The notes under the pieces are model-generated. The model searched no databases, was not told the DNA's origin, and saw only the letters and a list, made by a program, of their open reading frames with translations. Position numbers and translations under genes: made by a program. From positions 288,001 to 352,000 of the forward strand of contig JBEPZY010000001.1 of NCBI GenBank assembly GCA_041640595.1: a stretch of DNA of 64,000 nucleotides, read 5' to 3'. How positions within the stretch are numbered: the stretch's first letter is position 1; every line of letters begins with the position of its first letter. The stretch is from Gemmatales bacterium. GTDB taxonomy: Bacteria > Planctomycetota > Planctomycetia > Gemmatales > HRBIN36. Of the stretch, positions 1-64,000 are shown in pieces.

Positions 1-69
1 ATTCCGGGTCGGATTCGTTCACCGTGCCAGAAGTTGCTTATTGGCTCCGGGTGGCCAGCGAAAGCACTC

Positions 70-360
70 TCATTTGATGACCTTGGCCAGGATGTCGCTT
101 TCCCGCATAATCTTGTATTCGTTGCCGTTGATCTTGACATCGCTGCCGGCGTATTTGCTGAAGATCACTTCATCGCCGACGGCGACGTTCATGGCGGCGC
201 GGCTGCCGTCGTCCAGTAGTTTGCCTGGACCGACCGCGACCACTTTGCCCCGTTGCGGTTTTTCCTGGGCAGTATCGGGGAGAACAATCCCGCCGGGAGT
301 TCGCTCTTCCGATTTCAGCGGTTCAATCACCACCCGATCATCCAATGGCCGCAGTTTCAT
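70..360 (-). CDS. groES: Co-chaperonin GroES
   Basis: 96 aa; [22 protein letters not shown] mobile loop, KYAG, RESDILA. Confidence 0.98.
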
Positions 361-483
361 AGGCTCTTTCCTCCTTTCGTGTATTCGTGCACCGTTTCCA
401 GGGTGTCTGCATTTATCCCGTCAGAGCTAGCCAAATGGGCCTGGGCTCCTTTTACCCGTTATGACGCCACCGTTTCGTGCGGA

Positions 484-2115
484 CTAGAACTCATCCATGT
501 GCTCGTCGTGATGCGGTTCTTCCTTTTCCTTCTTGGGGATGTCCGCAACGAGCGTTTCGGTGGTCAAGAGCAAGCAGGCGACACTGGCGCCGTTCTGCAG
601 TGCCGAGCGTGTGACCTTGACCGGGTCAACAATGCCTGCCTTGCGCAGGTCGGTGTATTTCAGTTCCAGGGCATCAAAGCCCCAGGTCTTTTCCTTGGCC
701 TTGCGGACGGCATTGACGACCACAGAGCCATCGAGGCCAGCATTTTCAGCAATCGCCCGGCAGGGCACCTCCAGCACCTCTTTCAGCAGCTCGACGCCGA
801 CCTGTTCGTCGCCCTCCAGTTGCAGTTTGTCCAGAGCACGGGCCGCATGCACTAACGCCACCCCACCGCCAGGAACAATGCCCTCGGCGATAGCGGCGCG
901 AGTAGCGGCGAGGGCGTCTTCATACAACGCCTTCCGCTCCTTCATTTCCGTCTCGGTAGCAGCACCCACTTTGATCACAGCCACACCGCCGGACAACTTC
1001 GCCAATCGCTCCTGCAACTTTTCGCGATCGTACTCGCTATCGGTCTTTTCAATCTCCTGGCGGATCTGCTGGCAACGTCCTTCGATGGCCTCTCGTTTGC
1101 CCGCCCCTTCAATGATGGTGGTGTTCTCAGCATCTACGCGGACTTTCTTGGCCTGACCGAGGTCGGTCAGCTTGACGTTCTCCAGCTGGATGCCCAGGTC
1201 TTTGAAAATCGCTTTGCCGCCGGTCAGAATGGCGATGTCTTCGAGCATGGCCTTACGCCGATCGCCGTAACCGGGGGCCTTCACCGCGCAGCATTCGACA
1301 ATGCCACGCAGTTTGTTCACCACCAGCGTCGCCAGCGCTTCGCCTTCGACATCTTCGGCGATAATCAGCAATGGTCGCTTGGCTTTCGATACCGCTTCCA
1401 AGAGCGGCACCAGAGCGCGGGCGCTGGAAATCTTGTCCTCGTAAATGAGGATGTACGGTTTCTCCAGTTCGCAAACGACTTCCTCCTGGTTGGTAACAAA
1501 GTGCGGCGACAGGTAACCGCGGTCAAACTGCATACCTTCCACCCATTCCACTTCGGTGGTGATTCCTTTGCCCTCCTCGATAGTGATAACGCCGTCGGCT
1601 CCAACGCGTTCCAGTGCCTCGGCAATGCGCTCGCCGATTTCGCTGTTGTTGTTGGCGGCGATGGTGGCCACCTCGCGGATTTCCTTTTTGTTTTTGACGT
1701 CAATCTTCTCGGCCATTTTGCGGAGTTCGGCGACGACCGCGTCCACGGCCTTGTGAATCCCGCGGCTCATGGCCATGGGATCTACGCCAGCGCTGATGCG
1801 GCGCAGTCCCTCACGGAAAATTGCCTCGGCCAGGACCGTCGCAGTGGTGGTACCGTCGCCGGCAACGTCGCTGGTCTTGCTTGCCGCTTCCTTGACCAGC
1901 TGGGCACCCATGTTTTCATAGGGGTCTTCCAGTTCGATATCCTCAGCTACGGTGACGCCGTCTTTGGTAATGTTGGGCGCACCCCAACCTTTATCAAGCA
2001 CAGCATTGCGTCCGCGCGGGCCAAGTGTGCATTTCACTGCTCGCGCCAGTTTCGACGCGCCACTCAAAAGCTTTTGTCGTGCTTCATCTCCGTAGGCCAG
2101 TTGCTTGGCACCCAT
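484..2115 (-). CDS. groEL: Chaperonin GroEL (His/acidic C-tail paralog)
   Basis: 543 aa; [34 protein letters not shown]; ends [12 protein letters not shown]. Confidence 0.98.
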
Positions 2116-2412
2116 TCGTCTGCCTCCTCTGAGAATTTCACCGTAGGCAAAGCAGGACGGAATCTAACGTTGGCTATCTGGGGCGATGGAAAAGCAGTGC
2201 GCCCAATGTGCAACGTACATGCCGGGAACAATCTTCGACATAAGTCCAAGAAATTTCAGTCGTTATGGAACATCGTCAACAACAGCCCCGAGCATTGTGC
2301 CTGCCAAGTTGACAGGCGGAAACCGGTTCCGTGCCGATTTGGAAATGGCCATCGTCGTGGCCGGTGTTCGGCCCACCAGAAGCAAGGGCTTCAAGAGAGT
2401 TTGTCTTTGCAC

Positions 2413-2440
2413 TTGACGCTAAGGAACCATACACTATAGT
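2413..2440 (+). promoter_or_regulatory. Possible sigma70 promoter upstream of the DUF1559 gene
   Basis: TTGACG-N16-TATAGT in an AT-richer intergenic stretch; consensus match only. Confidence 0.3.
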
Positions 2441-2763
2441 GACGATTTAGATAGTAATGATGACTAATTTGCAAAACAATTTTGCTGGGCTGGATTTTCA
2501 GCACTGCTCCGGATTCGGGCGGGGAAGGCACCGAGCAAACGAATTGAGAAACCCAAGCTAAAAAAGCTACGGAATGCAATCCTGTGGCCTTTTAGTGGCC
2601 CTTCAGGGCCAAAGGAAACAGACGCGGTAAACAGTCCGGCATTCCCTTCAAACCTACGCAATAGGAGCGAACTATGCGCGAAACCATTGGGATAAGCTGC
2701 ATCAGATTGGTCGAAGGCAATTACCGGAAAGTCTGGCCCATCTACACAAGAAAGGAGGAACCC

Positions 2764-3822
2764 GTGCAGATCTCACGCTTTCGCTTGCTGCCCGTCGGTT
2801 CTCCGAAACTGTCGGGGCGGACTCGCGCCCGTGTCGCAGCATTCACGCTGGTTGAGCTGCTGGTGGTCATTGCCATCATCGGGCTGCTGATGGCCCTATT
2901 GCTACCGGCCATCCAGCGGGTGCGCGAAGCCGCCAATCGGATGCGTTGCGCCAGTAACCTTTCCCAGATTGCGCTGGCTTTTCACAACCACCATAACGAC
3001 TTTAACTATTTCCCCACGGGCGGTCTTTCCGTGAGCGACGGTAACGATGTGGTCGGTCAGAATTACGCAGTGGACTTCAAAGACGCTTCCGGGTCGCCGG
3101 TTCCGCGCACCTGGGCGGGTGGATACGCTCCAGCTGTAGGGGCGGATCAAGCCTGGGGCTGGGCGTATCAAATCCTGCCGTATATCGAGCAGACGGCATT
3201 GTATCGCAATGCGGACGATAACGCAGTGCGGCAGACGCCAATTCCGCTGTACTTCTGCCCAGCCCGTCGTCGGCCGGGAGTGGACATCAACGGTTGGGCA
3301 CAGATCGACTATGCCGGGAGCGCCGGTGCCTATGAGGAGGATTCGCAATGGTTTGCCCCGGCGGGTTGGTCCCGGCCGACGATCCGTCATTCCAGCGGCG
3401 TGATCGTTTCACGGGCACCGAGCGAACCTCCGAGTATTCGCCGGGTTGTGGATTTGGAAAGCGGCATTCCGGATGGCACCTCAAACACCATTTTGGCCGG
3501 AGAAAAGTATCTCCGCCGATTCCAGTACAACATGGCGCCGCCCGAGGACAACGACAGCTTCATTGCTGGATTTGTCAACGATGTGGTTCGCTGGGCGCGT
3601 GCACCGCAACTGAATGAAGCCCAGCCTTTCCCGGACGGCAAGTTATACGGCTCGGACGCCAACCACCCGCGGCGCTTCGGCAGCGCGCATCGCTCGGGAG
3701 CCAATTTCGTCTTTGCCGATCGCTCGGTTCGTCTCGTTCGTCATGGCGCGGATCCGGCAATCTTCTATCTGCTGGCTATCCGCTTTGATCACCTTGCCGT
3801 GGACCCGGCCAAAGTGCAGTAA
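2764..3822 (+). CDS. DUF1559 family prepilin-type N-terminal cleavage/methylation protein
   Basis: FTLVELLVVIAIIGLLMALLLPAIQRVREAA, CASNL, DGTSNT, FGSAH..GANFVFAD; GTG start after AAAGGAGG. Confidence 0.92.
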   Translation: MQISRFRLLPVGSPKLSGRTRARVAAFTLVELLVVIAIIGLLMALLLPAIQRVREAANRMRCASNLSQIALAFHNHHNDFNYFPTGGLSVSDGNDVVGQNYAVDFKDASGSPVPRTWAGGYAPAVGADQAWGWAYQILPYIEQTALYRNADDNAVRQTPIPLYFCPARRRPGVDINGWAQIDYAGSAGAYEEDSQWFAPAGWSRPTIRHSSGVIVSRAPSEPPSIRRVVDLESGIPDGTSNTILAGEKYLRRFQYNMAPPEDNDSFIAGFVNDVVRWARAPQLNEAQPFPDGKLYGSDANHPRRFGSAHRSGANFVFADRSVRLVRHGADPAIFYLLAIRFDHLAVDPAKVQ

Positions 3823-3906
3823 GCAACACAAGCGCCGGCCGTGGGCACCAGGACGGCAGGGCAAGCGCTCAGTGTCCCGCCATCGTCAAGCGAATCCCCC
3901 GCTGCC

Positions 3907-5673
3907 TCAACTCCGGGCTTTTTCCGGTGAAATCTCGACCTCAGACGCGGGGGATTCGCTGTACAAGGCGTCCAGCAAAGGGCGATACTTATTCAGCACA
4001 AACTGACGGCGGATTTTCAGGCTGACAGTCAGTTCCTCAGCTTCGACGCGAAACGGCTGCGGCAACAGGACGAATTTGCGAATCTGCTCCCAGGGGGGCT
4101 GGTGAACCAGCAGGCGGTCCAATTCCTGGCGGAAGAACTGCTGCACTTCCGGATGCTGAACCAGTTGCTCTGGGGGTAACTCCATAAGGCCGTGCTGCTG
4201 GCCGAGTTGTTGGAGAGTGTCGCGGCTGGGAACAATCAGGGCCGTGAGATAGTTCTTGCCGTCGCCGTGGATCACGGCCTGTTCGATATGCGGACTGGCC
4301 ACCAGCAGACTTTCCAGCTCGGTCGGAACAACCTTCTTGCCATTGGAGAGGACGAGTAAGTCCTTTTTGCGACCGGTAACGGTCAGAAAGCCGTCGGCAT
4401 CGAGAAAACCCAGGTCGCCGGTGTGGAACCAGCCGTCGGCCAGGGCTTGCTGGGTCGCTTCGGGATTGCGCCAGTATCCGGGAGTAACATTTGGCCCGCG
4501 TACCAGGATTTCGCCATCTGCAGCAATGCGGATTTCCACGCCGGGTACTGCCTGGCCGACCGTGCCAATTTTGTTTTTGCCCAGACGATTGAAGCTGACC
4601 ACGGGAGAAGTTTCGGTCAATCCATAACCCTGCAGAAGTGGCAAACCCGCATCCCAGTACGCCTGGGCTACGTGCACCGGTAAGGGAGCACCGCCGGAAT
4701 TGAGCCGTTCGATTCGCGGGCCGAAAATGCTGCGAAGTCGGCGGCGCTGTTTTTCCTGGTCAGTATCCCGGCAGGCCGCCAGGATTTTCTCGTACACCCG
4801 CGGCACGGCAGCAAATGAGGTCGGTTGCACCTGTCGCAGGTCCTCGACAATGTTGTCCACGGACTCGGCCAGCACAAGCAAAAACCCTCCGGCCAGGCTC
4901 AGATAGTAGTCCACCAGCCGACCGTAAATGTGGCTATATGGCAGCCAGCTAAGCACTACCGTGTGCGGCCCCAAGCTCACCGATTCGAGCATGGCCAAGG
5001 CGTTGCTCAGCAGATTCCCGTGGGTCAGCATCACTCCCTTGCAATCGCCGGTAGTCCCCGAGGTGTACATGATGGTTGCGAGGCTATCACGGGAGAGCTC
5101 GGCGATGCGGCGAGCCAGTTCGGAGAAAAAACGCGAGCGTTGTTGCCAGCCGCGACTTACCAGCACCGACCAGCGCTGGGCATGTGGCGAGGGGAAATCG
5201 GTCAAGGCCCAGATTTTCCTTGGCGGTTGCGACTGGCTGGCCCAGTGGGCGAGTGCAGCAGCTTTTGCGGCATCGCTCACGAATACCAGCCGCACCTCGG
5301 CATGATCGAACTGGGCAATCACCTGTTTTGCCGGAAGCGGTGCATGGGCCGGGACACACACGCCGCCCACCGCAAGAATAGCCAGATCAGCCAGCAACCA
5401 TTCCGGACGATTCTCCGACCACAAGCCGATGCGGTCGCCTGGAGCAACTCCTTCGCCCAGCAAAGCTGCCGCCAACGCCAGCATGCGTTCGCTAAAATCT
5501 TCCCACGACCAATTCTGCCACCAACCGTGTTGCTTCCAGCGAACAGCGGGGCGAGGCCCCAGGCGTTCGGCTTGTTGCAAAAGCAGCGCCGGGATGCTGG
5601 TCACCAGGTTCAACGCAGGCATTGGCCTGGCGGGCGGAGCACCAGAAGTTACGGCCGAAATGGAGGCGGTCAT
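3907..5673 (-). CDS. Long-chain fatty acid--CoA ligase (AMP-binding family)
   Basis: YTSGTTG, GYGLTE, GWFHTGDLG, GRKKDL. Confidence 0.92.
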   Translation of the reverse strand: MTASISAVTSGAPPARPMPALNLVTSIPALLLQQAERLGPRPAVRWKQHGWWQNWSWEDFSERMLALAAALLGEGVAPGDRIGLWSENRPEWLLADLAILAVGGVCVPAHAPLPAKQVIAQFDHAEVRLVFVSDAAKAAALAHWASQSQPPRKIWALTDFPSPHAQRWSVLVSRGWQQRSRFFSELARRIAELSRDSLATIMYTSGTTGDCKGVMLTHGNLLSNALAMLESVSLGPHTVVLSWLPYSHIYGRLVDYYLSLAGGFLLVLAESVDNIVEDLRQVQPTSFAAVPRVYEKILAACRDTDQEKQRRRLRSIFGPRIERLNSGGAPLPVHVAQAYWDAGLPLLQGYGLTETSPVVSFNRLGKNKIGTVGQAVPGVEIRIAADGEILVRGPNVTPGYWRNPEATQQALADGWFHTGDLGFLDADGFLTVTGRKKDLLVLSNGKKVVPTELESLLVASPHIEQAVIHGDGKNYLTALIVPSRDTLQQLGQQHGLMELPPEQLVQHPEVQQFFRQELDRLLVHQPPWEQIRKFVLLPQPFRVEAEELTVSLKIRRQFVLNKYRPLLDALYSESPASEVEISPEKARS

Positions 5674-7508
5674 GGTTCGGCTCCGGAAGTCTCCCGAACC
5701 TGGAATTCGAGTTTCCAGCGTTGCTTCGGTTCACGTCCCAGACACCAGAGTTCCAACGTACCGATAGGCGTGACATGGCTGTGCAACCGCACCGGTACGA
5801 CTTTCCCTTCCAGACCGGGGGCCTGCAAAGTAACCTCCAGCGGATCGAGTTCCTGCAGCTCCTGCTCGTCCCACTCGTCCAGCACCGTGCCGATGGTGTC
5901 TTTGCGACGCACACTGGAACCGAAAAAGCGGAATCGAGCCGGCACCCCGACTACCAGGCCAAATTCCTGTCCCGGCACATCTGCTTCGGTTCCTTCTTCC
6001 ATGCCGAAAGGAGCAACGCAAACGGCTTTGACGGGCGGAGGCATACCCGGAACTGCCGGGAGATTGACCGCCACGCCGATGTAGTAAGCCCGAGCTGTCC
6101 CGCCGCGGATACGGATACCGCGACCCCGTCGTACCATGCCGTAACAGGCCGCGCCGCGAGCCACCGCCAGGTCGAGATCGGTTCCGGTCAGGACACGGAC
6201 AGGTTTGGCACCGAGTTGTTGTGCCCAACTGTTGAGGACCTGCACCAGGCGATCGACCAAAGGCTGTGCTTTGAACACGCCGCCATTGAACAGCACCGCG
6301 GTCGGAAAAGCGGCAGAATCGCGGCCTTCTTGTCTTTCCGACATGGCCGACTGATGCCGACGCAGGAAACTGGCCAGGTGCCGCGTGATCGCCGCATCGC
6401 TGGCGTATGGCAGCCCCAGTTCCTGAAAGCCGATGGCTGCCGATCGTTTCACCTCCGCGTCAAAGTCAACATGGGGGAAAAAGCCTTCGAGTAACACCTC
6501 CCGCAACTCTTCCTGGGTCAATTCCGCGGTCAGCGTCCCGCCAATCACTCGGCTGCCGCGACCAAGAATGGTTACCGGGACTGCCGGAAGTTGCGAGTCG
6601 GAGAATAACTTTTCCTTGGCCTGTCGGCAAGCGTAGGCCAGCTGGCGAAACTGACCGAAATCGAGTCGCACACCCTGCCGTGCGAATTTCTGTTGCAGAT
6701 AGTGAGCCAGGGCCAGGTCCATGTTGTCGCCACCCAGCAGAATGTGGTCGCCCACGGCCAAGCGGTCGAGCACGAGATTGCCGGATTCCTCACCCACAGC
6801 GATCAGGGTGAAGTCGGTGGTACCGCCGCCCACGTCGCACACCAGGATGCAATCGCCGACTCGTACCTGCTTGCGCCAGTCCGGGTGCGTGTGAATCCAG
6901 GCGTAGAAAGCGGCTTGCGGTTCTTCCAGCAGGGTCAACTGTTCCAGACCCACGGCCCGAGCGGCTTCCACGGTCAGGTCGCGAGCCGATGCATCAAACG
7001 ATGCCGGCACGGTCAAAACCACATCCTGGGCGATCAGCGGTTCCTCGCCGAAACGTTCCCGCTGACGAAACTGCCAGGCTTCGATGAGATGTTGTAAATA
7101 GCGGCTACTGGCTTCCACCGGCGAAACGCGACGGACTCCTTCGGGGGCTTGCCAGGGCAAGATCGGCGCTCGCCTGTCCACACCGACATGAACCAGCCAC
7201 GACTTCGCCGAACTGACCAACCGCGTCGGCACCCGCGAGCCCAGCTGTCGCGCCAGTTCACCGACCGCATAATCACGCCGCGGGTCCCAGGGCAGTTGTA
7301 GACTTCCTGCTGGCAGTTCACCTTCCGTAGGCAGGTACAGAAACGACGGCAACAACGTCCGGTCCTCCACGACGCCTAGCTCCACCAGTTGCGGGATCGG
7401 CAAATTTTCCACCGCGAACGTATCTGCTTCTGGTTCGATAGCAGTATCTGTCCAGGCCAGTGCACAATTGGTCGTGCCGAGATCAATCCCTACGGCAAAT
7501 CGGCTCAT
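5670..7508 (-). CDS. Hsp70-family protein (non-canonical, DUF2760-associated type)
   Basis: GIDLGTTN, TVPASFD, EEPQAA, DVGGGTTD, GGDNMD; stop/start overlaps with both neighbours. Confidence 0.9.
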   Translation of the reverse strand: MSRFAVGIDLGTTNCALAWTDTAIEPEADTFAVENLPIPQLVELGVVEDRTLLPSFLYLPTEGELPAGSLQLPWDPRRDYAVGELARQLGSRVPTRLVSSAKSWLVHVGVDRRAPILPWQAPEGVRRVSPVEASSRYLQHLIEAWQFRQRERFGEEPLIAQDVVLTVPASFDASARDLTVEAARAVGLEQLTLLEEPQAAFYAWIHTHPDWRKQVRVGDCILVCDVGGGTTDFTLIAVGEESGNLVLDRLAVGDHILLGGDNMDLALAHYLQQKFARQGVRLDFGQFRQLAYACRQAKEKLFSDSQLPAVPVTILGRGSRVIGGTLTAELTQEELREVLLEGFFPHVDFDAEVKRSAAIGFQELGLPYASDAAITRHLASFLRRHQSAMSERQEGRDSAAFPTAVLFNGGVFKAQPLVDRLVQVLNSWAQQLGAKPVRVLTGTDLDLAVARGAACYGMVRRGRGIRIRGGTARAYYIGVAVNLPAVPGMPPPVKAVCVAPFGMEEGTEADVPGQEFGLVVGVPARFRFFGSSVRRKDTIGTVLDEWDEQELQELDPLEVTLQAPGLEGKVVPVRLHSHVTPIGTLELWCLGREPKQRWKLEFQVRETSGAEP

Positions 7509-8005
7509 GCGACCTCCACCTCCGCCGGCATCACCACCCGCAGGTCCTGCCCTTCCGGTGCGGCCGGTAACCGTAATTCACGCACACGCCAGCCCGGATG
7601 CTTCACCGTACCGCGAAACGGCGGCTGACCGCTCACCGCTCCGCTCAACCGGATCGCCGACGGGTCGAAACCGGCTTCCACAGTGACTTCTTCTCCTTCC
7701 TCCTTGGGCAAAACCTTTTCAAGCACCATCATTTTTTCCAGGGCTTCGCGGCACTTGCGGTGAATTTCACGCACGGCTGCTCCGATCTGGGCGTCGCTGT
7801 AGGCGTCTATGGGTTCCAGCAGGAAGTCCAGGAGTCGCCCCTCACGTTGCAATACCGCTAGCAAACGCAGCGCGGGGGCAAGGTCGTCCGAAGGTTTCGT
7901 AGCTGGCGAAACCCGGCTGCGCAGCCACCAGCCGATAGTCCCCCCCACTAAGAATCCTGCCAATCCCGCCAGGGCAATCCACCAAACGGCCACACCGTCC
8001 GGCAT
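7505..8005 (-). CDS. DUF2760 domain membrane protein
   Basis: N-terminal TM; LQREGRLLDFLLE, DAQIGAAVR, G.PPFRG..HPGW, PAEVEV. Confidence 0.85.
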   Translation of the reverse strand: MPDGVAVWWIALAGLAGFLVGGTIGWWLRSRVSPATKPSDDLAPALRLLAVLQREGRLLDFLLEPIDAYSDAQIGAAVREIHRKCREALEKMMVLEKVLPKEEGEEVTVEAGFDPSAIRLSGAVSGQPPFRGTVKHPGWRVRELRLPAAPEGQDLRVVMPAEVEVA

Positions 8006-8020
8006 GATTGGTTTTCCTCC

Positions 8021-8110
8021 TGCTCGACAGTTCGCCTATCCGAGTCCGCTTGTTCGACAGTTCGCCTGTCCGGATCCGCCTGTTCGACGGTTCGCCTATC
8101 CAAATCCGCG
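8021..8110. repeat. 30-bp tandem repeat x3
   Basis: TGYTCGACRGTTCGCCTRTCC... units at 8021, 8051 and 8081; no spacers. Confidence 0.9.
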
Positions 8111-8301
8111 ATATCTCTCGTTCCCGACCGAGTCCGCGATTTTGCTCGTCTGCCAACCGCTCTCCAAAAGCATACGCAGCCACCTCGGCACAGCCCAGCC
8201 GCCCCGCATCCAACCGTAATCGAACCGAGGTGCATGTTAGACTGGCTTGCCGATGTGCAAAACCAGCACCTGTCTGACACACGTTATGGTGCTTGCGGGG
8301 C

Positions 8302-8411
8302 ACGCTGGATGGAACTTGTCGCGGATAAGCTCGGCGGCGCTGGAGCGGAAATCCATGACTCTGACCTCCACAGGGACGCTGGATGGAACTTTTCACGAAC
8401 AAGCTCGGCGG
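8302..8411. repeat. 36-bp direct repeat pair with 38-bp unique insert
   Basis: ACGCTGGATGGAACTTGTCGCGGATAAGCTCGGCGG (8302) / ACGCTGGATGGAACTTTTCACGAACAAGCTCGGCGG (8376). Confidence 0.85.
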
Positions 8412-8512
8412 GGCTGTCCAGCTCATGGTTAGGCATAATGCAATCCCGCAACAAACAAACAGCGAACCTGGCACGAAATAACGAAGTTACCTGCCTGGGT
8501 CGAGACAATTTT

Positions 8513-8978
8513 GCCCTGTCGAAAACACGGCTGGCTCTGGGCGAAAACTAGCGGCGAACGGCGTGGGCCAGTAACCACAGAGCCGCTTCATTGCCCAATC
8601 GCCACTTCCGCCGCGCCCTCAATTGCAGGTGACAAGGCATTGCCTGGCTGGGCCCAATCTCGTTGAGCGCCGGGCCGCAACTGGAACCGAGTGAACTGGC
8701 CGGGCTTTTCGGCTGCGAAGACGGGGGCAACACCTGCTGGGCTAATTCCAGGCCCATCCTGGTTACAGCTTAGAGCAAATGCGTCCTTGCGTCCGAAGCA
8801 ATTTTCTCCGCATCCGATTGCATCATGGTTACAGCCAAGAGCAAATGGGTTCCTTCCATGGCCGAGCATCGTAGCTCATCCCGCTTCGTGGTGGTTCCAT
8901 CAGAAGCTGTCGTGGTCGTGTCCCACGACCGAGCATCCTAAATCCTCTCGCCCGGCGCGAAGCTCTTTTCGACAGAGC
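8513..8978 (-). mobile_element. Internally deleted IS (MITE-like), copy A of the DDE (IS5/IS4-like) element also at 33255 and 40697
   Basis: Ends GCCCTGTCGAAAACA / TCTTTTCGACAGAGC; reverse complement matches both ends of 40697-41960; keeps only transposase N- and C-terminal bits (LELAQQVLPP, NEAAL). Confidence 0.85.
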
Positions 8979-9088
8979 AAGAGGGTTCCAGCCCCATGCC
9001 CGACCGGTACTGGTATAACTCCAATGCCGGAATAATGTTAGTCGTGGTGGGGAATATTTGCGGGCAGCGGGGACAGTGTCACTGGTCG

Positions 9089-9200
9089 GCCCTGATAACA
9101 GGGTGCTGCTTCCGGAATGATTCTACTCCGGTCCGGCGCCCTCCAATGGGCGCTGGAGGCTCCGCCCTGGTGACAGGATGCTGCCTCCTGATGATTCAAC
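9089..9200. repeat. ~37-bp direct repeat pair with 37-bp unique insert
   Basis: GCCCTGATAACAGGGTGCTGCTTCCGGAATGATTCTAC (9089) / GCCCTGGTGACAGGATGCTGCCTCCTGATGATTCAAC (9164). Confidence 0.75.
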
Positions 9201-9274
9201 GGCTGATCACCCGAACCTGGATGGAAAACGATCTGTTCAACACTGGCCAGCGCACGAACATGGAGTGAATCACC

Positions 9275-12200
9275 ATGATCCAGGTAGGCGACTGGGTGCG
9301 GATTGACCCGTATCCAGAAAAGGCGGAAGTCTTTGAAGTTCGGCAACAAGGTGGGCACGTGGTGCTGGGCATAATCTTCCTGGTCTCGCAAAAGGCGCAG
9401 CGAATGGTGTTCACGCCCGAGGAACTGGCGCAGAGAGTTCAGCGTCTGCCCAAACTCGGGGAGCGTTTCGAGCAAGACAGCTTGCGAACGCGTGAACCGT
9501 TCGTGCTTTTCCTGGAGGCGCTGCGCATGCGTCTGGCGTACACGTTTGATCCGCATTATGCGGTGAGCGTGACGCAGGTGGACCTGCTGCCCCATCAGGT
9601 GGACGCCGTCTATGGCCACATTCTGCCGCTGCCCCGCATTCGCTTCTTGTTGGCGGACGACCCGGGACTGGGCAAGACGATCATGGCGGGATTGGTGCTG
9701 AAGGAACTGAAGGTGCGCGGCGCAGTTCGTCGGACTCTGCTGGTGGTCCCTGCTCACTTGCAGGATCAATGGCAGCGGGAAATGCGCGACTGGTTCCGCG
9801 AGGACTTTGTCCCGCTGCGTCGGGAGCTATTGCAGAACCTGTACGCGACGGACTTTTTCGAGCGGCACGCTCAGGTGCTGGTGTCGTTGGATTTTGCCCG
9901 GCAGGTGGATGTCCGCGAGCTATTGGCGCGTCAGTCCTGGGACTTGCTGATTGTGGATGAAGCGCACAAACTGTCGGCGACCCGCTACGGGCAGAGAATT
10001 TTCAAGACGCAACGTTACCAGCTGGGCGAAGCCCTGGCCCCTCGGGCCACGCATCTGCTGTTGCTGACGGCCACGCCGCACAAGGGGGATGACGATGCGT
10101 ATTTCCTGCTGCTCAACCTGCTGGAGCCCCGTTTATTTGCAACGGCCGAGCATTTGAAGCAGGCAGCGCGCAGTGAGGGGCTTCCATTTGTACTGCGGCG
10201 TAGTAAGGAGCAGGTTACCGATCTGGAGGGACGCAAGCTGTTCCGCCGCCGCGAGGTGCAGAGCCTGGGTATCACCCAGAGCGAAGGGGAGAAGCAACTT
10301 TACGAAGCGGTCACCCAGTATGTCCGCCGCTGGTACGCTGCCGTTTCCGGCAAGACCGACCGGAAAAGTCGTAACGTGGCCCTGGCTCTGACGGTGCTGC
10401 AACGCCGACTTTCTTCCAGTCTGTTTGCTGTGCGGGAGTCGCTGCGTCGTCGCGGGGCCAAACTGCAGAATCTCCTGCAGGAATGGGAGCGTCGGCTCCA
10501 GGAGAACGAGTTGCCGGAATGGGACGAGGAGACCGAGCAGGACCTGGCCGAGATGACCTCCCAGGAGTGGGAAGGGTTTCAAGAGCGGCTGGAAGGAATC
10601 ACCGCTGCCCGGAACCCCGAGGAGTTGCGGGAGGAACTGGGCGAACTCAAGGAACTGCTTCGCCTGGCGCTGGAAGTGGAGAAAGCAGGTGAGGAAGCCA
10701 AAGTGCAGGAATTACGCCGCGTCATCGAGGAACGGTTGCGGCATCATCCCGACGAGAAGTTGCTGATTTTCACCGAATTCAAGGATACGCTGTCAGCGCT
10801 GGAGCAGAAAATCCGGAGCTGGGGCTTTCCTTGCGTGAGCATCCACGGGCAGATGTCGCTGGGGGACCGCATCGAAGCGGAGCGGCGTTTCCGGGACGAA
10901 GTGCAGGTGATGGTCGCCACCGATGCCGCCGGCGAGGGCATCAACCTGCAGTTCTGCCGACTCATGGTCAACTACGATCTCCCCTGGAACCCCAATCGGC
11001 TGGAACAGCGTATGGGACGCATTCATCGTTACGGACAGCAGCGGGATTGTTATGTCTTCAATCTGCTGTATCCCGAAACCCGCGAAGGCGAGGTGCTGCA
11101 GCGGCTCATGGAGAAACTGGAACGGATGCGAGAACGCCTGGGTGACAGCGTGTACGACGTGATCGGCACCTTGCTCGAAGGGGTGCGGCTGGAAGAACTC
11201 CTGATGCAGGCCATTGTCCAGGGCCCATCCGGCGAACTGGAGCGTGTCCTTGATGTGGACCTGGGGCAACGACTCGAGCAATACTGGCAAACGCTCCGGG
11301 AAAACGCCCTGGCTGGCCATTACATTGACCTTACCACCGTTCAGAAAAACGAGACGGACTCGCTCTTGCGTCGGCTGGTGCCCTGGGATGTCCAGCGCTT
11401 TACCCAACTGGCAGTGCCGACCGTGGGCGGGCAGATCAGCGAGGACCGTCGCCAACGCCAGGTCTTTCGCCTCAGCGTGCCCAGAGAGTTCCTCAAGCAA
11501 CACGGCCTGCAGAACGAGTCGTTCGCCCGTGGTCTGCGGATTGCCTTTCAGCGGGACGTGGCACGACGGGCCGATGCTGAGTTCTTCGCTCCAGGTCATC
11601 CCTTGCTCGAAGCCCTCACCGATCACTTCCTGAATAAGAACCGCCCTGTCCAGGCCATCCTGGTGGATGAGCAAGGGCGTAAGGGTACACTGTGGCTGTA
11701 TCGGGTTCGGCTGCAGGACGGTCGGAGCCAGGCGGTTCTGGAACGGTTACTGGCGTTGTTTCACGATCTGACCAGCGGCGAGATACGCGAAGTGGACCCC
11801 CGCATGGTCTGGGAGCTGGCCAGTCCGCCGGATCACCTCGACCTGCCCCCGAACCTGCCCAATCTCCTGGACGAAGCCAGTCAGCGAACTCGAGAGCACG
11901 TGCTCATTTGCCTGCAGGCGCTGCAACACGAAGCGCAACAGCGGCGGGAGCGGGAATGCACCATCAAGCACGACTGGCTGAACCGCTCCTACACGTATCT
12001 CATCGCCGAGTCCCAGGGCAAACTTATCGAGTACCACCAGCGCCAGCAAGCCGGCGAAGACATGGCCGTCGCTATCCGTCAGGAAGAGGAAAATCTCAAA
12101 GTCCTCCTACGCGAGAAGGACGAGCGTTTGAAAGAAATCGAAAAGGAGCGGCAAATCACGTTGCTGGAACCGGAGCTGGAAGCGGTCGCCCTCATCCTGC

Positions 12201-12616
12201 CCAAAGCCGCAGCCACTTCAGCTACGCCGGCCGAAGACGAAGAAATCAAGCGTCGGGTCGAAGAAGCCGGCATGCGGTACGTGATGGAACACGAACGCCA
12301 AGAGGGCCGTCAGCCCCAGGATGTCAGCCGTGAATTCCGCGGCTACGATATTGAGTCCCGGTCGGATTCGGAGGTCCGCTATATCGAGGTGAAATCGCTT
12401 GCGACAACCGGCCCCTGGGAGTTCACGGTCCACGAGTGGCAAGTCGCTGAGCGCCTGGGCGCCCGCTACTGGCTTTATGTGGTGGAGCATGCCCTCACCA
12501 AGCCCCGGTTGCGCCCCTACGATAATCCCGCCGCCCGCTTCAAGCCCAAGCTTGTCATGGGGGTAGTGAAGATGGTGGTGGAAGAATCGGAACAGGGGGG
12601 CGAAAATGACGCCTGA
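9275..12616 (+). CDS. SNF2-family helicase with C-terminal DUF3883-type nuclease domain (operon 1)
   Basis: LLADDPGLGKT, VDEAH, TATPH, NYDLPWNPNRLEQRMGRIHR; C-terminal GYDI..YIEVK..EW. Confidence 0.92.
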   Translation: MIQVGDWVRIDPYPEKAEVFEVRQQGGHVVLGIIFLVSQKAQRMVFTPEELAQRVQRLPKLGERFEQDSLRTREPFVLFLEALRMRLAYTFDPHYAVSVTQVDLLPHQVDAVYGHILPLPRIRFLLADDPGLGKTIMAGLVLKELKVRGAVRRTLLVVPAHLQDQWQREMRDWFREDFVPLRRELLQNLYATDFFERHAQVLVSLDFARQVDVRELLARQSWDLLIVDEAHKLSATRYGQRIFKTQRYQLGEALAPRATHLLLLTATPHKGDDDAYFLLLNLLEPRLFATAEHLKQAARSEGLPFVLRRSKEQVTDLEGRKLFRRREVQSLGITQSEGEKQLYEAVTQYVRRWYAAVSGKTDRKSRNVALALTVLQRRLSSSLFAVRESLRRRGAKLQNLLQEWERRLQENELPEWDEETEQDLAEMTSQEWEGFQERLEGITAARNPEELREELGELKELLRLALEVEKAGEEAKVQELRRVIEERLRHHPDEKLLIFTEFKDTLSALEQKIRSWGFPCVSIHGQMSLGDRIEAERRFRDEVQVMVATDAAGEGINLQFCRLMVNYDLPWNPNRLEQRMGRIHRYGQQRDCYVFNLLYPETREGEVLQRLMEKLERMRERLGDSVYDVIGTLLEGVRLEELLMQAIVQGPSGELERVLDVDLGQRLEQYWQTLRENALAGHYIDLTTVQKNETDSLLRRLVPWDVQRFTQLAVPTVGGQISEDRRQRQVFRLSVPREFLKQHGLQNESFARGLRIAFQRDVARRADAEFFAPGHPLLEALTDHFLNKNRPVQAILVDEQGRKGTLWLYRVRLQDGRSQAVLERLLALFHDLTSGEIREVDPRMVWELASPPDHLDLPPNLPNLLDEASQRTREHVLICLQALQHEAQQRRERECTIKHDWLNRSYTYLIAESQGKLIEYHQRQQAGEDMAVAIRQEEENLKVLLREKDERLKEIEKERQITLLEPELEAVALILPKAAATSATPAEDEEIKRRVEEAGMRYVMEHERQEGRQPQDVSREFRGYDIESRSDSEVRYIEVKSLATTGPWEFTVHEWQVAERLGARYWLYVVEHALTKPRLRPYDNPAARFKPKLVMGVVKMVVEESEQGGENDA

Positions 12617-15600
12617 AGATCGCGTGCGTTTTCTCATTGAAAGGGCGATGCCGCTGCGGGAGTTGTCGGCGGAGGCGCGGCGGGAGAAGGCGATTCGCCA
12701 CGGGCACATCTCCACGCTGCATGTCTGGTGGGCAAGGCGGCCGCTGGTGGTCGCCCGCGCTGCTGTGCTTGGCGCCCTGCTGACCGACGAAGCTGACATC
12801 GCCCCCGATTTCGTCCAGAATCTCTGCCGCTGGGAAGTGCATGATGGCGATGCCGGCGGGCGTTCTCTGCTGAATGAGGCACGGGCGCTTGTGCGCCAGC
12901 GTTTCGGCTCGACGCCCCCGAAAGTGCTGGACTCGTTTGCTGGCGGCGGATCGATCCCGCTGGAGGCTCTGCGGTTAGGTGCCCAGGCCTTCGCCGTCGA
13001 ATACAACCCCGTCGCCTACCTCATCTTGAAGGCGACCATTGAGTTCCCACAACGGTTCAGGCAAGGGATTAGGGATGAGGGGCGAGGGACGAAGGAGGAG
13101 ATGCATCATGAGCATTCGGTCATATCAGGACCTGGCAATTTGGAAAAAGGCGATGCAATTGGTTGTTCAAGTGTATCACCTGACCAGGCGCTTCCCTCGG
13201 GAGGAAATGCACGGTCTGACCAGCCAAATGCGCCGAGCAGCAGTTTCCATACCCACAAACATTGCGGAAGGATGGGGGCGAGGGAGCAGGAAGGAATACA
13301 TCCAATTTCTGCGGATTGCCAGAGGTTCACTTCTGGAACTGGAGACCCTTCTGGCTATCTCCAGAAACCTTCGTTACCTGAGCCAAGAGGATATGCAGGC
13401 AAGACTGGCTCTGGTGGAGGAAATCAGCCGCATGCTCAGTGGGTTGATTGCGAGCCTGAAGAGAGGCATGAGGGCTTAGGGGCAGGGGTCAAATCTTCTC
13501 CCTCATCCCTCACCCCTCACCCCTCGTCCCTCACCCCTGCCCCCTCCCCCCTCATCCCTCACCCCTCATCCCTCACCGACGCTGTTCTTTTTTGGGGCAA
13601 CTGGGTGCTTGAGCAAGCACGAAGGGAATTATCGCCCTTCTATCCCTCTGTCGCCCCTCATCCCTCGCCCCTCACCCCTCATCCCTCGCCCGAAACGCCC
13701 ATCGCCTACATCTGGAGCCGCACCATTCGATGTCCGAACCCCGATTGTGGCTCGGAAATTCCGCTGTTCCGGCAGTTCTGGCTTGCTAGGAAAGGGACGA
13801 GGGATAAGGGACGAGGGACGAGGGATAAGGGACGAGGGGCGAGGAAGGAGATTGCGTTAGCCCCTGTCGTTGATAGAGAGCGAAGGTGCGTCAATTTCAG
13901 AATCGTGCAGCGTCAAGGGGATTCTTGGCAGGTCATCGATGATTCCTCGGAGAGGGATAAGGGACGAGGGATTGGGGGCGAGGAACGAGGGACGAGGAAT
14001 GAGGGACGAGGAATGAGAGACGAGGCGCCTCTTTTATCCCCCAACCCTCACCCCTCACCCCTCAGCCCTCATCCCTCACCCCTCACCCCTCACCCCTCCA
14101 CCCTCATCCCTAACTCCTTTGACCCATCAAAGGGCACCGTCAGCCGCGGGCATGCCGTCTGCCTGGTCTGCAACACCAGCGTTCGGGACTCCTACGTGAA
14201 GGCGGAAGCCCAGGCCGAGCGCATGGGGCATCGCCTCGTCGCCGTCGTGACCACCCGCGGTCGTGGGCATGGCCGCAACTACCGCCTGGCCACCGAAGAA
14301 GACCTCGCCGCCTTCCGCAAGGCCGAGCAAGCCCTGCAAAACCTCCTGCAAACCCCATCCCCTTGGGCTTTCGGGCTCAGTTGGGTGCCCGAGGAGCCAT
14401 CGCCCGGAACTATCGGACAAGGACCTTCGCAGCGGCCGAGTTATGGGATGACTACCTGGGGTAAGTTCTTCAATCCCCGCCAGTTGCTGGCGCTGTGCAC
14501 CTTCGGCAAGTGGGTGCGGGAAGCCTATCGGCAAATCCTGCGGCAAACCGACGACCCCGACTTCGCCAAAGCCGTCGCAACGTATCTGGCGTTTGCGTTG
14601 GATAAACTTGCGAATTGGCTGTCTTGCGTATCCCGGTGGGAAGTAACCTGGGAGATGCCTAAAGAGGCGCTAACTGGTCACAGGCTCGCAATGGTGTTCG
14701 ATTATGCAGAGGGCAACCCGACAACCGGAGATGTTGCTTCCTGGCCAAAAGCGCTGGGGTACCTAGATAGAGGTCTCCGAGCTCTTTCTTGGATGAAAAA
14801 TGTTGGAGCCGTAGTAAAGGGCTCGGCGGCCAGTTTGCCCTTCCCCGACAAGCATTTTGATGCCGTCATCATAGACCCGCCGTATGCCGACAATGTGCCG
14901 TATGCCGACCTTTCGGATTTCTTCTATGTCTGGCTGCGTCGGACAGTGGGCGACCTTTACCCGGAAGCGTTCGGCACCGAACTGGTGCCCAAAGAGGAAG
15001 AGGCGGTGGTCAACCCGGCGCGGTTTGGCGGGGGCAAGAAAGGGGAGGCGGTCGCCCGCCGCCATTACCAGCGGCTGATGCAGAAATCGTTTGCGGAAAT
15101 CTACCGCGTGCTCCAACCCGATGGCATGGCGGTGGTGATGTTCACCCACCGTTCGACCGAGGCCTGGGAACGCCTGATGCTGAGCCTCCTGGAGGCGGGG
15201 TTGTACCCGACCGCTTCCTGGCCGGTGCACACGGAGATGGAGGCCTCGACGCATCAGCGCGGCAAAGGAGCGATCCAGAGCACGATCCTGATGGCGTGTC
15301 GCCGCCGTCCGGAGAATGCCGGGGTCGGCTGGTACTCTCAGGTACGGGACGACCTCGAGCGGGTAATCCGGGAGCGGCTGGAAGCGTTCTGGCGAGCGGG
15401 CATCCGCGGGGCGGATTTCTTCGTTTCGGCCATCGGGCCGGCCGTCGGGGTCTTCGGCAAGTATCGCAAGGTCATGCACCCGGACGGCCGGGAAGTCACC
15501 GTCAGCGATCTGCTGGACGAAGCCCGGTCGCTGGTAACCCGGTTTGCCCTGGAACAATTACGCCTGTCCACGCTGGATGCTCCGACGCGCTTTTATGTGC

Positions 15601-16130
15601 TTTACCGGTGGGCCTACGGCGGGGCCGAGCTTTCCTTTGATGAAGCCAACAAACTCGCCAAGAGCGTCGGCGCGGAACTCGATGCCCTGGCCGGCGAGCA
15701 TCACCTGGTGGAACGCCGACAGGACAAGGTGCAGACGCCCGCCTTCGCCCGGCGGTTCCAGAACCTCGACTTTTGCAAACGCCTGCAGCAGGCGCTGGAT
15801 GATGGCCAGTTGCCACAGTTGCCCGAGATCGATCAGGTGCACCTGTTGCTGTACCTGTGGCGCAAAGGCGAGCGGGAAAATATCTCCGCCGTGCTCGGAC
15901 GTGCCGGCGTGATGAGCGAAGACCATCCGCTGTGGCGAACCGCCCAGGCACTTCTGGAAGTGCAGCAGAACGACCAGAAAGCCGACGAAATCGGCGAAGA
16001 GGTTACCGTCCTGGCGCAATTGCTGGGGAGCAAACGCGGTCTGTTACGCGAGGTCGAGCAGACCCACACCACCGCCTTGCAGCTGCAATTTTTCGACGAC
16101 ACCGTAACCCCCCGCCGCCGCAGACGCTGA
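12606..16130 (+). CDS. DUF1156 adenine DNA methyltransferase (operon 1) with large in-frame insertions
   Basis: HISTLHVWWARRPL, DSFAGGG (motif I), CPNPDC/CLVC Zn ribbon, DPPY (motif IV), YADLSDFFYVW. Confidence 0.9.
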   Translation: MTPEDRVRFLIERAMPLRELSAEARREKAIRHGHISTLHVWWARRPLVVARAAVLGALLTDEADIAPDFVQNLCRWEVHDGDAGGRSLLNEARALVRQRFGSTPPKVLDSFAGGGSIPLEALRLGAQAFAVEYNPVAYLILKATIEFPQRFRQGIRDEGRGTKEEMHHEHSVISGPGNLEKGDAIGCSSVSPDQALPSGGNARSDQPNAPSSSFHTHKHCGRMGAREQEGIHPISADCQRFTSGTGDPSGYLQKPSLPEPRGYAGKTGSGGGNQPHAQWVDCEPEERHEGLGAGVKSSPSSLTPHPSSLTPAPSPLIPHPSSLTDAVLFWGNWVLEQARRELSPFYPSVAPHPSPLTPHPSPETPIAYIWSRTIRCPNPDCGSEIPLFRQFWLARKGTRDKGRGTRDKGRGARKEIALAPVVDRERRCVNFRIVQRQGDSWQVIDDSSERDKGRGIGGEERGTRNEGRGMRDEAPLLSPNPHPSPLSPHPSPLTPHPSTLIPNSFDPSKGTVSRGHAVCLVCNTSVRDSYVKAEAQAERMGHRLVAVVTTRGRGHGRNYRLATEEDLAAFRKAEQALQNLLQTPSPWAFGLSWVPEEPSPGTIGQGPSQRPSYGMTTWGKFFNPRQLLALCTFGKWVREAYRQILRQTDDPDFAKAVATYLAFALDKLANWLSCVSRWEVTWEMPKEALTGHRLAMVFDYAEGNPTTGDVASWPKALGYLDRGLRALSWMKNVGAVVKGSAASLPFPDKHFDAVIIDPPYADNVPYADLSDFFYVWLRRTVGDLYPEAFGTELVPKEEEAVVNPARFGGGKKGEAVARRHYQRLMQKSFAEIYRVLQPDGMAVVMFTHRSTEAWERLMLSLLEAGLYPTASWPVHTEMEASTHQRGKGAIQSTILMACRRRPENAGVGWYSQVRDDLERVIRERLEAFWRAGIRGADFFVSAIGPAVGVFGKYRKVMHPDGREVTVSDLLDEARSLVTRFALEQLRLSTLDAPTRFYVLYRWAYGGAELSFDEANKLAKSVGAELDALAGEHHLVERRQDKVQTPAFARRFQNLDFCKRLQQALDDGQLPQLPEIDQVHLLLYLWRKGERENISAVLGRAGVMSEDHPLWRTAQALLEVQQNDQKADEIGEEVTVLAQLLGSKRGLLREVEQTHTTALQLQFFDDTVTPRRRRR
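13064..14112. repeat. Complementary tracts of 7-bp repeats (GGGAYGA / TCAYCCC type)
   Basis: G-rich ~13064-13095, 13793-13844, 13953-14025; C-rich ~13498-13576, 13651-13692, 14036-14112. Confidence 0.9.
13108..13479 (+). CDS. Four-helix-bundle protein (23S rRNA intervening-sequence protein / Avd-like), nested in +1 frame inside the methylase
   Basis: SYQDLAIWKKAM, FPREEMHGLTSQMRRAAVSIPTNIAEG, FLRIARGSLLELET; AGGAGGAG RBS 7 nt upstream. Confidence 0.92.
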   Translation: MSIRSYQDLAIWKKAMQLVVQVYHLTRRFPREEMHGLTSQMRRAAVSIPTNIAEGWGRGSRKEYIQFLRIARGSLLELETLLAISRNLRYLSQEDMQARLALVEEISRMLSGLIASLKRGMRA

Positions 16131-16159
16131 ACCCTGTCCACCGCGACACCCCAACACGA

Positions 16160-16385
16160 GCAATCACCGCGAAAAACCTTAGTGCTCCCTGGTGCCTGAG
16201 CGGTTATAATACCGCAACAGGAAGGTACGGAACGCACGAAGGAACACCAACGAAATATGCGGTATCCCTTTGTGTCTTCGTGCCCTGCTGGTTAAAACTC
16301 AATTACGAAGACACCAGGACGCGAAGAAACCTCGAGAAAACCCTTCGTGTTGCGTGGTGTCTTTGTGTCCTGGCGGTTACAACCC
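16160..16385. repeat. Degenerate intergenic inverted-repeat cluster
   Basis: Alternating CACGAAG/GAAGACAC and CTTYGTGTC...GGTTA tracts between the methylase and ATPase genes. Confidence 0.5.
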
Positions 16386-16406
16386 TTCAGCGACGGGGGA
16401 AGAAGC

Positions 16407-19031
16407 ATGGCGAGGCAGTCAGCTCTGCGGGTCTGGGAGGTGTGCGAACCGCATCGGGATGTGTTTTCGCGTGATCCGGACCCATCGCTGTTCGCTATCA
16501 GTCTGCACCACGTGATGCGAGGCTCGGCGGATCGGGATTACACTGACCCGGAGCGCTTCTTCGCCCGGACCTGCATGACGCGAGCCCTGTCGAACTTGTT
16601 GCAGCGAGTGCTCGGTCGGCTGGCGGGTCAGGGTCGCGGGGCACCGGTGTTGCGGCTGGAAACGCCATTCGGCGGCGGCAAAACCCACACCATGACAGCC
16701 CTCTGGCATATCGCCCGGTACCCGGAAGTCTGCAGCGAGCAGGAATCGCTCCGACCCATCCTGGAGGCGTTGAACCTGCGCAGCGTTCCGAACGATCTCC
16801 GCGTGGCCGTGCTCGATGGCCGGGGACTTGACGCCCGCGAACGACGTACCGACGACGGATTGACCGTCCGCACCCTGTGGGGCGAGCTGGCGTATCAGCT
16901 CGGCGGTCGGACGGGTTATGAGATGCTGGCCGATGCCGACCAGACGCGGACCTCCCCCGGCGGGGCCTTGCTCACCGAGTTGCTCCGCCGCTATCAACCC
17001 GCGCTCATCCTTATGGACGAAGTGCTCGACTACCTCATCAAGGCCCGGGCGGTGTCGGTGGGATCGAGCAATCTGATGGAACAGACCGGCACCTTCCTGG
17101 GAGAACTGACCTCAGCCGTCAGCGCGGTCCCCCAGAGTGCGCTGGTGCTAGCGTTGCCCGCCTCCTCGCTGGAAATCCCCGCCGAGAACCAGGAATCCGC
17201 CGAACGGCTCTTCCAGTACGCCAAGAAAGTGCTGGGACGAATGGAACTGGTGGAGACGCCCGTCGCTCAGGATGAAGTGTTCGAGGTGCTGCGCCGTCGC
17301 CTGTTTCAACGGGTCGCCGAAGAACGCGACCGCAAAAAAGCTGTCGAGGCTTTCCGCGCTTACTACGAAGAGTATGCCCGCTTTTTCCCCGATCGGTTGC
17401 GGTCGCCGGATTATCGCGAGCGCATGCTCCAGGCCTATCCCTTCCATCCCGAACTGGTGGATTTGCTCTATGAGCGGTGGGGTCCGCATCCGCAGTTTCA
17501 GCGTACCCGCGGAGCGTTGCGGCTGCTGGCGCTGGTGCTGCGGCGGATCTGGCAGCAACGACCGGGTTCGGCGCTGTTGATTCAGCCCCACCATATTGAT
17601 CTCCATGACCGCCATATTCGCGGCGAAGTGGTGCGGCTGCTGGACAGCAGTTGGGAAGCTATTGTCACGGGCGATGTCCTCCGACGGGCGGAAGAACTGG
17701 AACGGCAATTGGGCGGCGAGTACAGTCGCGAACAACTGGCCCGAGGAACTGCCAGTGCCGCTTTTGTGTACAGCATCTCCGCCGCCACCCGCGATGTCGG
17801 CGCCACCGAAGAGGAAATCCGCACCGCTTTGCTCCGCCCGTCGATCAACCCGGCGATGGTCTCCGAGGTGCTCGGACGCTTACGCGAACGACTCTGGTAT
17901 CTTCGTTACCGCGACCACCGCTATTTCTTCACAGCCAAACCGAACCTGAACAAGGTCATCCTGGACTTTGAGAACGAAGTTACCGACGAGCAGGTCGAGA
18001 AAGCCCTGCGGGAGCGTATCACCCAGTGCACTGGCAAGGCTGGCGAGGGGTTTCAACTGGTGATCGCTCCGGCAGAGCCCAAACTCGTTCCCGACCGGGC
18101 TCAACCGACTCTGGTTGTCCTCCCGCCGGATGTCCACCAGCCGCAGCAGTGGATGGAACAAGCGGTTCAGGCCGCCGAAAGCGGTATCCGCGTCAACAAA
18201 AACATGCTCATCTTCCTCGTGCCGGAACCGACGCAAATCTCCGCTTTGCGATCCGCCATTCGTCGCTGGCTCGCCCTCAAAGCCGTCTCCGACTCCCATT
18301 CCTTCAAAGAAATGGACAGCGATGACCGGGAACAGGTGAAGTTGCAACTCAAGGACAAGGAAGCGGAACTGGAGGCCCTCCTCCGCCGAACCTACCAGGA
18401 GATTTACCGTCCCAGCAACGGCAGTGTCAAGCGCATCACCGGCATCGGCCCCGAAACCATCAAGGCCAAAACACTCGCTGCGTTCGTCGAGGAAACGCTG
18501 AGAAATAAAGGCGAGCTGGTGGATAGCGTCGCCCCGGAGTATCTCAAAGATGTGCTGCGGATCGACCAGCAACAGCAGGTACCGCTGGCACAGGTGAGCA
18601 ACCTCTTCACCGGCGTAACCAGCCAACCGGTGCTCAGGAATCCCGAGGAGGCGGTTCGCCGGACCGTTCAGCAGGGCGTGCAGCAGGGGCTGTTCGCTGT
18701 GCGTGTCGGCGAGCAGGTTTACTCGCGTCAGGAAGTGCCCGATGACATCCTGAAACGCAAGGACGTGGTGCTCGTCCCGCCACCTGATGATAAGAAGCAA
18801 CCACCTCCGCCGCCGGCCCAGCCTAAGCCCCTCACCCTGCGGGTGCGAACCAGCGCCAGCGTGTTCTATCCGATTACGGTTGTGGCTAAGCAGTTGCAGC
18901 AGTTGAATGACGCGACGATTGTGCTCGAAGTCCGCGACCCGTCGGGCAAACTGTCCACCATGCAGGCGGAGATCGACAAACTCGTGCGCGACTACGGTTG
19001 CACCTGTGAGTGGGTCTCATCTACTGAGTGA
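16407..19031 (+). CDS. DUF499 family ATPase (operon 1)
   Basis: TPFGGGKTH Walker A, LILMDE Walker B, YPFHPEL, FQRTRG; ATG start at 16407 chosen. Confidence 0.9.
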   Translation: MARQSALRVWEVCEPHRDVFSRDPDPSLFAISLHHVMRGSADRDYTDPERFFARTCMTRALSNLLQRVLGRLAGQGRGAPVLRLETPFGGGKTHTMTALWHIARYPEVCSEQESLRPILEALNLRSVPNDLRVAVLDGRGLDARERRTDDGLTVRTLWGELAYQLGGRTGYEMLADADQTRTSPGGALLTELLRRYQPALILMDEVLDYLIKARAVSVGSSNLMEQTGTFLGELTSAVSAVPQSALVLALPASSLEIPAENQESAERLFQYAKKVLGRMELVETPVAQDEVFEVLRRRLFQRVAEERDRKKAVEAFRAYYEEYARFFPDRLRSPDYRERMLQAYPFHPELVDLLYERWGPHPQFQRTRGALRLLALVLRRIWQQRPGSALLIQPHHIDLHDRHIRGEVVRLLDSSWEAIVTGDVLRRAEELERQLGGEYSREQLARGTASAAFVYSISAATRDVGATEEEIRTALLRPSINPAMVSEVLGRLRERLWYLRYRDHRYFFTAKPNLNKVILDFENEVTDEQVEKALRERITQCTGKAGEGFQLVIAPAEPKLVPDRAQPTLVVLPPDVHQPQQWMEQAVQAAESGIRVNKNMLIFLVPEPTQISALRSAIRRWLALKAVSDSHSFKEMDSDDREQVKLQLKDKEAELEALLRRTYQEIYRPSNGSVKRITGIGPETIKAKTLAAFVEETLRNKGELVDSVAPEYLKDVLRIDQQQQVPLAQVSNLFTGVTSQPVLRNPEEAVRRTVQQGVQQGLFAVRVGEQVYSRQEVPDDILKRKDVVLVPPPDDKKQPPPPPAQPKPLTLRVRTSASVFYPITVVAKQLQQLNDATIVLEVRDPSGKLSTMQAEIDKLVRDYGCTCEWVSSTE

Positions 19032-19127
19032 CACGTCGTTCTCATCCCGCAGTGGCCTCGGTTGTCCCCATCGCAATCGCTCCACTCAGGCATCTGCTGA
19101 GTGACACACCGTTGTCAACCCGCAGTG
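19018..19127. repeat. 37-bp direct repeat pair with 36-bp unique insert over the ATPase stop codon
   Basis: CATCTACTGAGTGACACGTCGTTCTCATCCCGCAGTG (19018) / CATCTGCTGAGTGACACACCGTTGTCAACCCGCAGTG (19091), 32/37 identical. Confidence 0.9.
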
Positions 19128-19555
19128 AGTCTGATTCATCCCCAGTTTTTGATTGGGCCGGCTATTTCGCAGCACCTGACGAGAGAATGGTTTGTCGAAT
19201 GTCCTATTTTCCAGGGCCTGAGGCTCGCCCGTTCGCATCATACCAGCGTTCGGCCAAGGCGATCGGGTCTAACCGGGTGCCTGGCAGTCGGCAGCCTTTT
19301 CCAAAAACCGAAGATGCTCAAACAGATCTTGCATCTCCTGCGATCTGTGCGGTGCTTCGAGACAAGGAGACCTTTTCAAAAACCTGAAGAGGCTCTGCAT
19401 CTTCCAAGTGCCCCGAAAAACAGCGTCAGGATTGACGCCACCCCGACCGACACCGTGTCTTCCATGCTCCAAGTCTCCGCCTAAGAACAGACCATCCGAC
19501 GTAACCGTTATCATTCAGACGCCTTACCTCCAGCGGGGCTCCCGTCAAAACCGGG

Positions 19556-20041
19556 GATAAGTCAGAACTGGAGCCTTCAGGTAATCGCGGACGGGGTAGG
19601 GAACGCCGATAATGCGGATTTAGAGTCTGGGATAAGTCAGAACTGGGCCATCAGGCAATCGCGGACGCGGTGGGGAACGCCGATAGTGCGGATTTAGAGT
19701 CTGAGATAAGTCAGAACAGGGGCCTTCAGGTAATCGCGGGCGGGGTAGGGAACGCCGGTAGTGCGGATTTAGAGTCTGAGATAAGTCAGAACTGGGGCCT
19801 TCAGGTAATCGCGGACGCGGTGGGGAACGCCGATAGTGCGGATTTAGAGTCTGGGATAAGTCAGAACTGGGGCCATCAGGCAATCGCGGACGGGGTAGGG
19901 AACGCCGATAGTGCGGATTTGGAGTCTGAGATAAGTCAGAACTGGGGCCTTCAGGTAATCGCGGACGGGGTAGGGAACGCCGATAGTGCGGATTTAGAGT
20001 CTGAGAGAAGTCAGAACTGGGGCCTTCAGGTAATCGCGGAC
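19556..20041. repeat. 75-bp tandem repeat, ~6.5 copies
   Basis: Units GATAAGTCAGAACTGGGG... start at 19556, 19631, 19705, 19780, 19855, 19930, 20005. Confidence 0.95.
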
Positions 20042-20111
20042 CGTCGGCTTGCAGGAAGCGCCGACACTATTCTGCCAATCAAACGGCCGGCCAGGCATTC
20101 CAACCGAAGGA

Positions 20112-20134
20112 ACTACCCCCGGCAGGACTCGAAC
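20112..20134. repeat. att core: duplicated 3' end of tRNA-Arg
   Basis: ACTACCCCCGGCAGGACTCGAAC identical to 52512-52534. Confidence 0.93.
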
Positions 20135-20545
20135 ATCCTGCGAATTTCCCAGGAAAATGCGAGGTTGAGGATTCCGGCGCAGCAAAATCCGCAGCACTTA
20201 GCCGCAGTTTCGAGGAAGAAACCAAGCATAACTGTCCCACTGCCGCAAGCCGCAAGCCTGCCCAGCCGCAAGCGTCTGAACTTGGTAACCGATTGGCCGA
20301 GGCACTGCTGATTATCGCATCACTATCCGAAAGCGAACGCCAGTTATTGATCCGGTTGCTGGAAAGTTTCGGCAAAACCAAGCCATAACCGGCCGGACCC
20401 ATCCCTAGTTTCGGCTGAAAGCTCCGCTGGAACGCTAACTGGCTCTTTCTAACTTACTCATTATCTGCCGGACTTATCCCCAGTTTTGACTGAGCGTCCC
20501 CAGGACATAAGTCGTTGGGATGGCGTTTATTTCTCCGGATGGCCA

Positions 20546-20772
20546 GTTTTCGGGGCACATGGAGGACGGTAAACGACACTGCTTATAAGACACGCACGTG
20601 CGTTAAACCCGGTTTTTGGGGCACAGGGAGGGCAGTGAACTCAGGCTCCAGATAATAATCCTTGCCACGAGCGGACGTTTTTCGGGGTATGCGAAGGACG
20701 GCGAACTTGTTAAAGGTCCTGGTGGTCCGCCAACTTCATCTCATTTTTCGGGGTACATGGAGGACGGTGAAC
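20546..20772. CRISPR. Degenerate CRISPR-like mini-array, 4 repeats / 3 spacers, no cas genes in window
   Basis: 29-30-bp repeats ~GTTTTCGGGGYACATGGAGGACGGTGAAC at 20546, 20612, 20677, 20743; unique spacers of 37, 36 and 36 bp. Confidence 0.65.
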
Positions 20773-21735
20773 CCAGCCGAGTTTCTTCGGGGCTTACAAA
20801 AAGGCTCGCCGAACGCCAAGCATACGGTCGGCTGCAATCGGCTTGACCGAACATTGCAACGATGTGAGCGCCCTACCCGAGGTCGGAAAATGGAACTTTT
20901 CGTTAGCCATTTTGTGGTCAGGTGTTGCGAATTAGCTTGCCCCCGCCACAACTGGCGATAGGTCAGTGCTTGCCCACCTACTGGGAGAAACTGCTGCGGC
21001 GATTGCGACTCCGCAAGGTCCCCGCATCCGTCCACATCCTCCGCAGTTCGACAGAGCTGGCAATACACGGCGTTGATCGGCGAGTGAAAAGTTCTGCCTT
21101 ATCCTGCCGCTTCGGACAACGGGCAACCGAAACATCGCCCGCTTCGTTGTCGGTTGCCACACCGCACCTGCGAGACCGGCAGCAGCGGCATGCTCCATCG
21201 AGCCATCGTCCGCTCCGGTGGGAACTGCTAGTCTATGCATGGATTAGCCGTTTGTGCAGGCTAGAGCGGCAAAACGGCGGTGGCGAAACCACGAAGGAAC
21301 GCAAGGCGGGGAAGCAGCAGCGCGAAGAATTTCCAGCACAGCCAGGCTCAGCGGACAAGGACCGTGCAAGCCGAGAACAAGTTCCTTACGCAGATCGAGA
21401 TCGAGGATGAATACTGCGACTCAGCGGCCAAACAACGCGCATGCTGGGAGAGCGTCCATCCAGGAAAGAGCACAGCGTCAGGTGCGGCGCCATAATTTCG
21501 ACGGTGCCCGATTCTCCTCGCTCTCATTGTGCGATACGCCAGTGTGAAGTGCGGCGTTATGAATACAACACACACTTAGGCCGTGCATTGGCCATGACCG
21601 GCGAAGTATAATTGACCCGCTTCGATCCGCTCCGTGGCATCAAGTACGCCGGCAAATTCCAAACGTGAACGTGCCGGCACGATTGACAGGGGAAGGACAT
21701 CACTCGTGGGAAGCACGTCTGGGGGGAGCTGCGAT

Positions 21736-24700
21736 ATGCAAGGGGAGCGTAGCGGTGAGAAGACTCTGAAACCCGACGATGTTCTTCAGGGGGATTTCTG
21801 GCCTGAGCCTGTACGCATTGTGAGGCTGGTCCGGTTCGGCGAACGCACTAAGATTGAAGCCGTCGGTACTAAGACCAGGCAATTTTACGAACACATTCTC
21901 AGAGCGCAAGACCTGGGACAGGTGCGAGTGGTTACCGAAACGGGACGGGATTACGGCGGACGTGGCGAAGCTTTTTTCCTGGTCATGGAAGCACACCGCA
22001 TCCGCTCGGCTTATCAATTTGATCCGCTCTTTGCCGTCACCGTTTCCCAGGTGGATCCCCTGCCGCACCAGATCGAGGCAGTCTATCACTACATCCTGCG
22101 TAATCCGCGCATTCGCTTCCTGTTAGCCGATGATCCTGGGGCAGGCAAAACCATAATGACGGGTTTGCTGCTCAAGGAACTGAAATACCGCGGACTGGTA
22201 CAGTGGACGCTCATCGTGGTGCCGGGTCATTTGCGAGACCAGTGGCTGAGGGAAATGAAAGAACGTTTTGGTGAAACCTTTACCGCAGTTGACCGCAACA
22301 TCATCAATGCCACCTGGGGGCGCAACGTCTGGCAAGAGCAGCCCCAGATTATCACCTCCATGGACTTTGCCAAACAGAGCGATGTGATGGCGACTCTGAG
22401 CGAGGTACACTGGGATTTGGTGATCGTGGATGAAGCCCATAAGATGGCTGCCTACCGTTATGGCGAAAAAACCGCACGCACTGAACGCTACCGTTTGGGC
22501 GAACTCCTATCGCGGAAAAGCAACTTTTTGCTGTTTCTAACTGCTACCCCTCATCGCGGTGATCCCGAGAACTTCCTGCTGTTCCTTGACCTGCTTCAGC
22601 CCGGTTTCTTCGCGAACGCCGACCTGCTTCAGGAATCCGTGCGCAACAAGGATAATCCCCTCTACCTTCGCCGGTTGAAGGAGGACCTTAAAGATTTTCA
22701 GGGGCGACCGCTCTTTCCGCCCCGTCGTGTAACCACGAAACCGTACCGGCTGAACGACGAGGAAAAGCGGCTTTACAACGCTGTGACCGAATACGTGGAA
22801 AAGTCGTACAACAAGGCCCTGGCAGCGGAAAAGCGAAATGTGGCGTTCGCTCTGTTGATTCTGCAGCGGCGGTTGGCATCCAGCGTCCGGGCAGTGCGTC
22901 GCTCACTGGAACGCCGTAAACAGCGACTGCAAGAGTTGCTCCAGTTGGGCAAATGGCTCGCCGAACGCGACAGCATTGACGAGGAAGAGCTCGAAGACGC
23001 ACCCGAAGCCGAACGCCTTAAGCAGGAGGAAGAGTTGCTGGAGCGGCTCACCGCGGCCGAAACCCGTGAGGAATTGCAGGAGGAGATCGCCAACCTGGAT
23101 CAGTTAATTCGCCTTGCCCGTGACGCCGAACGCCACGGTATCGAAACCAAGCTCAACGAGCTACGCAAGGTAATGGAAGACGAACATATCCAGCTCAGCG
23201 GCGAAAAACTCCTTGTTTTTACCGAATCACGCGAGACGCTGGAATATCTGGCGGAGAAACTCAAGGAGTGGGGCTATACCGTAAGCACTCTGCACGGTGG
23301 TATGGACCTGAATCAGCGCATTCGTACCGAGCATGAGTTCCGCGAACGAGCGCAGGTGATGGTATGCACTGAAGCGGGCGGGGAAGGCATCAACCTGCAG
23401 TTTTGCTCGCTGATGGTCAATTACGACATCCCTTGGAACCCCAACCGTCTGGAACAGCGTATGGGGCGGATTCATCGCTACGGCCAGCAAAAAGAGGTGC
23501 ACATCTATAACCTGGTCGCCGCCGATACCCGTGAAGGCAAGGTACTGGAGGCGCTGTTTCGCAAGCTGGAACGGATTCAGGAAGCGCTGGGCAGCGACCG
23601 CGTTTTCGACGTCATCGGCGAAGTGATGCCGGGACGCAGCCTGCAAGAACTGATCGTCGAAGCGATCGCCAACCGGCGCACCCTGGAGGAAATCGTGGCC
23701 GCTATCGAAGCGGTGCCCGATGAAGAAGCGGTGCGTAAGGCACGCGAAGCCGTACTGGAAGGTTTGGCCACCCGGCACATTGACCTGCAAAGCGTGCTGG
23801 GCGAAGAGCGACGCGCCCGCGAGAACCGTCTGGTGCCGGAATACATTGAGCGCTTTTTCGAACGTGCCTGTCAGTTTTTGAAAATCCCTCTGGAACGCCG
23901 CCGTGATGGACTCTGGCGCGTCCCCAGCGTGCCCTACGAAATTCGCCATGTTTCACAGGAATTTCGGCACCGCTTCGGTGAGGTTTTCCGGGAATACAGC
24001 AAAGTGGCGTTTGACAAAAAGATGGCTCGTGAGCAGAACGCGGTCCTGGTAGCGCCAGCCCATCCATTGCTGGAGGCGATCATCGAACGCCTGCTCACCG
24101 ATTGCGCCGACGATGTTCGCCGCGGAGCCGTATTTACCGACCCCGACGGTCGGCTTAACGGTTGGCTCTTCTTTCTGGAAGGGGAAATCCGCGACGGCAC
24201 CAACCAGGTGGCCGGCAAGCATGTTTTTGCTCTCTACCGCTCCGTTGCCGGCGATCTGCGGCTCGTCAACCCATCCATTCTCTGGGACCTGAAACCGGAT
24301 GGCGAACGGCAGGAGATGCACCCCCAGCTAGGCGAGGAAGAAGTTATCGCCTACGCCATTGAACACGTTCTGGAGCCGTATCGTGCGGAATTGCTGAAAA
24401 GGCGTGAGTGGGATGCCGCTATCAAGCGTAAATACGGCGTGCGTTCGCTGGAGCAAATGATTCTGGACTCGGAGGCGAAACTGATTGACTACGAAACTCG
24501 CCGGGCCAAAGGCGAAAACTTTCCCGACGTGGAAATACTCAATGAGCAGCGGAAGAAGGAAGAGCTTCAGGCACGCAAACAGGCGCTGGAAGAACAGATC
24601 CGCCGTCAGACCAGTCTGCTGCCGGCCAGCCCGAAGGTGCTGGGTGTGGTGCGCGTCCTGCCGCAAGTCGCTACCGATGACGACATGCGATCCGATGCCG

Positions 24701-25065
24701 AGATCGAAGCCATCGGCATGCAGGTGGCCATGCAGCGCGAGCGGGAACGCGGACGCTTGCCCGAGGATGTTTCGGCACAAAACCTGGGCTACGACATTCG
24801 CTCGACCAGCCCCGCGGGCGAAGTGCGCTACATTGAAGTCAAAGCCCGCGCCACCACCGGCCCCATAGCGCTCACCCCGAACGAGTGGCTCATGGCGCAA
24901 CGCCTCGGCAATGACTACTGGCTTTATATCGTCGCGCATGCTGCCAGCGAGCCACACCTGCATACTATTCAAAACCCCGCCGCTAAATTGCGCCCCGAAG
25001 AACAGGTCGAAACCGTGCGCTATGTCATAAAAAACTGGCAGGAGGTAAGCGATGAAGCCACGTGA
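21736..25065 (+). CDS. SNF2-family helicase with DUF3883-type domain (operon 2)
   Basis: LLADDPGAGKT, VDEAH, NYDIPWNPNRLEQRMGRIHR, GYDIRS..YIEVK..NEW; paralog of 9275-12616; start uncertain. Confidence 0.92.
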   Translation: MQGERSGEKTLKPDDVLQGDFWPEPVRIVRLVRFGERTKIEAVGTKTRQFYEHILRAQDLGQVRVVTETGRDYGGRGEAFFLVMEAHRIRSAYQFDPLFAVTVSQVDPLPHQIEAVYHYILRNPRIRFLLADDPGAGKTIMTGLLLKELKYRGLVQWTLIVVPGHLRDQWLREMKERFGETFTAVDRNIINATWGRNVWQEQPQIITSMDFAKQSDVMATLSEVHWDLVIVDEAHKMAAYRYGEKTARTERYRLGELLSRKSNFLLFLTATPHRGDPENFLLFLDLLQPGFFANADLLQESVRNKDNPLYLRRLKEDLKDFQGRPLFPPRRVTTKPYRLNDEEKRLYNAVTEYVEKSYNKALAAEKRNVAFALLILQRRLASSVRAVRRSLERRKQRLQELLQLGKWLAERDSIDEEELEDAPEAERLKQEEELLERLTAAETREELQEEIANLDQLIRLARDAERHGIETKLNELRKVMEDEHIQLSGEKLLVFTESRETLEYLAEKLKEWGYTVSTLHGGMDLNQRIRTEHEFRERAQVMVCTEAGGEGINLQFCSLMVNYDIPWNPNRLEQRMGRIHRYGQQKEVHIYNLVAADTREGKVLEALFRKLERIQEALGSDRVFDVIGEVMPGRSLQELIVEAIANRRTLEEIVAAIEAVPDEEAVRKAREAVLEGLATRHIDLQSVLGEERRARENRLVPEYIERFFERACQFLKIPLERRRDGLWRVPSVPYEIRHVSQEFRHRFGEVFREYSKVAFDKKMAREQNAVLVAPAHPLLEAIIERLLTDCADDVRRGAVFTDPDGRLNGWLFFLEGEIRDGTNQVAGKHVFALYRSVAGDLRLVNPSILWDLKPDGERQEMHPQLGEEEVIAYAIEHVLEPYRAELLKRREWDAAIKRKYGVRSLEQMILDSEAKLIDYETRRAKGENFPDVEILNEQRKKEELQARKQALEEQIRRQTSLLPASPKVLGVVRVLPQVATDDDMRSDAEIEAIGMQVAMQRERERGRLPEDVSAQNLGYDIRSTSPAGEVRYIEVKARATTGPIALTPNEWLMAQRLGNDYWLYIVAHAASEPHLHTIQNPAAKLRPEEQVETVRYVIKNWQEVSDEAT

Positions 25066-25423
25066 GATTCCCCAATCGGTGCGGCTGGCCTTGGAGGAAC
25101 TCAAAGCGTCGCTCGTCGAACTCTATGGCGAGCGGCTGGAGGGGGTCTATCTCTACGGCTCGTACGCGCGAGGCGATTTCACCGAAGATTCGGACATAGA
25201 TGTGCTTATCGTTCTCCAGGGCGATGTCAAGCCAGGAGCCGAGATTACCAGGCTCAGCCCGCTTCTGTCGGAAATATGTTTGCGCCATGATGTGCTCATA
25301 AGCACATATCCTGTGCCAGCAACATGCCTAAGGGAGCGGCAAAGTCCTTTGTTCATCAACATACGTCGTGAGGGCGTGCCGATGGGCGAGTTTCTCGAAA
25401 GAACCAACCATGCGGGAGCGTGA
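25052..25423 (+). CDS. Minimal nucleotidyltransferase (MNT)
   Basis: LYGSYARGDFTEDSDIDVLIV, C-terminal IRREG. Confidence 0.88.
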   Translation: MKPREIPQSVRLALEELKASLVELYGERLEGVYLYGSYARGDFTEDSDIDVLIVLQGDVKPGAEITRLSPLLSEICLRHDVLISTYPVPATCLRERQSPLFINIRREGVPMGEFLERTNHAGA

Positions 25424-25835
25424 GGTGGTGCGCATAGTTGCTGAGCGGCTGAAAAGCGAAGGTGCCCGGCACCTTCAGGTGCGTTACGCTCGTGAACCTG
25501 GCCCGGATATCGAGGCCGTGTTGCCTAACTCCCATCGTCAGTTGTTTATCGAAGCCAAGGGGGACGTAAAATCGGCCGAATCGGCGCTCGGTGTTGCCCT
25601 CTACCAGATCCTTTGCCGCTATGATGGCCAGGCCGTTTGCGCAATTGCCGTGCCCTTCTCCAGTCGTTATCAAGACCTTCTGAGAAAAGTCCTGGCTGGC
25701 CTTGGGCAGTTGCGCGTGCATGTGCTCCTGGTCAGGGAGGCCGAAGTCTGGCATCTTCCGCCCAACGCAAAAGGATTTCTGCCGACCAAACCTTCTTCGC
25801 TCGTCGAGGCTCTGGAAAATGAGCAAAGACATTAA
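25410..25835 (+). CDS. Small putative PD-(D/E)xK nuclease-fold protein
   Basis: GPDIEA...LFIEAKG motif; overlaps both neighbours. Confidence 0.6.
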
Positions 25836-27393
25836 GCTGCGGCTCATTGAAGTAGATTTCCCGTTGAGGAAGGTTTCCGAAGAATCGGTGCGGGAAAAGA
25901 ACATTCGCCACGGGCACATTTCCACGCTGCACATCTGGTGGGCCCGCCGACCGCTGGCCGCTTCCCGTGCTACCGCACTGGCGGCACTTCTGCCCGATGA
26001 CCACAACCGCCGCGACGAGCTGCTCCGGCTCATCGAGGAGCTTGCTCCCTGGGAAGCCGTTTCCGGTAAAGCTTCGAGGAGCCAATCCCTTCAGAAAGCC
26101 CGCGAGCTTCTCCGCGAAGCCTTTGGCGGACGTGCTCCGCGGGTGCTCGATTGCTTCGCCGGTGGCGGGGCCATTCCCCTCGAAGCGCTGCGCCTGGGCT
26201 GCGAAACCTATGCCCTCGACTACAACCCCGTCGCCGTCCTTATCAACAAAGCTGTCCTCGAATTCCCGCAGAAGTTCGGACGACCTGACCAGGTCACAAC
26301 CGTACCGCTCCCGCCTGCTTCGCAAAACCAGTCGCGGACCGATGGGCGACTTCTCGACGTGGAAGTCGAGCCTGTCGAAAATCCCCTGCTTCAAGCGGTC
26401 TCCGCCTGGGGAGCGTGGGTGTTAGAGGAAGCACGCAGGGAATTAGAGCCATTCTACCCGAAGGACCACGATGGTTCGATTCCGGTCGGCTACATCTGGG
26501 CGAGGACCTTGCCGTGTCAGAATCCCGCCTGCGGCGCCGAAATCCCGCTCATGCGCCAGACCTGGCTGGCCAAAAAAGATAAGAGGAAGGTTGCACTCAA
26601 GCTCATCCCGAACCGGGGAGCACGGCGCGTGGAGGTCGAAATCGTCGGGGCGGACGGCCGTCCGATTGATTTTGACCCCGAAGAGGGCACCGTCTCGCGC
26701 GCTCACGTGCGCTGCCCGCTCTGCGGCGGCACGTTTGACGACAAGACGACCCGCCGCCTCTTCCGCGAGGGCAAATCCGGCCAGCGTCTGATGGCGGTCG
26801 TGCTCCACCATCCGAAGCGCACAGGCAAGACCTACCGCCTGCCCAGCAAACGCGATCTGGAAGCCTACCACGCCGCCGAAACCGCACTGGAACACAAACG
26901 GGCCCGCCTCCGCGAAGAATGGGGCATCGAACCCGTGCCGGATGAGCCGTTGCCGCCGCTGGAGACGCTCGGCTTCCGTGTCCAGCGCTATGGTCTCACC
27001 CGCTGGGGCGACCTGTTCAACCCGCGGCAGAAGCTGGCGCTGATCACCTTCGCCGAGAAAGTCCGCCAGGCCCACGCCCAAATTCTCTCCCAAGGCGCCG
27101 AGCCGGAGTTCGCCAAAGCGGTGGCAACGTATCTGGCGTTGGTTGTCGATGAATTAGCTCGCTTTACCTCGGTCCTCAACCCTTGGAAAGTCGATGCCGA
27201 AGCTATTGTTCATGTTTTTGGCAGGCAAGCACTACCTATGCTCTGGGATCACTGCGAAAACGTTCCCGTCGGCTCGCACGGTGGAACATGGGAGCACCGC
27301 CTTACGGAAATAATTGCAGTGGCTGAAGCGCTATACGTACATGAAAGGTCCAACCTCAGTGGCATCGCTGCGGGAGAGCGAACGACTCAGTGA
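25819..27393 (+). CDS. DUF1156 methyltransferase, N-terminal part (operon 2)
   Basis: [31 protein letters not shown]; stops before DPPY. Confidence 0.88.
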
Positions 27394-27481
27394 AGGTACG
27401 CAAAGCCAGATTCACCAGCTGGAAATGGTCGCCAGCGAAGTGCGACGGCGATACCGAGCAGAGACTCGATTGGAACAATAA
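27341..27481 (+). pseudogene. 46-aa ORF, possible truncated MNT N-terminus
   Basis: MKGPTSV...QLEMVASEVRRRYRAETRLEQ*; weak resemblance to the helix preceding the MNT GS motif; not in the ORF track. Confidence 0.35.
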
Positions 27482-27491
27482 AGGAGAGAGA

Positions 27492-27788
27492 ATGAAAACA
27501 CGGAACGAAATTCTGGCGATCTTGAACGAACACCGGCAGGTTCTGCAGGAGCGCTACGGGGTCGAGGAACTGGCCCTTTTTGGTTCCTATGCCCGAGGGG
27601 AGCAGTGTCCCGTGAGCGATGTGGACATCTTGGTGCGGGTCCGTCGGCCCATCGGACTCAAGTTCTTTGAACTCTGGGATTACCTGGAGGAAATTCTGGA
27701 CTTGAAAGTGGACCTCCTGACGCCGGAGGCCCTTCAACAGAAGCCCGCCCTGTGGGAGAACGTTCAGGAAGACCTCGTCTATGTCTAA
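27492..27788 (+). CDS. MNT antitoxin
   Basis: LFGSYARGEQCPVSDVDILV, KVDLLT; AAGGAG RBS. Confidence 0.9.
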   Translation: MKTRNEILAILNEHRQVLQERYGVEELALFGSYARGEQCPVSDVDILVRVRRPIGLKFFELWDYLEEILDLKVDLLTPEALQQKPALWENVQEDLVYV

Positions 27789-28128
27789 GCGTGATTGGAC
27801 TCTCTTTTTGCAGGATATGCTGGACATCATCGGTAAGATCGGGCAGTACACGAGCGGGATGAGTTTTCAGGAATTTCTCCAAGACAGCCGAACCCAAGAT
27901 GCAGTAGTCAGGAACCTCGAAGTCCTGGGAGAAGCAGCGAGGCGGATTCCCCCCCACATCCAAGAGCGCTACCAGGAGATTCCGTGGGCCCAAATTGTGG
28001 GGCTGAGGAACCGGCTCATCCACGGTTACTTCCTCGTGGACTATGGCATTGTCTGGGAGATCGTCCAGAACGAACTGTCACCGTTGCGTGAAAAATTGGA
28101 ACAGATCGCGCGAGAGGTATCCGGATGA
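27781..28128 (+). CDS. HEPN/DUF86 (HepT-like) RNase toxin
   Basis: DAVVRNLEVLGEA, IPW, RNRLIHGY (intact Rx4HxY). Confidence 0.92.
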   Translation: MSKRDWTLFLQDMLDIIGKIGQYTSGMSFQEFLQDSRTQDAVVRNLEVLGEAARRIPPHIQERYQEIPWAQIVGLRNRLIHGYFLVDYGIVWEIVQNELSPLREKLEQIAREVSG

Positions 28129-28418
28129 CAAGCCTTGAGGAGATCAAAACGATACTTCAGCAACACAAAGAAGAGCTGAGAGCAAAGTATAAGGTCAAGG
28201 AGATAGGCGTTTTTGGCTCATACGTCCGGGGTCAACAGAGAAAGCAAAGCGACATAGATATCCTGGTGGAGTTTGAAGTGGTTCCTGGGCTGCTGAAATT
28301 TATAGAACTTGAAGATTACCTGTCCGAACTGCTTGGAGTCAAAGTTGACCTTGTCCGAAAGAGTTCTATCAGGGAGGAACTGCGGGACACAATCCTTCAA
28401 GAGGTGGTGGTGCTTTGA
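28125..28418 (+). CDS. MNT antitoxin
   Basis: VFGSYVRGQQRKQSDIDILVEF, KVDLV. Confidence 0.9.
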   Translation: MTSLEEIKTILQQHKEELRAKYKVKEIGVFGSYVRGQQRKQSDIDILVEFEVVPGLLKFIELEDYLSELLGVKVDLVRKSSIREELRDTILQEVVVL

Positions 28419-28648
28419 AGCGGCAATATCTTCTGTTTATCCAAGACATCCTGGAGGCGATACAGAAAGGGGAGGAATTCGCTGGCGCCATCATCCCCTG
28501 GAGCAGCATGGCAAAAATGAGGGATAGATTGGCTCATGGTTATTGGGCTGTGGATGATGAGATAGTGCGGAAAATTCGCAAAGAAGAGTTGCCGGAACTC
28601 AAGGCGAAAATCATGGAGGTCTATGAAAATGAACAGAAGCGTTCCTGA
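28415..28648 (+). pseudogene. HEPN/DUF86 toxin with internal deletion
   Basis: 77 aa; keeps QDILEAI and IPW..RDRLAHGY but lacks the central DAVVRN..GEA segment of 27781-28128. Confidence 0.75.
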
Positions 28649-29903
28649 AGTATTACAAGGCACCGCCACCGTCCTCCCCTGGCCCGACAACTATTTCGAT
28701 GCCGTGCTCACCGACCCGCCGTATTACGACAACGTGCCCTATAGCGACCTTTCGGACTTTTTCTACGTCTGGCTCAAGCGCACCGTTGGCGACCTGTACC
28801 CAGAGCTGTTTGCCACCCCGCTTACGCCAAAGTCCGAGGAAATGGTGGCCGATGCCAGCAAAGCAGGTGGTATGGAAAACGCCATGCGTCGGTTCGAGGA
28901 GATGCTTACCCAGGCGTTCCGCGAAATCCACCGCGTGCTCAAGCCCGATGGCATCGCCGTCATCGTCTTCGCCCACAAGACCACTGAAGCCTGGGAAACC
29001 GTGATCAACGCCCTGTTAGAGGCTGGCCTCTACATGACCGCCTCCTGGCCCATTCACACCGAGATGCAGGCGCGGTTGCGCGCCCAGGAATCCGCGGCGC
29101 TGGCCTCCTCCATCTACATGGTCTGTCGCAAGCGCACCACGAGCGAAGTGGGCGAGTATCCCAAAGTGCGACGCGAAATTGAAGAGCGCGTGCGGCAGAA
29201 ACTCACGCAGTTCTGGGATGAGGGCATTCGCGGGGCGGACTTTTTCATGAGTGCCATCGGCCCGGCGGTGGAAGCGTTCGGCAAATACGTCCGCGTGGAG
29301 AAACTTTCCGGAGAACCGGTCACCGTGGCCGAACTGCTCGAATACGTCCGCAAGGTGGTCAGCGAGTTTGCCCTGGAGCGTATCCTGACGCCTGCAGCCC
29401 ATCCAACAGGAGCCGGGATGGGAATCGGCGGAGTGGATGCCCCGACCCGCTTTTATCTTCTGTATCGGTGGACTTACAATCACGCGCGCGTCCATTTCGA
29501 CGAGGCGCGCAAATTGGCGCAGGGAGCGGGTGTGGAACTGACCAGCCTGTGGGAGGCCGGCGGATTGGTGGAAAAGGACAAAGAGTATGTCCGTCTGCCC
29601 ATGCCGACGGAGCGTGCCCGCCATGCCCACTTTGTCAAAAGGACGCATTTCGCTACCATGATAGATGCTCTGCACTACGCCGCCTGGCTATGGGAGCGAA
29701 ACGACCAGACCAGGCTGCAGGAGCACCTGGCGGCCACTTACGGCGACAACGAGATCTTCTGGCAGGTGGCCCAGGCGATTGCGGAGGTGTTACCCCAGAA
29801 CGACAAGGAAAAACAATTGTTGCAGGGCCTGCTGTACGGGCGCAGAAGCCTTCAGTCAGCTCGTGATAAGCAGGCAGGTAGCTTATTTGGTGGAGCACCA
29901 TGA
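28623..29903 (+). CDS. DUF1156 methyltransferase, C-terminal part (operon 2)
   Basis: TDPPYYDNVPYSDLSDFFYVW; collinear with the C-half of 12606-16130; GGAGGT just upstream of ATG AAA ATG. Confidence 0.88.
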   Translation: MKMNRSVPEVLQGTATVLPWPDNYFDAVLTDPPYYDNVPYSDLSDFFYVWLKRTVGDLYPELFATPLTPKSEEMVADASKAGGMENAMRRFEEMLTQAFREIHRVLKPDGIAVIVFAHKTTEAWETVINALLEAGLYMTASWPIHTEMQARLRAQESAALASSIYMVCRKRTTSEVGEYPKVRREIEERVRQKLTQFWDEGIRGADFFMSAIGPAVEAFGKYVRVEKLSGEPVTVAELLEYVRKVVSEFALERILTPAAHPTGAGMGIGGVDAPTRFYLLYRWTYNHARVHFDEARKLAQGAGVELTSLWEAGGLVEKDKEYVRLPMPTERARHAHFVKRTHFATMIDALHYAAWLWERNDQTRLQEHLAATYGDNEIFWQVAQAIAEVLPQNDKEKQLLQGLLYGRRSLQSARDKQAGSLFGGAP

Positions 29904-32545
29904 TGAAACCGTGGCATGAGGTGGCTACTCCGCATCCGGATATTCGGGCGGGCAGGTTTGATGAATCGGTTTTTGCGGCGGATCTTGCCGATGTCCTTGC
30001 CGACCGGGGTCCTCTGGAATACCGCGATGCCGACACCTTCTTTCGCAAGACCTATCCGACGCAAGGGCTGGTGAAGCTGCTTTCGGCCGTTGCCTCGCGG
30101 CTGTCCGGTCGGGGAAAAGGCCCGGCGGTCATCCAGATCCAGACCCCCTTTGGCGGCGGCAAGACCCACAGCCTGATTGCGCTTTACCACCTGTTCAAAA
30201 ATCCCCAACGGCCAGCGGCCGCCTCCGAACTCATCTCGAAAGTTCTCGAAGATGCCCAGCTGGATGAGCTTCCGGTGGCGCGGGTGGCGACCTTCACCGG
30301 CACTGCGGCCGACCCGCTCACGCAAAAAACGCCCTGGGGCGAAATCGCCGACCAGTTGGGCAAGTATGCCCGGCTGGCCGAGCACGATCAGAAGCGGCGT
30401 GCTCCGGGCAAAAACCTGCTGCATCAGCTCCTGGCCGGCTCACCGACGCTCTTGTTGATGGATGAGGTCGCAGAGTACGCCGCCAAGGCCAAAGACTTCC
30501 GCGAGCAGGTGAACGCCTTTTTCCAGGAACTGACCGAAACAGTCAAGGTCTTGCCGCAGTGTGCCCTCGTGGTGACGCTTCCTTCCAGCGCTCCTTACGG
30601 CGAAGAAGGCGAACGGGCACTCTACCAGCTGGGGCAGATCTTCGGTCGAATGGAGGCTATCTACGTACCGGTTGAAGGCGAGGAGATTTACGAGATCATC
30701 CGTCGCAGGCTTTTTGAAAATTCGCCCGACCCCGTTGAGGTCCGCAAGGTAGCGGATAGTTATTGGGAGATGTACAGACGGCTTGGGGATGATCTGCCGC
30801 ACGATGTGCGCGAAACTTCCTATCGCGACAAACTGCGCAAGGCTTACCCTTTTCATCCGGAGTTGATTGACCTGTTGTTAGAACGTTGGAGCACCTTCCC
30901 CAGCTTCCAGCGTACCCGTGGTGTGTTGCGTTTGCTGGCCGAAATCGTGGCAGACCTTTACCGCCGCGACCACAGTGCACCGCTCATCCAGCCGGCTCAC
31001 GTCAATCTCAACAATTCGGTCATCCGAAGCGAACTACTCAAACACATTGGCAACCAGTATGAAGGCGTCATTACCGCCGACATCGCCGGTGGCAACGCCA
31101 AAGCGCAGAGGATCGACCGCGAGATCGGTTCCGAATACGACCGCTTCAACGTAGCCAGCGGACTGGCCACCGCCATCTTTTTCGCTTCGTTCAGCGGAAG
31201 CGAGAAAAAAGGGGTGAGTGTGCAACGGCTACGCCTGGCGTTGTTACGCGAGAGTATCCCCCCGGCCGTGGTTGGCGATGCGCTTAGACGACTGGAAGAA
31301 GAACTCTGGTATCTGCATGTGGAAGGCGGATTTTACTCCTTCTCCAGTCAGCCCAACCTCAACCGCATTCTGGTAGAGAAGGAAGAGGCGGTCGGGGATG
31401 AGCTTATCACCGAAGAAATTCGTACCCGCCTGGAAAAGCTCGCCGGCAGCGATTTGCGTGTGACGCTCTGGCCCAAAGCCTCACAGGATGTGCCCGATAC
31501 AAAAGAACTGAAACTGGCCATCCTGTCACCGGAGCACTCAAAACAAAGTTGCACGACCCAGGATTTTGTGGATGAGCTTTTGAAAAAAACTGGCAGCACT
31601 TTCCGCACCTATCAGAACACGCTCCTGGTTCTCGCTGCTGACAACGACGAGTTTTCCTCTCTACGTCAGAAGGTCAAACGCTGGCTGGCTCTCCGCGCTA
31701 TTCGCGACGACAAAAAGCTCAACCGCCAGCTCTCGGAAGATAACAGGAAAACACTGGACAGCAAATGGAGAGATTTAGATAGCGCAATACCTTTCAGTCT
31801 GCTTTCGGCGTATCGGCATCTGGCAAAACCTGGTGAAAACGGTGCGGAGTGGTGCGATCTGGGCTTACCTACCACTGGCGCGAAAGAGTCGCTGGCCAGC
31901 CGGGTACGCGAGTTCCTCAGAAGCCAGGATTACTTGCTGGAACACCTCTCGCCTGCCCATCTCCTCAAAAAGGCAGTCCGTCCGGAAGAACACGAAAAGC
32001 CGGTATCCGAGATCGTGGAGGCCTTTTTGCGCTACCCGCAACTGCCGATGATTCAAAGCCCAGCGGTGATCGAGCAAGCCTTGAGCAAGGGAGCACAGGA
32101 AGGGATTTTTACCGTCCGGATTGGCGACCGCGTGTATTTCCAAGAATCACCGCCTGCATCCATTCTCGGTACCGACGCAGTATTGGTTCGCAAAGAACGA
32201 GTTGAGTCACCTCCCGCTGATCGCAAACCCGGACCAAGCCCCTCGCCGGATACGATTGCGGTTGGTCCTCAGCCCAGCGGGACGCCATCGGTTCGTACTC
32301 CACCGCCAGTGGATGGTGACCGGCGTCGTTTGACGCTCCGCGTCCGCGTACCCTGGGACAAACTTTCGGACTTTGTCCGCGGTGTCATCATGCCGCTACG
32401 CAACGATGGGGCCGAACTGCAAGTGGAAGTGCTCGTTCAGGCGCAGGCGACATCCGGCAGCATCAAACCGGCGACCCTGGAGCACAAGGTCAAAGAAACC
32501 ATCCGGCAAATCCATGCGGAAATTTTGGAGGAGACCTACGAATAA
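29900..32545 (+). CDS. DUF499 family ATPase (operon 2)
   Basis: TPFGGGKTH, LLLMDE, YPFHPEL, FQRTRG. Confidence 0.9.
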   Translation: MMKPWHEVATPHPDIRAGRFDESVFAADLADVLADRGPLEYRDADTFFRKTYPTQGLVKLLSAVASRLSGRGKGPAVIQIQTPFGGGKTHSLIALYHLFKNPQRPAAASELISKVLEDAQLDELPVARVATFTGTAADPLTQKTPWGEIADQLGKYARLAEHDQKRRAPGKNLLHQLLAGSPTLLLMDEVAEYAAKAKDFREQVNAFFQELTETVKVLPQCALVVTLPSSAPYGEEGERALYQLGQIFGRMEAIYVPVEGEEIYEIIRRRLFENSPDPVEVRKVADSYWEMYRRLGDDLPHDVRETSYRDKLRKAYPFHPELIDLLLERWSTFPSFQRTRGVLRLLAEIVADLYRRDHSAPLIQPAHVNLNNSVIRSELLKHIGNQYEGVITADIAGGNAKAQRIDREIGSEYDRFNVASGLATAIFFASFSGSEKKGVSVQRLRLALLRESIPPAVVGDALRRLEEELWYLHVEGGFYSFSSQPNLNRILVEKEEAVGDELITEEIRTRLEKLAGSDLRVTLWPKASQDVPDTKELKLAILSPEHSKQSCTTQDFVDELLKKTGSTFRTYQNTLLVLAADNDEFSSLRQKVKRWLALRAIRDDKKLNRQLSEDNRKTLDSKWRDLDSAIPFSLLSAYRHLAKPGENGAEWCDLGLPTTGAKESLASRVREFLRSQDYLLEHLSPAHLLKKAVRPEEHEKPVSEIVEAFLRYPQLPMIQSPAVIEQALSKGAQEGIFTVRIGDRVYFQESPPASILGTDAVLVRKERVESPPADRKPGPSPSPDTIAVGPQPSGTPSVRTPPPVDGDRRRLTLRVRVPWDKLSDFVRGVIMPLRNDGAELQVEVLVQAQATSGSIKPATLEHKVKETIRQIHAEILEETYE

Positions 32546-32771
32546 GCTCCACCTCATGCCGAAAAATATCACCCATGCTCCTGAAACCGCTCCTTCCCCC
32601 GATCCCTAATCCCGAACCCCGATTCCCGACTCCGAATTCCCAATCACTTTCGTAGCAGCTCCACCAGCATAGGCAACCTTTACTGCAATTTGCACGTAAG
32701 CCGGAGACAGACTTCCCCACTTTTGCACTCACCCCACCAGGATGAACCAGCTTCACTGTTATTTACCTGAC

Positions 32772-33170
32772 TCATCCCCACTTTTGGGCCTCGGATAAAA
32801 GCGCTCCGAGAAGGGCATTAAGTGCTTCGGCGGCCCGCACTTGCATTCGCTCGATCCTCTGTCGCCCCATGAAAAACTCTTCTCTGCTCAGCAGACCACT
32901 AAGAACTTCCAAATCTTGCAGTTGCTCTGTCATCTGGCGCCCAATGAAAAACAGACTGTACGCTCCCTGGCGATTACTGCTGCACCACATCCCAGGCAAT
33001 TAGCGCTGCATGGCCACCAAAGCCGCTGCCAGCAAAATCCAATACGCCAACGCCAGAATCAACAGCATGCGATCCAACCAATCGGGGCACATCCGTCCCG
33101 AGTTACGTTAAGAAACACCAATGCAAGAATCAGTAGCAAGCGATTCAACCAGTTGGCACGAGTGATGATA
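32772..33170 (-). pseudogene. IS4-like transposase C-terminal remnant
   Basis: LDRMLLILALAYWIL..., PGMWCSSNR, terminal KWG*; broken by a stop and two duplication+insert events; family from recall. Confidence 0.55.
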
Positions 33171-33254
33171 TAGGTCGCCATGAGTGATCAACGTGTCGCG
33201 CTAGCCCCAGCCTAATCGCCGGTTCTAAGCATGCTGTTTATATTAGGTTCATAT

Positions 33255-33926
33255 TAGCCTGGAGGCCCCGGGAGGATACATCGCGTACAGCCAGGACTCG
33301 CAATCGGCATGTCCACGTGCTTGGGCAGGTGCACAGAGTGCGGTGGAATGACGCAAGTGCAAGTCGCAATCTGCTGGCCAAAGCGTTGGCTCAGGTATTT
33401 CCGCAGCCGTTGGTGGCCGATGCGGGCTATGATGCGGAGTGGGTGCACGAGTTTTGTCGGGAGCGATGGCGGGTGAACAGTTGGATACCGCTGGCGGTGC
33501 ATAGTGGGGATGGTCAGGTGCGAGGCCGCTGGCGTTCCCGAATGAGGGAGATGCCGAAGGTGTACCGTCAGCGTTGGCACGTGGAATCGTTCCTAAGTGG
33601 GCTGAACCGAACCACTGGATCGCAATTGACACGCTGTGTCCGATACGGCAAAGTCGGACGACGAAGGGCTGAACCGAACCACTAGATCGCAATTGACGGC
33701 GTGGCGGTAAAGTTAAGCCTGGCAACCAGGCGCTATACTGTCAGCCACAGTCGAGGACGTAGCGAGACAAGACGTTGAACAATGAAGCGGCTCTGCGCCA
33801 CAACCGACACTACGACGACGTCGAGCACCACGAGAAGACGTTGAACAATGAAGCGGCTCTGCGGGTGGTGGCTTACGCCATTCGCTGTTAGTTTGCGCCC
33901 ACACGCGACCATGTTTTCGGCAGAGC
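33255..33926 (+). mobile_element. IS remnant, copy C (3' part) of the DDE element
   Basis: LVADAGYD, YRQRWHVESF; right end TGTTTTCGGCAGAGC at 33912-33926; left boundary approximate. Confidence 0.8.
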
Positions 33927-34222
33927 AAAATAGGTTCTAGCAAATGGAAATGCTTGCTCACTATCCAGAGATTTGGTCAACCGGAAAGACACCCCTACTG
34001 GCCTGGCCGACCAATTCTCTCCGGCGAATCCAAGAACAGGTTTAGTGCGGTACTTTTATGTCGGCGGCATGCTGAAAAATTTTGGCACCTTTTGCCAGCA
34101 GCCTTCGGTTAATTAGGTAGAGGCGGACGTGAGCCGGCCAGCGTTCGCAACGGTGCAAGCGAATCAACAACCCAACCGCCAAACCAATTCACAACCCAAC
34201 CACCAACAGAGGAGGACGAACC

Positions 34223-34690
34223 ATGCTGCGGAAATTTGCTCTCGCTGGAGTGCTTGCCCTGAGCGTGCACCTTGCACAACCTGTCGCCCGACTCGGCTCC
34301 GAAGCTGCTGCACAGTCTGTTACCCCAACCGACTACTACATCGCACGAGCCCTGCTCATCGCGGACAGGTATGAACGCGTTGCCAGTATGGCAGCTCAGC
34401 GGGGCGATATCTTCACTGTCGCTCTTGCCTATAGACAAATGGCTATAGAACTCTCCTGGCTTCCCACCTGGGGCGTTGATCCCGACGTGGTGAGAGTTAC
34501 TTACAAGGTAGCCGGGTTGGCCTTCTCCTATGGCAATGCAGTGCTCGAGCTAAACAACCCCTGGCTCCACGATCATTGGAAAGCAATGAGACTGCTGGAA
34601 CTGGCAGCGCGGATGGCCGACCTCGAAAACGAAATCAGGCACGCCCAGCTTAGAGCCGTGCTGAGGGCCAGTTCGGGCCCGTTCGACTAA
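34223..34690 (+). CDS. Hypothetical secreted helical protein
   Basis: GAGGAGG RBS, signal-peptide-like MLRKFALAGVLALSV; 155 aa. Confidence 0.65.
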   Translation: MLRKFALAGVLALSVHLAQPVARLGSEAAAQSVTPTDYYIARALLIADRYERVASMAAQRGDIFTVALAYRQMAIELSWLPTWGVDPDVVRVTYKVAGLAFSYGNAVLELNNPWLHDHWKAMRLLELAARMADLENEIRHAQLRAVLRASSGPFD

Positions 34691-34812
34691 GCTGCCGACA
34701 AGTGTCCTTATATTCGAGTAGCAGGTCGCCCAGGCGGGAGGTCGCTCCGAAACGGGGGTGGCCTTCCCCAATTTTTGTTGCTGTACGCTTTTTTGTACTG
34801 GGCGCTCGCTGG

Positions 34813-36633
34813 CTATTTCCCACCGAGATCGCGATACAACTTTTCTACCAGCTTCAGAAGTTCTTGCGGTTCGGCCAAATTGGGATAGTTATCCACGACC
34901 TCGAGTAAAATTTTTCTCGCACGCTGTAGGTGCCGCAGGGCTTCCTCGGTTTTTCCTTGAGTTGCGTAAAGAATACCCACTGCGCCTAGCACCCTGCCGA
35001 GGTCAACCTTGTACTCTACCACCTGGGGATGCTCGGCCACCAGTTGCTCGCGCAGTTGCAAGGCCTGGCGATGGGCTTTTTCCGCCTCGGCCACGCGACC
35101 GGTGGCTTTCAGCAACAGGCCCAGGTTGTTGTGCGTGGTGGCCAGTTGCTGGCGGTACTCGGGCACCTGGGGATGCTCAGCCACCAGTTGCTCGCGCAGT
35201 TGCAGGGCCTGGCGATGGGCTTTTTCCGCCTAGTCCGCTCGACCGGTGTCTTTCAGCAACACGCCCAGGTTGTTGTGCGTGGTGGCCAGCTCCTGGCGGT
35301 ATTCAGGCACCTGGGGATGCTCAGCCACCAGTTGCTCGCGCAGTTGCAGGGCCTGGCGATAGGCTTTTTCCGCCTCGGCCACTCGACCGGTGGCTTCCAG
35401 CAACACGCCCAGGTTGTTGTGCGTGGTGGCCAGCTCCTGGCGGTATTTAGGCACCTGGGGATGCTCGGCCACCAGTCGCTCGCGCAGTTGCAGGGCCTGG
35501 CGATGGGCTTTTTCCGCGTCGGCCAGTCGACCGGTGACTTCCAGCAACAGGCCCAGGTTGTTGTGCATCCCAGCCAGTCCCTGGCGGTGCTGGGGCACCT
35601 GGGGATGCTCGGCCACCAGTTGCTCATAAAGTTGCAAGGCTTGGCGATACGCTTTTTCCGCCTCGGCCACTCGACCGGTGTCTTCCAGCAACAGGCCCAG
35701 GTTGTTGTGCGTGCTGGCCAGGTCCTGGCGGTATTCGGGCACCTGGGGATGCTCGGCCACCAGTCGCTCGCGCAGTTGCAGGGCTTGGCGAAAGGCTTTT
35801 TCCGCCTCGGCCACGCGACCGGTGGCTCGCAGCAACACGCCCAGGTTGTTGTGCGTGGTGGCCAGTTCCCGGCGGTGCTCGGGCACCTGGGGATGCTCGG
35901 CCACCAGTCGCTCGCGCAGTTGCAGGGCCTGGCGAAAGGCTTTTTCCGCCTCGTCCGCCCGACCGGTGGCTACCAGCGACACGCCCAGGTCGTTGTGCGT
36001 GCTGGCCAGGTCCTGGTGGTACTCGGGCACCTGGGGATGCTCGGCCACCAGACGCTCTTGCAGTTGTAAGGCTTGGCGATGGGCTTTTTCCGCGTCGGCC
36101 AGTCGACCGGTGGCTTGCAGCAACAGGCCCAGGTTGTTGTGCGTCATGGCCAGTTGCTGGCGGTACTGGGGCACCTGGAGATGCTCGGCCACCAGTTGCT
36201 CGCGCAGTTGCAAGGCTTGGCGATAGGCTTTTCCCGCCTCGGTCACTCGACCGGTGGCTTGCAGCAACGCGCCCAGGTTGTAGTGCGTGGCGGCCAGCTC
36301 CTGGCGGTATTTAGGCACCTGGGGATGCTCGGCCACCAGACGCTCGCGCAGTTGTAAGGCTTGGCGATGGGCTTTTTCCGCCTCGGCCACTCGGCCGGTG
36401 GTTTCCAGCAAGATGCCCAGGTTGTAGTGCGTTCTGCCCAGTTCCTGGCGGTACTCGGTCACCTGGGGATGCTCGGCCACCAGTCGCTCGCGCAGTTGCA
36501 GGGCCTGGCGATAGGCTTTTTCCGCCTCGGCCAGTCGACCGGTGGCTTGCAGCAAGTTGCCCAGGTTGTTGTGCGTGCTGGCCAGTTCCTGGCGGTATTC
36601 AGGCACCTGCGGATGCTCGGCCACCAGTTGCTC
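34813..36633 (-). pseudogene. TPR array (48-aa/144-bp units, ~11-12) lacking an N-terminus, with internal TAG
   Basis: ORFs 35230-36624 and 34813-35184 share a frame; TAG at 35230-35232 where a sister repeat has GAG; begins mid-repeat at the kinase stop. Confidence 0.85.
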
Positions 36634-39223
36634 ACTTCAAGTCGGCGATATACCACACGCGCACCGTCTTATCAGCACTCCCCGACACGAAACTGCGGCC
36701 GTCCGGCGTCACCGTTACGCTGGTGACCCGATCTTGGTGGCCAGAGAACCGCCGCACTTCTTTCCCCCTCGCCAAGTCCCACAAACGCACCGTTTTGTCC
36801 TCGCTTCCCGAAACGATGTATTTGCCATCGGGCGTCACCGCGACGCTACTGACCCCGCTCTCGTGCCCCGTGAACCGCCGCACTTCTTCCCCCGTCGCAA
36901 GCTGCCACAAACGCACCGTTTTGTCCTCGCTTCCCGAAACGATGTATTTGCCATCGGGCGTCACCGCGACGCTACTGACCCCGCTCTCGTGCCCCGTGAA
37001 CCGCCGCACTTCTTTCCCCGTCGCCAGGTCCCACAAACGCACCGTTTTGTCCCAGCTTCCCGAAACGACGTATTTGCCATCGGGCGTCACCGCGACGCTA
37101 CTGACCCCGCTCTCGTGCCCCGTGAACCGCCGCACCTCTTGCTCCGTCAACAACAGCGCCCACAAACGCCACAAACGCACGGTTTTGTCGCCGCTTCCCG
37201 AAACGACGCATTTGCCATCGGGCGTCACGGCGACACTCCAGACCGAACCCGCGTGCCCCGTGAACCGCTGCACTTCTTTCCCCGTCGCCAGGTCCCACAA
37301 ACGCACGGTCTGATCCGTGCTTCCCGAAACGACGTATTTGCCATCGGGCGTCACGGCGACGCTCAAGACCGGATTCTGGTGCCCCGTGAAACTGCGGACT
37401 TCCTCGGCACTGGCCAGGTCCCAGACGCGCAGCGTCATGTCCGAACTCCCTGACACTGCATGGCGTCCATCAGGGGTTACCGCAACGCAATTTACGGCGC
37501 GTTCGTGTCCGATCAGTCGCGTGCCTCGAGACTCTTGTAGCGCTAACCACAATAGCCTCTCTGCGTCGGCTAGCCTTCTTTCTGATTCAAGCAGCCTTCT
37601 CTGCATTAGAACCAGCCTTGTCTCTGTTTCATCTAACCTTCGCAGGAGATCGTGAGAAATCTGCTCTGCTTGTAGACGTAATTTGCGGGTAGATTCTAAT
37701 TCCTTAGCCAAGGACAGAACGCGTTCTCTTTCTGCTGCTAGCTGCTTTCGTGTTTCAGCTAATTCAAGAGCTAATTCCCGGCTAGCTTCTAATTCCTTCA
37801 CCAAAGACAGAACGCGTTCTTTCTCTGCCGCTAGCTGCTTTGTGATTTCAGCCGATTCGCGCTCCAATCGAAGAAGACGTTGTTCAGTGTCCCGTCGGTC
37901 CTCCTCCGTCTGCTTCAATTTCTCGTCCAAAGAGTCCAGGGCCGATGCCAGGTCGCGATTGGTCTGAGACAGCTGATGGTTCCTGGTGGCCAGCAGCAGG
38001 GAGAAAGCAACGGTCAAAGTCAGCACGAGAATCATTGACACTGCAGCGGCACCGGCCAGCCTCCCTTGCCGCCGCAACCATCGCGCCAACCGCTGCCCCA
38101 GCGGCTCACGATAAACCGCCACCGGCTCATCCGCCAGCCAGCGTTTTACATCCGCTGCCAGCTGCTCAGCGGTGGCATAGCGCGCCTGCGGGTCGTCCGC
38201 CATCGCCTTGCGGCAAATCGCTTGCAGTGCCGCCGGTATCCACGGCTTCAGCTGCCGCGGTGGTTTAGCCGGCCGGCCCAGACAAAATGGAGGCTGTCCG
38301 GTTAGCAGGTGATACAGTGTCGCTCCCAGGAGAAACACATCGGTACGCTCGTCGGCCGGCTTACCATCCACCTGCTCCGGAGCCATGTAGGCTTCCGTGC
38401 CCAGTTTTGCTCCGAGTCGGGTGTGGTGATCGTCCGCACCGTCGGGCGGCTTGGCCGAATCCGGAAAACCAGCGTCGCCGTCCACCAATTTCCGCCGTGC
38501 TAATCCCCAATCGAGCACAATGGTCTCGCCGAACCGGCCCAGGATGATGTTGTTCGGTTTCAGGTCGCGATGGATGATGCCCCTGCTGTGGGCATACGCC
38601 ACCGTCTGGCACACCGCCACAAACCGCTGCAACAGTTCACGAAATTGCAGTTGCACTTTCGTCCGGCGGAAGTCGCGGACACTCTGGCAGCTTTCGTGCC
38701 AGGCGTGGATGGCCTGGTCGAACCTTTCACCTTCGACATACCGCATCACGTAGTAGAGCCGGCCATCCTGCTGCCCGCGCATCAACACCGGCACCACGCC
38801 GGGATGTTCCAGCAACGCGGTGATTTCCGCTTCCCGCTGGAAACGGGCTGGCAGAGTGGGTGTACGGGCAAACTTGATGGCCACCTTGCGATTGAGGACC
38901 AGGTCGTCGGCCAGGTACACCACTCCCATGCCGCCTTTGCCGATTTTTTTCACGGTGCGATACTGAGCCACCTGCATAACCTTTTCCGGCGGCGGCACCT
39001 CAGGCGGAGGCTCTCTCCCAGCTCCCGGCGGTTGCAGGGAATCTTCCTCGAGCGACGTAAGGGTGTCTTCTTTTTCGGAAGGCGTGGCGGCCTGGCGTGA
39101 CGCCTCCGACTGCTCATTAGGTGGGTTTCCCCCTGCTAACTTTTGCGACTCCGCAGGTGGCTGCGTGGATTGCTGGTCCTGGGGCCTGTGAAACTCACCC
39201 TGGGCTCCCGGTTGCGTAGCCAT
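36632..39223 (-). CDS. Ser/Thr protein kinase - TM - coiled coil - 7 WD40 repeats
   Basis: GKGGMG, VAIK, HRDLKPNN, DWG, YMAPE; GH...VAVTPDG...SGS.D.TVR.W x7. Confidence 0.93.
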   Translation of the reverse strand: MATQPGAQGEFHRPQDQQSTQPPAESQKLAGGNPPNEQSEASRQAATPSEKEDTLTSLEEDSLQPPGAGREPPPEVPPPEKVMQVAQYRTVKKIGKGGMGVVYLADDLVLNRKVAIKFARTPTLPARFQREAEITALLEHPGVVPVLMRGQQDGRLYYVMRYVEGERFDQAIHAWHESCQSVRDFRRTKVQLQFRELLQRFVAVCQTVAYAHSRGIIHRDLKPNNIILGRFGETIVLDWGLARRKLVDGDAGFPDSAKPPDGADDHHTRLGAKLGTEAYMAPEQVDGKPADERTDVFLLGATLYHLLTGQPPFCLGRPAKPPRQLKPWIPAALQAICRKAMADDPQARYATAEQLAADVKRWLADEPVAVYREPLGQRLARWLRRQGRLAGAAAVSMILVLTLTVAFSLLLATRNHQLSQTNRDLASALDSLDEKLKQTEEDRRDTEQRLLRLERESAEITKQLAAEKERVLSLVKELEASRELALELAETRKQLAAERERVLSLAKELESTRKLRLQAEQISHDLLRRLDETETRLVLMQRRLLESERRLADAERLLWLALQESRGTRLIGHERAVNCVAVTPDGRHAVSGSSDMTLRVWDLASAEEVRSFTGHQNPVLSVAVTPDGKYVVSGSTDQTVRLWDLATGKEVQRFTGHAGSVWSVAVTPDGKCVVSGSGDKTVRLWRLWALLLTEQEVRRFTGHESGVSSVAVTPDGKYVVSGSWDKTVRLWDLATGKEVRRFTGHESGVSSVAVTPDGKYIVSGSEDKTVRLWQLATGEEVRRFTGHESGVSSVAVTPDGKYIVSGSEDKTVRLWDLARGKEVRRFSGHQDRVTSVTVTPDGRSFVSGSADKTVRVWYIADLK

Positions 39224-39325
39224 GGTTCAGCCTCCGATGGAGATAACCTCGGCTGATGACCCGTCGCCTGCTACGTTTCGACTGGATTTTTATATACGGG
39301 CCGCCCTTCGGTGCCAGCCTATTGT

Positions 39326-39650
39326 CCACGGTGGGCTGACGCCCACCGCTCCTGGTTGTGTGTTCGCCAGTTGCCGAACAGCCCTTGATTTTCACCGCGC
39401 CGGGACGGTTTCACACACCACGGTGGGCTGACGCCCGCCGCTCCTGGTTGTGTGTTCGCCAGTCGCCGAACGGCCCTTGATTTTCACCGCGCCGGGACGG
39501 TTTCACACACCACGGTGGGTTGACGCCCGCCGCTCCTGGTTGTGTGTTCGCCAGTCGCCGAACGGCCCTTGATTTTCACCGCGCCGGGACGGTTTCACAC
39601 ACCACGGTGGGCTGACGCCCACCGCTCCTGGTTGTGTGTTCGCCAGTCGC
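39326..39650. repeat. 92-bp tandem repeat x3.5 with REP-like hairpin
   Basis: Units at 39326, 39418, 39510, 39602; GGTGGGC-TGAC-GCCCRCC palindrome. Confidence 0.92.
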
Positions 39651-39787
39651 AATTTGCAATCTGACGTTCACACCTGTGGCACTTAGCACAACTGGTCCAG
39701 ATCGAGTCCAGCGTTGCGTAGGACCGATTACAAATTGCCCAGGCACATTGCACTACGACGGCGGGCGGGACCAAAGACAATAACCCC

Positions 39788-40692
39788 ATGGTGCACGACG
39801 TTACAGGACAGCAATGGCCGCTCATCCACGTAGCGAGTAGTAAATGGCGAGTAGAAAGGTAGCCAACTAATCTTTCCGCCACCCAATACCCGTGGCCGAC
39901 CACACGCCGACGACCGCAAAACCCTCAATGGCATCCTCTAGGTGCTCCGTACCGGTTGTGCTTGGGAGGATATGCCCCGCTGTTATGGCAGTCCCATCAC
40001 CTGCTGGCGACGGCTGCGGAAGTGGCAAGAAGAAGGGGTCTGGGAAGGGATTGAGCGGGTGTTGTTAGCGAGCCTGGACGAACAGGGCAGGTTGGCCTGG
40101 CAACGGGCCTTTCTGGACGGCACGTTTGTGGCGGCAAAAAGGGGCGAAGCCGTGGGGCAGGTCAAGCGTGGCCAGGGCAGCAAGGTGATGGTGCTGGTGG
40201 ATGGTCAGGGATTGCTGTTGGGGACTATGGGGGCCAGTGCTCAGGAGGCAGAGGTGCATCTGACGGAAGCTACAGTGGAAACGGTTCGGATATAGCAGCA
40301 GCGCCGGCGCCTGTCTAAGCGAGCACGCGAGTTAATGTAGAAACCTTAGAACTGCGAGTTCGACACTTAGATTCATGCTCAGAAGCGGGTGCGGCAGTTG
40401 GTGGCGGACCGGGCATACGACAGCGATAGGTTGCGGGTTTGGCTTCGTCGGTGAGGGATTCGGCCCTGCATTCCGCGACGGTGAAATCGTCGTCAGTGGG
40501 GACGCTCGCCGGTGTTATCGGGGTATCGGGAGCGGTGGGTAGTGGAGCAACCGTGGTGGCGTTGGCGAAAGATCCGTGGTTGGTGGTATGTTAGGAGAAC
40601 TGGTGGTGCGTTATGAGCGGAAGGTGGAAATGTACCGTGCCTTTGTGCTCATAGCCTTCATTCTCATCTGCCTATGCGCATTTTTGAAATAG
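39788..40692 (+). pseudogene. IS5-family transposase pseudogene
   Basis: DDRKTLNGIL*VLRTGCAW, TCWRRLRKW, DGTFVAAK, ADRAYDSD, VRYER; several stops. Confidence 0.85.
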
Positions 40693-40696
40693 GTTT

Positions 40697-41960
40697 GCTC
40701 TGTCGAAAACATCTTGGCGCGTGGGGCAGGAAGAGTTGGGATGCTCGGTCGTCGGACACGACCACGACAGCTCCCGATGGAACCGCCACGAAGTGGGATT
40801 AGCTACGATGCTCGGTCATAGATGGACCAATCATTGTCGGTCTTTGTTGCAACGGGTCCTCCTGCCCCTTTCGGGGGCACCCAGTCATGGAAGGACCAAT
40901 CATTGTCGGTCTTTGCTGTAACGTCCACACTCATTAGCTAAAATGCTCACCATGGAAGGAACCCATTTGCTCTTGGCTGTAACCAGGATACAACCGGATG
41001 CGGAGAAAATTGCGTCGGACGCAATGACGCATTTGCTCTAAGCTGTAACCAGGATCTAGCTTGATAGCTTCATACGGATCCTTGACTTCCGGCGACGCAT
41101 TTGCTCTAGGCTGTAACTAGGATACACCGCGTCCCTGGCGTGTGATTGTCGAAATGACAAGACGCATTTGCTCTAAGCTGTAATTAGGATGGCCCTGGAA
41201 TTAGCCCAGCAGGTGTTGCCCCCGTATTCGCACCCCAAAAGCCCACACCAATTCACCCAGCCGCAGTTGCTGGCCTGCTTGATTGTGAAAGCCTACCTGC
41301 GACAGAGCTATCGGGGCATCGTCGAACTGTTGGCCCTGTCGGATGGTCTGCGGCGGGTGCGTCCGCAGCCGTTGGTGGCCGACGCGGGCTATGGTGCGGA
41401 ATGCGTGCACGAGTTTTGTCGAGAGCGGTGGCGGGTGAACAGTTGGATACCGTGGCAGCGTCTGGACGGAAAGGGTAAGTGCAATCACCGCCTGCGGCTT
41501 CGGCCAACCAGGCACCCCGCTGGCAGTGTCTGGTCGGAATGGCCAAGTGCAATCACACCGTTGGAGGGCGTGGTCAATGACCCATGTTCCGAGCTGGCAG
41601 CGTCTGACCGAAAAGGGCAAGTGCGAGGCCGCTGGCGTTCCCAGATGGGAGATGCCCAAGGTGTACCGTCAGCGTTGGCACGTGGAATCGTTCCTAAGTG
41701 AGCTGAAGCGAACCACCGGCTCGCAATTGACGGCGCGGCGGTAATGTTAAGCTTGGCAACCAGGCGCTACACTGTCAGCCACAGTTGGGGGCGCGGCGGG
41801 GAAAAAACTGTAGGAGGATGGTCATGTGCAGCGCCGGTGCTATACTGTCAGCCACAGCTGAGGAGGTGGCGGGAGTGGACGTTGAACAATGAAGTGGCAT
41901 TGCGGGTGGCGGCCTACGCCGTTAGTTTGCGCCCACACGCAACTATGTTTTCGACAGAGC
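40697..41960 (+). mobile_element. Decayed IS, copy B, with both terminal inverted repeats
   Basis: Perfect 15-bp IR GCTCTGTCGAAAACA / TGTTTTCGACAGAGC; YSHPKSPHQFTQPQLLACL, ADAGY, QRWHVES; central deletion and several inserts. Confidence 0.88.
40815..41190. CRISPR. CRISPR-like repeat-spacer array at the transposase start of IS copy B
   Basis: 30-bp GACGCATTTGCTCTAAGCTGTAACCAGGAT-type repeats at 40960, 41026, 41094, 41161 (spacers 36, 38, 37 bp) plus a 39-bp pair at 40815/40884. Confidence 0.65.
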
Positions 41961-42030
41961 AAAGCTTGTTCTCTCAAGGAGAGGCGCATATAAAAGGGCC
42001 AAAAGGTAACAACAGAAGAAAGGTGTTCCT

Positions 42031-43053
42031 ATGCGCTCAGAGTCGCCCTTTCGGACCAAGTCTCTTCGGTTACTGGGGCTGGGGATTCTGGTTGCAGTTA
42101 TTGACTGTCTTCTGCTCGTGAGCGCCCTCCGTGAAAGGCATTTCGCTGGCATTGTCCTGGCGCTGCTGGCCAGTCTGGCTGCTGTCGGCCTGGTATGGCT
42201 GCTTTGGAGAGAAACGCGTGCAGGACTGGTTCAGCGTGCAACTTCCGAAAGCAGAGAGAGCCAGAAGACAACTCCAGGTGCCGAAGTATCTTCTCCCTCC
42301 TTGACGTCTGCAGAAGGTCCGGTCCCAGGTCTGGCAAATACTCCGTCTGTCCCCACGGAGCCCGAAGGCTTCGTCGCCGTTCGCACTGCACAAGCTGAAA
42401 GCCCTGCAAGCACTTCCGTTCCTTCCAGGGAACAACCTGAAGCGTATGCCGATCAGCCGAGTCCTGGGGCGGAAAAAGCCTTGCCCACAATCCAACCCGG
42501 TATTCCCCCACTGACGGCCGACCCGCTGGACAATCGCCCCTGGGTAAAACTGGTTGAGGAAGTGGTCGAGCTGTTCGACGAAATAGAAAGCATACACCCG
42601 CGCCTGCATCCCCCGGCACAGGAACTGGCCAAGCACCTGAAAGATAGGCTGGTGGAAATTCTGGAGCGTAATCAGGTAGAAATTCTCCACAAAGGGGAGA
42701 TCGGCGTGCGCTTCAACAGAGCGCGCCACCAGCCAGCGATGCCTCCTGCGGATGCCGAACTCGCCGTGGTTGCGGAGGTGCTGAGTCCGGGCTTCGTTGT
42801 AGGTCGGCGTGTGTTGCGCCGGGCACACGTGCGTCTGGCTTCGGCAGGGGATCTTGAGGCTCCTGTCAAGAGCCAATCATCTCTTGCACCTCCTTCTCAG
42901 CCGGGAACCCGATTTTCTCAGAGTACCTCCGCCGCATCTGGAGGAGGTGCGTTGGAAGGCCAGCCGGTTCCTCCACTTGACCCTGGCAGAGAGCCGCTGT
43001 CACCGAATCCGGAACGAAGTCGTTTTGAGGAGAGGGAACCAAACCCACAATAA
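42031..43053 (+). CDS. Membrane-anchored GrpE-like protein
   Basis: Two TM segments, Pro/Ser linker, then FNRARHQ...EVLSPGF..GRRVLRRAHV resembling the GrpE head. Confidence 0.7.
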   Translation: MRSESPFRTKSLRLLGLGILVAVIDCLLLVSALRERHFAGIVLALLASLAAVGLVWLLWRETRAGLVQRATSESRESQKTTPGAEVSSPSLTSAEGPVPGLANTPSVPTEPEGFVAVRTAQAESPASTSVPSREQPEAYADQPSPGAEKALPTIQPGIPPLTADPLDNRPWVKLVEEVVELFDEIESIHPRLHPPAQELAKHLKDRLVEILERNQVEILHKGEIGVRFNRARHQPAMPPADAELAVVAEVLSPGFVVGRRVLRRAHVRLASAGDLEAPVKSQSSLAPPSQPGTRFSQSTSAASGGGALEGQPVPPLDPGREPLSPNPERSRFEEREPNPQ

Positions 43054-43070
43054 AACACAAGGAGAACATC

Positions 43071-45008
43071 ATGGCCGCTACTGCTGACCTGCTTGCTCAG
43101 ACGGAACGATTGCGTCGTCAGACTCTGGACCTTTTGAGCCAGATGGAGGAACACGGGCAGCGATTGGGACTGCCGCCCTTTCCCGATGTGTTGCAGATGT
43201 GTCGGGAGAAACTGCAAGAAAATATCTATCGCGTCCTGGTTGTTGGCGAGGCCAAGCGCGGCAAAAGTTCCTTCATCAACGCGTTGCTAGGCCGGGACCT
43301 GCTGCCCGTTGATGTGGATGTGGCCACGTGTCAGGTCTTTCGCATTCGCCGGGCAGCACAAGAGGCATACCGCCTGCGATTTGAAGACGACTCGGAGCAA
43401 GTCATCCGTGCCGAAGACCTGCCCCGTTATGGTTCCCAGGTGCTGGCTGACCTAAATGAAATCCCGCGTCTGGATCAGATCATTCGCTGGATTGAGGTGG
43501 ATGTACCTGCGCCATTTCTGCCGCCCAATTTATGGTTGCTGGATACTCCGGGACTGGGCTCGCTGTATGCGTTTCATGCGCGGATCACTTATCGTTTTGT
43601 CCCGGAGTGTGATGGGGTTGTGTATGTGCTCGATTCGCAGGCACCGATCAGCCAGCCAGAGTTGCAGTTTATCGAGGACCTGCTGAAGGTGACGAATCAT
43701 CTGTTTTTCATCCAGACCAAGATAGACCTTTTCGATCAGGATACCTGGCAAAAGATACTGCAGCGCAACGAGGATATTCTGCGACAGCGATTTGGCGACC
43801 AATTGGGCCAGGTGCGCGTGTGGCCGGTTTCTAACCAGTTGTTACGTAAGGCCTCGGAAACTCAGGATGAAGATTATCTTGAGGCCAGCAAATATAAAGA
43901 ACTGTCAGAAGCCTTGCAGTTGTTCTTGTACCGCATCGCCGGTCTGGTCAAGACCAGGGCGACCGCTGCTTTAGGGATAGAGCATCACCGTTCCTGCCAG
44001 CAGGTGTTGCAGCAGCGCCTGGATAACCTGAAGATGGAGTCCAAAGAGAAACAGAAGGAGTTGCACCAGCAGTTGCGCAAACTTCGGGAGCAGATGGAGA
44101 CCGACTGCGGGCCGCATGGCCAGAAGCGTCGTGAATTTCTGGAAAAGGTTCAGCAAGTCTGCAACGCAGGTCGGCAACACATTCATCAAGAATTGCAAAA
44201 AATACTCTCCGATTACCAGCGTAAAGTAGAGCAATTACCTCTGGAGGAAGTCGAAAAAGAGGGATCCACTATCTTCAATGAGATGGTAACGGAAGTCAGT
44301 GATCTTTGGAAACGCACAGTGAGCGACACTCAGCAAAAGCTAGCTCAGCATCTAGGAGAGTTCATCGTTTCCTTGCCTGCGGGGCCCGTACTTTCCACGG
44401 TTGATTCAGCATCTCCTCCAGTGAGGGACACTAATAAGTTTAGTGAGATAATGAGTGATGTCGGTAAAGTGATGAAAGGAGCAGGCATGGGTGCACTAGT
44501 CGGCGCGGCAGCTTTTCTGGGTGCCAATGTGATTCTTGCCACCGGTTTCTTCGCCACTATAGGTGCCTTGATATCAGGACTGCTGGGCATCAAATCTGCT
44601 GCTGCATTTGGGAGTATAGTTGGCGGCCTTGGTAGCCTTTGGAACTTGTTCAAAGGCAAGAAAGCCAAACTCGAAGCGGCAAAACAAGAATTACGAGCAC
44701 GCTTGGACAGGGCATGGAATCAGATTCATTACCATTATCTCGGCCCATCTGGGGCGGTAGAGCAATCTTTCGAGATGTTAAAAAACCAGGCGGAGGAGCA
44801 GATTGATAAACTGGTGCAACAAGAATTGCAGCAGAGAGAGGCTGAGATTCAGCGGTTGGAAAAGGATGCGCAGCTGCAGGAGCGGGCTCGCAGGGAAAGG
44901 GTCCAGGAAGTGCGCCAGCAACTGGCCGATTGGGATAAATTGGGTCAAGAGTTGCAGAATGTCCAGAACGAACTGCACGGACTGGAAAAGATACTGGCCG
45001 CTGCTTGA
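43071..45008 (+). CDS. Bacterial dynamin-like GTPase with membrane paddle
   Basis: GEAKRGKSS, DTPG, TKID; Gly-rich hydrophobic segment and coiled coils. Confidence 0.88.
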   Translation: MAATADLLAQTERLRRQTLDLLSQMEEHGQRLGLPPFPDVLQMCREKLQENIYRVLVVGEAKRGKSSFINALLGRDLLPVDVDVATCQVFRIRRAAQEAYRLRFEDDSEQVIRAEDLPRYGSQVLADLNEIPRLDQIIRWIEVDVPAPFLPPNLWLLDTPGLGSLYAFHARITYRFVPECDGVVYVLDSQAPISQPELQFIEDLLKVTNHLFFIQTKIDLFDQDTWQKILQRNEDILRQRFGDQLGQVRVWPVSNQLLRKASETQDEDYLEASKYKELSEALQLFLYRIAGLVKTRATAALGIEHHRSCQQVLQQRLDNLKMESKEKQKELHQQLRKLREQMETDCGPHGQKRREFLEKVQQVCNAGRQHIHQELQKILSDYQRKVEQLPLEEVEKEGSTIFNEMVTEVSDLWKRTVSDTQQKLAQHLGEFIVSLPAGPVLSTVDSASPPVRDTNKFSEIMSDVGKVMKGAGMGALVGAAAFLGANVILATGFFATIGALISGLLGIKSAAAFGSIVGGLGSLWNLFKGKKAKLEAAKQELRARLDRAWNQIHYHYLGPSGAVEQSFEMLKNQAEEQIDKLVQQELQQREAEIQRLEKDAQLQERARRERVQEVRQQLADWDKLGQELQNVQNELHGLEKILAAA

Positions 45009-45115
45009 AAGGCCCGTGAGATGAAAAACACCCGGTCTCAAAGGAAAAGACCGCGAAAGTAGGACCGTCTTCAGGGCAAAAGAGCGAAGCCTGGTTTCCA
45101 AAGAGGGCTGAGACC

Positions 45116-47296
45116 ATGAAGAAGGAACCTGTCTTGGGAATTGATTTTGGCACGACCTACAGCAGCATGGCGTGGTTTAATCCGCAGACGGGCCGGGCGG
45201 AAGTGCTCCGCAATGCAGAAGGAGAAGAAAAGACGCCATCGGTAGTTTATTATGGGGATAAGGAAGTAGTGGTGGGCAAGGTGGCAGAATACTACGTGGA
45301 GGATCCCCAGGCGTGCAAGCGGGTTCTTCGAGCAGTCAAACGACACTTGGCGGAGGACACCCGGTACGCGGTGGGTTCACGACAGGTTCGGCCGGTGCAA
45401 GCGGCGGCGGAGATTTTGCGGAAGCTGAAGCAGGATGCCGAAGGAGGACATTTTCGCCGGGAGGTGCAGCGGGTGGTGTTGACGCATCCTGCCGTTTTCG
45501 ACGAAGTGGAGAAGGAACGTCTGCGCGAAGCAGCACGGCTGGCCGGTTTTGCGGAGGTGGTGCTGCTGGAGGAACCGGTAGCGGCCGCGCTGGCTTATCT
45601 GGCAGCAGGTGTGGGGCCGGTTGAGCAGGGAATTCTCGTTTATGATCTGGGAGGGGGTACGTTTGATTTGACGCTGGTGGTGCCTGACGAGGGTCCTGCG
45701 GGTTTTCGTGTGGCGTTGCCGCCCAGGGGATCACGTATCGGCGGGGAAGATTTCGACCGTGCGATCTATGATGATTTCGACAATTTCGTGCGGCAGTATG
45801 GAGCTTCTCTTGGGAAAGACGGTTTGAACCTAGCGTTCTTGAAACGATGCCAGAAATATAAGGAGAATCTGTCCGTGGTGGAGGAGCCGGCAGCGCCCCT
45901 GGGATGGTTCTGGAGCGAAGGGCGCGAGTTGATAAGCCGGAGCATGACGCGCCGGGATTTCGAGCGATTAATCAATGCGCATGTTGAGGATACGGTGAAG
46001 CTAACCAGACAGTTGCTTCGAGAGGCAAACAAGAAGGGTCTGCAAGCTAAGCATGTGCTTTTGATCGGGGGGTCGTCGCGGATTCCTTTGATCCAGCGGC
46101 GTCTGAAAGAGGAATTGCAGACGGAGCCATTGGTTTGGGAGCAGCGGGATATTGCAGTGGCTCTGGGAGCAGCGATTTATGGGGCACGCTATGATCAGAA
46201 AACAAATTGCACAAATCCAGCTGCTATCCGGGAACATCGTCTCGATGAGAAAGGCCCATCCCTTGGGGAGTTAGTACAGCGTGCCAGGGACGGGGACGTA
46301 ATCATCATTCCGGCGGGGGACTGGTATCTGCGCCAGGGAGTAATCATAGACAAGCCGTTGGTGTTGCGAGGGGAGGGAAGAGAACATAGCCGGCTGAGGT
46401 CGGAAGCCGAGGGGTATGTGCTGTGTTTTCAGGGGACAGGTCCGTGGCGGTTGGAGGGGTTGACGGTGGAACATGTAGGCAAGAGATGGGCGCATGTGGT
46501 AAAGGTGGAAGGGGGGCAGATCGAGATACGGGATTGTGTCTGCCGGGGCGGGGTGTGGGACGAGTCGAACAGCAGAGGCGGTTTAGGGATATGGCTTCGA
46601 GGTGGCGCACGGGGTGTTATATCAGGGTGTATTTGTGGGCCGAACGGTCTGCATGGGATCGGGGTGAGTGGTCAGGCGCAGGCGCAATTGGAAGCCAACA
46701 CCTGTAACAACAACCAACAATGTGGTATTGTTTACTGTGAATCTGCCGAGGGCACGGCGCGGCAGAATATCTGCCGGCACAATGGCCTGCATGGCATCGG
46801 GGTTCAGGGACAGGCGCAGCCGCACCTGGAGGACAACACCTGCGAGAACAACCAGCAATGCGGCATTTTGTATTCAGATTCTGCCTGGGGCACGGCACGG
46901 TATAATGTCTGCCGGCAGAATGGCTATCATGGCATCGGGGTTCGGAGACACGCGCAGCCCAAATTGGAAAGCAACACCTGCGACTGCAACCAGCGATGCG
47001 GCATTATGTACCTTGAGTCCGCCAGGGGCGTGGCGTGGCACAATATCTGCCGCCAGAATGGCAATCATGGCATCGGGGTTCAGGGTCAGGCACAGCCGCA
47101 ATTGGAAAGCAACGCCTGCGAGAACAACCAGCAAGACGGAATTCGTTACTTCGACTTTGCCGGCGGGCATGCGCGGCAAAACACCTGTTCAGGCAATCGG
47201 CAGTATGGCATCTATGTAGCTTCCACGGCAAAGCCTGTGCTGGACGCCAATAACTGCTACGAAAACCTTAGCAGGAACATTTTTAACGAAGCGTAG
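45116..47296 (+). CDS. Hsp70 ATPase domain fused to a right-handed beta-helix
   Basis: GIDFGTT, EEPVAAA, DLGGGTFD, GGEDFD, GGSSRIP; then repeats N.C..N...GI. Confidence 0.88.
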   Translation: MKKEPVLGIDFGTTYSSMAWFNPQTGRAEVLRNAEGEEKTPSVVYYGDKEVVVGKVAEYYVEDPQACKRVLRAVKRHLAEDTRYAVGSRQVRPVQAAAEILRKLKQDAEGGHFRREVQRVVLTHPAVFDEVEKERLREAARLAGFAEVVLLEEPVAAALAYLAAGVGPVEQGILVYDLGGGTFDLTLVVPDEGPAGFRVALPPRGSRIGGEDFDRAIYDDFDNFVRQYGASLGKDGLNLAFLKRCQKYKENLSVVEEPAAPLGWFWSEGRELISRSMTRRDFERLINAHVEDTVKLTRQLLREANKKGLQAKHVLLIGGSSRIPLIQRRLKEELQTEPLVWEQRDIAVALGAAIYGARYDQKTNCTNPAAIREHRLDEKGPSLGELVQRARDGDVIIIPAGDWYLRQGVIIDKPLVLRGEGREHSRLRSEAEGYVLCFQGTGPWRLEGLTVEHVGKRWAHVVKVEGGQIEIRDCVCRGGVWDESNSRGGLGIWLRGGARGVISGCICGPNGLHGIGVSGQAQAQLEANTCNNNQQCGIVYCESAEGTARQNICRHNGLHGIGVQGQAQPHLEDNTCENNQQCGILYSDSAWGTARYNVCRQNGYHGIGVRRHAQPKLESNTCDCNQRCGIMYLESARGVAWHNICRQNGNHGIGVQGQAQPQLESNACENNQQDGIRYFDFAGGHARQNTCSGNRQYGIYVASTAKPVLDANNCYENLSRNIFNEA

Positions 47297-47413
47297 AACG
47301 GAGAACGGTGCGCTGATATTTGATAGCGCATGTGCCTGGAAAAACTAAGCTCGCAAAGCATCGAGCCCTGCGACGAGGATAACACTTAGTGTGATAAGTC
47401 AAAGGTGATAGAT

Positions 47414-49138
47414 ATGGATAGCTTCCAGAGCCAGCTAGAGAAATTGTTGCGGCGCAGCGCTGAGCAGTTGCGGCAGGTAAGATTGCCGGAGACCCTGGCG
47501 GATTATCCGGACCGTCTGGAAAGACTGGCAGAGCAGGTGTACCACCCCTGTACTCTGGCAGTTGTGGGCCGGGCCAAGGCCGGCAAGAGCACGTTCATCA
47601 ATGCTTTTCTGGAAGACGACCTGGCCAAAGTCGGCGTCACGGAAACGACGGCCACCCTCAACTTCTTTCGCTATGGAAATCCTCCGGACCCAGCACGTCC
47701 CATCCGCTGCTTCTGGCGCAATGGCCAGGATGAGTACGTCGATCGACAATTCCTGGACAGCCTGCAAGGACATGCTCCGGAAATCGTGCAGCGGGCTGCG
47801 CAAATTGATCATCTGGAATATCTCCTGCCCCATCCCAGTCTCAGGGAAGTGACGCTGGTGGATACTCCCGGCACCGAAGCGGCTGTGCTGGAACACCATG
47901 AACAGACCAAAGAGTTCCTCCAGTTGCGCCAGCAACACGCACAGGCCACGCGCCAGTGGGCCGAACGTGCCGATGCCGTGATTTATCTGGTTGGCCCTGT
48001 AGCCCGACTTACCGATCAGCAGTTGCTGGAGGAGTTTACTCAGGCGACCAGCGGGCAGGCACGGGCACTGAACGCCCTGGGAGTGCTGGCCAAAGTAGAT
48101 TTGCAACCGGAATTGCTACAGCGTCGCGAGCAATTGGCCGCCAAGATTGCTCAGCAACTGCGGGACAGTCTAAACACGGTGCTGCCTGTCTCCGCCGGTC
48201 TTCGCCGAGCTCTGGACCGGTTCCAGAAAGACAAGGACTCCTTCCGCAAGCTCCGCCAGCAACTCCAGCAGATTCCCGCCAAACTGCTGAGCAAACTCCT
48301 GGACAGTGAGGAACTTTACAAAAAGGATTATCCGGACTGTCCTGTGAGCGTTGCTGAGCGAATAGGTTTGCGCGGCGATATGCCTTGGGGCGTATTCACA
48401 ACCATCGCTCGTCTGGCCGCCGATGCCACCCTCACTGATGAAGAGGTATTGGAGAAGCTGGAGGAATGGTCTGGCTTTGGCCCCTTGAAAGAAGTGCTGG
48501 AGCAACACTTCTTCCGCCGCAGCAAGCTGCTGCGCTGCTTTAGCATTCTGCGCGAAGTCCGCACCTTGCTGGACGACCTGCGCTACAATTATCTGCCGCA
48601 ATTGCAAAAGAAAGACCAGCAGGACCAAGCCCTGTGCGAGCGTTACCAACTCCTGCTGCGCACCGTCCAGGAGCACGAGGCGGGCGATCTGGCAAGGCGA
48701 CTGCACTGGCCGGAGCGGGAAGTGCGCACGACGGTCAAAGAGTTAGTCGATCTCGTGAACCGCGTGATACCTACCGATCGGGCAGACCTCCTGAGCGCAC
48801 TGCTTCAGGACCTGGACCGGCAATTTAGCGAGCTATACCACAAACTGGAAGAGTACAACGCCGATTTTGAAGGTCTGCTGAAATTGGAAAAGAGACCTGA
48901 GTTCCTGACCGATGGAGAATGCGAGGAATTGCGCCGCTTGTTTGGCTTACACGGCTTAGACCCGGGTACCCGTCTGCCCCCAGATCTGCCGCCAGGGGAG
49001 AAACTGAGATACATACAAAGCCGCCAGGAATACTGGCGTGAAAGGCAGTGGCGGGGTCGGCAACCGGAACTCCAGCAGCTTGCAGAGCTGGCTGAACGGC
49101 GCTACGGCTGGTTGCTGGCCCAGGAGACAGCGCGCTGA
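47414..49138 (+). CDS. Second dynamin-like GTPase
   Basis: GRAKAGKST, DTPG, AKVD, PVSA; alternative GTG start at 47405. Confidence 0.85.
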   Translation: MDSFQSQLEKLLRRSAEQLRQVRLPETLADYPDRLERLAEQVYHPCTLAVVGRAKAGKSTFINAFLEDDLAKVGVTETTATLNFFRYGNPPDPARPIRCFWRNGQDEYVDRQFLDSLQGHAPEIVQRAAQIDHLEYLLPHPSLREVTLVDTPGTEAAVLEHHEQTKEFLQLRQQHAQATRQWAERADAVIYLVGPVARLTDQQLLEEFTQATSGQARALNALGVLAKVDLQPELLQRREQLAAKIAQQLRDSLNTVLPVSAGLRRALDRFQKDKDSFRKLRQQLQQIPAKLLSKLLDSEELYKKDYPDCPVSVAERIGLRGDMPWGVFTTIARLAADATLTDEEVLEKLEEWSGFGPLKEVLEQHFFRRSKLLRCFSILREVRTLLDDLRYNYLPQLQKKDQQDQALCERYQLLLRTVQEHEAGDLARRLHWPEREVRTTVKELVDLVNRVIPTDRADLLSALLQDLDRQFSELYHKLEEYNADFEGLLKLEKRPEFLTDGECEELRRLFGLHGLDPGTRLPPDLPPGEKLRYIQSRQEYWRERQWRGRQPELQQLAELAERRYGWLLAQETAR

Positions 49139-49774
49139 TGGCTCGGCACTGCCTGCTGCGAGCACTCTTCACTTGCAGTGCCAATAACTTCCAGGCCATC
49201 TAACATATCTCGGCGTTTGCTGCCGCAGGAACTCTTCACTTGCGTGGCCTGATTCTTTCCAGCGCACCGGACACCAGCCAACCAATGTTTCGAGCGGAAA
49301 ACCTGTGAGATTCCCCTGCCCAATTAGTTTTTTGCCACAGCTCCAGCGACCATCAGCAATAACCGTTGGCGGCAGAGACTCGCCGCGTAACTGTGGCATG
49401 GGCTGCGCAACTATACCAACTATCAGTGGCAAACATCGGCAACAGTGGCGGGCCTACCCAGTAGTTACCAGGCCGACCCGGTTGACACCGATAAGCATCG
49501 GCGGTGCTGGCAGACCACGTCGGCAACCAGCTTGGCCCGAAACACTCGCCTTTTCGCGGAAACGGGAAAAGCCGGCAGCTGATATGTTTGCATCGGCTAG
49601 CAACTCTTATGCAGCCTTTTGCAGAAACGCAGAGAAACTGGTGCACAACCTGGGAGTGATCAAGACGACCTGCAGCAAGCTAACCGCTCTAATAGTTTTG
49701 GCAACGGCTTCTAACCATATGCGAATCGTCGTGGCAACGAGCCTTGGCGGAACTGTCCAGGTTCGATTCGGACA

Positions 49775-49876
49775 CCGCAATTACACAAATCCGCTCCCGC
49801 AATTATATAAGTCGGCCGCCGCAATTACACAACTCTACCGCCGTGACTATATAGACTAGCCCTGGCAATTATATAT
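49775..49876. repeat. Five iteron-like motifs at 22-bp spacing
   Basis: CCGCAATTAYAYAA-like at 49775, 49797, 49819, 49841, 49863. Confidence 0.7.
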
Positions 49877-50280
49877 ACGATCCGCACCTACCTGCCGCAC
49901 ACATTATGGGATCCCGCTTCTTCTGGCAATCAGAAAAATATAAGAGCGGGACTAAAGTCAGCCAGCTAATTGCTTGTCCAGCACAGTACGGATTTGTGGA
50001 ACGGGACGGTGCAATTTCTGGAGGCCTCGATTATCGTCAAGCATGTAAAGCTCACCTGCCGGGTAATGGTTCAGATGCACCCTGCTGCATTTGCATCCTT
50101 GCAAGTCCACGCAATGAAACAGCAACTGGCGTGCCGTGACGCTGAACTTTATGAGCCTGCTAATTTCTAAGCGAAATAGCCCAGAAAATCAAGGCTGACG
50201 CTTATGCAATAAAAATGAAAATGGGCATGAGCGTGAGCAACGAGGTGTGCTTTTCATGGACCATCCGAATTTAGATACAT

Positions 50281-50344
50281 TGTTACTGGGCGGGGTAGTT
50301 ACTGCACGAGATAGTTGCTCGGCGGGATAGTTACTGGGCAGGAT
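50281..50344. repeat. 16-bp tandem repeat x4
   Basis: AGTTACTGGGCGGGAT-like at 50281, 50297, 50313, 50329. Confidence 0.75.
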
Positions 50345-50483
50345 AGGGCAATGCAATGTCTAAGATTGGTTTCGAAGACGCCATCGTTTAGTCATTGATT
50401 TTCCAGTAAATGCGGGCACAAACGCACCTTGTAATGCGGCAAGAAGTGTGTTATATTAACCGCTCCTAGCCAGAGGCGGTGAC

Positions 50484-50663
50484 ATGCGGACATTGAGGAA
50501 TTGGTTGCGGCAGGGGCGGATTCCTTATCGCAAGGTGGGCCGAGTCGTGCTCATCCCAAAGAAAGCTCTAGAGGACTGGGCCAATAGCCACACGCTTGAA
50601 AATGGGAGCCAGGCAAGGATGTTCTCTGGGGAGTCCGACGGGCATTCGAATAGCAAGCCGTGA
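50484..50663 (+). CDS. Excisionase-like winged HTH, possibly N-truncated
   Basis: 59 aa MRTLRNWLRQGRIPYRKVGRVVLIPKKALEDW...; below the ORF-track cutoff; upstream of the integrase. Confidence 0.7.
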   Translation: MRTLRNWLRQGRIPYRKVGRVVLIPKKALEDWANSHTLENGSQARMFSGESDGHSNSKP

Positions 50664-51075
50664 AAGGGTGACTTGAAGGTAGATGTGGCTCTTTTCAAGA
50701 AAGCCATTCAACTAGGAAAACAATGGTGCTGCAGGGAAGTGCCCGCAGCAGCATCTTATAAACCGGCCTGCGAGGTGAAGAGAATAGGTGGGTCGTGTTT
50801 GGCATACACCGGATGGGGGTATAAGTGCCGCGATATGGTATTAACATGGGAGTCTGGACAAGGTCGCGGTCGGGTTGAGCTGGCGTGTAGTCGGTAGTGC
50901 ATGGGCTGCGTAAGAACAGAGGGGATGTGACACAGGAATCAGTCTTTTGAGGATCAGGATATTTAGGCTTAGAGCTAAGTCGGCTTCAACGTAATGTCGC
51001 ATGGCCGAATGAAAAGGCCGGCTATTCGGGCAGTTGGTGAGAACTAAGTCAGCGGGCTGCAGTAAGGAGTCAAGT

Positions 51076-52545
51076 GTGGCGAGCTTGGTGCGGGAAAGAA
51101 AAGGTGGCTATCGGATAGACTGGCTGGACCAGGAAGGGAAGCGGCATAGTTTGCGGTTGGGTATTGGCAATCGCAAGCTGGCCGAGCAAGTGCTGGCCCA
51201 TGTTGAAACCCTCATTGCTGCCCGCGAGATGAATGTGTCGCTGGACCGGGCAACGCAACTCTGGCTAGCAAGCATCGGGCCGGAGTTGCGAGCTCGACTT
51301 GAACGAGCAGGGTTAGTTGATTCACTGCCGCGAATACCGACATTGGCCGAGTTTGTGCAAGGCTACCTGACCCGGCGCGAACAAGACCTGAAGCCCCGTA
51401 CACTGGACAAACTGCGCGACACGGCCAGGAAACTATGCGAGTTTTTCGGGGAAAATTGTCCGCTGGACAAAATTACTTCGGGTCGGGCTCAGGATTGGGT
51501 GTGCTGGCTGCGCGAACGTGGCTATGCCCCGTACACGATTTACAAGTTCCTCGTGAAAGCTCGTGGCATTTTGCAAGATGCTGTGCAGCGTGAGTTGCTT
51601 GTGAAAAACCCACTGGCGGGTGTCAAGGTGCAGGCAAAACCGGATGAATCCCGCCGAGTGTTCATTACCCGCCAGGAAATTGCTCGCCTGCTGGCCGTGC
51701 TACCGCCGGTGTGGCGTACGGTAGTTGGTCTGGCGCGGTATGCCGGCTTGCGTTGTCCCAGTGAGGTGATGAGTCTGAAGTGGCAGCACATCCGCTGGGA
51801 ATCGGGCCTGATTACCGTGCCGCAACCCAAGCTGGAACATTTGCCGGGCAAGGCCTACCGCGTGGTGCCGCTTTTCCCGGAGGTCCGGGCGATTCTTGAG
51901 GAGGCTCGGAAGTTAGCCCCGGCGGATTCGGAATATGTGGTCTGGGAAGCTCGGCTCCGGGAAAGTGTCGTTACGAGCCGGGGCTGGCAAAACTGCAACC
52001 TGCGGACGGCGTTGTATCGTTACCTGCGGCGTGCAGGGCTGCCCTGCTGGCCGAAGCCGTTTGTCAACATGCGAAGCTCCCGGCAAACTGAACTGGCAGA
52101 GTTTTTCCCGGAGCACGTGGTTGCCGCTTGGCTGGGCAATTCGCCAACAGTGGCCCGTGCACACTACCTGCAAGTTACGGACGCTCATTTTCGCCAGGCC
52201 CAGGAACGAATCACCGCTCTCGAAAGCGAAAGTGGGCACGGCGATAGCAAAGGAAGTAAGCTGACAATTCCGTTTTGCTACTTGCGGACCGAGAGTTTAC
52301 GGACGCAGGCACAGGAAGGTCAAGGACAGACTCACGCGGAAGTAACACCAGAAAACCGTGCAGCAAAATCCGCAGCAATGCCGCAGCAAAATCCGCAGCT
52401 GCAGGAGACGGCAGCCAGCAGCAAACAGCGGAAAAATTCTCAGCAAGTTGCGGCAGATTGGGACATTGCGCCGTCAGGTGCCGCCTGGTGCCTCTTCGCA
52501 CCGGCGATCGCACTACCCCCGGCAGGACTCGAACCTGCAACCTAG
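51076..52545 (+). CDS. Tyrosine recombinase/integrase
   Basis: YAGLRCPSE, NMRSSR, WLGNS...AHY; GTG start after AAGGAG; 3' end overlaps the tRNA/att. Confidence 0.92.
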   Translation: MASLVRERKGGYRIDWLDQEGKRHSLRLGIGNRKLAEQVLAHVETLIAAREMNVSLDRATQLWLASIGPELRARLERAGLVDSLPRIPTLAEFVQGYLTRREQDLKPRTLDKLRDTARKLCEFFGENCPLDKITSGRAQDWVCWLRERGYAPYTIYKFLVKARGILQDAVQRELLVKNPLAGVKVQAKPDESRRVFITRQEIARLLAVLPPVWRTVVGLARYAGLRCPSEVMSLKWQHIRWESGLITVPQPKLEHLPGKAYRVVPLFPEVRAILEEARKLAPADSEYVVWEARLRESVVTSRGWQNCNLRTALYRYLRRAGLPCWPKPFVNMRSSRQTELAEFFPEHVVAAWLGNSPTVARAHYLQVTDAHFRQAQERITALESESGHGDSKGSKLTIPFCYLRTESLRTQAQEGQGQTHAEVTPENRAAKSAAMPQQNPQLQETAASSKQRKNSQQVAADWDIAPSGAAWCLFAPAIALPPAGLEPAT

Positions 52546-52587
52546 GGATTAGAAATCCCTTGCTCTATCCAGTTGAGCTACGGGGGC
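52514..52587 (-). tRNA. tRNA-Arg (anticodon UCU), CCA not encoded
   Basis: GCCCCCG acceptor, TAGCTCAACTGGATAGAGCA D-arm, AGGGA-TT-TCT-AA-TCCCT anticodon arm, GCAGGTTCGAGTCCTGC T-arm. Confidence 0.96.
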
Positions 52588-53195
52588 AATGTGGATGCCT
52601 TCCATCGCGTAGTGCTTGCCCTCTGCGGAGCCCAGGCCGCCAAGACTCTCAGCCGGGACGATGTAGATGCTTCCCATCGCGTAGTACTTGCCGGCCGTCA
52701 GGCGCAAGTCAGCAAGACTCCCTGTCGAGAGGCAAATGCAGATGCATCCGGTCGGCTAATGATAAGCCCTCGCCAGGGGCAGGCCAGCAAGGCTCCCAGT
52801 CGGGGGCGGTGTAGATGTATCCGGTCGCCTAGTGCTTGTCTCCTGCCAAGCCAGCAAGACTCTCAGTCGAGAGGCAATGGAGATATATCCGGTTGCCTAA
52901 TGATAAGCCCTCGCCAGGGGCAGGCCAGCAAGGCTCCCAGTCGGGGGCGGTGTAGATGTATCCGGTCGCCTAGTGCTTGTCTCCTGCCAAGCCAGCAAGA
53001 CTCTCAGTCGAGAGGCAATGGAGATATATCCGGTTGCCTAATGATAAGCCCTCGCCAGGGGCAGGCCAGCAAGGCTCCCAGTCGGGGGCGGTATAGATGT
53101 ATCCGGTCGCCTGGTGCTTGTATCCTGCCAAGCCAAGTCAGGAAGACTGCCAGTCGAGAGGCAATGTAGATGCATCCGCTCGGCTAATGCTTGCT
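52588..53195. repeat. 141-bp tandem repeat x3 built of ~70-bp subunits, with degenerate subunits reaching the tRNA 5' end
   Basis: TAATGATAAGCCCTCGCC... at 52757, 52898, 53039; related CAAGACTC..GGCAATG.AGATG subunits upstream. Confidence 0.88.
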
Positions 53196-53570
53196 CCCGT
53201 TCTAAATCTTACGGAACCAATGCGTCGGAAAGTAGCCAGATGTTGGCTGATCCCATTGGGCACCGTTGCCTTGCATGGTGTCCCGATAGATGGAAAGAGG
53301 TGCCTCGAATCAGTTTCGCCAGCCTCAGGCGGAGTGAATCGTCTAGCCGGCCGGTGGCTATCATAACATTGGGCCTGATAGCGTGACCGACACGTGGTCG
53401 GTGAGCGGGACGGAATGGAGAGCTGGCTCGCCGCGGGTCGAGCATTTCAGCTGGCCGCTTCGTATCGAGAAGAACAGCGCGAGCCAGGCTGTCGGCTCCG
53501 AACAGTGACGACCGGCAGGGTGAAACGGGAAAGCAAGGAGGCGGGCCCAAACCGCCATCAGGGACTCGCA

Positions 53571-54503
53571 ATGCAAAAGCCACGGCGTGAAAACCGCTTG
53601 CCCCACCTGGAGACGTTTTGCCTGGCTGCGGAGTTAGGGAGTTTCACTGCCGCAGCGCGGGCAGTTGGCATTACCCAGGCCGCTGTCAGTCAAAGGATGC
53701 ACGCGCTGGAAAGGCGCTTGGGAGTGGCGTTGTTTCAGCGTCGGGCTGGGCGGTTACAACTGACCCAGCCCGGTGAAAAATTGTATGAATACGCACAACG
53801 GTTGCGGCGGCTGGAACAGGAGGCGGTAGCCCGCGTGACCGGCTGTCGTGCAGAACAGTCGGGCGGACTGCGAATCGGAACCAGCACTGTACCAGGCGAA
53901 CATCTTCTGCCGGAGATTCTGGCTCGGTTTCAGGGACGGTTTCCACAGATCCAGATGCGGGTACAGGTGACGAATACGCAACAGGTCTTGCAGCTGGTTG
54001 AGCGAGGCCAGGTAGATGTTGGCTTGGTTGGCGCACGCAGCGACAGCCCGCGGTTGGAATTTCGGGGTTTCGCTTGGGATCGCCTGGTGCTGGTGGTTTC
54101 ACCGCAACATCCGTTGGCGAGGCGTTCGGTGGTCAATTTGCGGGAACTGACCGGGCAGCGACTCATTGTTCGGGAACCGGGGTCTGGCTCGCGACAGTGT
54201 CTGGAGCAGGCCCTGCGTCGGGCAGGATTTTCTCTGGATGACTGGCAGTCAGTGATGGAATTGGGCAGTAACTTGGCAATCCAGGAGGCGGTACAACACG
54301 GTGTCGGGATCGCCATTCTCTCCCAATACGCAATTCGTGATTGGGTCGAATCCGGCCAGTTGGTTCAGGTTTGCATCGCTCGATGGCAAGCAGCACGGCG
54401 GTTTTACGCGGTGTGGCGACGCCATAAACCGCTACCGGTTTCTGCGCAATTGTTCCTCGACGTGCTCTTTTCCCATGGCCGTCCGAGTCGAATGGTTGTG
54501 TGA
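53571..54503 (+). CDS. LysR-family transcriptional regulator (CysL-like)
   Basis: GSFTAAA...TQAAVSQ..ALE..LGV.LF.R, REPGSGSR, ELGSN.AI. Confidence 0.92.
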   Translation: MQKPRRENRLPHLETFCLAAELGSFTAAARAVGITQAAVSQRMHALERRLGVALFQRRAGRLQLTQPGEKLYEYAQRLRRLEQEAVARVTGCRAEQSGGLRIGTSTVPGEHLLPEILARFQGRFPQIQMRVQVTNTQQVLQLVERGQVDVGLVGARSDSPRLEFRGFAWDRLVLVVSPQHPLARRSVVNLRELTGQRLIVREPGSGSRQCLEQALRRAGFSLDDWQSVMELGSNLAIQEAVQHGVGIAILSQYAIRDWVESGQLVQVCIARWQAARRFYAVWRRHKPLPVSAQLFLDVLFSHGRPSRMVV

Positions 54504-54538
54504 TTCGCCTGCTGCTGACGTAAACTGCTTTTCGGAGT

Positions 54539-54555
54539 CATAAGCGGCGTTTATG
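54539..54555. promoter_or_regulatory. Putative LysR binding box
   Basis: CATAA-N7-TTATG dyad (T-N11-A) between the LysR and desaturase genes. Confidence 0.4.
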
Positions 54556-54713
54556 CCGGGACGTCGGGCTATAAGCGTTGCCCCATATCGCGGAATTTCT
54601 GAACAGGCTAGCATCACAACGAAGGGCAAAGGAACTGTACGGCTCTATGAAAGACGGGCGGATTTCTCGCAGATGCTCTACCCGAATTCGGCAAAGGTGG
54701 GAGACTCAGGGGC

Positions 54714-55556
54714 ATGTCCTGGTGGGTGTCGGAAATCAGCCTGCGGCTTCTAATCTTTCCGGCGTTGATGTTGGTGCTCGCCGTATGGGAAGCGATGCTA
54801 CCGCGTCGGCGCTGGCAACTGGCGAGACCGTGGCGGTGGATCAGCAATTTGGGTCTGGCGCTGCTCAACAATGTGGTGCTGCGTGTCCTGGCACCACTGG
54901 GATTGGCCGGCATTGCCCTGTGGGCCGAGGAACGCCGCCTCGGGTTGCTCCACCTTTTTGATTTGCCAGAAGTCGTGGGCGTCGTGCTTACTGTGCTGCT
55001 TTTAGACCTGATTGTTTACACGCAACACGTCGTCTTTCACCGGGTGCCGATACTGTGGCGGCTGCACCTGGTGCATCACGCAGACCTGGATTTTGACTTC
55101 ACCACGGGGGTACGGTTTCACACGCTGGAGATATTGCTTTCATTTGGCATCAAGGCTGCGGCTGTAATCTTTTTGGGCGGGACGGTGTTGGGAGTGGTAA
55201 TCTTTGAGCTGTTGCTGACAGCGACGTCGCTTTTTAATCACGCCAATGTTCGGTTACCAGTTCGACTGGAGCGCTGGCTGCGCTTGCTTGTAGTCACTCC
55301 TGAAATGCATCGCGTGCACCATTCTGCGGTCACCCAGGAACTCAACAGTAACTTCGGATTCAACCTACCCTGGTGGGATTTTCTCTTTCGAACTTACCGA
55401 CCAGAACCGTGTGATGGCCACCAAAAGATGCATATCGGGCTTGGCTGGCTGCGTGAGGAGCGTCAGGCCAACCGTTTGCCGTCTATGCTGGTGCTGCCGT
55501 TCCTGGTACGTTTACCGCAGCAGAACCAATCGCAGCAAAACCGGTCGGCGAAGTAG
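54714..55556 (+). CDS. Sterol desaturase / fatty acid hydroxylase family protein
   Basis: His boxes HVVFH, HLVHH, FNHAN, HRVHH; NFG..WWD; TM segments. Confidence 0.9.
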   Translation: MSWWVSEISLRLLIFPALMLVLAVWEAMLPRRRWQLARPWRWISNLGLALLNNVVLRVLAPLGLAGIALWAEERRLGLLHLFDLPEVVGVVLTVLLLDLIVYTQHVVFHRVPILWRLHLVHHADLDFDFTTGVRFHTLEILLSFGIKAAAVIFLGGTVLGVVIFELLLTATSLFNHANVRLPVRLERWLRLLVVTPEMHRVHHSAVTQELNSNFGFNLPWWDFLFRTYRPEPCDGHQKMHIGLGWLREERQANRLPSMLVLPFLVRLPQQNQSQQNRSAK

Positions 55557-55585
55557 CTGCCCATATTTAGGAGCAGCTCAATAGA

Positions 55586-57928
55586 TCAAGGTTTGGCCGG
55601 CGTTGCTGGTAGCGGAAGCTGCTGCAACTGTTGACCGGTGGTTTGCCGATCCGCGGCCAGTTGCAGTTGCAAACGCCTCAGTGTTTGCTGCACTGGTGAA
55701 GGATGAGGCTTTTGTGTTAGCTGGCGAAGTTGCTCGCGCTCCTTGTCGCCGAGAAGCCAGGTGTGAGCCTGCACGTGGCCGTAGAGCGCCTGCGCTAGCG
55801 CTACCTGGACATTATCCGGACGCTGCTGGCTCATCAGGGCCTGCAGTAAAGCACGCTGCACCTGGGGGCCACGGACGTGGCTAAGAATCAGCGCGGAAGC
55901 AGGAGCCAGTGTGTCCTCGTTCAGTGTATTGAGCAGCACCGGAATAGCTGGTTCAATGGAGAAGGCAGAAAGTTCTCCGCGTGCGATACGGCTGAGCGCA
56001 TCGAGAGCTTGTTGGCGCATGGCTTGTTTTTGTTCCGGAGTGAGCGATGGGCTGGTCGGTGAAGAAACGCTTTGCAAAACGTGTTGCAGCATAGGTTCGC
56101 TAAGCGGGGCCGGGACGGCGATACCGACCGGCGCATACCGATTTGCCAGCCGTTGTGCCAGAGGTTGCAGCGATTCCGGGCCCCAGAATATCACGGGGAC
56201 AGCTGCCGCTTCCGGGCTTTGTCGCAGGAACAACAGGACGTCTTCGAGTGGGTAATCGGACAGCCGCAGGTCAAGCACAACCAGCTCGGCTGGTGCTTTG
56301 GCAACTTCGCGGAGCACGGCCCGCGCGCTACCGGTGATGACAGTCTCGTAACCCAGAGGGCGTAACCGTTCGGCTAGCTGTCGAGCCTCGACGGCGTCGC
56401 TGAAAGCCAGGAGGGCGCGTCGGCCATCGCCTCCAGTAATAGTGCGGGCCAGAATGTCCACAACGCGTGTGCTGCCAGGAAACGACGCTGACAGCGGCGT
56501 ATCAAGAATTGTCTGTGCCGCCTGCCACTGGACTCGCGGGTCTGGGTAACTGAGCGCTCGCACCAAAGGGGGCAACTGACCTGACTGAGGGCGAACTAAA
56601 CGGGCGTCGCGGATTTGAGATAGTACCTGCAGGGCGGCGAATGCCGTCATAGTTTTGCGTTCGCTGAGGGCCCGGCCGAGCACTTCTTCTATCAAACGCG
56701 GATCGGTAACGCTCAAAGCGTTCACCAGTTCAGGAGCGGTCTCGGTCAACGGCTTGTCCCAGCCGCCCAATTCGACAGCCCGTTCCAGAAGCAAGCTGGT
56801 CAGCAGTACCTGAGCCGGACGGTAATCGGGTTCGATAGCCAGTAACTTCTTGCACCAGTAGGTGCCGGCGAGGACTTCGTACTCGCGGCGGTCAACACTT
56901 TGCGCTACCAGTCCCTGGCGAGGTTCCCAGCGCCACCAAGTTAGCCGGTTGCCGGATGGTAAGGCGATGCGGCGATGGTAATGATCTTCGGCTTCACGCA
57001 TAATTGCCAGTCGCCAGTCGCCCAAGGCGAATGCCGGGTTTTCCGGCGCAGGCTGCGGCAAGGGTTGATGCAACATGGAGGCCAGAATGAGGCGGGCCTG
57101 ATCACGCAGAAGCGGTGTTTCCTTTGGATTTGCCTGCACCAGCCACAAGTACGGAAGCATACGCGGATCGCGTTCCTCCGCGGCGATTTGCAAGGCAATG
57201 CTGCGCAGTCCGGCTGATGGTGCCTCACTCAGCACGACCAACAAAGGCGCCACTGCAGCACCACGCATGTTTCGGAGAACCGTAATCACGGCATTATGTA
57301 CATCCTTTTGCTGCGGGTCAGTGAGCACCTGGATGAGTCGCGGTACGGCTCGTTCTCCTGCCAACACCAGCTGCGACATGGCGTAATGACGCTCACCAGG
57401 TCGGCCTTTGAGACGCTCTACATAAAACTGCAACAGTTTGTCATCGCCGAACCGTTTCGCCAGTGCCGAGTTCAATTCCTGCAAAAGCGCCCGTGCAACT
57501 GGAATCTGTTGTTCAGCTTTCGGGTCTTTTACCACCACCTTGTCGAGTTCCGTATGCGTCATCAGTCGGACAAACGGCGACATTCCCTGTCGGTCATGGA
57601 CCTCGAGGAGAAATTTCTGCCGTTCCTCCGGCCCGGTTTTTTGCAAAAGGTCCCAGAATCGCCTGAGCCAGTCTCCAGCACGCTGATAGTTGCCCGCATC
57701 CAGGTCAAAGAAGATGGCGTTCCAGTATTCCGGCAAAGTCGTTGGCGTGCGAACATACGGCAAAGCCACTCCTAGCTGCGCACTCGCCCGACTCGGCGTA
57801 ACTCCTGCAATCGCAGCCACCGCTACGAGCGCGCCTATCCACGCGGCTCCAATGACAGACAACCGAACCAGCGCAGGAAAAGGTTTTGCCCGTAATAGAC
57901 CCGTCAAACCGCGGATGATGGTGCTCAT
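55586..57928 (-). CDS. HEAT-like helical repeat protein with receiver-like domain
   Basis: N-terminal hydrophobic segment, AVPRLIQVL / LVRALSYPDPRV repeats, LVVLDLRL...VPVIF; start chosen at MSTIIRG. Confidence 0.7.
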   Translation of the reverse strand: MSTIIRGLTGLLRAKPFPALVRLSVIGAAWIGALVAVAAIAGVTPSRASAQLGVALPYVRTPTTLPEYWNAIFFDLDAGNYQRAGDWLRRFWDLLQKTGPEERQKFLLEVHDRQGMSPFVRLMTHTELDKVVVKDPKAEQQIPVARALLQELNSALAKRFGDDKLLQFYVERLKGRPGERHYAMSQLVLAGERAVPRLIQVLTDPQQKDVHNAVITVLRNMRGAAVAPLLVVLSEAPSAGLRSIALQIAAEERDPRMLPYLWLVQANPKETPLLRDQARLILASMLHQPLPQPAPENPAFALGDWRLAIMREAEDHYHRRIALPSGNRLTWWRWEPRQGLVAQSVDRREYEVLAGTYWCKKLLAIEPDYRPAQVLLTSLLLERAVELGGWDKPLTETAPELVNALSVTDPRLIEEVLGRALSERKTMTAFAALQVLSQIRDARLVRPQSGQLPPLVRALSYPDPRVQWQAAQTILDTPLSASFPGSTRVVDILARTITGGDGRRALLAFSDAVEARQLAERLRPLGYETVITGSARAVLREVAKAPAELVVLDLRLSDYPLEDVLLFLRQSPEAAAVPVIFWGPESLQPLAQRLANRYAPVGIAVPAPLSEPMLQHVLQSVSSPTSPSLTPEQKQAMRQQALDALSRIARGELSAFSIEPAIPVLLNTLNEDTLAPASALILSHVRGPQVQRALLQALMSQQRPDNVQVALAQALYGHVQAHTWLLGDKEREQLRQLTQKPHPSPVQQTLRRLQLQLAADRQTTGQQLQQLPLPATPAKP

Positions 57929-58110
57929 GCGAAGCTGCCTCCAGAGAGCGTTGCTCGGGCAGTTGCAGGATAAGCCGAATGTTACAGGGCGATCAACGTC
58001 CAGCCCCGACCTGGCACTCGATATTGGGCCGGACACTGCCGACCATCGCCGGTCGAGGAATCACTCCGATATCAGCCCCTGCAGCGCTGCCCAGGTGTGC
58101 CCTATTGCGA

Positions 58111-59394
58111 TCATACTTCCAATTCCTGGCGAATGAGGTCGGCGTAAGTTTCCCGACGACGAATCAGCCGGTGTTTGTCGCCATCTACGAGCACTTCGGC
58201 AGCTCGGCAACGACTGTTATAATTGGAACTCATGGCCATCCCGTAAGCGCCGGCACTAAAAATCGCCAGCAAATCGCCCCGTTTTACTTCCGGGAACCAG
58301 CGGTCGCGTGCCAGAAAATCGCCGGATTCGCACACCGGGCCGACGATGTCTGCCAGGCGAGTGTGCGCTATGGGAATTTCGTAATCGTCGGGTGGTGCAG
58401 GAACCTCGGCGGGTGGTTCGACGGGCCAGATGCGGTGAAAGGCGTCGTAAAGTGTTGGCCGTATCAGATCATTCATGGCAGCGTCCTGGATGATGAAACG
58501 CTTGCCCCCGCTCTCCTTGACGTACAGCACCCGACTCACCAGGATTCCGGCGTTACCAACAATAAACCGGCCGGGTTCCAGAATGAGTTGGCAACCGGTT
58601 TCTCGCACCGCGGGCACAATCACCTCGGCAAAAGCGTCCGCGGGTAGCGCTTCCTGTTTTCGGTAGTGGATACCGAATCCGCCACCTGTATTCAGATAGC
58701 GAATACCGTGGCCTTGCCGGCGTAAGGTGGCAATGAGCGGCACGGCTCGTTCCAGTGCGGCACGATAGGGTTCCGTCGTGTAGATGGGAGAGCCCAAATG
58801 CATGTGCACGCCAACCAGTTCGATGTGGGGATGATGGACCAGACCGGCCGCGATTTTCTCGACTCGCTCCCAGTCTAAACCAAATTTCGTGCCTCGTTTG
58901 CCGGTGGTGGTCTTGGTATGGGTTTTCGGATCAACATCGGGATTGACACGCAGAGCAATGCGCACCCGCTGATTTCGCCGGGTTGCGATTTCACTCAGCG
59001 CTGCCAGCTCGCCTTCGCTTTCGACGTTGAACATCAGAATCCCGGCATCGAGTGCCTCATGCATCTCCCGGTCGGTTTTGCCTACGCCTGCGAAAACAAT
59101 CCGGTCGGGAGCACCGCCGGCTTGCAAAGCGCGATACAATTCGCCACCGCTGGTCACGTCAAAACCCGTGCCGTTTTCCCGCATCAATCGGCAAATGGCC
59201 AGATTCGGGTTGGTCTTGATGCTATAGCAGATCAGCGGCTGTGCTGCTGCGAAAGCCCGTTGCAATTGATGCAGATGATGAAGCAGCGTCCGCTTGCTAT
59301 ACACGAACAGTGGCGTACCGTATGTTCCCGCTAATTCCGCGATCGGTACCCCTTCGCAATAAAGGACTCGACCACTGTAGTGAAAATGATCCAT
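58111..59394 (-). CDS. lysA: Diaminopimelate decarboxylase
   Basis: YGTPLFVY, YSIKTN, HMHLGS, EPGR, GPVCESGD, GAYG.AMSSNYN. Confidence 0.96.
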   Translation of the reverse strand: MDHFHYSGRVLYCEGVPIAELAGTYGTPLFVYSKRTLLHHLHQLQRAFAAAQPLICYSIKTNPNLAICRLMRENGTGFDVTSGGELYRALQAGGAPDRIVFAGVGKTDREMHEALDAGILMFNVESEGELAALSEIATRRNQRVRIALRVNPDVDPKTHTKTTTGKRGTKFGLDWERVEKIAAGLVHHPHIELVGVHMHLGSPIYTTEPYRAALERAVPLIATLRRQGHGIRYLNTGGGFGIHYRKQEALPADAFAEVIVPAVRETGCQLILEPGRFIVGNAGILVSRVLYVKESGGKRFIIQDAAMNDLIRPTLYDAFHRIWPVEPPAEVPAPPDDYEIPIAHTRLADIVGPVCESGDFLARDRWFPEVKRGDLLAIFSAGAYGMAMSSNYNSRCRAAEVLVDGDKHRLIRRRETYADLIRQELEV

Positions 59395-59634
59395 GGCTGG
59401 TGTTCCTTTCGTTGGCGGCCAATCGAACTTGCTGACCCCTGTCGAGCGTCCAGTTACCTGCATGGCAGCGAATGCCTGGACGAATGAAGCACTGGCGACC
59501 TTCTTCTGAGGACAATAAGCCAGCCGACACAGGCTCGCTATTTTTGTCGCACGGCAGGCTCGGAATACCGCCGTTGCATCGTTTTCTTTCGGCGGTACCC
59601 TGGGCATTTGCGTCAGGCGAGCGATAGTCGGCAA

Positions 59635-61020
59635 TCATCCGCGCGGTTCAAGGCGCTGTCGCCAGTATTCAAGCTGTTTTTCCACTTCCGCATAAGCAGT
59701 CGAGCCAGCGCTCCGAAAGGCAGCAAGGGCGTTTTTGACGCCTAGCACCTGGTACACACTGCTGCTCAGGCCAGGGCGTATTTCTTCCCAGGTTTCCGAC
59801 GGGAGTTCACTCAGAGTGCATCGCCGATGTTCACACTCCTGCACCAATCGGCCCACAATTTCGTGGGCTGTGCGCAGCGGAATCCCCTGTTTCACCAGAT
59901 GTTCCATGAGCGTCGTGGCGTCGAGAAAGCTGTTTTCCAGTCTCTCGGCAATGCGTTCCGGGCGTAGCCGACTGGCACGCACCAGAGGAATAGCCACCGT
60001 CAGGCAACCTTCCACGGTCTCGCTGGCATCGAAGACAGCCGGCTTATCTTCCTGGAGATCGCGGTTGTAAGCCAGTGGCAATGCTTTGAGCAACGTTAGC
60101 AGTTGCACCAATCGCCCGATCACACGTCCACATTTGCCACGAATCAGCTCCAGCACATCTGGATTTTTCTTATGCGGCATAATACTCGAACCGGTGCAGA
60201 AACGGTCCGGCAATTCCAGAAAACCAAATTCGGCAGTTGCCCAGAGAATCCATTCTTCTGCCCAGCCGCTCAAGTGCACCGCCAGGAGTGACAGGGCACT
60301 GACAAACTCTACCGCGAAATCACGGTCACTAACGGCGTCGAGGCTGTTGCGGCAAATCTCGGTAAACCCGAGTTTCCGGGCCACGCTGACACGGTCAATC
60401 GGCAACGAGGTCCCGGCCAGCGCAGCCGCACCGAGAGGAGAGATATTGACTCGTCTGCGGCAATCGGCCAGGCGGTCGCGATCCCGCTGCCACTTTTCGA
60501 TCCAGGCACAGAAATAGTGCCCTGCCAGGATCGGCTGGGCTCGCTGCAAATGGGTATAGCCGGGCAGAATCACATCAAACTGGGCTTCTGCCCGTTCCAG
60601 AAACGCACGCTGGAATTCGCTCAGCAGGGCATCTATCCGGTCAATGGCTTCGCGGATCCAGAGCCGCAGGTCGGTTGCCACCTGATCGTTTCGGCTGCGA
60701 GCAGTGTGCAGCTTCCGTCCCAAATCACCTAATCGCTCGATCAGCGCCCGTTCCACGTGGGTGTGAATGTCCTCCAGTTCCGCCCGCCAGGTAAATTGAC
60801 CACTGGCGATTTCATCCCGAATACTTGCCAGGGCTTGCACAATCTGCTCAGCTTCTTCAGCGGTGAGCAATCCCACTTCGGCCAGCATCTGGGCGTGGGC
60901 CTGACTGGCACGGATATCCTGCTCATACAGCCGCGCATCAAAGCTAATGGATTCCGTGAAGCGTTCAACAACGTGTTCCGTCGGCTCGCTAAATCTGCCA
61001 CCCCAGGTTTTACCGCTCAC
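59635..61020 (-). CDS. argH: Argininosuccinate lyase
   Basis: [44 protein letters not shown]; start uncertain. Confidence 0.96.
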
Positions 61021-61192
61021 AGTTGGCCTCGTTTCCTGTTTACTTGCCGGCTTATCGCGCAGAAGTTCGGTCGGACCGGATACCAATTACCGCAGGGCAC
61101 GGCGTGCATCCGAAGATTGCCCCTCCACGCGATTTTCGGGCGTGCCTTCGGGGACACAGGCAGTCCGATGATGCGTTCCCCTGCACCCGAAG

Positions 61193-62953
61193 CTACGCCA
61201 GCCCAAGCTCTTTCAATTGTTTTATATCCACCGGCGCAGGAGCACCGGTCATGAGGTCTTGGGCGCGTTGAGTCTTGGGGAAGGCGATGCAGTCGCGGAT
61301 ACTGTTCAAACCCGCCAGCAGCATCACCAGGCGGTCCAAACCCAGAGCGATGCCTCCGTGCGGCGGAGCTCCAAATCGCAGGGCATCTAACAAAAAGCCA
61401 AAGCGTTTGCGGGCCTGTTCCTCGTCCATGCCGATGCAACGAAAGACTCGCTGCTGGACATCCGGGCGATGGATACGGATACTGCCTCCGCCCAGTTCAT
61501 ATCCATTCACGACCAGGTCGTATGCTTTCGCCCGAACCGAGCCGGGCTCACTTTCCAATCGGTGCAAATCTTCGTCCATCGGACTGGTAAACGGATGATG
61601 GTTAGCAACCCAGCGGTTTTCTTCATCGTCCCAGACAAGCAATGGAAAGTCCACCACCCACGCCAGAGCAAACTGTCCTGGCTTCACCAGGCCGAGTTCA
61701 GCCGCCAGGTGGTTCCGCACTGCTGCCAGAGTATCGCAAACGACCTTCTCAGTGTCCGCAACAAAAAGCAGCAGATCGCCAGGCCGAGCCTGGAATCGCT
61801 CCCGCAAACTTTGCTGGACGGCCGACGGGAAAAACTTTTCGATCGGTGATGTAAACTTCTCCGCTTCGACCTTGAGCCAGGCCAGTCCCTTCGCACCATA
61901 CCGCCGGGCAAACTCTTCCAGTTCCTCCAGACGTTTCCGGGAGAATTTCTCCGCTGCTTGCGCTGCACATAAGCCGCGTACCACGCCACCTTGTTCGACG
62001 GCCGCTCGAAAGACGCGGAAATCGCTAGCCGGAGCCAGATCGGTCACGTCCACAATTTCCATGCCGAAGCGGAGGTCGGGTTTGTCGGTTCCGAATCGCC
62101 GCATGACTTCCGCGTACTTCAACCGCGGTAATGGCGTGGCCACGCTATATCCAAGCAATTCTCCGAACACACGAACCAGGAAACCTTCGATCACTTCCAT
62201 CACGTCGTCCATCTCTACAAAAGACATTTCCACGTCCAGTTGCGTAAACTCGGGCTGGCGGTCGGCGCGCAGGTCTTCGTCGCGCAGGCACCGTGCGATC
62301 TGATAATACCGATCCAGCCCCGCGACCATGAGAATCTGTTTGTAAAGCTGCGGCGATTGCGGTAGGGCATACCAGCAACCGCGATGCAATCGGCTGGGCA
62401 CCAGGTAATCACGTGCACCCTCCGGTGTGCTGCGGCCTAGCATCGGCGTCTCGACTTCCACAAAACCTCGCTCGTCGAAATAGCGATGCACCAGTTTATT
62501 GAGGCGATGACGCAACAACAGAACCTGCTGCATGGCCGGGCGACGCAAATCCAGATAGCGATAACGCAAACGAATTTCCTCGTTGACCGGCTCATTACCG
62601 CTGATCTCGAAAGGGGGAGTGTCAGCACGGTTGAGCACTTCTAAGGCTTGAGCGCGGACTTCGATGTCGCCTGTGGCCAGTTTCACATTACGCGTTCCTT
62701 CTGGTCGAGCGGTTACGGTTCCGGTAACGGCGATTACCCATTCCGCCCGCAATTCCCTAGCCTGGGCGTGCATCTCGGCACCCGCGGCCGGGTCAAACAC
62801 CACCTGCGTTATGCCATAACGGTCTCGCAGGTCAACAAACACCAATCCGCCGTGGTCGCGGTATGAGTGAACCCAGCCACAAAGTGTTACCGTCTTGCCA
62901 GCATCCCTCAGACGTAATTCGCCACAAGTGTGGGTTCGTCGCCAAGTTGCCAT
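61193..62953 (-). CDS. aspS: Aspartate--tRNA ligase
   Basis: RTHTCGEL, DLRDRYG, STPEGARDY, FTQLDVEMSF, GAPPHGGIALGLDR. Confidence 0.97.
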   Translation of the reverse strand: MATWRRTHTCGELRLRDAGKTVTLCGWVHSYRDHGGLVFVDLRDRYGITQVVFDPAAGAEMHAQARELRAEWVIAVTGTVTARPEGTRNVKLATGDIEVRAQALEVLNRADTPPFEISGNEPVNEEIRLRYRYLDLRRPAMQQVLLLRHRLNKLVHRYFDERGFVEVETPMLGRSTPEGARDYLVPSRLHRGCWYALPQSPQLYKQILMVAGLDRYYQIARCLRDEDLRADRQPEFTQLDVEMSFVEMDDVMEVIEGFLVRVFGELLGYSVATPLPRLKYAEVMRRFGTDKPDLRFGMEIVDVTDLAPASDFRVFRAAVEQGGVVRGLCAAQAAEKFSRKRLEELEEFARRYGAKGLAWLKVEAEKFTSPIEKFFPSAVQQSLRERFQARPGDLLLFVADTEKVVCDTLAAVRNHLAAELGLVKPGQFALAWVVDFPLLVWDDEENRWVANHHPFTSPMDEDLHRLESEPGSVRAKAYDLVVNGYELGGGSIRIHRPDVQQRVFRCIGMDEEQARKRFGFLLDALRFGAPPHGGIALGLDRLVMLLAGLNSIRDCIAFPKTQRAQDLMTGAPAPVDIKQLKELGLA

Positions 62954-63176
62954 AGTTCGCTTTCTCCTGTGTACGATTGTTTCGTTGCAGGCCCGATCCC
63001 TGGGGAAGATTGATAAGTTGATTGCTCCAAAATGGTCTGGCACATTGTGTAAGTCTCTTCAGGAGCCGGGCTATTGCTCCGCCAGCTTTGAACAAACTGG
63101 CCAAGCAACGCCTCATTATACACCGTTTGGAATACCAGGAACCCACATTACCACCCAGTCTAGGCAAGCATGGTGC

Positions 63177-63337
63177 GTTGCTATCCCGGTCAAAGTTAAC
63201 AGAAACTTAGCACCGGTTTGAGCCTCATGACTGTGGCTCGTGGTTACTGCACCGGTCAGGGTGTGGCGGGAACGGGAGCGAGGGAGGCAAAAAAAGCCCT
63301 GGCAAAGTTGCTATACCGATTAACGTGTGGCAGGAAC
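63177..63337. repeat. Three degenerate 30-31-bp GTT...AAC repeats with 36- and 33-bp spacers
   Basis: GTTGCTATCCCGGTCAAAGTTAACAGAAAC / GTTACTGCACCGGTCAGGGTGTGGCGGGAAC / GTTGCTATACCGATTAACGTGTGGCAGGAAC. Confidence 0.6.
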
Positions 63338-63468
63338 CCTTGTTGACCGGCATCATAGCCGGAGTCAGCCTTTCGTATTGCCGGGATGCTTTTTGATTGC
63401 CTGATGACAGTCGGCGTGCATAAACTAAGCGAAAACCACGCGATGGTTCACGTTCCTGGCCGTTGCGG

Positions 63469-64000
63469 TCATTTGGCCGGCTTGCCCTCGGTACGCAAGT
63501 CAATTGTTCGCAGCGGGACTAATAATGTGGTACGCCGCGCAGTTCCCGGTTCGGTTGCCTGAATGCTAATAAGAAACTTTCCCGCTTCTTGAACAGGCAC
63601 ATCAAAACGAACATCGAGGAAATCCAGGTCGCCGGGAATCTTACGGAATTGGCCATTAATGGGATAACCGTTTGCCACCGGCTTACCCTGTTCATCTAAT
63701 AATCGCATCTGGACATCTAAGTTCCAGGTTTCATCGGGTTTACCTTTTTTCCCGCGCAAAACGACAGCGGTAACGTGGAGGGTCTGCCCAACCACACCTA
63801 CTCCGGGACAGGGCAATTGCACTTGCGGAGTATAAATACTATAGAGCTGGAACTGGACTATACCGAAATCGAGAGGCAAGACCTTGAATGTAAGAGCCTG
63901 CTGAGCGCTTTTGCTCCCAGGATTGAGTGAATCTTCAACGGTGATCTGAACGCGGTAATCGCCGGGCGATAAGTCTTGTGGCAGGGCTATGTGTAAGGCT
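63469..64000 (-). CDS. Hypothetical beta-rich protein, 5' end outside the window
   Basis: Frame of ORF 63469-63879 stays open to the window edge (PGDYRVQITVED). Confidence 0.65.
   Translation of the reverse strand, partial: ALHIALPQDLSPGDYRVQITVEDSLNPGSKSAQQALTFKVLPLDFGIVQFQLYSIYTPQVQLPCPGVGVVGQTLHVTAVVLRGKKGKPDETWNLDVQMRLLDEQGKPVANGYPINGQFRKIPGDLDFLDVRFDVPVQEAGKFLISIQATEPGTARRTTLLVPLRTIDLRTEGKPAK

Follow-up and report, generated by a model that had tools for sequence, protein, structure and literature searches.

A mobile module of two dynamin-like proteins, an Hsp70-like ATPase and a mini-GrpE in a hot-spring planctomycete, with a possible role in conflict or envelope-damage response

Background

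Eleos is an anti-phage system, and we know of no Hsp70-like or GrpE-like gene in it. LeoABC is treated in PMC4159319, and Eleos is named in 10.1101/2022.12.12.520048. DynA of Bacillus subtilis consists of two fused dynamin-like proteins, brings two dynamin-like units together at the membrane and has a documented effect on phage infection, namely a delay of phage-induced lysis; it is a single fused core-genome protein, and the available text describes no dedicated ATPase or exchange factor for it (PMC8844932, PMC12998192). The DLP1/DLP2 heterotetramer of Campylobacter jejuni and the BDLP of Nostoc are linked to side-by-side dynamin gene pairs with a membrane-binding region on one partner (PMC6104087); in the available text of that paper 'Hsp70' occurs only in the reference list.

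Hsp70 components have been described beside other GTPases. The GAP1-N2-type DO-GTPase conflict systems of Kaur et al. 2020 (PMC7159879) follow an HSP70 and GrpE theme, in which two paralogous TRAFAC GTPases are accompanied by HSP70 and its exchange factor GrpE, some of the HSP70 domains lack a peptide-binding domain, the membrane is close by and a constant core is combined with variable parts. These systems occur mostly in actinobacteria and firmicutes and are characterised by a GTPase family with Glu in Walker B, often by N-terminal zinc ribbons, and by a three-domain GAP1 protein whose gene adjoins that of the GTPase; the word 'dynamin' is absent from the available text. The 'chaperone group' of cyanobacterial dynamin-like proteins of Jilly et al. 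2018 (PMC5827413) includes a DnaK-domain protein encoded beside a bacterial dynamin-like gene, where the adjacency alone is noted and 'GrpE' is absent from the main text as available. It has also been proposed, in the available part of a preprint (10.64898/2026.10.19.760177), that HSP70-like domains can take the STAND position.

Gene order and component proteins

The window is the whole stretch of 64,000 nucleotides from a Gemmatales bacterium, a hot-spring planctomycete which carries the four-gene module on a mobile island. An earlier note on this DNA had described four co-oriented intact genes coding for a membrane-anchored GrpE-like protein, two dynamin-like GTPases and an Hsp70 reduced to its ATPase domain, with a beta-helix in place of the substrate-binding domain, and all of these points were borne out. 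Four open reading frames lie on the plus strand between 42031 and 49138, with intergenic gaps of 17, 107 and 108 bp in 5' to 3' order:

42031..43053, plus strand: mini-GrpE (ORF1), 340 aa, intact ORF
43071..45008, plus strand: dynamin-like protein DLP1 (ORF2), 645 aa, intact ORF
45116..47296, plus strand: Hsp70-like protein (ORF3), 726 aa, intact ORF
45116..46189, plus strand: Hsp70 nucleotide-binding (ATPase) domain, aa 1-358 of 726 (Pfam HSP70)
46190..47296, plus strand: C-terminal right-handed beta-helix, aa 359-726 (Pfam Beta_helix, structure model)
47405..49138, plus strand: dynamin-like protein DLP2 (ORF4), 577 aa, GTG start, intact ORF

The ORFs at 41189-41701 and 41744-42121 were considered as operon members and rejected as multi-copy repeat DNA without counterparts in 79 related loci. 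The ORF at 49305-49859 likewise had no counterpart among 79 related loci, so no further gene in the window is conserved with the module. No recognisable toxin or nuclease effector was found in the module, and the promoter and terminator scan was uninformative, its 5 and 11 sites being close to the 5.3 and 10.0 given by shuffled sequence.

The Pfam matches of the Hsp70-like protein were HSP70 (PF00012, 2.1e-59) and Beta_helix (1.1e-35). The HSP70 match stops at profile position 373 of 599, and the protein thus has neither substrate-binding domain nor lid, while the conserved nucleotide-binding motifs of the ATPase domain are retained. In 21 ATPase-domain sequences there is no change at K75, E153, D177, G179, G181, T182, D184 or G209-G210, while D10 and G12-T13 are at least 90% conserved; all of these residues, which have counterparts in DnaK, are near-invariant in 120 family sequences. 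The identity of the ATPase domain to ordinary DnaK is about 35%, and the ESM Atlas returned only generic 'Hsp70/MreB' clusters. Residues 359-726 were modelled as a beta-helix (pLDDT 95.5) with coils of 23 residues, in which N-x-C-x-x-N occurs 9 times; Asn makes up 8.0% of the C-terminal part against 1.9% of the ATPase domain, and a 138-bp tandem unit in 3.5 copies lies at 46651-47134 within the beta-helix coding part. In fold it is similar to phage tailspikes and to beta-helices that bind or process carbohydrates.

In the mini-GrpE two N-terminal hydrophobic helices (aa 10-61) are connected by a disordered linker (aa ~77-165) to a domain of GrpE fold (aa 166-272), which is followed by a tail of low complexity. 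Its Pfam score for GrpE (PF01025) was below the gathering cut-off (21.4 against 25.8 bits, E 2.2e-4), with aa 203-270 aligned to profile positions 97-164 of 165. A profile of 20 ORF1 homologues matched solved GrpE structures (4ANI 5.2e-8, 8GB3 1.5e-4, 3A6M 1.4e-3). The AlphaFold model gave two helices and a beta domain for aa 166-272 (block-mean pLDDT 86-97, mostly 94-97), and in the Foldseek PDB search with this domain the 11 best matches were all GrpE or GrpEL1, the next match having E 0.5. Two hydrophobic stretches, aa 10-35 and aa 36-61, coincide in part with the modelled N-terminal helices (aa 6-32 and 38-76), after which the chain is disordered over aa 77-165. The long N-terminal coiled-coil helix of the GrpE dimer is absent from ORF1 by hydrophobicity and in the AlphaFold model. 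As modelled, the protein keeps the Hsp70-contacting helical pair and the beta domain, and a membrane hairpin with a disordered tether replaces the long coiled coil.

Both dynamin-like proteins matched Dynamin_N (PF00350) in Pfam, DLP1 at 1.3e-21 and DLP2 at 1.2e-13. DLP1 has its P-loop at G59-S66, DTPG at 158-161 and T216/D219; its GTPase residues G59, K62, G64, K65, S66, D158-G161, T216 and D219 show no variation in any of the 30 sequences aligned, and its single hydrophobic region, aa 470-517, is a candidate paddle or hairpin. DLP2 has its P-loop at G55-S62 (GRAKAGKS) and DTPG at 153-156, and no hydrophobic region was found in its sequence. Among solved structures DLP1 matched BDLP (2J68, 8.5e-23) and IniA (5.8e-18), the PDB matches spanning only aa 39-326, and DLP2 matched Cj-DLP2 (5OWV_C, 4.7e-5). 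The PADLOC matches of DLP1 to LeoA (2.8e-23, 80.8 bits, aa 155-628) and LeoBC (1.9e-19, 68.2 bits) cover most of the protein, while that of DLP2 to LeoBC (56 bits) has its best stretch at aa 25-84 only, around the P-loop. For scale, the HmaA genes of the same window scored 597 and 700 bits in PADLOC.

Comparison with described systems

The module resembles Eleos and LeoABC in its paired dynamin-like GTPases on a mobile island and in the matches of DLP1 to both LeoA and LeoBC. It differs in the low scores (81 and 68 bits), in the restriction of the DLP2 match to LeoBC around the P-loop, and in the order of the genes, as 30 of 33 clusters have the Hsp70-like gene placed between those for the dynamins. 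Whereas DynA is a single protein, the present module has two separate dynamin genes together with an Hsp70-like ATPase and a mini-GrpE, on an island. With the C. jejuni and Nostoc proteins it shares the paired genes, a candidate membrane-binding region on one partner and the G-domain matches to 2J68 and 5OWV_C, but here an Hsp70-like gene separates the dynamin genes and a GrpE-like gene accompanies them.

The HSP70 and GrpE theme of the DO-GTPase systems is found in the present module. Its GTPases, however, have Dynamin_N as the best Pfam family, DTPG as the G3 motif and no zinc ribbon, and Pfam returned no GAP1 family beside them. A distant variant was found on the Anabaena plasmid pANA01, where an Hsp70 gene and a C39 peptidase gene accompany two dynamin genes; there the two dynamin genes do not enclose the Hsp70 gene, and the GrpE profile found nothing. 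The canonical DnaK-GrpE pair (1DKG, 4ANI, 8GB3) shares the fold and motifs of the ATPase domain and the C-terminal helical pair and beta domain of GrpE; the present module differs in having no substrate-binding domain and no J-protein, and a membrane hairpin and tether where GrpE has its coiled coil. Only partial mentions of a dynamin/Hsp70/GrpE module were found in print by the literature searches made; the set is regarded as a previously undescribed variant of the dynamin-pair systems with a putative function.

Conservation of the gene set

The analysis of conservation used 76 loci, L144-L219, without L143, whose sequence is the same as that of the window; of these loci 73 gave an ATPase-domain match at E < 1e-30. 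DLP1 lay directly upstream of the ATPase-domain gene in 61 of 65 testable loci and DLP2 downstream in 48 of 54. Redundancy was removed by clustering the ATPase domains at 90% identity, which gave 50 clusters; among the testable ones DLP1 was upstream in 41/43, DLP2 downstream in 33/37 and both were in place in 30/33. The mini-GrpE, searched with a profile, was detected in 23 of the 50 clusters overall and in 11 of the 13 with enough flank, either upstream or downstream of the DLP1/ATPase/DLP2 set. DLP1, an Hsp70 ATPase with a variable C-terminal domain, DLP2 and mini-GrpE are conserved as a set in at least 50 non-redundant relatives, in accordance with the earlier claim that the four genes stay together. 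At E <= 1e-30 the family numbers 255 clusters (50% identity) among 1.84 billion representatives. A separate group of 80 loci from a contig scan, with an ATPase-domain alignment, was excluded as canonical DnaK (33-38% identity), the peptide pattern fitting DnaK too.

Natural fusions join the ATPase domain to a full DLP1-like protein (P0120, E 1.8e-109) and to a DLP2-like protein (P0177), and tandem or double ATPase-domain genes occur in L165, L176, L190 and L222. Hsc70 is known as the uncoating ATPase for clathrin, and the fusions, the tandem genes and the dedicated exchange factor, which implies repeated ATPase cycling, would also suit an Hsp70-like protein that assembles or disassembles dynamin polymers, its C-terminal domain being a localisation or adaptor module and not an invader sensor. 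This explanation is quite improbable: the canonical Hsp70 client grip is missing, as there is no substrate-binding domain, and the diverse C-terminal ligand-binding repeats are hard to explain by localisation alone.

The C-terminal domains of 44 ATPase-domain proteins comprised 10 WD40, 4 TPR, 2 FGE-sulfatase, 2 beta-helix, 2 DUF4190, 1 PP-binding and 1 DUF697, the remaining proteins having no known C-terminal domain or none at all; the family shows at least eight domain architectures. Between close relatives identity drops further in the repeats than in the ATPase domain (67 against 91%, 54 against 79% and 57 against 80%). The variability expected for the C-terminal domain was thus seen in part: relatives with the same partners have C-terminal domains of different types, but the types follow the ATPase-domain tree, on which 8 changes stand against a minimum of 7. 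This rules out rapid domain swapping between close relatives and makes the difference a clade-level one, unlike the fast exchange that an arms race typically brings. Ser/Thr kinases of these organisms carry beta-helix, WD40 and FGE-sulfatase domains too, and these may be general signalling or scaffold domains.

Mobile island and distribution

The module lies on a 32.4-kb island (20112-52534) bounded by a 23-bp repeat of the tRNA-Arg 3' end and containing an integrase:

20112..20134, no strand: left 23-bp exact direct repeat, att-like island boundary (repeat match)
52512..52534, no strand: right 23-bp direct repeat, the 3' end of tRNA-Arg(TCT) (tRNA 52513-52588, minus strand)
51034..52545, plus strand: tyrosine integrase abutting the tRNA gene (Phage_int_SAM_5 1e-8; Phage_integrase 9.6e-6, under the Pfam cut-off)
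21634..32545, plus strand: Hma system on the same island, as context only (HmaA, HmaB in two ORFs, HmaC)

Three genomes of the same genus (87, 93 and 78% complete) yielded neither the ATPase domain nor DLP1, and of 400 other genomes of the class 5, belonging to three families, contained DLP2 at E <= 1e-30. The phylum-wide search for the ATPase domain at E <= 1e-65, with the 4 best candidates per genome scored, found it in 0 of 400 other genomes, a figure which shows rarity only, as four DLP2-holding genomes do hold family members. The plasmid records gave one distant match, that on pANA01. The module is horizontally mobile and accessory, and is carried here by an island integrated at tRNA-Arg; the expectation that it would be neither core nor syntenic in relatives was confirmed.

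RNA-library coverage gave a weak hint of expression. Contigs of library X13 cover 30 of 30 bins of 40300-50300, DNA being possibly present in such libraries; the GrpE/DLP1 and Hsp70/DLP2 junctions are each spanned by a different contig. Runs X17 and X18 gave depth in 23/30 and 12/30 bins, the uncovered parts being uninformative. Repeats and an IS fragment directly upstream of the four genes, and a lone DLP2 adjoining an IS66 transposase in L220, are what fortuitous adjacency or decaying island passengers without joint function might leave. Four intact reading frames, the same gene order in 30 of 33 testable clusters, conserved catalytic motifs and the presence of the sequences in RNA libraries make that very unlikely, and the parts very probably form a real conserved accessory module.

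Defence context and flanking genes

The description of the region as a defence island holds for this window, which contains two Hma systems, one on the same island and the second beside it, whose HmaA, HmaB and HmaC matched in PADLOC with E from 1e-210 to about 1e-53. The expected enrichment near defence genes failed to appear across relatives: 14 of the 140 proteins in the flanks had PADLOC matches (E <= 1e-10), as had 10 of the 117 in a background set drawn from ten regions chosen arbitrarily in the same genome, and most matches in both sets were generic (kinases, ABC ATPases, methyltransferases, sigma-54 activators). Individual neighbours of conflict type occur, with DruE-like and HEC-01A/B genes adjoining L147, which is among the nearest beta-helix relatives, CHAT and TIR in L203 and SIR2 in L183. 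Housekeeping or signalling functions are encoded in many flanks (rRNA adenine dimethylase, HAD hydrolase, alcohol dehydrogenase, GGDEF-EAL proteins, ECF sigma factors). The 50 loci on viral contigs held ordinary or viral Hsp70s (23-40% identity, the best being 40% over a 57-residue fragment) and no family member, and phage records gave no DLP2 match; these searches therefore speak neither for nor against a connection with phages.

In the window, as in L154, L165, L166, L219, L221 and L222, Ser/Thr kinases are encoded upstream, in some cases together with ECF sigma factors, and in L154 and L219 a fifth component is fused to a kinase. Membrane repair or reshaping has been proposed for DynA, IniA and Cj-DLP1/2, and bacterial dynamins have been placed in membrane surveillance (PMC6104087, PMC6715688, PMC8844932, available text). 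Together with the lack of PADLOC excess in the flanks, these observations speak for a general envelope-stress, membrane-repair or remodelling module without immune role, in which the Hsp70-like ATPase and its tethered exchange factor would regulate or recycle the dynamin pair on input from the kinases and ECF sigma factors. Kinases are, however, frequent in these genomes: the 117 background ORFs include 5 kinase ORFs, of which two are pieces of a single gene. Their adjacency may therefore be chance, and the patchy spread (5/400 class genomes, not found in three congeners) on an integrative island is unusual for basic maintenance. This alternative is possible but somewhat unlikely.

Proposed mechanism

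The reading preferred here is that of a mobile, membrane-associated module in which an Hsp70 switch acts on a dynamin pair in a conflict or envelope-damage response, and its probability as a whole is put at roughly one half. The Hsp70 ATPase domain would work as a nucleotide-driven switch and not as a chaperone, and the C-terminal beta-helix would bind a ligand or target. Exchange of ADP for ATP would be confined to the membrane because the exchange factor is tethered there. The direct target of the switch would be a heterocomplex of DLP1 and DLP2, by which the cytoplasmic membrane would be tethered, sealed or deformed. Physical coupling of the Hsp70/GrpE cycle to the dynamin pair is considered fairly probable.

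The most likely role, by analogy with DynA and Eleos and from the NLR-like layout of sensor, switch and effector, would be a conflict (anti-phage or anti-mobile-element) or envelope-damage response; an immune function taken by itself is tentative and falls somewhat short of an even chance. The likeness to STAND/NLR proteins lies in a nucleotide switch combined with putative C-terminal ligand-binding repeats from the same repertoire, STAND proteins having a central NTPase followed by WD40, TPR or LRR repeats. It is an analogy of possible working only and not of family membership; the NTPase fold is another one, the effector (the dynamin pair) is in trans and a dedicated exchange factor belongs to the module. 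An immune sensor in which an Hsp70 ATPase takes the place of the STAND NTPase, whose repeat domain (here the tailspike-like beta-helix) would read an invader or damage ligand, whose membrane-tethered mini-GrpE would confine exchange and whose ATP-loaded form would license DLP1/DLP2 to seal or rupture the membrane, is unlikely when taken with all these particulars.

Conclusion

Bacterial dynamins are widespread and how they are switched on is largely unknown. The module offers a compact, testable set of regulators, consisting of an Hsp70-type ATPase without client-binding domain and its own membrane-tethered exchange factor, and the natural fusions of the ATPase domain to the dynamin-like proteins point to direct contact. 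If the immune reading is true, it would represent a new sensor-switch-effector design in prokaryotic defence with Hsp70 as a signalling switch; if the detailed model of an Hsp70-based immune sensor holds, no earlier case would exist of an Hsp70/GrpE cycle that drives dynamins as a signalling switch in the immunity of prokaryotes, and its subfamilies would have WD40, TPR, FGE-sulfatase or other domains as sensors. If the repair reading is true, the module would show for the first time by what logic a bacterial dynamin pair is regulated. On either reading the family, with its 255 clusters and at least eight architectures, is a source of constructs for biochemistry.

Gene organisation and predicted protein structures

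The four genes of the module occupy positions 42031-49138 of the window.

Genes of the module
42031-43053, plus strand: ORF1, mini-GrpE (340 aa); intact ORF, sub-threshold GrpE match (Pfam)
43071-45008, plus strand: ORF2, DLP1 (645 aa), dynamin-like; intact ORF, Dynamin_N 1.3e-21
45116-47296, plus strand: ORF3, Hsp70-like (726 aa); intact ORF, HSP70 2.1e-59 and Beta_helix 1.1e-35
47405-49138, plus strand: ORF4, DLP2 (577 aa), dynamin-like; intact ORF, Dynamin_N 1.2e-13

The earlier note had described four co-oriented intact genes. The coordinates proved exact, the reading frames were intact, and the description was right wherever sequence can tell (membrane-anchored GrpE-like protein, truncated Hsp70, repetitive beta-helix and two dynamins). 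The GrpE score of ORF1 was 21.4 bits against a Pfam cut-off of 25.8. In ORF3 the Pfam match to HSP70 reaches only position 373 of the 599-position profile, so the protein lacks the substrate-binding domain. Two hydrophobic stretches were found in ORF1 (aa 10-35 and 36-61) and a single hydrophobic region in DLP1 (aa 470-517); the same sequence check gave no hydrophobic stretch for DLP2.

In an alignment of 20 mini-GrpE homologues (A4), conservation is confined to a single domain, about 105 residues long (aa 166-272), which follows highly variable N-termini. The profile built from it matched the solved GrpE structures 4ANI (5.2e-8), 8GB3 (1.5e-4) and 3A6M (1.4e-3). In the AlphaFold model the conserved domain consists of two helices and a beta domain, with block-mean pLDDT of 86-97, mostly 94-97, and the N-terminal part forms two long helices followed by a disordered tether (aa 77-165). 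The best 11 Foldseek matches in the PDB were all GrpE or GrpEL1, including chains solved bound to DnaK or mortalin, and the next match had an E value of 0.5. From the profile, AlphaFold and Foldseek results, ORF1 is a GrpE relative in which, according to the model, a membrane hairpin has taken the place of the long coiled coil. The mini-GrpE proteins of three related loci (L210:1157-2491, L180:1160-1948 and L170:1484-2191) have no membrane helices in A4; in their place stands a repeat, present in one to several copies and marked by the signature A-W-A-D..L...E, which may resemble TerB-like domains.

The catalytic motifs were also analysed. DLP1 matched Nostoc BDLP (2J68, 8.5e-23), IniA (6J72, 5.8e-18) and also the Campylobacter pair (5OWV), and its GTPase motifs were invariant in 30 aligned homologues. 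DLP2 gave a weak match to Cj-DLP2 (4.7e-5), and its sequence carries the P-loop and DTPG motifs. In the ATPase domain of the Hsp70-like protein, K75, E153, D177, G179, G181-T182 and D184 were invariant and D10 and G12-T13 nearly invariant (at least 90%) in 21 family members, and all these residues were near-invariant in 120 family members.

Conservation of the gene set

A metagenome scan with family-specific peptide patterns gave 76 loci, and the number remained 76 after L143, identical to the window, was removed and the genome locus L219 was added. Genes were searched in all six frames, so that long antisense ORFs hide no genes, and neighbours were counted only where the contig has room. The ATPase domain was matched at E < 1e-30 in 73 of the loci. 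In 61 of 65 testable loci DLP1 was the immediate upstream neighbour, on the same strand, and in 48 of 54 DLP2 lay downstream. Near-identical contigs were then merged into 50 clusters at 90% ATPase-domain identity.

Gene neighbours of the ATPase domain after clustering
DLP1 upstream: 41/43 testable clusters
DLP2 downstream: 33/37 testable clusters
DLP1 and DLP2 both: 30/33 testable clusters
mini-GrpE (A4-built profile), clusters with enough flank on both sides: 11/13
mini-GrpE, all clusters: 23/50 (15 upstream of DLP1, 8 downstream of DLP2)

The neighbourhood conservation that the earlier note had named as a check was found for all four genes. The exceptions (L206, L213 and L215/L216) have ATPase domains among the least similar and may represent another subfamily. 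Natural fusions of the ATPase domain were found with a full DLP1-like protein (P0120), a DLP2-like protein (P0177) and an AIG1-type GTPase (P0059). The fusions to either dynamin argue, at the sequence level, for direct physical coupling of the Hsp70 ATPase domain and the dynamins.

A fifth protein of about 340-375 aa, not present in the window, immediately precedes DLP1 in 18 loci (L155:1164-2216, L222:15483-16610, L221:5851-6861, L212:630-1742 and 14 more). Its similarity to C39-like peptidases is weak (Peptidase_C39_2, in L192 and L212), and in L154 and L219 it forms one protein with a Ser/Thr kinase. The ATPase domain is itself duplicated in some loci: L222:10301-13396 (minus strand, genome G657) encodes a 1031-aa protein with two tandem Hsp70 ATPase domains between DLP1 and DLP2, and L165, L176 and L190 each have two separate tandem ATPase-domain genes.

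Variation of the C-terminal domain

Coils of 23 residues, with nine N-x-C-x-x-N motifs, make up the C-terminal half of ORF3, and its coding sequence contains a 138-bp tandem unit in 3.5 copies. The domain was modelled as an all-beta solenoid (pLDDT 95.5, pTM 0.92). The closest solved folds were those of mannuronan C5-epimerase AlgE4 (2PYG, 7.5e-10), a GH87 glucanase, phage tailspikes (Dettilon gp208, TM 0.65), AlgG and RbmB, each at 12-16% identity. The predicted fold class is polysaccharide-binding or -processing, an assignment at the level of fold.

The loci yielded 62 non-identical ATPase-domain proteins; with truncated ones excluded, the C-terminal parts of 44 were classified.

C-terminal domains of ATPase-domain proteins
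WD40: 10/44
TPR: 4/44
FGE-sulfatase: 2/44
Beta-helix: 2/44
DUF4190: 2/44
PP-binding: 1/44
DUF697: 1/44
C-terminal part without Pfam domain: 19/44
No C-terminal extension (411-414 aa): 3/44

Further attached domains in the wider ATPase-domain family are LRR, RDD, zinc ribbons and TM2. A tree of 42 ATPase domains, 26 of them labelled, required 8 domain-type changes against a minimum of 7 and a mean of 15.2 for shuffled labels; therefore each C-terminal domain type marks a clade. The C-terminal variability of the Hsp70 that the earlier note had named as a check was observed among relatives as a difference between clades. The window ATPase domain clusters with those of L147 and L205 (support 95), and the TPR forms are adjacent. 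Within the beta-helix clade the repeats diverge faster than the ATPase domain, and the coil number varies, protein lengths ranging from 689 to 1172 aa.

Identity to the window protein in the beta-helix clade
P0005: ATPase domain 91%, repeats 67%
P0013: ATPase domain 79%, repeats 54%
P0014: ATPase domain 80%, repeats 57%
P0012: ATPase domain 93%, repeats 79%

Like C-terminal domains also sit on Ser/Thr kinases of these organisms. Contig C6 of the window's own genome encodes a 1164-aa kinase with beta-helix repeats of the Hsp70-like protein's type (L223:1862-5356), and the kinase P0024 aligns with the window protein at 66% identity across 40% of its length, the beta-helix half. Kinases with FGE-sulfatase domains adjoin the module in two genomes.

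Genomic island and distribution

The 3' 23 bases of a tRNA-Arg(TCT) gene have an exact second copy with unrelated flanks.

Boundaries of the island
20112-20134: second copy of the 23-base repeat
51034-52545: tyrosine integrase, abutting tRNA-Arg
52513-52588, minus strand: tRNA-Arg(TCT) gene

This repeat and the integrase abutting the tRNA delimit an integrated element of 32.4 kb, which holds, besides the four-gene module, one Hma system, genes for a TPR protein and a kinase-WD40 protein, and an IS fragment. Two Hma systems stand in tandem, one just outside the left repeat (9275-19031) and one inside the island (21634-32545), the latter with HmaB split into ORFs 25702-27393 and 28623-29903, about 1.2 kb apart. 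The latter two genes lie at 35230-39223 (minus strand) of the island and encode a Ser/Thr kinase with a WD40 propeller (863 aa) and, after it, the TPR protein (464 aa). In L154, L165, L166, L219, L221 and L222, too, kinases bearing sensor-type domains are found upstream of the module; kinases are common in the background too (5/117 ORFs, two being fragments of one gene).

The ATPase domain and DLP1 were not found in the genomes of the genus's three other species (87, 93 and 78% complete), which share only repeat-type DNA with 33001-53000. With the best three candidates per genome scored, DLP2 at E <= 1e-30 was found in 5 of 400 further genomes from the class, in three families, and in none of eight genomes of the window's own family. 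At this threshold 255 DLP2 relatives were present among 1.84 billion representatives. Named relatives come from Gemmataceae, Pirellulaceae and Thermogutta, and some ATPase-domain relatives from Chromatiales and Sumerlaeia. The conserved set and the accessory distribution therefore describe genes that are kept together in an operon neither core nor syntenic in relatives, contrary to both refuting outcomes named in the earlier note. A distant variant is found on Anabaena sp. 90 plasmid pANA01 (L225, record 60833-72183), where genes for an Hsp70 family protein, four hypothetical proteins, a C39 family peptidase and a further hypothetical protein are followed by DLP1-like and DLP2-like genes; the GrpE profile detected no GrpE-like gene there.

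The module stretch was present in 20 of 24 listed hot-spring and microbial-mat metagenome runs. Contigs of the RNA library X13 gave depth in 30 of 30 bins of 40300-50300, the listed long contigs over the four genes having about 97-99% identity. One contig (42605-44137) spans the GrpE/DLP1 junction, in a library type that may contain DNA, and another (47192-47799) spans the Hsp70/DLP2 junction, a contig over two genes being no proof of a single transcript. As such libraries may contain DNA, this coverage is a weak hint of expression.

Multi-copy repeats lie upstream of the operon, and over them the depth of both RNA and DNA contigs rises several-fold. A 92-bp tandem repeat at 39326-39650 (3.5 copies, 97% matches) has dozens of about 75%-identical copies genome-wide. 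For a second element, just upstream of the operon (41452-41961), copies of 88-90% identity occur at 33400-33929 of the window and on contigs C3, C8 and C2. The small ORFs 41189-41701 and 41744-42121 are unlikely to be genes. Elsewhere in the window, at 3907-8005 (minus strand), another Hsp70-like gene (612 aa, HSP70 4e-19), unrelated to that of the module, lies between a preceding DUF2760 gene (166 aa, 4e-48) and a following gene for an AMP-binding enzyme (588 aa); this looks like a further non-canonical Hsp70 cluster.

Possible association with defence genes

The earlier note had proposed a candidate membrane defence system, with enrichment near defence genes as one check. In favour of defence are the Hma island context, a DruE-like helicase and HEC-01A/B adjoining L147 (its near twin L205 has ORFs of matching sizes), and a CHAT-TPR protein (1040 aa) and a TIR-domain protein (404 aa) directly downstream of DLP2 and co-oriented in L203:12856-17278. 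SIR2 in L183, caspase-like and IetA-like proteins in L198 and L212, and weak PADLOC LeoA and LeoBC matches also favour it. PADLOC models were compared between two sets. The first comprised 140 of the 175 ORFs in the flanks that reach 140 aa, the others lying on short contigs or exceeding a residue cap. The second comprised 117 of 124 ORFs from ten 18-kb stretches placed arbitrarily in the same genome, with at most 14 ORFs per stretch and the last five left out for the cap. At E <= 1e-10, 14/140 flanking proteins matched versus 10/117 background proteins, in a crude control of one genome and of HMM matches, not called systems. The enrichment was thus not borne out. The matches in both sets were mostly generic (kinases, ABC ATPases, methyltransferases and sigma-54 activators), and many module flanks are plainly housekeeping or signalling genes.

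Relation to known systems and proposed mechanism

No published dynamin-like/Hsp70/GrpE operon was found among the papers searched, where the supplements of two partial precedents may list related loci, and none of those papers was found to link Hsp70 and dynamin-like proteins in an anti-phage role. Jilly et al. 2018 (PMC5827413) describe DnaK-domain genes adjoining some cyanobacterial dynamin genes, a partial precedent for the module. The GTPase-centred conflict systems of Kaur et al. 2020 (PMC7159879) have the HSP70 and GrpE theme in common with the module; unlike it, they use a different GTPase family and a GAP1 protein, and dynamin is nowhere mentioned in that paper.

The composition, conservation, fusions, membrane anchors, intact catalytic motifs and mobility of the module are established. 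The earlier note had suggested an Hsp70 switch over a dynamin pair. Since it lacks both a client-binding domain and a J-protein partner, the ATPase domain may be read as a switch. Nucleotide exchange would be limited to the membrane by the tethered mini-GrpE, and the C-terminal domain would supply specificity. The switch would act on a DLP1/DLP2 heterocomplex, with control running from the ATPase to the dynamins or in reverse. DLP1 would be the membrane-inserting member, as one dynamin of the Campylobacter heterocomplex is (PMC6104087). The module is a variation on paired bacterial dynamins and on NTPase-plus-repeat sensors, both known kinds, and its outcome at the membrane may be damage or sealing, the latter being described for DynA (PMC8844932).

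Follow-up and report, generated by a model that had tools for sequence, protein, structure and literature searches.

The window, the whole 64,000-nt stretch of a Gemmatales genome analysed here, contains a single tRNA gene, tRNA-Arg(TCT), and a 23-bp exact direct repeat (20112-20134 and 52512-52534) that corresponds to the 3' end of this tRNA up through the T-loop and bounds a 32.4-kb island. The layout is of the Islander type, with the intact tRNA at one end of the island and the displaced 3' fragment at the other. The features at the two island ends are the following:

20112..20134, plus strand: left att core, a displaced 23-bp 3' fragment of tRNA-Arg(TCT) that ends in the T-loop (exact repeat of 52512-52534; tRNA call)
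20134..20388, plus strand: detached C-terminal tail of the integrase, 84 codons and TAA (74% identical paralogue on contig C4)
20179..20196, plus strand: P'-side arm-type repeat within the tail linker, at a distance of 44 bp from the core; putative integrase arm site
20272..20376, plus strand: two-helix hairpin of the tail (AlphaFold helices 2-18 and 21-36, mean pLDDT 90)
50484..50663, plus strand: excisionase-like HTH_17 ORF upstream of int, without the first 15 profile positions, that is, the first helix (PF12728, E 1.5e-9, profile 16-50 of 51)
51076..52545, plus strand: integrated form of the tyrosine integrase (489 aa), with the catalytic Tyr364 at 52165 and, from there to the core, a linker of 115 codons free of stops
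52360-52377 and 52383-52399, plus strand: two putative P-side arm-type repeats, in the coding linker of the integrase
52512..52534, plus strand: right att core, through which the integrase frame passes (exact repeat)
52513..52588, minus strand: tRNA-Arg(TCT), the target gene, convergent with int (ARAGORN)

The integrase ORF starts with GTG, preceded by an AAGGAG site, and its product matches PF13102 (SAM-like; E 9.8e-9) and PF00589 (E 9.1e-6; at 26 bits, just below the cut-off of 27.1, which relatives of this integrase pass). The catalytic residues R226, K252, R333 and Y364 are all located upstream of the core, which lies at least 115 codons farther on. The histidine position of the HxxR motif is occupied by Val330 (His in 101 and Val in 4 of 120 homologues), and the second histidine position by Asn355, which is typical of the family (113 of 120). 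An in-frame stop is found just upstream of the HTH_17 ORF, which is possibly an excisionase remnant.

The integrase frame crosses the core as LPPAGLE and stops three residues on, within the tRNA antisense. Joining 52534 to 20135, as in the excised circle, extends the protein to 570 aa, with 84 codons past the Glu and TAA at 20386-20388. Both of these frames had been described in the earlier note, along with the upstream position of the catalytic motifs, by which both forms keep the catalytic core, and the contrast with split integrases of the SSV1 type; each of these points is borne out, the att core following 115 codons after Tyr364. From the start of the left core, the integrase frame is open for 91 codons and the other two frames for 65 and 17. 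An open frame of 84 codons alone is not far beyond chance in DNA with 57% GC, so that the case rests on comparative tests. Among the matches listed for contigs from four runs against positions 50300-53000, the attP join of the island was not found; such contigs drop rare forms. A loose contig end at 52399 belongs to a left-end contig, matching the arm repeat, and the loose ends at which left-flank letters precede 52512 (X1) and 52505 (X2) may represent empty sites or left-end contigs. The RNA run X8 may contain DNA and is therefore no evidence of transcription.

Judging from domain content, the cargo of the island appears to be defence-like, and includes the following:

21634..32545, plus strand: Hma-type defence cluster, with HmaA, an HmaB split in two by a nucleotidyltransferase-HEPN cassette, and HmaC (Pfam, PADLOC)
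35230..49138, strand unassigned: TPR protein, kinase-WD40, GrpE-like protein, two dynamin-like proteins and Hsp70-beta-helix protein (Pfam, PADLOC)

The halves of HmaB (DUF1156 methylase) occupy 25702-27393 and 28623-29903, and the cassette between them has the order nucleotidyltransferase-HEPN-nucleotidyltransferase. The GrpE-like, dynamin-like, Hsp70-beta-helix and second dynamin-like genes form one run (42031-49138) with weak matches to LeoA/LeoBC, a possible defence module. No phage structural or conjugation families were detected among the 28 window proteins scanned. Just beyond the left att site, a second, paralogous Hma cluster (9275-19031), possibly an older island at the same site, includes a methylase ORF with 14-nt pyrimidine/purine tandem repeats. 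Tandem arrays of 75-nt and 141-nt units border the island on both host sides (19496-20041 and 52735-53157).

The whole 4.45-Mb genome has just three copies of a 17-bp repeat from which the peptide AAKSAA derives, at 20179, 52360 and 52383. By analogy with the anatomy of lambda-type attP, we infer that these repeats are arm-type sites; the whole attP, consisting of the P arm, the T-loop core and the P' arm, would then lie inside the 3' end of a lambda-type integrase gene, in a stop-free, protein-neutral linker. The two arms share a direct word of 8-22 nt in 26 paired elements of the family (6-10 nt in the inverted control); in each of the 26 concordant elements, its copies lie roughly 100-190 bp ahead of the core and 34-97 bp behind it.

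Homologues of the integrase are present in 138 of the 267 genomes of the order, and the named loci are nearly all from Planctomycetota. The 241 loci analysed include 240 with a catalytic end and 149 with a convergent tRNA. In these 149, the region from the catalytic tyrosine to the tRNA is open in the integrase frame in 136 (median, 66 codons), compared with 17 and 20 for the control frames. After clustering at 70% identity, the respective counts are 92, 11 and 16 of 101, and in a separate, earlier locus set, 24, 5 and 2 of 26. At least 14 tRNA types are targeted across the family, in islands as well as in viral contigs.

The earlier note had proposed a state-dependent C-terminal tail, with an open frame past the att site that should be conserved in homologous islands, and both were found; in the note's reading, the tail may control directionality or stability. 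In 30 two-ended elements, both att copies were mapped by the DNA repeat alone, and 26 of these carry an in-frame helical hairpin of approximately 30 aa past the left core; the natural full-length proteins and the selection on the hairpin described below agree with this result. The exceptions are L128, L129, L218 and L226, two of which have a broken integrase frame. Fourteen of the 30 pairs had been chosen via a tail-profile hit; among those chosen otherwise, with the window excluded, 12 of 15 conform. The profile used for scoring hairpins was trained partly on the tails scored, and a profile made only from the window, C4 and four database proteins gave identical frame calls for the elements common to both. 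For ten picked loci, the script found no att pair, the far end lying probably beyond the fetched DNA in five; L197, L209 and L215, with diverged or truncated cores, look in register by eye and were left uncounted. In L207 and L221, the integrase and the hairpin are adjacent and out of frame. C4 was excluded from the pair count as it matched on the arm repeat and has a broken right core.

Across the family, the T-loop is crossed in all three registers. Of the 28 elements that have a hairpin in one of the frames, 26 show the same register on the two sides of the core (19 in register 1, 6 in register 2 and 1 in register 0), compared with a permutation mean of 16.1 (p=2e-5, kinship ignored). On a quick tree of 25 integrases, from which L219 was omitted as too short, the five register-2 rows require 5 changes (shuffled mean, 4.7). 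This scatter on the integrase tree indicates that register shifts were compensated repeatedly. As no register can shift without changes that compensate for it on either side of the core, such a pattern is expected only with selection on the fused frame.

Contig C4 of the genome that contains the window encodes an integrase with 39% identity, which keeps to the same register as far as a broken core; 3.4 kb upstream of its start, a core fragment is followed by a tail with 74% identity. Between the window and C4, the hairpin codons differ by 8 synonymous changes and 4 that are non-synonymous (dN/dS 0.17, p=0.004), and the linker by 6 synonymous and 21 non-synonymous ones (dN/dS 1.06). The tail stop is kept as TAA or TAG, and the similarity ends directly past it. 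By this codon comparison, the hairpin is under purifying selection. The same genome also contains C4-type remnants that lack an integrase, located at three tRNA-Val genes, where the frame is still held open into the core, and at one tRNA with a CAT anticodon; the remnant on C3 is a unit of about 0.9 kb with both ends:

G000 C2:26050-26500, C5:76280-76750, C9:74740-75200 and C3:146780-147850: integrase-less C4-type remnants

The hairpin motif of the family is DPxL...AWPxLP...R..I, of which the window hairpin is a divergent, Trp-less variant; similar variants are also found in the full-length proteins P0334 and P0335. Similarity of the window hairpin to the family is weak (5.6 bits against a profile built without it, a score reached by 2 of 1000 shuffles). 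A single-sequence search with the window tail matched only its own genome (1 of 267), a tail profile matched 174 of 267 genomes at E≤0.01, and a hairpin-only profile matched 50 of 301 genomes of the phylum at E≤1e-5, with the own genome below that cut-off. A region search with the tail of P0034 returned only itself, and viral scans with tail proteins gave nothing useful. Pfam contained no family for the tail or the ORF antisense to it, and no family shared over the 73 hairpin members described below; the PDB sequence search with the tail gave nothing under E 0.09, Foldseek gave no match to the hairpin, and the Atlas search gave only unnamed Planctomycetota clusters, under 0.9. A homodimer prediction for the hairpin, with a score of 0.09, speaks neither for nor against pairing.

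Proteins in which the integrase and the hairpin are naturally joined were detected as well. Among the first 120 homologues, 4 run through a core-like peptide into the hairpin. Viral contigs carry 7 distinct one-ORF integrase-plus-hairpin genes without a nearby tRNA and 6 tRNA-linked integrases, whereas the corresponding numbers for genome contigs are 0 and 70 (Fisher p=4e-7); none of the 80 genome loci encodes an integrase-plus-hairpin protein. Thirty of the 43 distinct viral-contig integrases fall in neither class, some being cut by contig ends. Several lack the hairpin and end 14-39 residues past the Tyr, so that the hairpin does not occur throughout the family. The viral members of this subgroup, which does not share the design and has neither the hairpin in the ORF nor an adjacent tRNA, are L149, L155, L157-L159, L161, L162, L164, L177, L191 and L192. 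In a targeted search, 73 of the best 120 long proteins (65 clusters at 70%; median length of the 73, 497 aa) had the hairpin in the last 90 residues; some database full-length proteins could be junctions of tandem islands rather than free elements. A model of one viral full-length form is folded to about residue 375, disordered at 388-457, and forms the hairpin at 463-491 with a pLDDT of 93-97. The modelled full-length member has an N-terminal three-strand domain resembling an arm-binding domain, followed by core-binding and catalytic domains, and its best Foldseek match is lambda Int (1z1b, E 1.9e-11).

Taken together, we regard it as nearly certain that the fusion of the integrase with the hairpin is real and selected. 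By the sequence, integration at the tRNA cuts int past the catalytic domain and swaps the linker and hairpin for a few tRNA-antisense residues (three in the window), and excision, or an incoming free element, restores them. The hairpin may be a protein-interaction module, probably for self-association, which would make the free-state integrase efficient at attP x attB. Integration would then turn the enzyme down, serving as its own off-switch, and the island would be stabilised until an excisionase acts. The hairpin form is made by free or incoming elements alone, so that the most plausible role of the module is to favour integration; we give an even chance to the reading, drawn from sequence comparison, that its job would be to raise integrase activity or to bias it toward integration. 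A bolder version, possible and put forward tentatively, is that the hairpin is a built-in directionality domain, a portable module beyond attP that is attached and removed by recombination itself, across Planctomycetota and possibly in more than one integrase subfamily (L324, see below). If so, this directionality module would be an integration-promoting counterpart of the excisionase, switched by gene rearrangement, not by transcription.

An unlikely but serious alternative is that the hairpin sets the stability of the free-state integrase, either as a protective folded cap or as a degradation signal that limits the enzyme. Under the cap version, the integrated form would have a long end that is disordered and prone to proteolysis, and this form indeed ends in a predicted disordered linker followed by unconserved antisense residues. 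Hairpins of the NblA type are among the weak fold matches (Z 4.2-4.7), and in mycobacteriophage BPs, integration reportedly removes a C-terminal degradation tag from the repressor, which counts for this explanation. A terminal tag similar to that of ssrA is argued against by the last two residues, which are unconserved across the 73 full-length forms (commonest pair, 3 of 73), and the conservation is instead concentrated in the hydrophobic faces of the two helices.

A shade less probable, we believe, is that the hairpin binds a partner, such as an excisionase, a repressor of the element or an architectural protein of the host, and thereby, in the free element, prevents re-excision or links integration to regulation. 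The HTH_17 gene upstream of int would fit this explanation, as would the best fold match of the hairpin, to the C-terminal domain of CapH, a regulator (Z 5.5, rmsd 0.7 over 35 residues, below the reliability line of the tool), and the match to the dimerisation domain of TP901-1 CI (Z 3.8); however, fold matches with Z under 8 may reflect merely a common arrangement.

It is very improbable that the island end carries the hairpin as a small gene of its own, fused only incidentally on excision. The hairpin profile matches 12,120 clusters (50% identity) at E≤0.001, gene callers annotate these as small proteins, and among the best 150 clusters (median 78 aa, none over 300), 102 begin with Met; the six clusters that were looked up are unnamed or 'hypothetical'. 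However, among 46 tails with an upstream T-loop motif, the motif is in the same open frame in 45, no in-frame ATG occurs between the core and the hairpin in 44, and 30 have no ATG, GTG or TTG there; in the window tail, none of these codons is found in frame before codon 54, nor upstream back to the previous stop. Given the motif in frame and the missing ATG, the short hairpin proteins are best read as detached ends, and the co-variation of registers and the natural fused proteins, both unexpected for a separate gene, largely refute this explanation.

It is hardly credible that the open frame merely results from DNA constraints on attP, or from the antisense ORF at 20079-20402, with no function as protein. 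In favour of this notion, the linker is protein-neutral by its dN/dS, and the antisense frame, which has wobble positions in common with the tail, stays open across 63 of 73 hairpins; but the antisense ATG is not kept in the C4 paralogue and it is the sense frame that has a stop at a median of 5 residues past the hairpin and is fused to the integrase in viral contigs.

The integrase-hairpin fusion has a known precedent in Myxococcus phage Mx8, where, according to the accessible parts of the sources, attP lies inside int and integration gives int a new 3' end, with the activity changed, not abolished (PMC6070905, PMC4383910). As in Mx8, attP of the planctomycete elements is in the 3' end of a tyrosine integrase gene, past the catalytic Tyr, and the C-terminus is rewritten with the catalytic domain kept. 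The primary papers on the Mx8 integrase are reportedly Tojo 1996 and Magrini 1999. The spacing is similar too: Mx8 Int has 63 residues from the Tyr to a GLE core peptide and 113 after it, near the median of 66 codons in the planctomycete family. The sequences are barely similar, however: Mx8 Int shows 23% identity across 149 residues of the N-terminal part (E 0.01), and the Mx8 tail scores at best 3.4 bits with the hairpin profiles, in a match outside the tail, so that the tails are unrelated by profile. Mx8 is absent from the seven phage records that match at E≤1e-5. In contrast to this single phage, the planctomycete integrases form a large family with at least 14 tRNA types as targets, in islands and viral contigs, and with three registers.

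The 'suicidal' archaeal integrases of SSV1, pTN3 and pT26-2, in which, in the accessible part of the source, the split parts Int(N) from the catalytic Int(C) (PMC8371274), likewise have the recombination site within the integrase gene and tRNA targets, and the state of the gene is set by integration. In the planctomycete integrase, by contrast, one ORF keeps all domains through Tyr364, and only the accessory tail is detached; Mx8 is the closer precedent. Heterobivalent integrases such as lambda Int and Tn1549 Int resemble the family in the direct-repeat arm-type sites that flank the core, and the model of a relative matches lambda Int. The lambda int gene ends before attP. The planctomycete integrases differ from the lambda type in an extension of 110-150 residues that contains attP and the hairpin, and in the Asn at the second His position. 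No description of this integrase family or of the hairpin was found in the accessible text of mainly open-access literature, supplements aside, including PMC5861418, PMC13626063 and PMC12884075. The principle is known from Mx8; what appears to be new, on the present comparison of genomes, is a family-wide design with a distinct conserved domain.

What had been a curiosity of one phage would thereby become a large natural family, in which the swappable domain is defined and folded and which offers many independent test systems. The orphan 'hypothetical proteins' of the 12,120 clusters would be explained as detached integrase ends, a reading for which the context was checked in the fetched loci only. 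The hairpin profile flags the left ends of islands in fragmented genomes. Integrases cloned from planctomycete chromosomes would come in the truncated form, and this may be relevant to integrase-mining pipelines. A review states, in its accessible part, that recombinases interrupting the gene that encodes them occur only in archaea (PMC8371274); the planctomycete family and Mx8 qualify this statement as it appears there, though the catalytic domain stays whole.

Several loci with unusual arrangements were observed in the course of the survey. At L027:2774-4059, a family integrase lies directly next to 12 arrayed tRNA genes and targets the terminal tRNA-Trp. In P0064, the linker of a family integrase runs into an excisionase-like HTH_17 domain in place of the tRNA antisense or the hairpin. 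In L324:5293-5919 (minus strand), the C-terminal end of a different type of tyrosine integrase, frameshifted upstream, reads into the same hairpin, and the core is longer, reaching the anticodon arm. In L327 (G199:C14, near 55500-56800, minus strand), a neighbouring ORF with, by eye, a serine-recombinase C-terminus continues in frame through the left core into the hairpin tail.
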